Position numbers and translations under genes: made by a program. A stretch of 64,000 bases of DNA from the human T2T-CHM13v2.0 reference genome, Homo sapiens: positions 7,648,001 through 7,712,000 of the forward strand of contig CP086569.2 in NCBI GenBank assembly GCA_009914755.4. Reading direction: 5' to 3'. Positions within the stretch are counted from its first letter, which is position 1; the number at the start of each line of letters is the position of its first letter. A model generated the notes under the pieces. It was not told where the DNA came from and did no database searches. It saw nothing but the letters and a program-made list of their open reading frames with translations. Below, piece after piece: positions 1-64,000 of the stretch.

Positions 1-950
1 ACATGTCAGCAGGTTCTGTGATGTCCCCTGAGCCATAAAACCAGCAAGTTTTTATTACTGATTTTCAAAAGGGGAGAGAGTGTATGACTAGGGTGTTGGT
101 CACAGAGATCATGTGCTTCACAACATAATGGAGTATCACAAGACAAATGGAGGCAGGGTGATATCACAGGACCACAGGACCAGGGCAAAATTAAAATTGC
201 TAAAGAAGTTTCAGGCATGCATTGTCATTGATAATATCTTATCGGAGACAGGGTTTGAGAGCAGACAACCGGTCTGAACAAAAATTTATTAGGTGGAATT
301 TCCTCATCCTAATAAGCCTGGGAGTGCTATGGGAGAATAGGGCTTAGTTCATCTCTACAGCTCGACCATAAAAGACAGCCGCCCCCTGAAGTGGTCATTT
401 TAGAGGCCTACATTCAAGGATGCTTTCTCTTTTTCAGGGATGTTCCTTGCTGAGAGAAATAATTCAGCGATATTTCTTCCATTTGCTTTTGAAAGAAGAG
501 AAATATGTCTCTGTTCTGCCCAGCTCACTGGCGGTCAGAGTTTGAGGTTATCTCTCTTGTTGCCTGAACATTGCTATTATCCTGTTCTTTTTTCAAGTTG
601 TCTAGATTTCATATTATTCAAACACATTTGCTCTACAAACAATTTGTGCAGTTAATGCAATCATCACAGGGTCCTGAAGTGACATACATCCTCCTCAGCT
701 TACAGAGATGATGAGATTAAGTGATTAAAGACAGGCACAGGAAATCACAAGGGTATTGATTGGGGAAGTGATAAGTGTCCATGAAATCTTCATAATTTCT
801 GTTCAGAGATTGCAGTAAAGACAGGCATAAGAAATTACAAAAGTATTATTTTGGGGAACTAATAAATGTCCACAAAATCTTCACAATTTATGTTCTTCTG
901 CCATGGTTTCAGCTGGTCCCTCCATTCAGGGTTCCTGACTTCCCACAACA
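1..950 (-). repeat. ERV 3' LTR (truncated by window edge)
   Basis: Homologous to 5828-6818 and alignable from position 1. It diverges from that copy after ...cccacaaca near 950, adjacent to the env end. Confidence 0.75.
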
Positions 951-1060
951 TCTCTCCCTTTCTTTTTATATAAATTTACCATGGTGATGAAGACTTGTTT
1001 GTTCTTTCAATTTTGATGCAGGATTCTTTGACGGGTCCAGCACTCTAAAAACAAGCCAAT

Positions 1061-1594
1061 TTAACAGACAAACATAATTCCAAAATTTGCTACAGTGGAG
1101 CCCCCAGTACACTTAATCCAAGTCATGAGGTTTAGTCCATAAAGATTTTCTGCCAGCTGATCTAATGCCTCAGCTCCAGGCACAATGTATAAGGTAGCTT
1201 GAGAGCCTTCAAAAATTTGTTTCTCTAATTTAGTTATGTCCAATGTTAAATTATCTCCCCTTAACAGAAGGTGTCCTTTGAATAATTCCCATGAATGATC
1301 AGTGTCTTTATGGGAATACGGGGTTATACAGAAATCCGAAGTATTCCAATCACACTGCATTTGCATGTGATGTTCAAGACTCACCACCCAATCTCCAAAC
1401 CAAATAACAGACTGTCTTAAATCATTAATTTGATTTGCCAATTTTTGATTGATGCCTTGTTGAGAATTCCACATTTGGGTGGAATTGTCTTGCCAATCAT
1501 TAACAAAATGAGCAGTTTGAATGGATTGGTGTAATGCCATTACAGCAGTGGTGGTCATTGCAGTGACTGTAATTAGGCCTGTGATATCCATCAT
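1061..1594 (-). pseudogene. env transmembrane-subunit remnant (HERV-K-like)
   Basis: The 177-aa ORF contains ...FVNDWQ.NST..WNSQ..I.QKLANQINDLRQ.VIW.GD...SLEH..Q.QCDWNTSDFCITP...DNLTLDI.KL..QIFE..., matching the HERV-K Env TM ectodomain as I recall it (~55-60% identity). Upstream SU-encoding sequence (1595-2700) is degenerate. Confidence 0.8.
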
Positions 1595-3241
1595 TAAAGT
1601 GACAACAAATCTCTTAGATCTTTTTTAGAATTCGCTGTAGCACTTCATTAATTAAGGGTATTGAGGGGGAAGATTCCCAAGGTCTGGGAAAAGTTACCAA
1701 AATCCAGATTCCTTCTCAAGTTTGAATAAACATTACACTTTTCCTGGAGTCAAAATGGGAGTTAATACAAGTGTGTAAATAACAATTAATGCATTGGACA
1801 GTTTGATTGTTCATCCAAATTTTGATGTTTCCCACTAACAGCACGTAAGGAGGCTTAACACAACTCTGTATGGGAACAGTCAAGTTGGAGGTAAGTAAAG
1901 CAGAATGTCTGGATCTACATTGATACTGAGAGAGTGGGATGGTAGTGGGGACAAAAGACAGAATAGTTTTCCCTTACTCGCAGTCCAGACATGGCAATAG
2001 CCAATTTCCAAAGTTCTGGGTGTTCTGGGCTCAGAATGGGGAGTATCATAGGAGGCCTGGCTTGGGGGAGGTGATAATGCCTATATCTTCCCATTTTAAG
2101 GGAAAGAATGAGCTGAACCTCCTATGCAAAGTAGAATGATGATTCTCGTTCTCCCCTTAAGAAATAAATAATGCCTCCAGGCATTCCCTTCCACCAGAGG
2201 AGCAATTGTTTTGTAAATAGCCCTTTGATGCCCAGTCTATTACAAAACTATATGAGTCATTTTTCAATATTACTGCATGTGATTTAACACAATCTTCCCA
2301 AATTAAAGTTTTAGATGGGCCCTCAAAATTTTTAGAGCATGGTTTTCCTGCAGGTTTATATTGAAAATATGGGGTATTTCCCATTACTCCCCCTTTCATT
2401 TATTTTAAAGGAGAAATGGAGAGGCTGGAGATGAAATGTCCCAGTTTCTCTGTAGCTGATCTTTCCAGAAGATAAGCAGCCCAGACTTGAGTTTCTAGAC
2501 AGGTACAACCAGGTGCTTGTCTGAGGCACAGAGTGGGGTATTTGTAACCTATGGTAACATTAAATTCATTGCCTTCTCCTGGCTGAGCAGGACAATGGTC
2601 ACCTGTAGCTCCAGGCATCCACACACTATTGTTAGTGTAGATTTCTGCAGGAGCATCAATCCAAGTGAGAGGCCGAATCCAGGAAGAAAAGGCACATAAG
2701 CCCAGTAAGAATAATTATGTGTAGCAGGTAAATCAGTGTGAGAAGAAACTGGTGAGACAGAAAGTATAAGGAGGAGAATCATTAAATAAAACTTATTGTA
2801 AGTGAGATCGAATGTTGAAGGAGGAAGAGAACAGAGGGATGTTATTTTCAGGCTAATAGAAATGGTGAGATTTTTAGGTTTGTAAGGAGAAAAAGAAAGG
2901 TAATCAGAAGTAGGATTAGTTAGATGGTTATCCATCGCCCTCAGGGAGGAATGAATCAGACCCACTGTGATTTTGTGTTCCTGCTTCTGAGGAGTTGGCA
3001 CAGATCTCACCACTTCTGAGGGCAGTCTCTGACACAGACATCTTTTCTCTGTGGTTTTTGTTTCATGATCTCCTGGTGAAACACAAGCATATCCTCTTTC
3101 CCATGTTAAGTAGAATTGGAGACAATATTTAAAGGTTTGGGGAAATCCTGTAAGGTAGTAATGACAACAATTAACTCTGCCTTTTGAACAGAGGTATAAG
3201 AGGTAGAAATAAGTTTGTCTGTAGGTCTTAAATAATTAACG

Positions 3242-3808
3242 TTACCCCAGTTTTTGGAAGTCATTTAAAGTTTTGAAAGAATCTCTACTAATTTGAAGTT
3301 TTTGAGGTTGAATACTTTGTTTACCGACCACCATTCCTAAATATTGAACAGGAGTGGTCTCTTGAATTTTATCCTGAGTGATGTGTAATCCAGCTCCTGC
3401 AACACAGTGGCTGAAAATTTGATAACAGTCAATTATTTGTTTATCAGTGGGGGCAGCAATTAAAGTATCATCCATACAATGAAGAATATAGGCCTTGGGA
3501 AATTGGGCTCAAACTGGTGAAAGCACTTGTCCAACATAAAGCTGGCAGATTTTAGGGCTATTCAGCATTCCCTGAGGAAGTACTTTCCATTAATAATGAG
3601 TTGCAGGCTCTTGATTATTGATAGATGTTACAGTAAAAGCAAATTTTTCACAATCCGATTTATGTAAAGCAATATGAAATAAACAATCTTTAAGATGAAT
3701 AACTATGAGAGGCCAATTTTTAGGTATTAAAGCTGGGGCAGGCATGCTGGGTTGGATGGCCCCCATAGGTTTAATTACAGCATTAATGGCCCTTAAATCT
3801 GTTACCAT
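3242..3808 (-). pseudogene. pol reverse-transcriptase remnant (two ORF pieces, 3242-3475 and 3590-3808)
   Basis: [33 protein letters not shown]...D.EKFAFT and MDD.L.A.......YQ........AGL.I...K.Q...P.QYLG resemble HERV-K RT motifs. Frameshifts and stops are present. Confidence 0.7.
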
Positions 3809-5289
3809 TCACCATTTGCCTGATTTCTTTTTTACTAGAAACAGGAGAATTCCAGGGGGAAAGACAAGGTTCCACATTCCTAAGTTGTAACTGTTCGGAA
3901 ACCAATTGAGTTAAAGCCTCCAGTTTTTCTTTAGAAAATGGTCACTGCTGAATCTAGATGTGTGTGTCAGATTTCCACTGTAAAGGGATAGGATCAGGAG
4001 GCGTGGCAGCAGCCACCACTAAAAAGGATAACCTAAACCAGCCCTGTTTTCTATTATAGTAACTGGGAGGGGTTTAGTAACCCCTTCATGGTTTGGACTG
4101 AGACTGAGTCCAGGAACAAACCCCATGTTCTCCATCATATGCTGACTGGGAGCAATAGAAGAGTTATGTGGAATATTAATTTCAGCCTCAATATTTACTA
4201 GGCCCTCAAACTTCATTCCTTGAATGTGTATGGTGCAGGTGGGCCATTGTTTAGAAATTATATTAATCCAATAAGCAGCTTTTCACTGCCAGAGCCCATC
4301 CCAGGGCCACCTGTCTTATCTCCTTTGTTAAAAATGATATTAGGTAGTAAAAGTAATTGAGCTTGTTTAACAGTAGTAAAAGAAACAGGAGCTTCACCTG
4401 GGGCACGCAACTTATCCTAAGCTCTCGTAAACACCTTTGTTACTTGTTTAGCAGTAAGAGCATCAAAGTTTAATTGGGCATAAGTATCAAAGAAACTATC
4501 CGAGCCTGTGAGCTGAGCCTGAGTAGTTAGAATGTCATTGGTCTGATTTAGCTGAGCCTGTAGATGGGCCTCCTCTGCCCACTAGGCTGAGACAGAGTTA
4601 GAACAGCTTTTTGCCAAAAGGCCACAGTCTAAAGGAAGCAAAATGACCTAAGTACAAAAAGTTTGAAATACCATTTTAACATAAGGAAAATTAGGACCAT
4701 ATTGAGTACAAGCATCCTTAAACTTTTTAAAAAAGTAAGATTGAGCGGGGCATATTGACACAGGCCAGTTGAGGAACCAAAATAACAGGAGGGTGAGGGG
4801 CTACAGTGGATGGGGGAGGGCCTGGAGAATTATAGGTAAATTGTAGTTTGGCCCTGGAGCCATTAGCTTATACTGGAGGTGTGAAGAGAGAAGAATTAGC
4901 ATATCAATGGTCCTGGGCTGTGTGAATCACATCCGTGGGAGCTTCAAGTATTGGTTCTTTGTGAAAAGAAGTAAGATAAGTAGGGGGTAACATTAAGCCA
5001 AAGTTACCAGACTTAGACATTGAATTGTCAGCATGTTGGGGAGGAGTAGCCAAAGGGAGAAGCTGATCAGATAACAAAGGCTGTGTGGGAGAGGAAGGCT
5101 GAGGAAATGTCAGAGAAACTGAGGAAAAGGCAGAAAACTGTGGCAACTGCAGGGGATCATGAGATCGGCAAGCCACTAAGATGACATGCACCAAGGCTAA
5201 ACAACCCCAAACAGTGATAGGAACATAACTTCCTTCTGGGACCAGCTCCCAGAATGCTATACCAACACAATCTCATATTTCTACATATA

Positions 5290-5515
5290 CGGTTCCTTTT
5301 TCAGGAAACCAAGGACAGAATTTTTCCACCACCCTGAATAGAGTGACCATATTTTCCATGGTTACTCAGATCCTTCCCTGTTTCAACAGGTCTACGTCTA
5401 AGGGTCCTTTTTCAGGAGACCAAGGACAGAATTTTACCACTGCCCTGAATGCAGTGATCATATTTTCCATGGGCACTCGAAACCTTTTCTGTTTCAACCA
5501 GAGTTTAATATAGAA
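5290..5515. repeat. ~112-bp x2 tandem duplication inside the ERV leader/gag N-terminus
   Basis: Copy 1 is 5290-5402 and copy 2 is 5402-5515, about 85% identical. Both encode the ...PMENMITAFRAVVKFCPW... segment on the minus strand. Confidence 0.8.
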
Positions 5516-5551
5516 GAGATAGGTATAATGTTTATACTCAATGTGACCCAC
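5366..5551 (-). pseudogene. gag N-terminal fragment
   Basis: MG...K.......IKL.LK.....V.....I.AF.AVVKFCPWSPEKGPLD..LLKQ resembles the betaretroviral Gag N-terminus (HERV-K: ...IIEQFCPWFPEQGTLDLKDW). It lies just inside the 5' LTR, as expected. Confidence 0.55.
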
Positions 5552-5827
5552 AGTTATCCCAGACCATACACAGACTATTCACCACTCATCAGGGAGTCGA
5601 ACACGCATATCTGTGGACCAAACTGATGATGTTTCTCTGCACCTAGCAAAAGGAATCGGGTTCCCTCATGTACTTAGGAAAAGAGAAAGAGAACGTGGCC
5701 TCCAGATATTGAGTGAAATTCACCCCCAATATTTCATGTAAGTTATTTTCTATATTCCCTAAGAGTTGGCCAGTCTGAGAAATAAAGGGACAGAGTACAA
5801 AAGAGATAAATTTTAAAGCTGGGTGTC

Positions 5828-6818
5828 CAGGGGAGACATCAAATTTTGGCAGGTTCCGTGATGACCCTGAGCCACAAAACCAGCAAGTTTTTATTAGTGA
5901 TTTTCAAAAGAGATGACAGTGTATGAATAGGGTGTGGGTCACAGAGATCACATGCTTCACAAGGTAATAGAATATCACAAGGCAAATGGAGGCAGGGTGA
6001 GATCACAGGACCACAGAACCAGGGTGAAATTAAAGTTGCTAATGAATTTTTGGGCATGCATTGTCATTGATAACATCTTATCAGGAGACAGGGTTTGAGA
6101 GCAGACAACTGGTCTGACCAAAAATTTATTCGGTGGGAATTTCCTCATCCTAATAAGCCTGGGAGCACTGTGGGAGACTAGGGCTTATTTCATCCCTACA
6201 GCTCAATCATAAAAGACAGCTGCCCCCAAAGTGGCCATTTTAGAGGCCACTTTTTAACATAAGGAAACATAGACTCAGGGATGCATTCCTTTCTCAGGGA
6301 TGTTTTTTGCTGAGAAAAATAATCCATCAATATTTTTCCCATTTGCTTTTGAAAGAAGAGAAACATGTCCCTGTCCTGCCCGGCTCACTGGTGGTCAGAA
6401 GTTAAGATTATCTCTCTTGTTGCCTGAACATTGCTGTTATCCTGTTCTTTTTTCAAGTTGTCCAGATTTCTTATTGTTCAAACACACTTGCTCTGCAAAC
6501 AATTTGTGCAGTTAACGCAATCATCACAGGTTCCTGAGGCGACATATATCCTCCTCAGCTTACAGTGATGATGGGATTTAAGGGATTAAAGTAAAGACAG
6601 GCATAGGAAATCACAAGGGAATTGATTGGGAAAGTGATAAGTGTCCAGGAAATCTTCACAATTTCTCTTCAGAGACTGCAGTAAAGACAGGCATAAGAAA
6701 TTAAAAAAGTAGTAATTTTGGGGAACTAATAAATGTCCATAAAATCTTCACAATTTATGTTCTTCTGACATGGTTTCAGCTGGTCCCTCCATTTGGGGTT
6801 CCTGACTTTCCACAACAC
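5828..6818 (-). repeat. ERV 5' LTR (~990 bp)
   Basis: Direct repeat of 1-950. It contains the same 75-bp x2 internal tandem repeat (6585-6760 versus 700-890). It abuts a leader/gag N-terminus region on its left. Confidence 0.75.
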
Positions 6819-7534
6819 TGCCCCTTGTAATTACCAACACATTGGTAGTCTTTCTTTCAATGTAAATTATTAAAGCCACAGGTTCCATATTTTCTTAGAA
6901 TCACTTTTTAAATGAACCCTTCATGTCTTGATCTGGTAATATCTCTGCAGTAAAATGAAAAGATCAAGATGAAAAAAAACCTCACAAAATTTATCCCTCA
7001 TTAGACTTAGGTGAATACACTTTACAAATATATAATTAAACAAAACACACTAATGAGGTGACAATAAAATACAACAGACCCTAATTTCTTTATAGACATA
7101 TAAACTTAACAGGAATACAATGACCAAAATGCCTTTGTGAGAAGTCTAAGAACCAGTTAAGCATTGCAGCTCCCCAAGTGAGCAAAATGAGAACAACCAC
7201 ATTGAAGTGCAATAAAAGTGTTCCTTATTTATGCATGACAGTCATCATCATTCTATGATGACTTTAAATAGAGACTCCCAATTTCAGTCTCCACCCTCCA
7301 AAAATAAATAAAATAGTGGCACCTGGTCCATACTTCTGGCTTTTTGAAAACTTACCAAACAATAATTTTTATATTTTATGACAGTGTTGAAAAGAAAGGT
7401 GGTATACTTTAACAGTTTGGGACAGCTGAGATCAAAGGTAAGTGACTGTTACAAGAGAAGAAAGACTTCATTGTCACAGAGAGACAATAGATGTAGCAAA
7501 TGACTACAGGATCCCAATAAGAAATATGGAGAAT

Positions 7535-7812
7535 GCCAGGAGTGGTCACTTATGCCTGCAATATCAGTACTTTGGGAAGCTGAGGCAGGCAAATCACCTG
7601 AGGTGAGAAATTCAAGACAAGCCAGATTAACATGGTGAAACATTGTCTCTTTAAAAAATTCAAAAATTTGGCAGCCATCATGGCAGCTGCCTCTAATGTG
7701 AGCTGCTCAGGAGGCTGGGGCTGGAGAATCACCTGAACCTGGGTGGTGGAGGTTACTGTGAGTCAAGATTGAGCCATTGCACTGCAGACTGAGCAACAGG
7801 AATGAAACTCCA
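7535..7812 (+). mobile_element. Alu (older, AluJ/S-like)
   Basis: Left and right Alu monomer consensus are recognisable (…tgcctgcaatatcagtactttgggaagctgaggcagg… …gagccattgcactgcagactgagcaacagg…). The A-rich tail is expanded into a (GAAA)n repeat. Confidence 0.85.
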
Positions 7813-7834
7813 ATGAAAGAAAGAAAAGGAAGGA

Positions 7835-7886
<52 letters not shown>

Positions 7887-7893
7887 AAAAGAA
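7813..7893. repeat. (GAAA)n microsatellite, probably derived from the Alu tail
   Basis: About 18 GAAA units lie between two Alus. Confidence 0.9.
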
Positions 7894-7899
7894 AGAAAG

Positions 7900-8198
<299 letters not shown>

Positions 8199-8689
8199 AC
8201 ACCAACATGGGGAAACTTTTTAAGTTACAAAACACACAAGATCGGAGAAAACATTTATAGAAGAGTCTTAAGAGACTCAGATATCTCTAGTCTAAAATAT
8301 TGGTATCATATTCGCACAGAAAAAAAGCCACTTAAGATTTTAACATGTGGCTTTTTACTATACAAATTGCCATCTAAGATTACAACATATGGAAAACATC
8401 AAGATAATATGGATCAAGCAAAGACAAAAATGAATATACAGAACACAATTATTTAAAAAATGGAGATTTTAAAATTACTTATGACAATTTGAATTCAAGT
8501 CTGATCTATTTTCAAAAGAAAAAAATAAATTATCCTAAAATATCAATATTACCATCTCGAGGAGTAAAATGGAAATAAAGAAATCAAAATGGAATAACCA
8601 AAAGGAATTCACAAAAAATAAAAATCACAAAAAGTAATAAAAACTGTAGAGTAGAAGTACCAAAAAAACTAACAGGGACTTCAACGTTA

Positions 8690-9621
8690 GTAAAAAATGT
8701 AAGAAAATGAAGAAGCTCAGCAAATGACAACTAAGATTAACACAAAGATATTTCTAACAAGACACAACATAAGCAATGTTTTGAAATTGACAGACAAGAA
8801 GAGAATCTGGAATGCAAGAAGATAAAAGAGACATGTTATTTATATGCATGCTTCTGCAAAATTACCCGTAAATTTATGAACATAAATCATTTGGGCAAGA
8901 AGGGAGTAGGATGACATAGTTAAAACTCTGAAAAAAAAAAAAAAAAGTCTAAGCAAGAATATTATACCCAGCCAAAGTATCCTTTTTTATCCTTTGGGTA
9001 AAAAAGTCTAACTATATCATGATCTATATCAAGATCAAACTATGTCGTGTTTTCAAGAGACTCACTTCAGATCTAATAATAATAAAAATAATGAAAATGG
9101 CAGGATGAGAAATACATTCAAAGCAATGTTAACCAAATGAGAGGAAAAGAGGCAACAAGTTATTAAGTTGAAAACTCTCATATTTCATATAATTTACATC
9201 AAGGCAATATTTACAAGAGACAAAGTAAGACATTCAATTGTAATAAGAGGGTTCATTCACTAACAGCCTGTAAATATATGAAAGTTTTCTGAAATACATT
9301 AAGTAAACATTGACAGAATTGAAACCAAAATGGACAGCAATATAATAATGGAAGTGTAAATCAATATCTCACTTTTAGGAATAAATAAAGCAAGACAGAA
9401 TATCAATGAGGGAGGAAACAACTTGAATGTAATGTATAATAATTACACCTAACAAATATTTATAGAAAACAGAATACCCATTTTTTTTTCAATAGCTAAT
9501 AAAACATTTTCCTAGATGGACCATGAGCGACACCACAAAAGAAGAGCTAACATTTTTTTAAATTAAAATTTTACAATTATTTATAGACCAAATGGAATAA
9601 AACTAGAAATTCATAACAGAA
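8690..9621. other. Outer flank of the left arm of the inverted duplication (AT-rich, old L1-like sequence)
   Basis: The reverse complement of 8690-9621 aligns (~80%, with indels) to 61934-63484. One example is tgatttctagttttattccatttggtctataa versus tgatttctagtttcattccatttgggctataa. A weak L1 ORF2 N-terminal-like translation (..CFQETHF..ANVNQMRGKEATSY) at 8200-9620 suggests an ancient L1; confidence in that identification is low. Confidence 0.6.
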
Positions 9622-9954
9622 TTTTTTTTTTTTTTGAGATGGAGTATTGCTCTGTTCCTAGGCTGAATCAGCGGCACAAATTCAGCTAACTGCAACCTCC
9701 AACTCATGGGTTCAAGCAATTCATCGGCATCACCCTTTCAAGTAGCTGGGAATACAGGCCCACAAACCACCACTTGTCCCGAGTAGCTGACAATACAGTC
9801 ACACAAACAACCATAAAGTACATTTTTTTTTATTTTAGTAGAGACGGGATTTCACCATGTTGGCCAGGAGGATCTCAAAATCCTGAACTCTCCATGCACC
9901 CTCCTTAGCATTCCAAAGTGCTCAGCCTATAGGCATGAGCCACCACACCTGGCC
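9622..9954 (-). mobile_element. Alu (minus strand), orthologous/paralogous partner of the Alu at 61641-61933
   Basis: Poly-T at 9622 and reverse-complement Alu body to …ggtgtggtggctcatgcctataggc at 9954. It shares the non-consensus changes gagggtgcatgg and gcagttagc with the right-arm Alu. It carries an internal ~60 bp duplication. Confidence 0.85.
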
Positions 9955-10043
9955 AACAACATATTTTGGGCATGCTCTTTTTAAGGGTTGGAAGACATAA
10001 TATTTTGATGTGTCCATGCTGCTTAGTGTAACTCAGATATAAA

Positions 10044-10870
10044 ACACACCCCTTTTCAATTTTAAATTTGAGTTTTCAAAAATAGAAAAAAAAACCCCAC
10101 TAAATTATTTAAGATCTTAAGGGACCGTGAAAAACCTGACAAACTTTAAGAGAAGAAAAATATTAGAAGCATTACACATAACAATTTTCAAACACACACA
10201 CACAAATCTGCAGTAATCAAAGCACTTTGGTACTGGTATAAAGGTGGAATACCAAAGCAATGAAATAGAATGTAGCACAGGTGTATACTCCTGAATAGAG
10301 AGGAGAGACATGCCACCTGTATTTTACATTCAGCCGTTTGTCACATTCCCTTTATGACACAGGCAGGAGAGGAGAGCTACTTTACCTAGATGCTAGTTTC
10401 ATTGATATTTCAAAATGTTCTCTGGGGGCAGGGTACAGACAGGAAAGAAAAACCACCTACACATCCAGTTTCAATTTTAAATTTGAGTTTTTCAAAAATA
10501 GAAAAAAAAAACAAAAAAGTTATGTAAGATATTAAGGGACCATGAAAAGCCTGACAAAAAATATTAGAATCATTACACATAAAAATTTCCAAACACACAC
10601 ACACAAATCTGCAGTAATCAAAGCACTTTGGTACTGGTATAAAGGTAGAATACCAAAGTAATTAAATAGAATGTGGCACAGACATATACTCTTGAATAGA
10701 GAGGAGAGACAGCCACATGTCACATTTCCTTTGGGCTTAGGACACAGGCAGGAGAGGAGAGCTACATTACCTAGTTGCTAGTTTCAGTGATATTTCAAAA
10801 TGTTCTCTGGGAGCTGGGCACAGGAAGGAGAGAAAAACCACCTAGGGAAAGACCCAGATATATGTGATAA
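10044..10870. repeat. Left-arm-specific tandem duplication (~417 bp x2) spanning the unique-flank/satellite boundary
   Basis: Unit 1 at 10044-10460 and unit 2 at 10461-10870 are ~90% identical. Both include tttcaattttaaatttgagtttt…cagtaatcaaagcactttggtactggtataaagg… plus the first satellite monomers. Only one copy exists at the mirror position on the right (61190-61450). Confidence 0.85.
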
Positions 10871-11217
10871 TATCCTCTGTTTACTGCACCAGGCAGAAGA
10901 GGAACATTATTATGATTCTGACCTGGTGATATGTAACAGTGCACCCATGGAAAGCAATTTGAGGCAAAATGTCTCAACACCACTGTACTAGACCCTGTGA
11001 TATGACACAATCCCATCATCTTTGAGGATGACAGGTTTAACCTTTAGTTGAGAATGTATATTAGAGCCACAATCTCACATGTGTGCTCGACCAATACAGG
11101 ACACTATCAAAAACATCCAAGGGCTTTATAAAACCTGTATCAGAGTTTCAAACCTCTCTGAGGCCCAGGTGTTCATTGCCCTAAACCCAGTTATGACACT
11201 CAACATCTGTTCTATAG

Positions 11218-11547
<330 letters not shown>

Positions 11548-13537
11548 GAACACCCATTATCATGCTTGTGGACTCAGTTCAGAAATGAGTTACCATCCCA
11601 CCTGTGTCCAGATCCACATAAGGAGGTCCAAATTCCAACTTTGTGATGTATTTCCTCATTAGACTCAGAACTTCTACAGTGGGCTTTGTAAATGTGGGAT
11701 GGTGACAACTTTAATTTCATCTGGGTTTGTAAACAAGAGTCCCAATCTGAACTTTTTGCTGGGCCCTGTTATAAAACGCTCTACCACCAGAGTTTATACA
11801 ATGTAAGTTAGTGTTATAAACTTCTGTGAGCTTGGTAAAAATATGCAACCCAGGACTTTACCTATTGCCCTAAGCCTAACACTGAGAGGAAAAATATTTT
11901 TTATTGTCTGAATCCCAATGTAAGTTTCATTATCATGGCTGTGAACTGAAGAAAGGTATATGTCATCATCCCATATATGAGCAAAAAATTAGTCAGAAGG
12001 GTAATATCACTTAGATGCTATGTCAGGGAATATGTAACAATGCCTTTTCTAGGCATGGTACAAGAAATTGGGTCAAATTAACTGAGTCCTAGACCTGTCA
12101 ATATGACACCACCCCACATGTGGAAAAAAAACAGCCAAGTTATGAGAGCCAAAACACCTACATAATGGGCTTAAGATATGTCAAAATACTTTCATTCGCT
12201 TGAGCTCAGGAAGAAGAGTCACATCATAGAAGTGCTAGGCCCAGCAATACACGGTATGTCATAATTTTCTCTTTATGCAGAAGCAAGGTTGTAGAGTGAC
12301 ATCATCTGTGTTATGGGCCCTGCAATAGGTCAAAATTCATTTCATTGTGGCATAATTCAGGAAAAAAGGGAGAGTCACATATTGTGGGTGCTGGGCTGAG
12401 TAATGTGCCAAAATCCCCCTATTGTGAAGTCCCAGGCAGAAAATGAGTCACAGCACTTAAGTCATAGGCTCAGAGATGTGTCATAATGTTCCCAGTATGC
12501 AGGGCTCAGGCAAGCAATGAGAGCCATATCACTTACGTACTTCCCTTGGAAGATGTCACAAGCCAACATGTGGTCAGAAATCAGACAGAATAGTCACATC
12601 ACTTGGCTACTGTATCCTGAGATATGGCACAAGAATCTCTTAAAACAGCACCCAGCAAAGAGTTATTTCACCTAAGTGCAATTTCTCTGCTTATGCCACA
12701 ATGTTCCATGTGGGTAGGGCCCAAAAAATGGGTCATTTCACCTAGAAGATTGTCCAGAGATATATCACAAGACCCTCTATGTGGCATAGCCCTGAAAAAA
12801 GAGTACTACTACCTGTCTGCCTGGCCAAGAAATATTTCAATCTCAAGTTTGGCAGGGCCCAAGCAGGAGAGCTACATACCCTAGGTGATAGGTCCAGAGA
12901 TATGTCAAAATGCAGTCCTTTGGGCATGGCTCTGGCAAAAGAGTATCCTTGCCTGTGGGTCTGGCTTGGCAATATGTCACTATACTTCCTTTGTGCACGG
13001 CCCATTCTGGAGAAAAGAGTTACATCACCTATGAGGTGGACACAGAAATATGTCACAATGATTTGGGTGGGCATGGCACAAGCAAGAATGTAACATTAAC
13101 TGGGTGCTAGATCCAGTGGTATATTGCAATCCTTACTTGGAGAAAGGCCCAGATAGGAGAGTCGTATCACCTAGAGTTTGGCCTAGGTAGATATCATAGT
13201 CCCATAGAACCATTCTGCATAATCAAATTATAAAGGAGTTTCGCAAAAATTTATATCATGATCACATTTTCAGAAAATTCCAAAGGTGAGATTTACAATA
13301 CCACACATCTTGCTTTTATGTGTGACAGCTGGCTTAATCCATGTGAGATAATGACAGCCCTTACTCACAGCTTTGTGTGTTTACAGGACTCACAAATTCA
13401 CCTGTGTGTTGAGTCTGTATAATCTAAAGACTTTGTAAAATATGTGTGAGTGTTGTAATCTTTTGTGCCTCTGCAGAAGATTGTGATCCAAGACATCATG
13501 CCTGTCCCTAAAGTTAGTTATGAGTCAAAATATTCTC

Positions 13538-14066
<529 letters not shown>

Positions 14067-14614
14067 TTCTCTATTGGCTGAGTCTACATATGAGATTCAT
14101 TATCATTCTTGTGAGCCATGCCTAGGTATATGTTACAATACCCTCTGTGGTTATGAAGCAGGCAGAACAGCTACATCACCTAAATTCTGGGCTAGAAATA
14201 CTTCAATATTCTCTTGGTAGACACGGTGCTATCAGAAATTTTACCTATCTTGTGTGCTAGGTTCAGCTCTGTGCCACAATGTCCTTTGTGGGCAGTGTGG
14301 TAGGACGGGAGAGTTATGTAACCTAAATGATTGGCCCAAACATATGTCACAATGCCACCTGTTTGCAGGGCCCAAACAAGAAATTCATATCATTTGGATG
14401 CAATGTTTAGAAAAGCTAAAATTACCAAAGGAAGCAGGGTTCAGGCAGGAGAGGAGAGGCATGTAACCTAGAAGATGTGTCCATAAATATGTTACAATCT
14501 CCCCCTGAGGACATTGTTAAGATAGCAAAGAGCAATCACTAATATATGTGGCACAGCTATTTGTCAAAAACTCATTTATGAGCTCTACCTAGGCAGCAAT
14601 ATTAAATCACTCAG

Positions 14615-15202
14615 TGTTGCAGAAACCAGCCCCACACCACCCAGCAGGTTCCCTGAGTCCAGCGGAGACAAAGGAGTTAGAAAGAAACAGAATAAGCATT
14701 TAAAAGGTTCATCCAGGGGACCAGAGCATCGGAGGATTGCTCACAGCCCTGAGCACTTTGGCTCTGCCTAATGAATTGGTTTACAAGCTATTTATTCTTA
14801 GGTCAGATGGGAGGGGTAGGAAGGGATAAGAAAAGGAATAATCAATGAAGGAGAACTCATGAGTCATTCAATAAGATGTATAGCATTGGAGATTTCTGTG
14901 AATTTCTTTGAACAAAGGCATGTGTCTAAACTACTTAAGATGTTTAACCTATCTGGACTGAAATGGGTGGGAATGGGTTTCAGGAGGAGCCACGATGTAA
15001 GATTATACTCCATTACTTCGAGGGAATGCTATCTCCCTGATCAACCTGTGGAAAGCCACGGAGCTGTTATGCTCTTGGGGCATAAAGACATGAAGGCAAT
15101 AAGAAGACATTTCTCCTCAGAGGTCACCCATGGCTTCCCATGGGTGTGTCACACAGAGGAGACCAACCCATCTGGCACCCCAGAAACTCTCTTTCCCACA
15201 AT
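14615..15202. mobile_element. Unidentified ~590-bp insertion in one satellite copy, possibly a solo LTR
   Basis: Other higher-order-repeat copies read aatcactcagg(a)actgggcaaaggtatatgtcacaat (18640, 26690, 31610). This copy reads aatcactcag[tgttgcag…cccacaat]tcaggagctgggcaaaagtacatgtcacaat, consistent with a 4-bp TCAG direct repeat. The insert begins with TG. The family was not recognised. Confidence 0.4.
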
Positions 15203-18200
15203 TCAGGAGCTGGGCAAAAGTACATGTCACAATTACACTTGTGGAAAGGTTTAAGAATAAGCATCAGCATCCTGCACCTGTCTTGAAGCCAGGCATATGA
15301 GTTGTTATTAGGCTTTTGTTATTATCTCTGTTTTATTGCACAGTATCATCTGTGGTGATAAAGAAGTCAAGAAAGTCACCTCACCTATGTCGAGATGGCG
15401 CCAGTGAGATGTCACATTCCACCTTCTGGGCAGGACCCTGGCAGAAAAGTCACATCACCTGTATGCTGATTGCAGTGGCATATCTAAAATTCCTCTCTCG
15501 GCAGCACTCTAGAAAGAGAGGAGACTCATTTAACCTAATCAATTAGCCTACATATATCTCACAATGTCTGTGATGTGCAGTACCAATGCTGGAGAGTGTC
15601 TTCACATTGTTTCCAGCCCCAGCAACATGTCACAATCTTCCTGTGGTCAGGTCCCAATCAAAAGTGAAGAAACATCACATAGGTGCTGAGCCAAGTGAGA
15701 TGTTACATCACTTTCTGTTGACAGAACCCAAAAAGGAGAATCACATCACCTATGTGCAGTACCCAGTTATTGTCACAGTGCACTGTGAGTGAAGGACTAA
15801 TGCAGTAGAAGGGATTCACATCACTTATGTGGTAGACCTAGATATGAAACACAATTCTCTTTGGAGGAGGTTTCAAGCAGATAATTCTCATCACCTGGGT
15901 GATGGTCCAAATGATGTATAAAATTGCCATTTGTAGGCAGAGCCATGAAAGTTGTAATATATTGCTAGGTTGCTTGTTCCACATAGGGCATAATTTCTTC
16001 TGTGGTCCAGTCCTAGAAAAAAGAGTCAAATTATTCATATGCAGGACAAAGTTACCTGTCACAATCACTATCTCAGAAAGTTTTAGAAATAACTTTCACA
16101 TCGCACATAAGTCTTGGTTTTGTGTATGTGAGTCAACACTTTCTATGAGTTGGTCAAAGTATATGAGACACAATCACAACAATGGGCAAGATTCATGAAT
16201 AGGAGGCCCAATCTCATTTGAAGATTGTGTTCCAGTAGGGTAGTAACAGCCTTACCAGTGTGTTGAATCATTCATCATCAAAAGACCCATGAAATTCTCT
16301 ACTACCAAAGAGTTTATACAATATAAGTTAGTGTTGTAAGCTTCTGTGAGCTTGGTAAAAATATAAAACCTAGACCTAATCTAATCCCCTAAGATTAACA
16401 CTGAGAAGCAAAAGATATGCTATTGGCTGAATCCTAATATAAGTTTGATCATCATGCCTGTGAACTGAAGAAAGCTATATGTCATAATACCACATGTGGA
16501 CAAAAAACTAGGGAGGAGGGTGATATCGTTGAGTTACTGTGCCATACATAACATCATAATATCTTCTCTAGGTATGGTATAAGAAATTGGGTCACATTAA
16601 CTGGGTGTTGACCAAGCAATATGACATCATTCCACATGTGGAAAAAAACCCAACCAAGTTGTGATAGCCAAAACACCTACATAATTAGGCTAAGATGTCA
16701 AAATACCTTCACTGGCTCAAACACAAGCAGGAGAGTCACATCATAAGGGAGCTGGGCCTAGCCATATGCAATATGTCATCATTTCCTTTCTATGCAGAAC
16801 CAAAGCAGAAGAGTGATATCATCTGGGTTATGGGCCCTGTAAAAGGACAAAATTCCTTTTTTGTGGATACAGTTCAGGAAAAAGGGGAGAGTCACATATC
16901 ATGAGTGCTAGGCTCAGCAATGTGCCAAAATACTCCAACTGTGAAGGCCCAGGCAGAAAATGAGAGTCACATCATTTAGATCATGGTCTCAGAGATATGC
17001 CCCAATGTCCCCAGTATGCAGGCCTCAGGCAGAATAGGAGACCCGTATCACCTAGTTGCTTCCCATGGATTGTATCACAAGGTATCAGGTGGGCAGACAT
17101 CAGACGACAGAGCTACGTTACTTGGGTGTTGGGTTCAGAGATATGTCACAGGATCTCTTAGGACACCACCCAAGTTAGAGATTTACATCATGAACATGCA
17201 TGTTCTCTGCTTATGCTGCAATATTCCATGAGTTGGGCCCCAAGGAGGGAGTCACTTCACCTAAGTGACAGATAGGCCCAGAGATATGTCAGTCACAAAG
17301 TCATCTATGAAGCATAGCCCTGGCAAAAGGGTACCATCAACTGTGTGCCTGGATTAGAAACATGTCACTCTTCAGGTTGGGAGGGCCCAAGCAGGAAAGC
17401 CACATCACCTAGGTAATAGGCCGAGAGATGTACTAAACTGCCCTCCTTAAAGCATGGCTCTAAGGATGGTACTCTGGCAAAAGAGTACCATTTCCTGTGT
17501 GCCTGGGCTTTCATTATGTAACTATCCTTTCTTTGTATAGGGCCTATTTCAGAGAGGATTTACATCACCCATGTGGTGGACACAAAAAACTGTTACAATG
17601 GTTTTGGTAGGCATGGAGCTGGCAAGATTGTAACATCGTGTGGATGCTAGATCCAGTGATATATCACAACACTTACTTAGAGAAGGGCCCAGGGAGTAGA
17701 GTCACCTCACCTTGAGGTTGGGCTAGGTAGAAATCAAAATCCCACATATGCCTGGAACAAGTGTGGAGAGTCAAATTACTCATGTGCTTGGCAAAAATTA
17801 ATATCACAATCATACTGTCAGAAAATTCCAAAGATGAGATTTATAATATCACAAATGTCCTGTTTTCATGCGTGACATTTGACTTCATCTATGTGTGATG
17901 AGGACAGTCCTTACTGTCACCTGGGTGTGCATACAAGACTCACAATTTCACCTGTGTCCTGAGCCCTGCTTTTACTCTGTCTGTAATAACTCAAAGACTT
18001 TGTAAAATATGTGTGAGTGTTGTAATATTTTGTAACCTTTGTACAAAAAAGGTAATTTAGGACATCAAGCATGTCCCTAAACCTAGTTGTGAGTCAAAAT
18101 GGCATCTATTGGCTAAGTCTACATATGAGAGCCATTATCATGCCTGTGAGCCATTCCTAGGTATATATTACAATCCCCCCTGTAGTTTTGAAGCAGGCAG

Positions 18201-20270
18201 AACAGTCTCATCACCTAAATGCTGGCCCAGAAATATTCCAATTATCTTTATGTAGGCAGGGTTCTGTCAGAAATGTCACTTAAATTCTGTACTAGGTCCA
18301 GCTCTGTGGCACAACATCCCATGTTGGCAGTGTCCAGGCAGGAGAGGACTGTCATATCACCTAAATCATGGGCCCCAAAACATGTTGTGATGCCTCTTGT
18401 TGACAGGTCCCAGGGAAGAATGTCTTATCATTTGGATGCCAAGTTTAGAAATGCTCCAATTACCAAAAGAATTAGGGTCCAAGCAGGAGAGGAGAGTCAT
18501 GTAACCTAGACAATAGCTCCAGAAATATGTTACAAGTCTCATGAGGACATTGCTAAGATAGTACGTTAAATCACCAAGGTGCTTGCCCCAGGTATTTGTC
18601 AAAATCTTATTTGTGAGCTATACCTAAGCAGTATTACAAAATCACTCAGGAACTGGACAAAGGTATATGTCACAATTCCAATGGAAAAGTTTAATAATAA
18701 AAGTCACCACCCTGAAAATGTCCTGGATTTTGGCATATTAGTTGTTAATAGGCTTTTTTTAATGGTCTCAGGTATATGACACAATATCACCTGTGGCAGA
18801 CAGAAAGTAAGAAACTCACATCACCTACATGGTTGTGGGTCCAGTTAGATGTCACAATCCACCTTGTGGGCAGAACACTGGCAGAAGAGTCACACTACCT
18901 GGATACTGGTTTTAGCAACATAGCTAAACCCCTTCTGTGTGCAGGACTTTGGCAAGAAAGGAGACTCACTTTACCTAGGCAATTGACATAGATATATTTC
19001 ACAATGTCTGTAAAGTTCAGTACCAAGCCTGGAGAGTGACTTCACCTTTGTGCTGGCTCAAGCAATATCTAACAATATCTCTGTGGTCAGAACCCAGGCA
19101 AAAGCAAAAAAACATCACCTATGTGCTGAGCCAAGTGACATGTTACAATGCTTCCTGTTGGCAGTACCCAAAAAACAGAATCACATAATCTGGGTACAGT
19201 TTCCAGCTACATGTCACAATGCACTGTAAGTACAGGACCAAGGCAGTAGAAGGGAGTCACATCACTTAGGTGATGGACCTAGATATAAGACACACTTTTC
19301 TTTGTATGCAGGTTTCAGGCAGATAATTCACATCACCTGGGTGATGGTCACAGTGATTTATAAAAGTGAACTCTGTAGGCAGAGCCAAGGCATATGTTAC
19401 CTATTGCTTAGGTGTTTTTCCTCATATGGCACAATTTTATCTGTGGTCTGGTCCTAGAAAAGTGAGTCAAATTATTCATGTGCTGGGCAATTACACTCTC
19501 AGAATCATTCCGAAATAAGTTTCACATCCCACATAAGTGCTGGATTCATGTATGTGATTCAATACTTTCTGTAAGTTGTGTCAAAGTAGAGGGGTCACAA
19601 TCTCAACAATGGGCAAGATTCATGTATAAGAGCCCCAATTTCAATTGAAGATTGTGTTTCAGGAAAGGAGTCACAGCCCCACAGGTGTGATGAATCAAGG
19701 TTCACATGTTACCAAATCACTTGTGAATCAGAGCCATGTATGAGAGTAGTTACTTAACCTTTGGCTGCTTTTTAAGTGTGAGATTCAGTACCTCATATAT
19801 AAGCGCTGTTCATGTGTGAGAAAGACAATCATGTCAGCTCTGTGCACATATGATGGTCACAATCTCACCTCGGTGATGGCCTCTGTTATGAAACCCTTTG
19901 TCCCATTGAGGTTTATATGATATACTTTAGAGTTATAATTTTTCTAGAAACTTATAATTGTAAAAATCCCAGGACTTTATCCATGACTGTGAGACTGGCT
20001 ATGAGAGTCAAAACATCTCTACTGACTAGGTCCAGGAATAAGACTTTTTATTGTGCATGTTTGTTTAACCCAGGTATATGTCACAATCTTGGCTGTGAGC
20101 AGAGACAAGACAGGGGAGTCTCATCACCTGGGTGCTGAGCCAGTGACACAATATAATCTCATTTGTAGGATGGGCCTAGTTAGCAGATTCACATCACTTG
20201 GGTAAATCGTCAAAGAGTAAGTCATCAAGCCCACTATAGACAGGGTAGAAGATGAAGAGGAGAGTCCACT

Positions 20271-20570
20271 GGGTGCAGTAGCTCATGTGTGTAATTGCAG
20301 CACTTTGAGAATCCAAGGCAGGCAGATCACGAGGTCAAGATTTTGTGACTAGTCTGGCCAACATAGTAAAACCCATTCTTTACAAGAAAGACAATAATTA
20401 ACTAGGCCTGGTGGCAAGCACCTGTAATACCAACTACTCAGGAGGCTGATAAATGAGGATCACATGAATCCTAAAGATGGAGGTTGCAGTATTTCGAGAT
20501 TGTACCTCTGCACTCCAGACTGAGGTACAGTGTGAGACTCTGTCTCAAAACAAAGACAAAAACAAAAGAA
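20271..20570 (+). mobile_element. Alu (older, diverged) inserted in the satellite
   Basis: gggtgcagtagctcatgtgtgtaattgcagcactttgagaatccaaggcagg…ctgcactccagactgaggtacagtgtgagactctgtctc. Confidence 0.85.
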
Positions 20571-23500
20571 GAAGACGAAGAGTATCACTTAACCTAGGTG
20601 CTGGGCTCTGCAATATGTAATAACCACCTCTCTTGGCAGGGTCTAGAATATGAAGGAGAGTCACATTATTTAGGTTTTAAAGTCAGCAGTATGTCACAAT
20701 TTCTTTGGTGTGCAGGACGCCGCAGGAGAGGAGAGACATATTACCTAGATGTTACACCAAATGATATTTCACAATGTCTTCTGGGGGCTTGACACAGGCA
20801 GAAGAAACAAATCACCTAGCTTATAGGCTAAGAGATATATGATAATATCCCCTGTTGCCAGGTCCAGGCAAAATAGTCACTTTTTATGATTCTAACCCAG
20901 CAATATGTCACAACACACCCATAAAAAGAAATTTAATACAAAAAGTCTCAACACCCGGGTACTAGGCCTAGTAAGAGGCCAAATCTCCTTGTCTTTTAGA
21001 GTGACCCTAATAACTGTGAGTTGGGTATGTATATGAGATTCACAATCTCCCGTGTTTCCTGGACCATTGTATAATACTGTACAACATTTGAAGTCATGTG
21101 TGAGAGTTGCAAACCACTCTGAGGCTTACATGTTCCTATGGATTCACAACCTTACATATTTTCCTAAAGCCAGGTATAATAGTCAAAATTTCTTCTGTAG
21201 GCTGGGGTCAGGAATGAGACCCATTTTTATATTTGTGAGCTGGATCCAGAAGTGAGTCACCATCCCAACTGTGACCAGATCCACATATGAAAGTAACAAT
21301 TCCAATGGTGTACTGCATTCACTTGTTAGACTCAGGACCCTAACAGTGGGCTTTGGACATATAGGGTGGTGGCAGCATTTACTTTCACCTGGGTGTGTAA
21401 TCCAGAGTCCAACTCTGAAATTTTGCTGATCCTTGTCATAAAACTCTGTGTTGTACTTAAGGAGATTTTACATTATGATTTAGTGTTGTAAAGCTCTGTG
21501 AGCTTGGTACAAACATGCAACCCAGGACGTTACCTATTGCCCTAGTCCTAGCAATGAAAGACAGCATATCTCCTATTGGCTAAATCCAAATATAAATTTG
21601 ACAATCATGCATGTAAACTGTAGTAAGTTATATATCATAGTCCCATTTGTGGACAGAAAAACTAACCCAGAGGGTAATATCACTTAGGTCCTCTGACAAG
21701 CAACATGGCACAATGACCTCTCTAGGCAGGGTGTAAGAATTAGAGTCACACTTACTGCATTCTGGACTCAGCAATATGGCACAATCCCACATGTGGGGAA
21801 TAAAAAAGAAAAAAGAACCAGCCAAATGGTAAGAGCCAAAACAATGGGCCCAGGGTATGTCAAAATACCTTCTGGTATTCCGCACAGTCATGAGAGTCAT
21901 GTTATCAGGGTTCTGGGCCCAGCAATATCCCATAATATTCTGGATATAGAGGACCCAGGTAAACGAGTAACAGTATCTGGGTGTCGTACTCTGCAATGTC
22001 TGTTCTTGGCATGGTTCAAGAGAAAAAGGAGAGTCAAATAACCTGAGTCCTGAGCTCAGCAGTACATCAGCATCCCCCCATTGTAAAGACCAAGCAGAAG
22101 AAGAGAATCACTTCATTTAGGTCATGGGCTCAGAGATATATCCTAGTGTCCCCAGTAAGCAGGACCCAGGAAGAAAAGGACAGTCACATCACCTAGCTGC
22201 TTCCCTACTTATATGTCACAATCTAAGAAGTGGGCAGAAAGCAGGCAGAAGAGCCACACCATCTGCATACTGCCTCAAGTAATATCTCACCATGCCCAAT
22301 GAAGAGAGGTTTAAAGAAATAAAAAGAGAATCACACTACCTGGGGGCTGGGATCAGCAATGTGTAATAATTACCTCTCTTTGTTGGGTCCAGGACAAAAA
22401 AAAAGTCATGTCACTTAGGTTTTGCACTCAGTGGTATATCAAAATTTTTTCAGTGGGCAGGATCCAGGCAGGAGGGATGAGTCACATTACCTAGATGCTA
22501 TATCTATCAATATGTCACAGTGTCTCCTTTGGGCAGGGCATGGGCAGGAGAGACAAATCATCTAGCCAACAGGCCTGGAGATATGTGAAAATATTCTCTG
22601 TTTGCAGAGCTCCTACAGAAGAGTCACTATATCAATATTCAAACCCAGTGATATGTAACAATCCCCTTATGAAAAAGGAATTTCAACCAAACAGTCTCAA
22701 CACTGGTTTACTTTGCCAAAGTTATGACACAATCACCTCATTATTAAGGATGACACCATTAACTGTTATCTAGTTGTGCATATGATAGTCAAAATCTAAC
22801 ATGTGTGCTGTTTATTGTATGGCACTCTTTACAACTCCTGAGATGTTTATAAAACATGTATGAGGGTTCCAAAACTCTCTGAGACCTACATGCTTATATG
22901 GATTCATGATCTTACGTATTGCCCTAAACTCAGGGATAACAGTCAACATCTCTCCTATATGCTGGCTTCAGGGATGAGACTACTATTATGCCTGTGACCT
23001 AGGCCCAGAAATTAGTCATCATTTCACCTGTGACCATATTCATTTATGAATGTCACAATTCTAACTTGGTGCTGTATTGACTTGTTAGGCCCAGGACCTC
23101 AACAATGGGTTTTGTAAATGTAGGATAGTAAAAACTTTTATTTTCAACTGAGTGTGTAGGTGAAAGTCACCATTTTAACTTTTTGTTGGGTCCCATTGTG
23201 AACCTTCCTGTACCACTCAAGAAGTTTTTATGATATGAGTTAGTTTTGTAAGCTTCTGTGAGATTTGTACAAATATGCAATGGAAGATCTTTCCTATTGA
23301 CCAAAACCTAGTGGAGAGAGGCAAAATATCTCCTGCTGGTTGAATCCCAATATAAGCTTGATCACCATGTCTTTGAACTGAATCAAGGTATATATCATAA
23401 TCCCACTTGAGGGCAAAAAACTAGGCAGAAGGTTAATATCACTTAGGTGCTGTGCCAAGCAATATGTCGTAATGCCCTATTTAGGCAGGGCCTAGGAAAT

Positions 23501-25192
23501 AGGGTCACATTAGTTGATGGCAGGAGCAAGCAAAATGATACAACCACACATGAAAGAAAGCCAACAAAGTGGTCAGAGACAAAAAAAACCTACAGAATAA
23601 ACCAAAGATATGTTAAACTACCTTCTGTGGCTCTGGCATAGGCAGAAGAGTCATATCATTAGGGAGTTGGGTGGAGCAATATGCTATAATTTTCTCTTTA
23701 TGCACGACCTATGAAGAATAGTAACATCATGTGTGGGCTGGGCCTGAAATATGGCAAAAGTCCTTTTCATGGGTGCTATTCAGCAACAAGTTGAGAGTCA
23801 CATTACCTAAGTGCTTGGCTTATCCATATGTCACAGTCTTCCTATTGTAAAGGCCCAGAGATAAACAGAGACTCACATCACTTAAGTCATGGGCTCAGAG
23901 ATATGGCCCAATGTCACCAGTAGCCAAGGCTCAGGCAGAAAGAGGGAGTCATATTACATAGGTGCTTCTTTATTTAGATATCACAAATTAATATAAGGGT
24001 AGAAACCACGTTGAAGAGCCACATGATCTGGTCCTGCATCCCGAGATGTTCACAAGTCCCCCTTAGAACAGGACCCAGGAAAAAGACACATCACCTAGGT
24101 GTAAATTCCACCCTTATATCATGAAGTTCCTTGTGGACAGGGCCAAGCAGGAAGTCACATCACCTAGGTGATAGGCTCAGATATATGTCATAAAGCCTTC
24201 TTTAAAGCATCACCCTGGCAAAAGAGTACAATCACCTTTTTGCCTGGCCTGGCAATGTGTCACTATTCAAGTGGGCAGGTCCCAAGTAGAAAAGCCATAG
24301 CACCTATATGATAGGCCTGTGATATGTCAAAATGTCCTCTTTTGTGCATGGCCCTGGCATCCTCTTTTAAGTGATGGACACAGTGATAAGTCACAATGAT
24401 ATCTGTGGGCATAGTGAAGGCAAGAATGTAATGTCATCTTGGTGCTGGATCCAGTGATGTCACAATTTTTACTGATAGCAGAGACCAGGAAGAAGAGTCA
24501 TATCACTTCAAAATTGGCCCAGGTAGATATCAAAATTCCATATATAGGTTGGAACCAATCTGAAGAATGAAATTACACAGGTGCTTGGGGAAGATTTATA
24601 TCACATTCACAGTGTAATTAAATTCAAGGGATTAGATTTACAATACTACACATGTCCCGTTTTTAGGTAGGATAGTTGCTCTCATTCATCTTTGATGTTG
24701 AAAGTCCTTACTGTTATTTGAGTATGCATATGAGTGTGCATCATAATTTTCTCTGTGTGCTAGACATTATTATGACAGCTTCTATATAGCCCAAGGGTGT
24801 TATAAAATATCTGTGTTTGTTATAATTTTCTGTGACCATTTTATCAGAAGAAGATCCTTGACAATACTCATGTTGTGACAAAAGTCAAAATTTATCTTAT
24901 TGGCTGGGTCCCCATATTACAGTCATTATCATGTTTGTTAGCTGTGCATAGGTAAATGTCACCATTACCTCTGTGGTTGTTAAGCAGGGAGGACAATCAC
25001 ATCACCTAAATTTTAAGCCAGAATTTTTCCAAAATTCTCTTTGATGGCAAGAGTCTAACAGAAAATTCACAAGACATGGGTGCTAGGCAAAGCTCTATGT
25101 CATAATGTCCCTTGTGGTGAATGTCCAGGAAGGAGAGTAGAGTCATATTACCTAAATCATGGCCCCAGAGATATGTCACAATGCCTCCTGTT

Positions 25193-26457
25193 AATAAATG
25201 GTGCAGGCAAAACTGGCTAGCCATATGCAGAAAGCTGAAACTGGATCCCTTCCTTTCACCTTATACAAAAATTAATTCAAGATGGACTAAAGACTTACAT
25301 GTTAGATGTAAAACCATTAAAACCCTAGAAGAAAACCTAGGCAATACCATTCAGGACATAGGCATGGGCAAGGACTTCATGTCTAAAACACCAAAAGCTA
25401 TGACAACAGAAGCCAAAATTGACAAAAGAGATCTAATTAAACTAAAGGGCTTCTGCACAGCAAAAGAAACTACCATCAGAGTGAACAGGCAACCTACAAA
25501 ATGGGAGAAAATTTTTGCAACCTACTCATCTGACAAAGGCCTAACATCCAGAATCTACAATGAACTCAATCAAATTTACAAGAAAAAAACAAACAACACC
25601 ATCAAAAAGTGGGCGAACGACATGAGCAGACACTTCTCAAAAGAGGACATTTATGCAGCCAAAAAACACATGAAAAAATGCTCATCATCACTGGCCATCA
25701 GAGAAATGCAAATCAAAACCACAATGAGATACCACCTCACACCAGTTAGAATGGCGATCATTAAAAAGTCAGGAAACAACAGGTGCTGGATGGGATGTGG
25801 AGAAATAGGAACACTGTTACACTGTTGGTGGGACTGTAAACTAGTTCAATCATTGTGGAAGTCAGTGCGGTGATTCCTCAGGGATCTAGAACTAGAAATA
25901 CCATTTGACCCAGCCATCCTATTACTAGATATATACCCAAGGGATTATAAATCATGATGCTATAAAGACACATGTACACATATGTTTATTGCAGCACTAT
26001 TCACAATAGCAAAGACTTGGAACCAACCGAAATGTCCAACAAACACAGATTGGATTAAGAAAATGTGGCACATATACATTGTGGAATACTATGCAGCCAT
26101 AAAAAATGATGAGCTCATATCCTTTGTAGGGACATGGATGAAGCTGGAAACCATCATTCTCAGCAAACTATTGCAAGGACAAAAAACCAAACATCGCATG
26201 TTCTCACTCATAGATGGGAATTGAACAAATGAGAACACATGGACACAGGAAGGGGAACATCACACACTGGGGACCATTGTGGGGTGGGGGGAGGGTGGAG
26301 AGATAGCATTAGGAGATATGCCTAATGTTAAATGGCGAGTTAATGGGGGCAGCACACCAACATGGCACATGTATAAATATATAACAAACCTGCACGTTGT
26401 GCACATGTACCCTTAAACTTAAAATATAATAATAATTTTTTTTAAAAAAAGAAAAAG
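25193..26457 (+). mobile_element. LINE-1 3' fragment (ORF2 C-terminus plus 3' UTR and poly-A), L1P-like
   Basis: ORFs at 25121-25873 and 25982-26224 give …[31 protein letters not shown]…[16 protein letters not shown]… and …[19 protein letters not shown]…[18 protein letters not shown]…, which is the L1 ORF2 C-terminus. A canonical 3' UTR (…ggggaccattgtggggtgggggg…cctaatgttaaatggcgagttaatggg…) and an A-rich tail end at 26457. The flanking satellite resumes in phase. Confidence 0.95.
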
Positions 26458-29400
26458 GCCCATGCAACAGAATCATGTCATTTGGATGCAGTGCAGAGAA
26501 ATGCTACAATCTTCACTGTAATCAGTGTTCAGGCGGGAGAGGAGAGACACATAACCTAGATGATGAATCCAGCAATATGTTATGATCTCTTCTGAGGACA
26601 CTGTTAAGACACAAGAGTCAAATAATTAACTATATGTCCAGGTATATGTCAAAATGTCATCTGTGGGCTATAACTAAGGAGGATTATTAAATCACTCAGG
26701 AGATTGGCAAAGATAAATGTCATAATAATACCTGTAAAAAGGTTCAGGGAGGAGAATCACCATCCTGCACATCCTGGCTCCAGGTACAAGGGTCATTATT
26801 CAGCCTTTGATCTGGCCTCACATATATGCTGCAATGCCTCCTGTGAACATGGAGAAAAAAGGAAATTCCCATCACCTGAGTGGGTGCTGGTCAAGTTTAA
26901 TGTCAAAATCCTTGTAGTGTACAGGCCTCTAGAAGAAGAGTTACATCACCTGGATGCTTATTTCAGTGATGTATCTAATCCTCCACCGAGGGCAGGGCTT
27001 AAGCAGGAGAGGAGACAATCATCACCTACGCAATTGGCCTGGATATATATCACAACGGCCCTTATGTTTAGGACCAAGGCAGGAGAGTGAACTCACCTTG
27101 TGCTGGTTTCAGCTGTATGTCACCATCTCTCTGGTGGTCAGGACTCAGTCAAGAGAGAATAAGCATCACCTAGGTGCTAAGCCAAGTGTTATGTTATATA
27201 GTTTTTTATTGGTAGAACACCCCCAAATGAACAGTCACATCACATGGGTGCAGTACCCAGTTATGTGTAACAATGCACCAGAACTGCAAGGCCAAGGCAG
27301 AATAAGGAAGTCACATACTTATATGATGGACCTTGATAAAAGCCACAATGCTCTTTGTAGGCAGGGTTCAGACCAAGATTTTACATCAGCTGAGTGCTGT
27401 GTTCAGAGATATGTAAAAGTGCCCTTGGTCCCATTGCCAAAGAAGGTGTTGTATATCACTTAGTTGCTTGGTGCACATATGTCACAATTTGAACTGTGCT
27501 CTGGGTCTAGAAAGGAGAGTCAAAACAATCAGATGCTGGACAAAGTCATACTTCTCAGTCACACACTCGAAAATGTTCAGAAATACATTTCACAGTCCCA
27601 CACAATCCTGGCTTTGGGTGGGAGAGTCAACATCTACGATTTGGTTTGAAATACAGAAGTCACAATCTCAAAAATGTGCAAGATGCATGTATAAGAACCC
27701 TAATCCCACTTGAGTATTGTGCTCCATTAGTAGAGTCAAAGCACCACAGGTTTGCTGAATAATGGTTCATATGTCACAAAACCACCTGTGGATCTGATTC
27801 ATGTACAAGAGTTACAATTTTGAGATTTTGACTGCTTATGTGTGTGAGAGTTAGTACCTCATTTATAGGCTCTGTTTATGTGTGAGAATGAAAACAGTGT
27901 CAGCTGGGTGTTCATCCAAGACTCAAAATAGCATCTGATTGTTGGTGCCTGTTATAAAACTCTTTGTACCACTGAAGATTTATGTGATATAACTGAGTAG
28001 CACGGTTTTCCATGAATTCTTACAGGTGGGAGGTCTAGGACTTTACCCACGGCTGTAAGAGTGGCAATGAGAGTGGAAATATCTCCTTTGGCTGGGTCAA
28101 TGTATGAAAGTTATTGTTATGCATATTAACTGATTTAACAAATAAGTCTCAATTTTACTTTTGGGTACAGACAAGACAGAAAAGTCACATCATCTGGGTC
28201 CTTACAAGGCATATATTATAATCTCCTCTGTAGGCAGAACCCAGTCAGAAGGCTCATATCACCTGGGTACAATCTGAAATGATATGACATCATGCCCACT
28301 GCATACATAGTTGAGAAAAATAGTGGATAGTCACAGCCCCTAGGTGCTATGCTCAGCAATATATTATATTTCCCTCTCTTGACAGAGTATGGAACAAAGG
28401 GTAGAGTTACGTCTCCTAGATTTTATACTCAGTTGTATGTCACAATTTCTTTAGTGGGGAGGATCCAGGTAGGAGAGGAGATTCACATTATCTAGATGCT
28501 ATACCTAGCAATATGTCACAGTGTCCCCTGTAGGCAGGGCACTGGGTGGAGAGACACATCACCTACCTGGTAGGCCCAGAGATATGTGATAATATCCCCT
28601 GGTTCCAGGATCCAAGCAGAAGAGTCACCTTTTTATTATTCTAACCCAGCGATGATTCACAATGCAAACATGGTAAAGAATTTAAGCCAAAACTTCTCAA
28701 CAACTAGGAGTACTGGGCCTAGAGATATGACACAATCTCTTCATCTCTTAGCATCACACCTTTAACTGCTAGCTTGGGGTGTATGTGAGAGTCACAATCT
28801 CATGTGTTATCTGGATCATTGCATGACACATTCTACAGCATTCAAAGGGTTTATGCAACATGCATGAGAGTAGCAATCCACTCTGAGGCATGCATGGTTG
28901 TATTGACTCACAATCTTATATACTGCTTTAAACCCAGTTATAATAGTCAACATCTCTCTTATAGGGTGGGTTCAGATGGGAGACCAATTATTATGCCTGT
29001 GATCTGGGTCCAGAAATTAGTCACCCTCTCATCTGTAGCAAGATCCACATATCAAAGTCAAAATTCCATCTTTGTACTTTATTTACTTGTTAGACTCAGA
29101 ACTTCAACAGTGGCCTTTGTAAATGTGGGATGGTGACAACTTTGTCTCTCACCTGCAAGTGTAATGAAGAATCATGATCTTACCCTTTTCCTGGGCCATG
29201 TTACAAAACTCAGTGTACCACCCAATAAGTTTATAGAATACGAGTTAGTTTTGTAACATTCTTTGAGTTTTGTACAAATACGCAACTCATAACCTTAACT
29301 GTTGCAGTAAGCATAGAGATGAGAGGCAAAATATCTACTATTGGTGTAATACCAATTTAAATTTGATCATCATCACTCTGAATAGAAGCAATGTAAATTT

Positions 29401-31345
29401 AATATCCAGTTTTTAGGAAAAAACTTGACAAGAGGTTAGCACAAATTAGGTGTTTTGCCAAGCAATATGTCACACTGCCTCCTCTAGGCAGGTGGTAGAA
29501 ATGAGGGTTATATTAACTGGACACTAGACCCAGAAATATAACACAATCCCAAATGTGAAAGAAAAACAGACAATTGATGACAGCAAACACACCTACAACA
29601 TGGGCTCAAGATATGTTAAAATACTTTCTGTTGCTGTGGCACAGGCAGGAGAATTACATCATCCGCGTTACAGACCTAATAATATGCCATAATTCTGTCT
29701 TTATGAAGGACCCAGGCAGCAGAGGAACATCATCTGGGTGCTGGGCCAGCCAATATGTCAGAATTCCTCTTCATAGGGACAGTTCAGGAAAATATTAAGA
29801 GTCATATTATGTAAGTATTGGGCTTAGTATTATTTCACGTTACCCCATTGTAAAGCCTCTGGCAGGAAAACAGGTTCACATCTCTTAGGACATGAACTCA
29901 GGTATATGGCCAAATATCCCAAGTAGGCAGGGCTCAAGCAGAAGAAAAGAGTCATATCTCATATCATGTAGGTGCTTCCCTAGGTATATGACACAATCTT
30001 ACACGTGAGGTGAAAGCAGGCAAAACAGCCACATCACCATGATGTTGGATTCTGAGCTATGTCACAAGGCTCCCTTAGGACAAGACCCAGACAAGAGAGT
30101 TAGAGCAAATAAGTGCAGTGTTTGCCCTTATTTTTCAATGCTGTATGTGTGCAGGACCAGAGCACGAAGTCACATCACCTAAGTAATAGGTCCAGAGATA
30201 TGTCACAATGTCCCACTGAGGCCCTGGTGAAGGGGTACCATTACGTTTGTGCCTAACCTAGCAACATGTCACTATACAGGTAAGCATTACCCAAGCAGGA
30301 GAGCAGAATCCCCTAGATGAAGTCTCAGAAATTTGTCATAATGCACTTTGTAGGACATGGCCATAGCAAAAGAGTACCATCAGCTTTGTGCCTGGCCCAG
30401 CCATATGTCGCTATACCCCACAGTGCACAGGGACCATTATAATGAGGAGATTTATGTCACCTAAGTTGTTGACACAGTCATATGTCACAATAATTTCTGT
30501 AGGCAGGGCTCAGGCAAAAATGTAACATGACCAGTGTCCTGGATCCAGTGATATGTCACAATTCTTACTGAGAGCAAGGCCTAGGCAGGAGAGTCACATC
30601 ACCTAGAAGGTGGCCAAGGTACACATGACAATAACTTACATGGGATGAAACCAGTCTGGATAGTCAAATCACATAGGTGCTAGGCAAATATTTATGTCAC
30701 AGTCACACTGGCAGAAAATTCACTGGATGAGATTTACAATACCACACATATCCTGATTTCAGGACTGACATCTGGCTTCATATATGTGAGATGGTAACAG
30801 TCCTCACTGTCGGCTTGGTGTGTATATGAGACTCACAATTTCACCTTTCTGTTATGTTCTGTTATTACACTCTCTGTACAAGCCAAGGGCTTTATAAAAT
30901 TTCCGAGGCTATTATAATCTTCTGTAACCTTTCTTTAACTGAGAGAGACTTAATCACTCATGTTTCTATAGCAAGTAATGAGGGTCAAAATTACTCCTAT
31001 TTGTGGGGTATGAGAGTCAATACTATGCCTGTGAGTTGTGCATAGTTATATGTCACAATTTACTCTGTGGTAATGAAACAGGCTTGACAGCCAAGTCACC
31101 TAAATGCTGAACCAGAAATTTTCAAATATTCTTGTAGGCAAGTTCCTGGAAGAAAAGTTGCATAACTTCTGGGTTACACCCAGATGTATGGCACAATGCC
31201 CCTTTTAAGCAGTGCCTAGGCAGAAGAGGAGAGTCATATAATCTAAATGACTGGCCAAGACATGTGCAACAATGCCTTCTGTTGAAAGGACCAGGCAAGA
31301 GAGTCATGACATTTGCATGAAGTGCTTAGAAATGCTACAATCCCC

Positions 31346-31424
31346 AAGGCAGAGGTTGTAGTGAGCCGAGACTGCAGCACTGCACTGCAACCTAGGTGAC
31401 AAAATGAAAGAAAAAGAAAAAAAC
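31346..31424 (+). mobile_element. Alu 3'-end fragment with target-site duplication
   Basis: aggcagaggttgtagtgagccgagactgcagcactgcactgcaacctaggtgacaaaatgaaagaaaaagaaaaaaa is flanked by the direct repeat tacaatcccca / attacaatcccca. Confidence 0.8.
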
Positions 31425-32518
31425 ATTACAATCCCCAGTGGAAGCAGGATCCAGTCAGAGGAGGTGAGACAGGTAAACTAGATGATGGATTCAGAGACAT
31501 TTTACAATCCTTCCTGAGGATATTGTTAAGACAGGAGAGTCAAATCACAAATGTGACCAGCTGAGGTATATGTGCAAATCTCATTTGTGGACTGCACCTA
31601 GGCAGGATTATTAAGTCACCCAGGAACTGGGCAAATGTATATGTCACAGTAACACTAGTGAAATGCTCCAGAAACAGGAGTCACCTTCTTGTATATGACC
31701 TGGCTCCAGATTTAAGAGTCATGATTAGTCCTCTTATCTCATCTCAGGTATATGGCAAAATATCACCTGTGTGCAGAGAGCAAGTGGGAAGGTCACCACA
31801 CCTGGGTGGGTGCTGGTCCAGTGAGATGTCACAATCCATCTTCTGGGCAGGACCCTGGAAGAAGCATCACATCAGCTGGATACTGTTTTTAGTGATATAT
31901 CAAAATTCCACCTGTGAGCAGGGCTTAAGAAAGAGAGGAGGGTCACTTCACCTAGGCAATTGGCATAGATATATGTCACAATGGGTGCTATGTGCAAAAC
32001 CAAGGTATAAAAGTGACCACACCTTGGTGCTGGGTTTATCAATATGTCACAATCTCCCCTGTGATCAGGTCAAGACAAGAGAGTAGAAACATGACCTAAG
32101 TGCTGAGCAAAGTGATATGTTGTTACAAAGCTTCTCATTGGTAGAACCCAAAAGGGAGAGTCACAGCACCTGGGTGCAGAACCCAGTTATGTGTCTTAAT
32201 GCACCATAAGTGCAGGGCCAAGGCAGTAGAAGGGAGTCACAGTGCAGTTTGTAGGCAATCCCAGGCACCTATGCTTAGGTGTATGGTTCAATTATGTCAC
32301 AGTTTTGTCTGTGGTTATGGCCTAAAAAGGAGAGTCCAGTTATTCAGAAGCTAGGCTAACTTTTGTCTTAAGCGCACACCAGGAAATATTCAGATATAAG
32401 TTTCACAGTCCCATGAAAGTCCAACATTTGAGTATTTGAGTCAACACACCCTATCAGTTGGGTTGAAGTAGAGGAGTCACAATCTCAACAGTGGGCAAGA
32501 TCCATGTATAAGATGCCC

Positions 32519-33457
32519 AATTCCACTTGAAGATTGTGTTCCAGTAGGGGAGTCACAGCCTCACAGGTGTGCTGAATTATGCATCACCAAAAGACCCGGG
32601 GATCAGATCCAAGTATGAGAGGAACAGTTTCAAACTTTGACAGCTCTTTTGTGTGAGATTTAGTACCTATTTTTTTGGCTCTGTTCTTGTGAGAGAATGA
32701 CAGTCGGGTCAGCTGAATATATATCCAAGGGTCTCAATAGCATCAGATTGCTGTCCCTGTTATGAAATTATTTGTACTACTCAGGCTTTATGTCATATGC
32801 CTGAGTGTCATAGTTTTCTGTAAACTTTATAAAATTAGTAGACACATTTCTTTACTTATGGTCATAAGACTGGTTATGAAAGACAAAATATCTCTTCTTT
32901 CTGGGTCCAGTTATAATAGCTGTATTTATCCATGTCAGCTGAACCCAGATCTGTCACTGTTTCTCCTGTGCGCAGAACCAAAACAGGAGAGTCTCATCAC
33001 CAGGATTCTAAGCTCACAATACATTATAATATCTTTTTCAGGCAGTGCCAAGTCAGAAGAGTCATGTCATCTGGGTACAGCCTCAAGGTGCTAGCCTCAG
33101 CAATATTTAATAATGCCTTATTTCGCAGACTCCAGAATAAAGAGGAGAATTGCATTATTTAACTTTTGCATTCAGCACTATGTACCTATTTCTTTAGTGC
33201 ACATTACCTAGGCAGGAGAGAGAAGTGACATTTCCTAGATGCTACATTAAAAGATGTCACAATGTTCCTTGGGAGCAAAGCACAGGTAAAATAGACAAAT
33301 CACCTAGGGGATACTCTTGGAGATATGTGATAATATTTCTTGTTGGCAGTGCCCAGGCAGAAGAATGCACATACAGGAAACAATTTAAGCAAAAGCTTTA
33401 ACACGTGGCTACTAGGCCCAGTGATATGACACGATCTCAATGACCCAATATCTCATC
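32519..33457. other. Single-copy spacer at the centre of the inverted duplication; the orientation switch (fold-back junction) is at ~33455-33465
   Basis: Left-arm block A starts at 32474-32518 (gagtcacaatctcaacagtgggcaagatccatgtataagatgccc). Its reverse complement appears at 33458-33502 (gggctcttatacatggatcttgcctattgttgagattgtgactcc). From there the sequence runs as the reverse complement of what lies upstream of A. Sequence 32519-33457, which ends in a J-type block, has no mirror copy immediately adjacent. Confidence 0.7.
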
Positions 33458-34555
33458 AGGGCTCTTATACATGGATCTTGCCTATTGTTGAGATTGTGAC
33501 TCCTCTACTTTGGCCTAACTAATAGACAGGATTGATTCACATACATGAAACCGGGATTTGTGTGGGATGTGAAAATTATTTCTGAAACTTTCTTAGCATG
33601 TGATTGGGGCAGGTAACTTTGCCAAGCACATAAATAACCTGTTTCTCTTTTCTAGGCTGAGATCACAGATGAAATTGTGCCATATGTGGAACAAGCACCT
33701 AAGCAATATACAATACTTTCCTTGACTCTGCCTAAAAAGGGCACCTTTATATATCACTGGGACCATAATCAAGATGATGTGAATTACCTGCCTGAAGCCT
33801 GCCTGCAAAGACAATTGTGTCCTATAACTAGGTCCATCACATAAGTGATGTTACTCCTTTGTACTGCCTTGACCCTGCAGTTACAGTGCATTGTGACACA
33901 TAACTGGGAACTTCCTCCAGGTTATGGGATTCTCCTTTTTGTGTTCTGCCAACAGGAAGCATTGTAACATATCACTTGGTTCAGAACCTAAGGTGATGTT
34001 TCTTCACTTGTGCCTGGGTTCTGACCACAGGGAGATTGTGACATAGCTGAACCCACTGCCAACATGAGGTCACTCTCCAGCCTTGGTACTGTACATAAGT
34101 CAAATTTGGACATACATCTAAGCCAATTGCCTAGGTTAACTGAGTCTCACCTCTTTCCAAAGTCATGTTCACAGGGGGGTTTTGATGTCTGTGAAACCAG
34201 CATCCAGGTGATGTGACTCATCTGCCAAGGTTCTACCCACAAGGTGGATTGTGATATCTCACTGGAGGCACACCCACATAGGTGATGTGACTTTCTTGCA
34301 TTCTCTGACCAGAGTTGATACTGTGCCATACAATTGAGATGATAACAAAAGCCTAATAATAGCTAATATGGCTGAAGCAAGGATATGTGCAGCATGGTGA
34401 CTCTTATTCTTAAACCCTTGCACAAGTTTAACTGTGACACATACCTTTGCCCAGCTCTTGAGTGATTTGATAGTTCTGCCTAGATGTAGCCCACAAATGA
34501 GATTTTGACAAATACCTGGGCCAAGCACCTTGGTGATTTCACTCTTGCTATCTTA

Positions 34556-38883
<4,328 letters not shown>

Positions 38884-41800
38884 ACTCTTGCTATCTTAAC
38901 AATGTCCTCAGGGGGTATTGTAACATATTTCCAGACACATCATCTAGGTTACATGACTTCCCTCTCCTGCCTGTGCCCAGCTCCCTATGGTAATTGTAGC
39001 ATTTCTAAACACTACATCCAAATATGACTGTTTTGTCTGAGCTCTGTCAACAGGAAGTATTGTGACATATTTTTGGGCCAAAGATTTAGGTGATATGACT
39101 CTCCTCTTCTGCCTGGACATTCCCTACAAGGGACATTGTGCCACAGAGCTGGATCTAGCACACAACTTATGTGACATTTTTGACAGGGCCTGCCTACAAA
39201 GAGAATATTGGAATATGTATGGTCCAGCATTTAGGTGATAAGACCATTCTGCCTGCTTTATAACCACAGAGAATACTGTAACAGATGTCTAGGCATGGCT
39301 CACAGAAATGATAATATCTCTCATATGTGTACTCAGCCAATAAAGGATATTTTGACACTTAAAACTAGATTTAAGGACATGTGTGATGTCCTGTCTCACC
39401 TTCTTCTACAAAGGTCACAAAAGATTACAACACTCATACATATTTTAGAAGGTCTTTGGGTTATACAGACAGAGTCAAAGCAGGGCTCAGCACATAGGTG
39501 AAATTGTGAGTCTTGTATGCACACCCAGCTGACAGAAAGAAATGAACGAAAGGACTGGACACGGATGAAATTGTGACATATACCTAAAAAACATCTAGGT
39601 GTTATGACTTTCTATTTCTGCCTGAGCACTGCCTATTTGTGGCATTGGGCCATATCTCTGAGCCCATGACCTAAGTGATGTGAGTCTCTCATTCTGTCTA
39701 AGCCTTTACAATGGGAAGATTGTGTTGTGTTGATGAGCCCAGCACTTAGGTAACATGACTTTCATCGTATTGCCAAACAACACCCACAAGCAGGAATTTT
39801 GCTGTAGTTCAGAGCCTCACACCTGGATTATGTTACACTTATGCCTAGGTAATGCATAAAGAGAATTTCAGCATATTCCTGGGCCTAGCACACTTGTGAT
39901 GTGACTCTCCTGCCTGTGCCAGAGCCAGAGAAGGTATTTTGAAATATCTTTGGCCCATTCCATAGGTGTTTTGGGTCTTCTCACTTTGCTCGGTTTCTTC
40001 TACATGAGATTGTGTCATATTGCTGGCTCCAGATCCCAGTTAATGTGACATTCTTTCCTACATCCTGCCTAGACAAGACATTGTGTCATATTTTTTGCTA
40101 TAGCACCTAAGTGATATCAACTTTCTGCCTACTTTTTTGCCCACAAATTTGATTATGACATATACCTTTCTTCAGTTCAAAAGCCTGATGATCACGCTTC
40201 TATTGGGATTCAGCCAATAGGAGATATTTTGCCTTTCACGACTTTAGGTCAGTAGGTAAAATCCTTCACTGCATATTTGAACAAGCTTACAAAATTTTAC
40301 AATACTAACTCATCTCACAAAAACTTACTGGGTGGTACAGAGAATTTCATAACAGCGTCCAGAAAAATGTTAATATCATGACTCCACAACACACTCAGGT
40401 GAAAGTAAAAGTTATTACCATCCTACATCTACAAAGCTCATTGTTGAGGTCCTGAGTCTAATAAGTAAATACAGCTCATAGATGAAATTGTAACTTTTAT
40501 CAAAGAGTCTGGCCACAGGTGGGATGGTGGCTCAATTCTGGACCCAGCTCACAGGTCTAATAATGTTCTCATCCCTGAAACCATCATATAAGAGAGATAT
40601 TGACTGTCATATCTGAGTTTAGTGCAATATATAAAATTGTGAATCCATATAAGCATGTAGGTCTCAGCGAGGTTTCAACTCTCAAGTATGTTGTATAAAG
40701 TTCTCAAATGTTGTATAGAGTTTCATACAATGGCCATCACCCACATGAGTTTGTGACTAACATATACACAACTAGGTAACAGTTAATGGTGTCCCCCTTA
40801 AAGTTGAGGAGATTGAGTCATACCCTTGGCCTGGTACCCCTGTGTTGAGACTTTTTGGTTTAAATTGTTTTCCAGAAGAGCATTTTTACCTATCAATGGA
40901 TTAGAATCATAATAATGTGACTCTTCTGCCTGAGGCCTGAAAACGGGATATTTTCACATATCTCTGGGACTATTGGCTAGGTAATATGTCTCTCCTGCCA
41001 CTGCCCTTCCCATAGGAAACTCTGTAACATATTGCTAGATATAGCATCTAGGTAATGTGACTCTGCTCTCTTGCCTGGATCCTGCCCACTGAAGAAACTG
41101 TGACATATCACTGAGAGCAAAACCTATGTGACATTAATGTTGTCTTTGTCCTGGACTCTATCAAGAAAGGAAATTGTTACATGTTTCTGAGCCCAGCACC
41201 CAGGTGTTGTGATTTTCTTTTTTTCTGCAAACTGTTTACATTGGGCCTGGTGACATATTATACGTGAGGCTGTACCCAGGTGGTATGACTCTTCTGCCTG
41301 GTTTCTGCCCAGAAGTTAGATTCTGACATATAACTAGGGAAGCACCTAGTTGATATGACTGTCCTTTTCTTCGTGGGTCCTTCATACTGGGAACACTGGG
41401 ATATATCTCTGAGCCCAAGACTGAAGTGAAATGACTCATTTCCTGCCTAGTCTTTACAATAAAGGGATTGTGACATATTGCAGAGCCCAGAACTCAGGTT
41501 ATTTGACACTCCTTATTTTCTGGAATCATTCCTATCACCAGAATTTTTGGCCTATTGCAGGGCCCAGCACCCATGCAATGTTCCTCTTTTGCCTGGGTCC
41601 TGCACACAGAGAGATGTATGGCATATTGCTGGGGCCAAAACCCTGATAATTTCCTGTCCAGAACAAAACATTATCTCATGCCTCATGACTGTCCTGGAGC
41701 CACAGAAGGTATTTTGACACATCCGCGGCCCATCATATAGGTGTTCTGATTCTCATCTTTTGTCTGGGTTTCTTTCACAGCTGGGATGGTTTTGTATTGC

Positions 41801-44800
41801 TGAGTCCAGCACCAATTTAATGTGACTCTAATTTCTATACCTTGCCTAGGGAGGGCATTATGACATATTGCTTGGCACAGCACCAAAGAGATATTACCCT
41901 TCTGTGTAGTTTTTTGCCCACATATGAGACTGTGACATATACCTTACTTCAGATCACAGGCATGATGATGAAACTTATATTGGAATCAGCCAATAGGAGA
42001 TATTTTGCCTTTCATCACTAGGCTTAGGGCAATAGATAAGGTTCTGGTTTGCATATTTGTATGAAGCTCACAGAACTTTACAACAATAACTCATAACGTA
42101 TAATCTCTTTGGGTGGTACAGAGAGTTTCAAGAGAAGAACCAGTAAAATGTTCAGATTGGGGTTCTTGATTATGTACCCAAGTGAAAGCAAATGTTGTTT
42201 CCATCCCACATGGCCAAAGCCCAGAATTATGGTCCTGAGTCTAAAATGTAAATACAGTATGAAGTTGGAATTTTGACCTTCCTCTGTGGATCTGAACACA
42301 GGTGGGATGCTGAGTCATTTTTACGTCTAGCTCACAGGCATGATAATGGATCTCATTCCTTAACCCAGCCTACAGGAGAGATATAAAACCTAGGTTTAGG
42401 GCAATAAGTAAGATCTTGAATCTATACTAGCATGTAGGGGTCAGAGTGGTTTGCCACTCTCATGCATGCTGTATAAGACCTTCAAATGTTGTAGAGTGTC
42501 ATACAACAGCCCAGGAAATGTGCAATTGCGACTCTCATATACAAACCCAGCCCACATTTAATGTTGTCAACATCAAAGTCAAAAATATTTGGCATATTAC
42601 TAGGCCTAGTACCCAAGTGTTGTGACCTTTTGGATTAAATTTTTTTCCCACGGGTGCATTGTGACATATCACTGGGTTACAATTATAATAATGTGACTTT
42701 TCTGCCTGGGCCCTGCCAGCAGGGCAAATTATCTCATATCTCTGGGCCTATAAGCTAGGTGATTTGTCTCCCCTCCCTGTGCACTGCCATCAGAAGACAT
42801 TGTGAAATATTGTTTGGCTTAACATCTAGGTTATGTGATCTCTTCTCTGGCCTGGGTCTGCTCACCAAAAAAGTTCTGACATATCGCTGATTGCAAAACC
42901 TAAGTGATGTGACTCTTCTTCATATTCTAGACTGTGCCAATCAAGGGGATTATTGCATATTGCAGAGCACAGCACCTATGTGGAGTGACTCCCCTTTTTC
43001 TTCTTTCCTGTCTACGTTGGGCTTGGGAACATATTATTTGAGGCTATACCCAGGTGATGTGACTCTTCTGAATAGGCACAGCCTACTAAGGAGATTATAC
43101 TCAGCACCCAGGTGATGTGACTCTCCTGCCTTTTCCCTGTTCTCAGGTGGAATTGTAACATATATCTTGGTTAAGCACACATGCACAATAATAACTCTTG
43201 TACTTGGACTCAGACAATAGAGTTACTTTATCTCTCAGATCCAGTCTTAAACCCATGGGTAAAATACTGGATTTTTCACTTTTACAAAGTTCATGAAGGA
43301 TTATAACACTCAGTGTATCATATGAAGTCTTAATGGTACAAAGAGTGTCATAACAGAGAACAGCAATGAGAGGTGAATGGGACTTTTGTATGCACACCTA
43401 GCTGAAATGTTTGTCATTCTCACACAGAACAGGGCCTAGGAATGAGGTACTAAATCTCACATATAAAAAGCAGTCAAAAGATGAAATAATTACTCTCATT
43501 CAGGAATCTGATTCACAGGTGGTTTTGTAACATTTGAACCATGATTAAGCACACTGTGGTGCTCTGATTCCCCTGCTGGAACACAGTTTTCAAGTGGGAT
43601 TGGGGATCTTATACATGGATCTGGTTCAATGTTGAGATGGTGACTCCTTACTTCAACCCAGCTCATAGAAAGAATTGACTCACATAAACAAAACTAGGAC
43701 TTGTGTGGGATGTAAAACTTATTTCTGAACCTTCCTGAGAGTATGATTCGGACAAGGTAACTTTGCTCAGCACATGAATAATTTGATTATCTTTTCTTGA
43801 CCCAGACCACAGAATAAATTGTACCATATGTGAAACAGGCAACTAAGAAATAGATCACCTCTTTCATGGCTCTGCCTACAATGGGAACCTTTATGTATCA
43901 CTGGGACCATCACCCAGGTGATGTGAGTTATCTGCATGAAACCTGCCTACAAAAAGAATTGTGTTTTATATCTAGGTCCATCACATAATGGTCGTGGCTC
44001 CCTGACACTGCCTTGGCATAACTTGGCAGTAGCTAACTTGGCAGCACATAACTACATACTGCACACTGGTGATGTGATTCTTCTTTTTGTGTTCTGCCAA
44101 CAGGAAGCATTGTAACATGTCACTTGCCTCAGCGTCTAGGTGATGTTCCTTGGTTTTTGCCTGTACCTTGATCACAGGGAGATTGTGACATAAAGCTGGG
44201 CTGAGCACGAACGTGAGGCCACTCTCCAGCTTTAGTACTGCACAGAACAGACATCGTGACATATCTAGGCCAATCACCTCGACTAAGTGTGGCTCCTTTC
44301 TTACCAAAGTCCTGCCCAGAGAGGGGGTTTTGATATGTCACTGAAATCAGCATCCAGGTGACATGACTCCTCCACCAGGGTCCTTCTCACAAGGTGGATT
44401 GTGACATCTCACTGGAACTGCACCCACTTCGGTGATGGGACTTTCTTTTTTTTTTTTTCTCTCTTGCCACAAGTGATATTGTGCCACATACCAAAGATTA
44501 TAACAGAAGCCTAATAACAACTCATATGCCTGGAGCCCAGGACTTGTGCATTATAGTGGCTCCTAGTCTTAAGTCTTTCCATGAGAGTAATTGTGACATA
44601 TACCTTTGTGCAACTACTGAGTAATTTAATAATTCTGCCTAAGTATAGCCCATAAATAAGATTTTGACAGATTCATTGGCCAAGCACCTTGGTGCTTTGA
44701 CTGAGGTATCTTAAAAATGTACTCAGAGGAGATTGTAACATATTCCTGGACTCTTCATCTAGGTTACATGACTCCTCTTTTGCCTGTACCTTGCTTCCTT

Positions 44801-47800
44801 TGGTACTTGCAGCTTTTCTAAACACTGCATCCAAATGATTTGACTCCTTGCCTGGGACATGTCAACAGTAGGCATTTTGACATATTTTTGGGCCCATCAT
44901 TCAGGTTGTATTACTCTCCTCTCCTGCCTGGACACTGCCCACAAGGGACATTGTGCCACAGAGCTGGATCTATCACACAAGTTTTGTGAGATTTCTGATA
45001 GGACACTGCCTACAAAAAAAAAAAATTGAAATATTTCTAGCTCAGCAATTGATGATGTGGCTGTTCTGCCTGCTTCACAACAACAGAGGGAATTGTAAAA
45101 TATACCTCAGCATGGCTCACAGGCATAATAATGACTCTCAAATGTGGACTCAGTAAATACAGAATATTTTGACCCTTATAAGTAAGTTTAGGGACATGTG
45201 CGATGCCCTGGATCTCCTTCTTGTACAGCTGTCACAAAAGATGACAACACTCACGTATATTTTACAAAGTCTGTGGACTATACAGACAGAGTCAAAGCAG
45301 GGCTCAGCACTCAAGTGACATTGTGAGTCTTGTATGCACACAGCCAGCTGAAAGTGAGGACTATTATCATCTCACATGGATGAAGGTAACTGTCACACAT
45401 GAAAACAGGACATGTGTGGTATTGTAAATCTTATCTTTGGAATTTTCTGACAGTGTGATTGTGATATAAATCTTTGCTAAGCACCTGTGTAATTTGACTC
45501 ACAAGATTTGTTCCAGCCCACATATGGGATTATGATACCTACCAAGGCCAACATCGAGGTGATATGACTCTCCTGCCTGGTCGTATCTTTCAGTAAAGAT
45601 TGTGACATGTCCCTGGGTCTAGCATCTTGGTGATGTCACATACTTTCCTATGCCAGGTGCCCCAAAATTGTTGTGACATGTTTCTGTGTCCACCACACAG
45701 TTGATGTAAGTCTTCTCTCTGAAATGGGTTCTGTACAACAGAAGGATAGTGACGTATTTCGAGAACAGGCACACAGGAAAGGGTATTCGTTTGCCAGTGG
45801 ATCCCCAAAGGAGGGCATTGTGACATATGTCTGGGCCTATCACCTAGGTTCTGTGACTCTCCTCCTTGGGCTTTTCCAACCTTAAGAGTTACATATTTCT
45901 AGCCCAGGCACACAGGTGATGGTATTCTTTTGCCAGGGCTCTGCTTCATAGTGGACATTGTGGCATATCTCTGGGCCTATCATCTGGGTGAAGTGACGGC
46001 CTCCTTGAGCCCTACACATATGGGGCATTGTGGCATAATCAGAAAACTTGCATCTAGTGTGATATTTCTCTCTTGGCTGGGTGCTGCATTAAGAGAGTCT
46101 TTGACATGTCTTGGGACACAGCCCCCAAGTGATGTTGCTATTCTGCCTGGTTTTTTTCCACATATTACATCGTGACATATTCCTAGGGAAGCACATATGT
46201 GATATGCCTCTCCACTTCTACCTGAGCCCTGTCTACTGGGACATTGGGACATATCTCTGAGCCCATGACCTAAATGATGTGACTCTCCTTTTCTGCCTGG
46301 GCGTTCATAACAGGATTTTGGAACATTGCTGAAGCTAGCACTTAGGATATGTGACTCTCTCCTTTTACCCAAACCTGGCCCACAGGAAAGAAATTTTGAC
46401 CTATTGCATTGCCCAGCACCCAGATGCTGTTAATCATCTACTGGAATCTGCATAAAGAGCTAATTATGACATATTTGCATATTGCTGGTCCCAGCACCCT
46501 TATGATGTGACTTTCCTGCTTGTGCTGGAGCTACTGTAGGTATGTTGACATATCTTGGGCATATTATTTAGGTATTTTGGCTCTCATAACTCAGCTGAGT
46601 TTTTTCCACATGTGGGATTGTATCATATTGCTGGGTCCAGCATGCAGTTAATGTGACTCAATTTCCTATACCCTGCCTAGAGAAGACATTGTGACATATT
46701 TCCTGGCACAGCATCAAAATGATCTTACACTCCTGCCTAGTGTTTTGCACACATATGTAATTATAATATATACCTTACTTCAGTTCACAGCCATGATGAT
46801 CAAACTTACATTGGGATTCAGCCAAAAGAAAATATTTTGCCTTTCATTGTTAGGCTTGTTGAAATAAGTAAGGTCTTGGGTTGCAAGTTTGTACCAAGCT
46901 CACAGAAGCTTACAGCACTAAATTATATTGTATAAGCTCTTTTGTGGTAGAAATTTTCATAACGTGGTCCAGCAAAAAGCTCAGATTGGGACTTTCTATT
47001 ACACACCCAGGTGAAATTAGAAGTTGCCACCATCTCGCATTACAAAGCCAACTGTTGAGGCTCTGAGTCTTAAACCCTCACACAGGGGTTTATGAAATGT
47101 CACTAAAAGGAGCTTCCAGGTGATGTGACCCTTCTCCCAGGGTCCTGCCCACCAAGGGAATTGTCACATCTCACTGGACCCGCACCTACATAGGTGATGT
47201 GACTTTCTTGCCTTCTCTTTGACCACTGGAGATATTGTGCCATTTATCTGAGGCCATAACAAAAGCCTAATAAGAACTCATAAGTCTGCAGCCAGGACAT
47301 GTGCAGGATGGTGTGTCTTATTCTTAAACCTTTCCAGAAGTGTAATTGTATATACACCTTTATACACTACCTGAGAAATTTAATAATTCCATGTAAGTAT
47401 AGCCCACAAATGAGATTTTGACAAATACCTGTGTCAAGCACCTTGTCGATATGACTGTGCTACCTTAACAATGCTTTCAGGGGGAATCACCACATATTTC
47501 TGGATGTATTATCTAGGGTACATGACTCTCATCTTTGGCCTGTACCCAGGTTCCTTTAGTAATTGTAGCATTTCTAAACATTGAATCCAAATGACATGAC
47601 ACTCTCTTGTGGACTGTCTCAATAAGAGGGATTTTGACATATTTTTGGGTTCAGCTTTTATGTGACATGACTCTCCTCTCCTCTCCTGTCTGGATACTGA
47701 GCACAGTGGAATTTGTGCAACAGAGCTGGATTTAGCACACAAGGTATGTGATATTTTGGACAGGAGACTCCCTGTAAACAGAATATTGGAATATTTCTGG

Positions 47801-50800
47801 CCCAGCATTTAGGTGACATGGCTGTTCTGCCTGCCCCATAACCACAGAGGGAATTTGTAACATACACCTAGGCATGGCTCAGAGGAATAATAATGACTCT
47901 CATATGTAGATTCAGCCAATAGAGGATATTTTGACTCTTATAACTCAGTTTAGGGACATGCATGATGTCCTGGATCACTTTCATGTACAAACATCACAAA
48001 AGATTACAATGCTCAAATATGTCTTACAAAGTGTTTGGGTTATATAGACAGAGTCAAAGAAGGGCTCAACACAGAGATGAAAGTGTAAGTCTTCTATGCA
48101 CACCCACCTGACAGTAAGAATTGCCATTATCTTGCATGAAGTCAACTGTTACACATGAAAACAGGACTTGCGAGTTATTGCCAACTTTATATTTGGAATT
48201 TTCTGACAGTGGGATGGTGATCTTTGTCAGAGACCTGTATAATTTGACTCTCCAGACTTGCTCAGGTCCATATATGGGATTGTGATATACACCTAGGCCA
48301 AACTCGAGGTGATGTGACTCTCCTGGTCTCCTGATGTGACTCCTGATGTGACTCTGGGCCCTTCTCTCATTAAGTGTTGTGATATATCACTGGATCTAGT
48401 ATCCATGTGATGGTACAGTCTTTCCTGAGCCACGCTCACCAAAATTATTGTGGCATATTTTTGTGTCCACCATATAGGTGATGTAAATCTCCTCTCTGGA
48501 ATAGGCCTTGCACAAAGGAAGGGTAGTGATAAATTGCAAAGCCAGGCACACAGGTGGGGATACTTTTGCCAGAGCAATGCCCAAAGGAGGGCAGTTTGGC
48601 ATATCTCTGGACCTGTCACCTAGATAATGTGGCTCTCCTACTTGGTTCTTGCCATCCTGGAGAGTGACATATTTCTAGGCCAGGCACACAGGTGATGGTA
48701 CTCTTTTCCCAGGGCTATGGTAACCCAGGGCTTTGCTTCATAGAGGACATTGTGATATATCTCTGGCCCTGTCACCCAGTTGGTATTACTCAATGCTTTG
48801 GCCTCAATGAGATAGAACATTGTGACATGAAAATGAAACCTGCACCAAGGTGATGTAACTCTTTCACCTTGTTTCTGTTCTAAGGGGGACTTGGGACATA
48901 TCATAGAACCTAGCACACAGGTAATGTGGCTCTTCTGCCTGTTTTCTGCCCATGTGTCAGATTTTGACTTATACATAAAGAAGGATATAGGAGATATTAC
49001 TCTCCCTTTCTGAGTTCTCCCTACTGAAGATATTGGGATCTATCTCTGAGCCCATGACCTAAGTGATATGACTCTCTTTCCCTGCTTCACCCTTCAAAAT
49101 GGTGGGATTGTGGAGATATTGCTGAGACTAGCATTTAGGTCATGTGAGTCTACTGTTTGATGAAATTGTGACATATGTAGAACATATACCTAAGCAAAGG
49201 TGCCTGGACCTGCCTATTAATTGCACTTTTACATATCACTGGGACCAGTACACAGGTGAGGTAAATTATTAGCCTTATCTCTGCCTATAAAAGACATTGT
49301 GGCTTATATCTAGGTCTATCATGCAAGTGATGTGACTTCTACTTCCTTTTCTGTGCACTTACGGTGCATTGTGACACATAACTGGGTAGTGCACCCAGGT
49401 GATGTGACTCTCCATTCCTGTTCTGCCAACAGGAAGCTTTGTAATATATCACTTGGATCAGCACATAGGTCCTGTTTCTCCTCTCTTGCCTCACCCTGAC
49501 AGCAAGGGAGATTTTAACATATTACTAAACCCAGTGCCAAAGTGAGGTCACTTTCATACCTTGGTTTTGCAAATAACAGTCATTGTGACATATATCTAGG
49601 CCAATTGCCTAGGTAAAATGAATCTCCTCAACTTCTTAAGGCCTGCCCAGAAAATGAATTTTGATATATCACTAAAACCAGCATCCAGGAAATGTGACTC
49701 TTCTTCCAGGGTCCTGGACACATGAAAGATTGTGACATCTCACAGGACCAGCACGCACCCAGATGATGTGACATTTCTGCTTGCTCTCTGCCCTTAGATG
49801 ATATTGTGCCATATACTTGAGACGAAATAAGAGGACTAATTGTGACTCTTAAACCTTAAGCCAGGTCATATGCGAGAAGGTGACTCCCATTCCTGAAAGT
49901 TTCCACCTGTGTCATTGTGATATATACTATTTCCCAGTTCTTCAACTTAATTATCCTACCAAGGTGTATCCCACAAATTAGATTTGGATATATACCTCAG
50001 CTGAGTACGTTGGTGATTTGACTCTCCTATCTTTACAATATGCTTTGGAAGGATTATAACATGGTTCTGGACCCATCATCTAGTTATCTGACTCTCCTCT
50101 CTTGCCTGGACCCTTCTTCCACCTGGGATTGTACCATTTCTAAGAACTGCATCCAAGTGGTCTGACTCTCTTGCCTGGTTCTTTCACATGCAATATTGTG
50201 ACACATCTCTGGGCCTAGCATTTCAGTGATATGAGTCTCTTCTTCTGTCTCGACATTGCTCACAAGAGGCATTGTGCCATACACTGATAGGGGCCATACA
50301 CCTGACAGTGTAACCCCCACGTTATGCAACTTTGCTGACAGTAACTTGCCAACAAGGAGAATATTGGAACACTTCTGGCTCAGTGCTTGGTGTACTTGGC
50401 TGTCATGCCTATTTCATTACCACACAGTAAGTTGTTACATACACCTAGGCACAACTCACAGGTATGATTATGACTGTCATATGTGGACCCCAGAAATTTG
50501 AGTAATTTTAAATTTCATAACTTGCCTCAGAAACAGGAGTGAATGAATCACTTTCTTGTAAAAAAGGACAAAGAAGATTTTAACAGCCTAGGATATTTTA
50601 TAAAGCCCTTGGCTTGTACAGAGATTATAATAATGGAACCCAGTAGAAAGGTGAAACTTTGAGTCTCATATGCACACCAATCTGACCATAAGGACTGTCA
50701 TCATCTCATATATATAAAGCCAAATGTCATTCATGAAAATAGGACATGTGTAGTATTTTAAATCTCATCCTCATAATTTTCTGCCAGTGTGTTTGTGATA

Positions 50801-53800
50801 TAAATCTTTGCCAGCTGAGCCACTGTATTATTTGACCCTTCAAACTTGCTCCAGCCCACAAAGTTATTTTGATATCTACCTGGGCCAAATTCTAGGTGAT
50901 GTAATGCTTTGTCCTAGGCCCTGCTCTCAGTAAGAATTATGCATATCACTAGATCCAGCACTCAGGTCATGTTACATTTTTGCCTGAGTCATGTGCACAG
51001 AAATCACTGGGACATATCACCGTGTCAACCACTTAGGTGACATAACTCTACTCATTAGAATGGGCCTTGCACACAGTGGGGAATAGTAACTTGCCTGGGC
51101 CAGGCAAAGAGGTCACAGTATTATTTCGCTAGGGCCCTGTCCTAAAGAGGGCATTTGACAAATCTCTGGGCCTATCAGCTAGGTGATGTTGCTCTCCTGT
51201 TTGGGTCCTGCTTACCTGAATAGTGACATATTGCTAGGCTAGTTACACAGGTGATGGTGCTCTTTCACCAGGGCCATAACTCAAGGAGGACATTGTGATA
51301 TATCTCTGTGCCTATCAGCTAGATGGTGTGACTCTGTGCTTGAGCCCGACCACATAGAACATTGTGATTTAAGTGTAGAACCTGCACTCATTTGCTGTAA
51401 CTCTCTAGCCAGGTTCCTGTCTTAAGGGAGACTTGTGATGCATCTCCAGACCAAGCATCTTCTGCCTGGCTTCACCTAACATGTTAGATTATGCCATAAA
51501 CCTAGGGAAGTACCAACGTGATATGACTCTTCTGTTATGCCTGAGTCTTACCTACTTGGGACATTAGACTATATATCTGAGGCTGTGTCTTAAGTAATGT
51601 GACTATTTTCTTTTGCTTGTTTGTTTTGTTTTGTTTTGTTGTTTGTTTTTACAATGAGTTGATGTAACATATTGCTATGCCAAATAATTAGGTAATATGA
51701 CTCTTCATTTTTTAACAAACTGTGGCCATAAAAAGGAATTTTGATGTATTGCTGGGCCCAGCACCAAGATGTTGTTCCTCTTCTGACTGGGTCCTGCGTA
51801 AAGATAGAATTATGGCATACTGCTGATGATCTAACTCTCCTGATTCTGCCAGAGCAACAGAAAGTATTTTTACATACCTTGGGTCAATTCTGTAGGTGGT
51901 TTTGCTCTCATTATTTTTCTGGGTTTGTTTTATCCACATTTGGGATTGTCTCATATTGCTGGGTCCAGCACCCAGTTATTGTAACCCGCATTCCAGACCC
52001 TGCATAGAAAGGGCATTGTGACATATTTGCTTGGCACAGAATGTAAGTTGTTCTACCCTCCTGCTATTTTTTTCTACAAATGGGTTTATGAAATTTACAT
52101 TGCTTCATTTCAGAGGTATGATTATCAACTGAAATTGGAATTCTACCAATAGCAGATGTTTTGTCTCTCATCACTACACTACAACTTTGAGTTGCAAATT
52201 TGAATAAAGCTAACAAAAGTTTAAAATAGTAACTCATACTATATAAAATCCTTGGATGGTACCTAGAACTTTATAAAAGGGCCTAGCAAACAGTTAAAAT
52301 CGTGGCTGTTGTTTACACATTCAGGTGAGAGCAAATGTTGTCATCATCTCACATTTACAAAGCTCAGTGTTGAAGTCCTGAGTTTCAAATATAAATAAAG
52401 TAAAGAGATGGAATTGTGACTTTTGTATGTCGATTTTGATACAGGTGAGATGGTGACTCATTTCTGGACACAGATCCGGGACATAATAATGAGCGATCCT
52501 GTCTAAACCCAGCCTATAAGAGAGATGAGGACTATCATAACTGGGTTTATAGCAATATGTAGGATTGTGAGTTAATGTGAGCATGTAGGCCACAGAAAAG
52601 ATTGCAACTCTCATGAATGTCGCATAAAGCTTTCGGCTGTTGTAGAGTGTGTTGTATGATGACTCAGAACACACATGACATTGCACCTTTTATATACACA
52701 CCAAGCTAACAATCAAAGACATCACCCTAATACATGAAGAGGTTGTGTCATATCACTGGGTCCAGTACCTCTAGGTATTGAGAACTTTCGGTTAAATTCT
52801 ATTTTCATGGGTGCTTTGTGAAATATCCCTGTGTTAGATTTGTAATAATGTGACTCTTCTGCTTGGACCCTGCCAACAGTGGATATTGTCAAATATCTTC
52901 ATTCCTATCAGCTAGATGGCGTGTCTCTCCTGCCAGTTCACTGTCCACTGGGATACTGTGACCTATTGTTAGATATTGCATCTAGGTAATGTGAATCTAC
53001 TTTCCTGCCTGGATCCTGCTCTCTGAAGAAATTGTGACATACCACTGAGTGTAAAACCTAGGTGATGTGACTCTCCTCTTTATCCTGGACTCTGCCAAGA
53101 GGGGAATTATAACATATTGCTGAGCCCTGTACCAAGAGAATGTGACTATCCACTCTATTTTCAACCCTGTATATGGTGGGCATGATTGTATATTATCTGA
53201 GACTGTGCCCAGGTGATATGACTCTTCTGACTGGATCCTGCCTACAATGGACATGATAATCTATCCCTGGATCAGAACCCAGATGATGAGACTCTTCTTT
53301 CTTGTCTCTGCCCGAAGCTGAAACTGGGACTTATAGCTGGCTTCAGCTCATATGCACAATAATAAATCTCATAACTAGACCCAGTCAGGGAAGGTTTTTT
53401 GACTCTCATAGCCAGCCTTACCGCCATGGGTAAAGTCCAAGATCACCCACCTGTAAGAATTCACAGTAACATATTCTATTTAGGCATATCACATAAAGCC
53501 TGAGTGGTACAAAGGGTGTCATAGCAGGCAACAGATACCAGGTGCTACTGTGACTCTTGGATTAACACTCACCTGATACAATTGTTATTCTCACACATTA
53601 ACAGAGTCTACATATGAGGTACTAAATCTCACACATATAATCAGTAGAAGCTTGAAATTGTTGCTTTCATGCATGAATCTGATCCACAGGTTGTTAGGTG
53701 ACTTTTGAACCATGATTCAGCAGAACAGTGGTGCTGTGACTCTCCCACTGGAACACAATCTTCAGGTGGGATTGGGACTCTTATACATGAATCTTGCTTA

Positions 53801-56767
53801 TTGTTGAGATTGTGACTACCATACTTTGACCCAATTCACAGGAGGTGTTGACTTTTATCAACATCTGAGTGATTTAACTATGTTTCTACACCCAGGGCAC
53901 AGTTGAAATTGTGACATACATGCACCAAACACCTAAGCAATGTATGACACTTTTTTCACCATGTGACAAAGGGCACTTTTACATATCACTGTGACAAGCA
54001 CACAGGTGATGTGAAATCTTGCCCTGACGCCTGCCTAAAAACAGCACTGTGGCTTTTATCTAGGTTCATCCCATAAGTGATGTGACTGCTTCCTTCTACC
54101 TTGGCCCTGCATTTACAATGCATTGTGACACATAACTGGGCACTGCACTCAGATGATGTGACTCTTTTTGTGGGGGCTTTGCCAATAGGAAGCTTTTTTA
54201 TATATTCCATGGCTCAGTATCTAGGTAATGTTTCTTCTCTCTTTCCTGGGCCCTGACCAGCAAAGAGATTGTGACATGTGGCTGAACCCAGCACCAACAT
54301 TAGGTCACTCTTCTGCTTTGGTTCTTCACATAGCAGCTTTTGTGACATATATTCATTCCAATTGCCAAGATGAAGTTTTCCTACTGTTCTTCCTAAGCCT
54401 TGCCTACAGGGGGCATTTACATATATCACTGTAACCAGGATCCAGGTGATGTGACTCTTCTTCCAGAGTCCTGCCCAAAAGTAGGATTGTAACATTTCAC
54501 TGGACTAGCACCCACACAGATGATGTGACTTTCCTTTCTTCTCCCTGCCACGGATGATATTGTGCCATATACCTGAAACCAGACCAAAGCCCTAATAATG
54601 ACTCTTGTACCTGGAGACAGGACATGTGCAGGGTGGTGACTCTCATTTCTGAACATTTCCACAGTTGTTTTTGTGACACATACCTTTGCCCAGCTCCTTT
54701 GTAATTTAATAGTCCTTTTTACTTATAGCCCACAGATTATATTTTGACACATGCCTGGGCCAAGCACCTTGGTAATTGGATTATCCTGTCTAAAAGTGAC
54801 CTCAGAAGGGATTGTAACATATCTCTATACTTATCACATAAGATATGTGACTCTCCTCTCCAGTCTAAACCCTGCTTCCATTGAAGATTGTAGCATTTCT
54901 AAGCACTGCATCCAAATGGCATGACTCTCTGGCCTGAGCCTTTCAACACGAAACATTGTGATGCATCTCTGGGTCCATCATTTATCTTATATGACTCTCC
55001 CTCTCCTGTCTGGCCTTCTTCCTCAAGGGCCATTTTGCCATAGAGCTTTGCCTAACACCCAAGTTTTGCTAATTTTCTGTTAGAGTCTTGCCTTTAAAGA
55101 GAATATTGGAATATTTCTGGCTCAGGATTTAGGTGATGTGGTTGTCCTGCCTGTTTAACCACAAGAGAGTGGATGGTGACTTATACTTAGGCACAGTAAC
55201 AGGCATGATAATGACTCTTATATGTGAACCAAGGCAATAGGAGAAATTTTGACTCTTATAACTATGTTAGGGACATGAGTGTTGTCCAGGATCACCTTCT
55301 GGTAAGAAGGTCACATATCATGACAACACCCAGACATATTATCACACCCTTGGTTTGTATAAAGAGTATCATAACAGGTCCTAGCACACAGAGAAAATTT
55401 TGAGTCTCATATACACACCCAGTTGCCAGTAAGGGCTTTCATCATAACAGATGGATGAAGGCAACTCTCCCACATGAAAACAGGACATGTGTGGTATTGT
55501 ATATCTTATTACTAGAATTTAATTCCATCATTACTGTGACATAAATTTTTCCCAACGACCTGTGTGATTTCACTCTTCAGACTGTTTCCAGGCTACATAT
55601 GGAATTTGGATATCTACCTGAGCCAAACTTGAAGTGATGTGACTCTTCTACCTGGGCCCTGCTCTCAGTAAGATTGTGATATTACTGAATCCACACTCAG
55701 ATGTGTCACATTCTTGTGACATATCTGTGTGCCCATCACTTAGAAGACAATACTCTCGTCTTTTGAATGGGCCCTGCACACAGGGCAGGACAATGACATA
55801 TTCTTAGGCCAGACACAGAGGTAATGATAGTTTTTTTCTAGGGCCATGAAAAAAAGAGGGCATTTTGACATATCACAGGGCCTGTTATGTAGGTGATACG
55901 GCTCCTGTGCTTGGGAACTGCCCCCTTGAATATTAATATATTGCTAGGCCAGGCAAAAAGGTGATGGTACTCTTGCTAGGGCCATGCTTTAAGAAAGCCT
56001 TGTGACATACCTCTGGGCATGTCACCTATGTAACTTCTTGCTTGGCCCGGCCCACATGGAGCATTGTCACATAAGGGTGGAACTTGCATCTACTTGATGT
56101 AACTCTCTTGCCTTTGTCCTTTACTAAGGGGGTCTTGTGAATATCTCAGGACCCAGGATGAGGTGATGTGGCTCTTCAGATTGTTTTCCACTCACATATT
56201 AAATAGTGGCATTTACCTAAAGAAGTACCTAGGTGATATGACTCTCTTTTTCTTCCTGATCCCAGCCTACAGGTGACATTGGGTCATATCTGTGAGCCCA
56301 TGATCTAAGTGATGTGACTTTCTTCTTCTGTATGGTCCTTTACAATGGGAAGATTTTGATATATTGATGAGCCTAGCACTTAAGTAATATGACTTGTCTT
56401 GTTGCTCAACAACACCCATGAACAGAAAACGTTTGCCATATTTCAGGGCCCAGCATGTGGATGATGTCACTCTTCTGCCTAGGTTATTAATAAGAAAAGA
56501 ATTATAGCATATTGTTTGGCCAAGAACCATAATGATGTGACTTTCCACCCTGTGCCAGAGCCATGGCAGGAATTTTGACATATCCTTGACCCTTTCCATA
56601 GGTGTTTTGGCTGTCAACACTTTGCTGGGTTTCTTCTACGCATTCTTGTATCATATTGTTGGCTCCAGTCTCCAGTTAATGTGACCCTTTTTACTAGGTC
56701 CTGCCTAAAGAGGGCATGGCGACATATTTTGTGGCACAGCACCTAAGTGACATTAACATTCTGCCTA

Positions 56768-58751
56768 GTTTTTTTTGTTTTTTAACTTTAAGTTCTGGTG
56801 TACATGTACATAACGTGCAGTTTTCTTACACTGTTATGTATGTACCATGGTGGTTTGCTGCACTAATCAACCCAGCCCATGCATTAGATATTTCTCCTAA
56901 TGTTATCCCTCGCCTAACCCCATGACAGGCCCCAGTGTATGATGTTTCCCTCCCGGTGTCCATGTGTTCTCATTGTTGAACTACCACCTATGAGTGAGTA
57001 CCTGCTGTGTTTGGTTTTCTGTTCTTGTAATAGTTTGCTGAGAAAGACAGTTTTCAGCTTCATCCATGTCCCGGCAAAGGACATGAATTCATCCCTTTGT
57101 ATGGCTGCATAGTATTTCATGGTGTCTGTGTGCCACATTTTTTTATACAGTCTATCAATGAACATTTGTGTTTGTTCCAAGCCTTTGCTATTGTGAATAG
57201 TGCCACAACTAACAAACATGTGCATGTGTCTTTATAGTAGCATGATTTATAATCTTTTGAGTATATAGTAATAGGTATATAGTAATAGGATTGCTTGGTC
57301 AAATGGTATTTCTAGTTCTAGATCCTTGAGGAATCACCACACAGTCTTCCACAATGGTTGAACTAATTTACACTCCCACCAACAGTGTAAAAGCCTTCCT
57401 ATTTCTTTACATGCTCTCCAGCATCTGTTTCCTGACTTTTTAATGATTGCCTTACCTGGCATGAGATGATATCTCGTTGTGACTTTGATTTGCATTTCTC
57501 TAGTTAACAGTGATAATGAGCACTTTTTATATGTTTGTTGGCTTCATAAATGTCTTCTTTGGCGAAGTGTCTGTTCACATCCTTTGCCCACTTTTTGATG
57601 AGTTTTCTTTTCTTTTTTCTTGTTAATGTGTTTAAGTTCTTTGTATATTCTGCATATAAGCCCTTGTCAGATGGATAGATTGCAAAAAGAAAAATTCTTC
57701 TAGTTTGGAGGTTGCCTGTTCATTCTGATGGTAGTTTATTTTGCTGCACAAAAACTCATTAGTCTAATTAGATCCCATTTTTCTGTTTGGCATTTGATGC
57801 CATTGCTTTGGTGTTAAAACATGAAGTCTTTGCCCATGCCTATGTCCTTAATGGTATTGCCTAGGCTTTCTTCTATGATTTTTTATGATTTTAGGTCTTA
57901 TGTTTAAGTCTTTAATCCATCCTGAGTTTTTTATTGTACAAGTTGTAAGCAAGGGGTCCAGTTTCATTTATCTGCATATGACTTGACAGTTTTCCCAATA
58001 CAATTTATTACACAGGAATTCTTTTCCCCATTGCTTGTTTGTGTCAGGTTTGTCAAAGATCAGATGGTTGTAGATGTATGGTGTTATTTCTGAGGCTTCT
58101 ATTCTGTTCCATTTTTCTATGTAACTGTTTTGGTACCAGTACCATGCAATTTTAGTTACCATAGCCTTGTGGTATAGTTTGAAGTCAGGTAGTGTGATGC
58201 CTCCTTCTTTGTTCTTTTTGCTTAAGATTGTATTGGCTATGTGGGCTCTTTTTTTGTTCCATATAAAGTTTAAAGTAGTTGTTTTTTTCCAGTTGCATGA
58301 AGAAAGTCATTGGTAGCTTATGGAGATAGCACTGGTTGTGTGAATTACTTTCAGCAGTATGGTCATTTTCACGATATTCAATATTCCTATCAATGAGCAT
58401 AGAATTTTTTTTTCATTTGTTTGTGTCCTCTCTTATTTCCTTGAGCAGTGGTTTCTAGTTCTCCTTAAAGAGGTTTTTCACACCCCTTGTATATTGTATT
58501 CCTAGGTATTTTGTTCTCTTTGTAGCAATTGTGAATGGGAATCCATTTATGATTTGACTCTCTCTTTGTCCATTTTTGGTATGCAGGAATGCCTGTAATT
58601 TTTACACATTTATTTATTATCCTGAGACTTTGCTAAATTTGCTTATCAGCATAAGGACATGTTGGGCTCAGATAATGAGGTTTTCTAGATATACGGTCAT
58701 GCCAACTGTAAATAGAAACAATTTAACTTCCTCTTTTCCTACTTGAATAAC
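56768..58751 (-). mobile_element. Older LINE-1 3' fragment (ORF2 C-terminal part plus 3' UTR), minus strand
   Basis: Poly-T and reverse-complement L1 3' UTR begin at 56768. Minus-strand ORFs at 56914-57225 (…KKMWHTDTMKYYAAIQRDEFMSFAGTWMKLKTVFLSKLLQEQKTKH…), 57968-58162 (…[10 protein letters not shown]…[16 protein letters not shown]…) and 58185-58400 match L1 ORF2. It is more diverged than the other L1s. The 5' truncation is near 58751. Confidence 0.85.
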
Positions 58752-61275
58752 TAAGTTTAGGGATCCCAAATGTCTTGGATTTCCTTCTTCTACAAAGGTT
58801 ACAAACAATTACAAAAAGCACACATATTTTACAAAGTCTTTAGTTATACAGACAGAGTCAAACAGGGCTTGGTACACAGTAGAAATTGTGAATCTCATAT
58901 GCACAACCAGCTGACAGTAAGAATTGTCATCATCTCATGTGGATAAAACCAAAACCAACTGTCATACATTAAATCAGGACATGTGGCATTGAAAATCTCA
59001 CCCTTGGAATTTTCTAACAATGTGATTGTGATACAAATATTTGCCAAACACCTGTTTAATTTGACTCTCCAGGTTTGCTCCAGTGTATATATGGGATTAT
59101 CATATATACATAGGCCAACCTAGAGGTGATGTGACTCTCCTGTCTGGGCACTTATTTCAGAAAGGATGTGATATATCACTGGATCTAGAACCTAGGTGAT
59201 GTTACATTCTTGCCTGTGCCAGCCACATCAAAATTATTGTAACATATTTCTGTGTCTACCTCATAAGCTACGTAACTCTCTTCTCTGGAATGAGCCCTAC
59301 GCAAAGGAATGATAGCAACAGATTGCAATACCAGGTGCACAGGGGAGGGTATTCTTTTGCCAGAGCCATGCACACAAAAGGGCATTGTGACATATCTCTG
59401 GGTGTATCAGGTAGGTGATGTGGCTATCCTGTTTGGGTCCTGCTAACCCTGACTATGATATCTTTTTGGCCAGGCACACAGGTTGTGGTACTCTTTCATC
59501 AGGGCTATGCTTCATAGAGGTCATTGCGACATATCTCTGGGCCTATCCCCTAGGTGAAGTGACTCCCTCCTTGGGTGCTACACATATGGAGGCCACATGG
59601 AGCACTGTGGCATAAAAAGAGAACCTGCACCTAGGTGATGTAACTATCTTTGCTGGGTGCCATCCTAAGAGAGCCTTGTGAAATATCTCCAAACCCAGCA
59701 CTCTGGAGATGTGGCTCTTCTGTCTAATTTCTTCACACATTTTACATTGCAACATATTTCTAAGGAAGCACATAGGTGATATGACTCCCCATGTCTGCTT
59801 GAGCCCTGCCTACTGAGGACATTGGGACATATCTCCGAGCCCATGACCTAAGTGATGTGACCCTCTTTTTCTGCCTGTGCCTTCACAGTAGGAGGATTTT
59901 GGCACATTACTGATCCCAGCACCCAGAATATGTGACTCTCCTCCTTTTCCCAAGCCCTTCCCACAAAACAGGAATTTTGACCTACAGCAGGGCCCAGCAG
60001 TCAGATGATGTTACTCTCCTGCCTTGCTTCTGCATATAGAAGAACTTATGGCGTATGGCATATTGCTTAGCCCAGGACCATTATTATGTGACTCTCCTCC
60101 TGTGCTGTAGCCACTAAAGGTATTTTGACATATGTTGTGCTCTTTATTTAGGTATTTTGGCACTCATAACTTGGCTGGGCTTTTTCCACATGTGAGATGG
60201 TGTCATATTGCTGGGTCCAGCACCCAGTTAATATGACCAAATTTCCTACACCCTGCCTAGAGAATGCATTCTGACATATTGCCTGGCACATCATCTAAGT
60301 GATGTTACCCTCCTGCCTAGTTTTTGCCCACATATGGGATTATGACATTTACCTTGTTTCAGTTCACAGATATGATGTTCAAACTTATACTGGGATCAGC
60401 CAGTAGAAGACATTTTGCCTTTCGTTTTTAGTCTTGGGAGAATAGATAATGTCCTCGGTTTCATATATGCAACAACTTCACAGAAGCTTACAACACTAAC
60501 TTACATCATATACCCGTTGGTGGTATAAAATTTCATAACAAGACCCAGCTAAAAGTTCAGATTAGGACTCTAGGTTATAAAGCCAGGTGAAATTAAAAGT
60601 TGTCACCATCCCACATTCACAATACCCACTCTTGAGAACAGGATTCTAATAAGAGAATACAGCACAAATTTGGAATTGTGACATTTATATGTGGCTCTGG
60701 CCACAAGTGGGATGGTCACTGATTTTTAGACCCAATCCACAGAAATAATAATGGGTCTTCTTCCCAAACCCTGCCTATAGGAGAGATGTTGACTATCAAA
60801 CGTGGTTTAGGTTAATATGTAAGATTTTGAGTTCATACCAGCACGTAGGCCTCAGAGAGCTTTGTAACCCTTATGCAGGTTTTTTAAATCCCTTGCATGT
60901 TGCAGAGGGTAATATATTGTCCCACAAAGCATGAGAGATTGTCATTCTAGCATACACACTCAGCTAAAAGTTAAGGTTGTTACCCTCAAAGATGATGACA
61001 TTGTGTCATATCACTGGGCCTAGAACCCAGGTGTTGAGACTTTTTAGCACAAATCCCTTTTCATGGGTGCATTGTTATGTATTGCTGGGTCAGAATTACA
61101 ATAATATGATTATTCTACCTGAGCCCTGTCAACAGCGTATATTATCACATATCTCTTGGCCTATCTGCCTCCAGAAAAAAAAGAATTGAAATTTCACAGA
61201 AATTAGTGTCTAAATGGTGCAACTCTACTCTCCTGCCTGGGTCCTGCTTACCAAAGGAATTGTGACAAACAGTTG

Positions 61276-61640
61276 AATGAAAAACCTACATAGTATGTCT
61301 CTCCTCTTTATTCAAAATTTTATTTCTGTGCTGCATTCTGCTTCATTACTTTCATATTTTACCTTTATACTGGTACCAAAATGCTTTGATTACTTTAGGT
61401 TTGTTTTGTGTTTGGAAATGCTTAAGTGTAATGCTTCCACTATTTTTCTTCTTTTTAAAGATTGCCAGGATTTTCATGTAGTTTTGTGGGGTTTTTTTTT
61501 AATTTCTATTCTTGGGAAAATTTAATTTAAAATTTAAAATTAGCCTGTTGAATGTGTGGATCACTTTAAGTCACATGGACATATTTACAATATTATGTCT
61601 TCCAACCCTTGATAAAGAGCATGCTCAAAAGTGTGTTATT
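61276..61640. other. Right-arm inner flank, inverted copy of 9955-10340
   Basis: cctttatactggtaccaaaatgctttgattactttaggtttgttttgtgtttggaaatgcttaagtgtaatgcttc is the reverse complement (~80%) of left 10160-10240. ggacatatttacaatattatgtcttccaacccttgataaagagcatgctcaaaagtgtgttattggccagg is the reverse complement of left 9955-10040. Confidence 0.85.
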
Positions 61641-61933
61641 GGCCAGGCATGGTGTCTCATAATTGTGATCCCAGCACTTTGGAAGGCTGAAGAGGGTGCA
61701 TGGCCAGATCAGGAGATGGAGACCATTTTGGCCAACATGATGCAATCCCTCATCTACTGAAATTCACGAAATTAGCTGGGCATGGAGGTGTGCACCTGTA
61801 GTTCCAGCTACTGGAGAGACTGAGGCAAGGGAATTGCTTGAACCTGGAAGTGGAGGTTGCAGTTAGCCGAGATCATGCCACTGCACTTCATCCTAATGAC
61901 AGAGTGATACTGTATCTAAAAAGAAAAAAAAAA
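61641..61933 (+). mobile_element. Alu (plus strand), partner of the Alu at 9622-9954
   Basis: ggccaggcatggtgtctcataattgtgatcccagcactttggaaggctgaagagggtgcatggccagatcagg… It shares the derived gagggtgcatgg and gcagttagc with the left-arm Alu, in the mirror position. Confidence 0.85.
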
Positions 61934-63484
61934 CTGGGTTGCTATTTTTTATAATTTTTTTGAATTTTTCAGCTTTTCTTCCATTACTGATTTCTAGTTT
62001 CATTCCATTTGGGCTATAAAAAATTTTCAGTAAAATTTAAATTAAAAAAAATTGTTAAGGTTTCTTTTGTCAGTCACAGGTAATCCACATAGAAAAATAT
62101 TTTATAAACTATTTAAAAATGTGTATTCTGTTGCATATATGCATTTGTTAGGTATATATATTGTATAGTGCATTCAAACTTTTTGTTCCCTTATTGATAT
62201 TCTGTCTTACTTTATTACTGTAAGTGGCATATAAATGTATTCTTCCATTATTATATTGCTCTCTATTTTTGCTTCAATTCTGTCAATGTTTGAATTATGT
62301 GTTTGGGAATATTCTCATATATTTATAGAATCTCAGTGAATGAACCCTCTTAATATAATTGAATGTCCTACTGTGTCTCTTGTGAATTTTGACTTGAAGC
62401 AAATTTTGTAAAATATGTCAGTTTTCAACTTAATAAATTGTTGCCTTTTCTCCTCTTATTTGGTTAACACTTGCATGACATGTATTTTTTATCCTGCCAT
62501 TTTTAGTCTTTTTTTTATTAGGTCTGCAGTAAGTCTCTTGAAGACATGACATGGTTAGATCTTGATATAGATCATGATATAGCTCGTTTTTTTCTTTTTC
62601 ATTTTAAAGGATACTTTTGCTGGATATAGTATTCTCATTTAGACTTTCTAAAAAGTAAAAATTTCTCATCAAAGTTTTCCTTCTTTTAAATAATAAATAA
62701 TAAATCTTAGAAATAATATTTACTTTTGAAGATTAACTTTCTTCAAAGCCTTCTTATTTTCTGCTAATAACTCTTTATTAAGCTCTATTCTATGTAGCTG
62801 TTACATATAAGGGAATGAGTACATTCTATGTCCTTGAACTTTGACCAAGATGTTTGTTCTGTACATGTTGGAGTATGTCCCAGCTTGCAGATTATGCCCA
62901 TTTCTCATTTGGGAATGTTATTACTTCTCTAAATTTTTTGCAAGCAACTTTCTCTTTTTCTTTGTTCTCCATTGTCTTTACCTATTTAGGGAACTTTTAG
63001 GTTGTTACCCAATCAGGTTTAGCTTAGACTGTGATGTCCAGCTCCAACTAGTGGAGATAGGACACAGAAGTAAGGACCCAAGGCATACAAGATAAATATT
63101 TCTGACTTTCTTTTTCATTGTGCTCTCATGACAGGATTGCTGATGAGCAGAACCCTGTCTGCAGAAAGTAAAACTGACTTGCTGAGAAAATTATTTGTCT
63201 GAGCACTAGTTCTACTTTTTGGTACCAAGAAAGAGGGATTTCTAAAGTATTTTTTTTCAATGTTTTAAGTATGTTATCCTGCTTCTTTCTTCCTGAAAGA
63301 TTTATGTTCATAAACTTACTGGTAATCTTATAGAAGCACGTGTACAAATAACATATCTTTTTTTTCTTCCTGCATTCCAGATTCTCTTCTTCTGTGTGAC
63401 TTTCAAAACATTGCTTATATGGGGTCTTGTTAGTAATTTTTTTGTGTTAATGTTAATTGAAACCTAAGCTGCTTCATTTTCTTT
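61934..63484. other. Right-arm outer flank, homologous in inverse orientation to 8690-9621; contains ~640 bp (about 62650-63290) absent from the left copy
   Basis: Long alignable blocks include ttgatattctgtctt…cattattatattgct…caattctgtcaatgttt…agtgaatgaaccctctta…ttttcaacttaataa…tcttgatatagatcatgatatag… and …ttcctgcattccagattctcttcttctgtgtgactttcaaaacattgcttat… The middle ~640 bp has no counterpart on the left. Confidence 0.75.
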
Positions 63485-64000
63485 TTTAAAAATTTTTATT
63501 ATTATTATACTTTAAGTTGTAGGTACATATGTACAACGTGCAGGTTTGTTACATATGTATACATGTGCCATGTTGGTGTGCTGCACCCATTAACTTGTCA
63601 CTTAGTATTAGATATATCTCCTGATGCTATCCCTACCCCCTCCCAGGACCCCACAACAGTCCCCAGTGTGTGATGTTCCCCTCCCTGTGTCCCTGTGTTC
63701 TCATTGTTTAATTCCCACCTATGGGTGAGAACATGCGGAGTTTGGTTTTTTATCCTTGTGATAGTTTGCTGAGAATGATGGCTTCCAGTTTCACCCATGT
63801 CCCTATAAAGGACACGAACTCATCATTTTTTATGGCTGCATAGTATTCCATGGTGTATATGTGCCACATTTTCTTAATCCAGCCTATCATTGTTGGGCAT
63901 TTGGCTTGGTTCCAAGTCTTTGCTATCGTGAATAGTGCCGCAATAAACATACGTGTGCATGTGTCTTTATAGCAGCATGATTTATAATCCTTTGGGTATA
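63485..64000 (-). mobile_element. LINE-1 3' end (minus strand), continuing beyond the window
   Basis: Reverse-complemented L1 3' UTR (…tattatactttaagttgtaggtacatatgtacaacgtgcaggtttgttacatatgtatacatgtgccatgttggtgtgctgcacccattaac…). The minus ORF at 63750-63950 ([45 protein letters not shown]…) is the L1 ORF2 C-terminus. Confidence 0.95.

What the first reader, a model, noticed from the sequence alone, without database searches (positions are those of the whole stretch)
32474..33502. Asymmetric fold-back junction: orientation flips at ~33455-33465, leaving a ~940-bp single-copy spacer
Left-arm landmark A begins at 32474-32518. Its reverse complement sits at 33458-33502, immediately after a J-type block that ends …gatatgacacgatctcaatgacccaatatctcatcagg. 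Right of that point the sequence is the reverse complement of what lies upstream of A, not of J. The two arms therefore meet head-to-head with an offset of about 940 bp (32519-33457 is single copy). An inverted duplication with a short asymmetric spacer is the classic footprint of fold-back inversion, by replication template switching or hairpin-capped break repair. The exact junction (catcagg|gctcttatac) can be inspected for microhomology.
Basis: partly seen in the sequence, partly recalled or inferred. Interest (0 to 1): 0.7.

Follow-up and report, generated by a model that had tools for sequence, protein, structure and literature searches.

The report
Orientation switch in old beta-satellite-like array
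The flip at about 33.45 kb is real, but it is the meeting point of two roughly 22-kb arms of a very old inverted duplication of a decayed beta-satellite-like repeat array in primate DNA, a known kind of structure and not a fresh fold-back rearrangement.

Summary
Repeat monomers run only on the + strand from about 10.0 kb to 33439 and only on the − strand from 33455 to about 61.3 kb. This is the only strand switch in the window.

The DNA is primate-type. The repeat is a diverged satellite with a modal 71-bp monomer, about 69% identical to published human beta-satellite monomers, arranged in multi-kb higher-order blocks.

- **"Spacer":** 32519-33457 is not single copy. It is array sequence with at least four paralogues.
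- **Arms at the junction:** they are not sister copies. They are 72-73% identical, the right block is 80% identical to 18554-19635, and sisterhood appeared in 0 of 300 bootstraps.
- **Outer edges:** mirror symmetry is colinear there and runs into non-satellite flank, with the same Alu at the same site in the same old L1 fragment at about 80% identity. So flank plus array underwent an inverted duplication tens of millions of years ago.
- **Later changes:** the arms have since shifted in register and acquired transposon insertions.
- **Breakpoint:** it can only be placed within 33440-33454, so microhomology cannot be read.

This matches what I recall of the inverted beta-satellite blocks described in the 19p12 zinc-finger cluster, and strand switches are common in diverged satellites. 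Interest is low.

The parts
8701..10000 (+). Left non-satellite flank that is mirrored on the right: an old L1 fragment with an old Alu (9622-9968, − strand) inserted in it
   Evidence: Inverted alignments 8701-8938 to 63483-63250 (81.5%) and 8944-10413 to 62647-61186 (71%). Same Alu at the same site, about 80% identity in the L1 part. No satellite monomers here.
10001..33439 (+). Left arm of the beta-satellite-like array (71-bp monomers, all on + strand). Contains later insertions: L1 fragment 25187-26433 and Alus 11249-11545, 13533-13833, 20270-20565
   Evidence: 71-bp periodicity, strand-specific k-mers, motif map, monomer HMM. 22.2 kb of array after removing the L1 fragment.
32474..32518 (+).
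   Evidence: 40 of 45 identical to the reverse complement of 33458-33502. Further copies at 16165, 19592 and 27657 (+) and at 43605 and 53777 (−).
32519..33439 (+). It is really the last roughly 0.9 kb of the left arm, with paralogues elsewhere but no close (75% or better) mirror partner
   Evidence: BLAST paralogues at 68-72%. + strand monomer hits 32948-33438. Best-partner table.
33440..33454 (.). Breakpoint interval, 15 bp (ATGACCCAATATCTC) that cannot be assigned to either arm
   Evidence: Left-paralogue profile alignment ends at 33439 and right-paralogue profile alignment starts at 33455. Base-level alignments.
33455..34555 (-). Junction-proximal block of the right arm (Rx). It is inverted, and its closest relative is 18554-19635
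   Evidence: 78.6% by BLAST, 80.4% in the multiple alignment, clade with 100% bootstrap. − strand monomers.
34556..38883 (-). Later L1 insertion with an internal 5' inversion. It interrupts the right arm and is not the cause of the flip
   Evidence: Perfect 15-bp target-site duplication at 34541-34555 and 38884-38898, and the array is continuous across it. ORF2p residues 990-1275 and 429-549 on the − strand and residues 143-330 plus the endonuclease N-terminus on the + strand.
38884..61300 (-). Remainder of the right arm (all monomers on − strand), with an L1 fragment at about 56771-58700
   Evidence: Mirror partners of left-arm blocks at 75-80%. 21.6 kb of satellite after removing L1s.
61301..63483 (-). 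Right non-satellite flank, the inverted duplicate of 8701-10000. Contains the matching Alu at 61618-61933 and a 600-bp extra segment at 62647-63250. Cut off by an L1 3' end at 63494-64000

Best explanation
The junction at 33440-33454 is where the two arms of an ancient inverted duplication meet head to head. What was duplicated was a segment made of an old L1 fragment, an Alu and a beta-satellite-like tandem array. The array already contained differentiated multi-kb higher-order blocks when it was copied.

Shown:
- One strand switch in the window.
- The monomer family and its 71-bp period.
- Each block subtype has a member in both arms.
- The non-satellite flanks are true inverted duplicates.
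- The sequences abutting the junction are not sister copies.
- The L1 beside the junction is a later insertion.

Inferred:
- The duplication happened tens of millions of years ago. The flank is about 80% identical, giving a Jukes-Cantor distance of about 0.23. The duplicated Alu limits the age to primate evolution.
- Afterwards each arm changed independently by unequal exchange or deletion within the array. This shifted the order of blocks: left arm A-B-C, right arm read from outside inwards A'-C'-B'. Alu and L1 insertions and heavy CpG decay followed.
- Whether the present junction is the original join or a secondary deletion breakpoint cannot be decided.
- The original event may have been a fold-back or template switch, or an inverted segmental duplication. 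The sequence no longer records which.
- No present-day function is implied. It is heterochromatin-type repeat DNA.
For: - Primate-type transposons: L1 ORF2p matches with E down to 9e-165, retroviral GP41, Alus read directly from the sequence.
- 71-bp periodicity in every repeat block and none in the flank. Modal monomer spacing 71 bp, and a consensus from 109 monomers.
- The consensus matches published human beta-satellite monomers (supplement of bioRxiv 10.1101/589531) in one orientation only: 47-51 identical columns, scores 45-53 against 3.4 +/- 5.1 for shuffles.
- Strand map with no exceptions.
- Best inverted partners are 75-80% identical against 69-73% for best direct partners.
- Tree with three 100%-bootstrap clades. 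Two of them are left/right pairs and the third holds two copies from each arm.
- Colinear mirrored outer edges: 8701-13521 against 63483-58747. The Alu insertion site is shared.
- Net satellite length is similar in the two arms, 22.2 and 21.6 kb.
- Strand switches are documented as common in diverged satellites, and beta-satellite arrays contain more than 200 inversion breakpoints (Altemose et al., bioRxiv 10.1101/2021.07.12.452052).
- Beta satellite is recorded in 19p12 between zinc-finger genes (PMC3018141; 10.1101/589531). Primers for the 19p12 SNP rs8105767 read as this monomer family.
Against: - The block order in the right arm is not the mirror of the left arm (sums of paired coordinates are about 63.4k, 81k and 72k). 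A single clean palindrome-forming event therefore does not explain the present layout without further rearrangements that I infer but cannot reconstruct uniquely.
- If the ancestral array alternated B-type and C-type blocks, some left/right pairs could be paralogues and not true mirror copies.
- The chromosomal location (19p12 or elsewhere) and the species could not be tested with these tools.
- The description of the 19p12 blocks as inverted, 25-30 kb and symmetrical rests on my memory of the Eichler et al. 1998 abstract, because that paper is not held.
Confidence: 0.8

Rival explanations
1. A fold-back inversion (replication template switch or hairpin-capped break repair) copied the sequence immediately to the left of a roughly 940-bp unique spacer. 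The junction is then the direct, readable footprint of that event.
For: The orientation flips sharply. The nearest inverted match is 949 nt apart. Landmark A matches at 40 of 45 positions, and for that 42-nt core the junction copy is nominally the closest, with 4 mismatches against 5-7 for the others. The window as a whole is an inverted duplication.
Against: - The neighbouring arms are only 72-73% identical over about 1 kb and fall in different 100%-bootstrap clades. They were sisters in 0 of 300 replicates.
- The spacer has at least four paralogues.
- Mirror colinearity does not start at the junction.
- 15 bp at the join cannot be assigned.
- There is no excess hairpin potential.
Confidence: 0.05
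2. The present junction is the original centre of the ancient inverted duplication. It has been preserved since the event, and only the interior of the arms was reshuffled later by unequal exchange and conversion.
For: After removing obvious transposon insertions the two arms have similar net lengths (22.2 and 21.6 kb of satellite). The outer flanks are roughly equidistant from the junction (my arithmetic on the coordinates).
Against: Unequal exchange inside an arm should leave the junction-proximal sequences as mirror partners, and they are not. The last roughly 1.15 kb of the left arm (32305-33439) has no partner at 75% or better in the right arm. That fits a later deletion or rearrangement at the centre.
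Confidence: 0.25
3. A simple two-break inversion of part of a once uniformly oriented tandem array, with no duplication.
For: Strand switches of this kind are common in diverged satellites. A switch at an arbitrary repeat phase is what an inversion breakpoint would look like.
Against: The unique flank outside the array is present on both sides in inverted orientation, with the same Alu at the same site. An inversion cannot create that. Block subtypes occur once per arm.
Confidence: 0.05
4. Assembly artefact: a chimeric join of two different satellite blocks, or a fold-back read artefact.
For: Satellite regions are prone to misassembly. No read data could be checked.
Against: Fold-back read artefacts give near-identical arms, and here the arms differ by 20-30%. 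The flanks are mirrored at matching distances. There are no gaps or N runs.
Confidence: 0.03

Closest known systems
Inverted beta-satellite blocks between zinc-finger gene duplicons in human 19p12 (Eichler et al. 1998, Genome Res 8:791, pmid 9724325)
   Same: Diverged beta-satellite-type monomers in complex higher-order blocks. Two arms of roughly 22-28 kb in opposite orientation with largely symmetrical content. Old age, in early primate evolution. Beta satellite in 19p12 is confirmed by papers I could read. A 19p12 amplicon (rs8105767) carries the same monomer type.
   Different: I could not place the window on a chromosome. The rs8105767 PCR primers are absent from the window, so if it is 19p12 it is a different block. 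The details 'inverted, 25-30 kb, symmetrical' come from my memory of the abstract, not from a text read here.
Strand switches (inversion breakpoints) in diverged satellite arrays of the complete human genome (Altemose et al., bioRxiv 10.1101/2021.07.12.452052)
   Same: A sharp change of monomer polarity inside a satellite domain, accompanied by transposon insertions and divergence. Beta-satellite arrays are reported to hold more than 200 such breakpoints.
   Different: Here the switch is the centre of an inverted duplication that includes unique flank, not just an inversion inside an array. The array is far more decayed than the acrocentric and chromosome 1 arrays discussed there.
Fold-back inversions and inverted duplications with a short spacer (breakage-fusion-bridge, template switching, annealing between inverted repeats, e.g. 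PMC6103520)
   Same: A head-to-head join of inverted copies with an asymmetric offset at the centre.
   Different: In those cases the arms next to the junction are copies of each other and the junction can be read for microhomology. Here the neighbouring arms are not sister copies and the junction is too diverged to read.
Large genomic palindromes kept alike by arm-to-arm gene conversion, such as the human Y-chromosome palindromes (from general knowledge)
   Same: Two long inverted arms around a short non-mirrored centre.
   Different: Those arms stay above 99.9% identical. Here the arms are 71-81% identical and register-shifted, so there is no sign of continuing arm-to-arm conversion.

Membership tests
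Beta satellite (Sau3A family, BSR) | Monomer sequence related to published beta-satellite monomers | tested here: met
   The window consensus against five published human monomers gives 47-51 identical columns of 71-75 and scores 45-53. Shuffles give 3.4 +/- 5.1 and the wrong strand gives 4-9. Divergent published subfamilies share 55 of 69 positions with each other. It is a distant relative.
Beta satellite (Sau3A family, BSR) | Tandem monomer of 68 bp (68-69 bp in the literature) | tested here: inconclusive
   Modal spacing is 71 bp (40 of 109 monomers), range 64-80. The autocorrelation peak is at 71 bp. This is close to but not equal to 68. The alignment to published monomers needs 2-3 inserted bases.
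Beta satellite (Sau3A family, BSR) | A Sau3A site (GATC) in nearly every monomer | tested here: not met
   0.14-0.15 GATC per 71 bp in both arms, no more than in the non-repeat flank (0.195). The consensus has GGTGCTGG where published monomers have GGTGATCA.
Beta satellite (Sau3A family, BSR) | G+C-rich (47-50%) | tested here: not met
   Array GC is 40.9-41.6% and CpG observed/expected is 0.10. This is consistent with long decay of a once richer sequence, but that is inference.
Beta satellite (Sau3A family, BSR) | Monomers organised in higher-order repeats | tested here: met
   Multi-kb blocks recur at 65-80% identity. Block subtypes form well-supported clades.
19p12 inverted beta-satellite junction blocks | Two blocks of tens of kb in opposite orientation with symmetrical higher-order content | tested here: met
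   Arms span 10.0-33.44 kb and 33.46-61.3 kb, holding 22.2 and 21.6 kb of array sequence. Block subtypes are paired between arms. The order of blocks is shifted and is not a perfect mirror.
19p12 inverted beta-satellite junction blocks | Location between KRAB zinc-finger gene duplicons on human 19p12 | not testable with these tools
   No human genome collection is available. No zinc-finger gene lies in the window. Junction sequence searches of metagenome and prokaryote genome contigs found nothing. The only circumstantial link is the rs8105767 primer similarity.
Fold-back inversion with short unique spacer | The sequences on the two sides of the junction are each other's closest relatives | tested here: not met
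   72.7% between neighbours, against 80.4% for Rx with 18554-19635 and 76.3% for the left neighbour with 49040-50133. Sister grouping appeared in 0 of 300 bootstraps.
Fold-back inversion with short unique spacer | Spacer is single copy | tested here: not met
   32519-33457 matches at least four other places at 68-72% and carries satellite monomers.
Fold-back inversion with short unique spacer | Microhomology or a blunt join at the breakpoint | tested here: inconclusive
   Homology to paralogues ends at 33439 on the left and starts at 33455 on the right, and 15 bp are unassignable at 70-80% identity.
Simple inversion within a tandem array | No duplication of unique flanking sequence | tested here: not met
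   The flank consisting of an old L1 fragment and an Alu is present at both ends in inverted orientation.

The most novel reading that the evidence does not exclude
The 15-bp interval 33440-33454 could be the preserved founding junction of the inverted duplication that created this class of inverted beta-satellite blocks. It would then have been copied along with the blocks when the surrounding gene cluster expanded. The same junction would be found in all paralogous blocks and in Old World monkeys. The length-preserving permutation of blocks between arms would record a regular mode of satellite turnover inside inverted repeats.
Probability: 0.1. Interest if true: 0.35.

Novelty: already known. 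Interest (0 to 1): 0.15.

Why it matters
It matters little beyond correct annotation. The window shows how an ancient inverted duplication of a satellite array looks after tens of millions of years: a sharp strand switch, paired block subtypes in the two arms, duplicated unique flanks, shifted register and later transposon insertions. The practical lesson is that inside a satellite any + block will match any − block. An inverted match next to a strand switch is therefore not evidence that the two sides were copied from each other. The test is whether they are each other's closest relatives, and here they are not. If the locus is one of the 19p12 blocks, the junction could serve as a marker for tracing the expansion of that zinc-finger cluster.

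Tried and rejected
- Rfam scan of the whole window: no RNA family.
- Tandem Repeats Finder did not report the 71-bp array because the monomers are too diverged. Autocorrelation and an HMM were needed.
- Coding explanation rejected. The period is not a multiple of three, and ORFs inside the array have no Pfam family.
- The L1 next to the junction as the cause of the flip: rejected, because it is a clean insertion with a 15-bp target-site duplication.
- Hairpin at the junction: rejected (z = -0.14).
- Independent copies of the junction: exact 31-mer searches in metagenome and prokaryote genome contigs found nothing. No ORF spans the junction, so the protein-based contig look-up was not usable.
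- Literature: Eichler et al. 1998 and Waye & Willard 1989 are not held. Full-text searches for monomer strings mostly hit unrelated primers. No supplement is held for PMC2655687. A search for the phrase 'inverted beta-satellite' found nothing.
- The comparison with the BSR consensus recalled from memory was replaced by a comparison with published monomers.
- I could not derive a unique history for the block order in the two arms.
Full report
**What the window is.** The sequence is mammalian and almost certainly primate.
- ORFs match human LINE-1 ORF2 protein very strongly. 34781-35641 on the − strand matches residues 990-1275 with E = 9e-165. 36957-37322 on the − strand matches residues 429-549. 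38149-38718 on the + strand matches residues 143-330.
- An L1-type endonuclease domain lies at 37724-38098 on the + strand, and a retroviral GP41 envelope domain at 1061-1594 on the − strand.
- Several 290-bp elements read as Alus.
- Self-comparison shows many multi-kb repeats at 65-80% identity. They are direct within each half of the window and inverted between the halves.

**What the repeat is.**
- Every repeated block has a periodicity of about 71 bp, with a half period of 36-38 bp and multiples at 146-147 and 218 bp. The non-repeat flank has none.
- Strand-specific k-mers assemble into two related cores, GAGATATGTCACAAT and GGAGAGTCACATCACCT.
- A consensus from 109 monomers is GCCCAGAAATATGTCACAATGTCCTCTGTGGGCAGGACCCAGGCAGAAGAGTCACATCACCTAGGTGCTGG, with modal spacing 71 bp.
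- Compared with published human beta-satellite monomers from the supplement of bioRxiv 10.1101/589531, the consensus shares 47-51 identical columns in one orientation only. Scores are 45-53, against 3.4 +/- 5.1 for shuffled controls and 4-9 for the wrong strand. Divergent published subfamilies share 55 of 69 positions with each other.
- The array is 41% G+C, has CpG observed/expected of 0.10 and carries only 0.15 GATC sites per monomer.
- It is therefore a distant, decayed relative of beta satellite. It meets the sequence and higher-order criteria but not the Sau3A-site or G+C criteria, and its 71-bp unit is close to but not the classical 68 bp.
- No Rfam family and no Pfam family are present in the array.

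**Checking the observation.**
- A motif map and a monomer HMM agree. Monomers are on the + strand only from 10.0 kb to 33438 and on the − strand only from 33460 to 61.3 kb. No base is covered by an opposite-strand hit at E<=0.1. This is the only strand switch in the window.
- Landmark A and its reverse complement match at 40 of 45 positions, and shuffled cores find nothing.
- The local inverted repeat extends to about 1 kb at 72-79%, with the innermost arms 949 nt apart.
- Profile HMMs built from the paralogues of each side end at 33439 on the left and start at 33455 on the right. That leaves 15 bp, ATGACCCAATATCTC, that belong to neither (base-level alignments).
- The claim that 32519-33457 is single copy is wrong. 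It matches at least four other places at 68-72% and contains monomers.
- Landmark A recurs four times in the left arm and three times in the right arm.

**Testing the fold-back reading.** A fold-back predicts that the two sequences abutting the junction are copies of each other. I aligned all eight copies of the roughly 1.1-kb block type that lies right of the junction.
- They form three clades, each with 100% bootstrap support.
- The block right of the junction (33459-34555) groups with 15203-16208, 18554-19635 and 43603-44702. Its best identity is 80.4%, to 18554-19635.
- The adjacent left block (31427-32518) pairs with 49040-50133.
- The two neighbours are 72.7% identical and were sisters in 0 of 300 replicates.
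- The present junction has no unusual hairpin potential (z = -0.14).
- The L1 at 34556-38883, 1.1 kb to the right, is a clean later insertion. It has a perfect 15-bp target-site duplication and the array is continuous across it, so it did not cause the flip.

**What did happen.**
- Best inverted partners are consistently more alike (75-80%) than best direct partners (69-73%). Two of the three block clades consist of one left-arm copy and one right-arm copy. The array was therefore already differentiated when it was copied in inverted orientation.
- The outer edges are colinear mirror images: 8701-13521 against 63483-58747.
- That symmetry runs out of the satellite into unique flank. The same Alu sits at the same site in the same old L1 fragment and is followed by the same sequence and satellite start. 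Identity is about 80% in the non-satellite part.
- A simple inversion cannot produce this. An inverted duplication of flank plus array is required.
- From about 20% difference (Jukes-Cantor about 0.23), and given that a primate-specific Alu was duplicated, I infer an age of several tens of millions of years. This is an inference that depends on the assumed substitution rate.

**What does not fit a simple palindrome.**
- The interior is not a mirror. The left arm reads A (11.5-13.5 kb), B (16.3-24.0 kb), C (23.4-32.3 kb). The right arm, read from the outside inwards, reads A' (60.8-58.7 kb), C' (56.8-49.2 kb), B' (47.0-39.6 kb), then a further B-type fragment that ends at the junction.
- Net array content is nearly equal, at 22.2 and 21.6 kb.
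- The last 1.15 kb of the left arm has no partner at 75% or better.
- I infer later unequal exchange or deletion within the arms, possibly including the centre. The present junction may therefore be secondary. I put about one chance in four on it being the original join.
- The alternative that B-type and C-type blocks alternated in the ancestral array, which would make some pairs paralogues, cannot be excluded.

**Comparison with what is known.**
- Strand switches are documented as common in diverged satellites. Beta-satellite arrays on chromosome 1 and the acrocentric chromosomes hold more than 200 inversion breakpoints (bioRxiv 10.1101/2021.07.12.452052).
- Beta satellite is recorded in 19p12, interspersed with the zinc-finger gene cluster (PMC3018141; 10.1101/589531).
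- From memory, the abstract of Eichler et al. 1998 describes 25-30 kb blocks of inverted beta-satellite repeats with symmetrical higher-order structure at the duplicon junctions, and dates the cluster to early primate evolution. That description fits this window closely, but the paper is not held, so this remains a recalled lead.
- One independent link exists. The genotyping primers for rs8105767 (ZNF208, 19p12) printed in PMC5762523 read as this monomer type. The extension primer matches 43045-43064 with two mismatches, while the PCR primers are absent. The same family therefore occurs in 19p12, but this window is not that amplicon.

**Verdict.** The strand switch is real and well placed. The fold-back footprint with a unique spacer is not supported. 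The structure is the centre of an old, rearranged inverted duplication of a decayed beta-satellite-like array, which is a known kind of feature in primate genomes. Microhomology cannot be assessed. Interest is low.

Noticed in passing
window 34556-38883: L1 insertion with a perfect 15-bp target-site duplication (ACTCTTGCTATCTTA at 34541-34555 and 38884-38898) and an internal 5' inversion. ORF2p residues 429-1275 are on the − strand and residues about 1-330 on the + strand. This is the pattern expected from twin priming.
   Followed up: yes
window 9-6826: Endogenous retrovirus provirus. Direct LTRs at 9-960 and 5849-6826 are 87.2% identical. An envelope (GP41) ORF lies on the − strand at 1061-1594. 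There are 91-bp tandem repeats inside each LTR (726-895, 6590-6756) and a 111-bp tandem duplication at 5280-5498.
   Followed up: partly
window 7539-8197: Two Alus in the same orientation (7539-7812 and 7905-8197) separated by a (GAAA)n microsatellite at 7815-7899.
   Followed up: no
window 10044-10844: A tandem duplication of about 415 bp (10044-10459 and 10459-10844, 83% identical) right at the left edge of the array. The mirrored right edge seems to have one copy only.
   Followed up: no
window 20270-20565, 11249-11545 and 25187-26433: Two Alus and an L1 ORF2 fragment are present in the left arm but absent at the corresponding points of the mirror partners in the right arm. They were therefore inserted after the duplication and could be used to date it.
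   Followed up: partly
window 43045-43064 (− strand): The extension primer for the telomere-length and HBV-associated SNP rs8105767 (ZNF208, 19p12; PMC5762523) matches here with two mismatches. That SNP evidently lies inside a beta-satellite-like monomer of a paralogous block.
   Followed up: partly
window 62647-63250 and 63494-64000: The right flank has a 600-bp segment with no counterpart in the left flank. It is then cut by the 3' end of another L1 that runs off the window, so how far the mirrored flank extends outward is unknown.
   Followed up: no
window 13824-14065: An AT-rich simple repeat, (AT)n-like with 33- and 65-bp periods, next to the Alu at 13533-13833. It lies at the boundary between two array blocks.
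   Followed up: no
window 32557-32948: About 390 bp inside the array with no recognisable monomers, although paralogous copies exist in other blocks. The higher-order unit therefore contains a degenerate or non-monomeric stretch.
   Followed up: no
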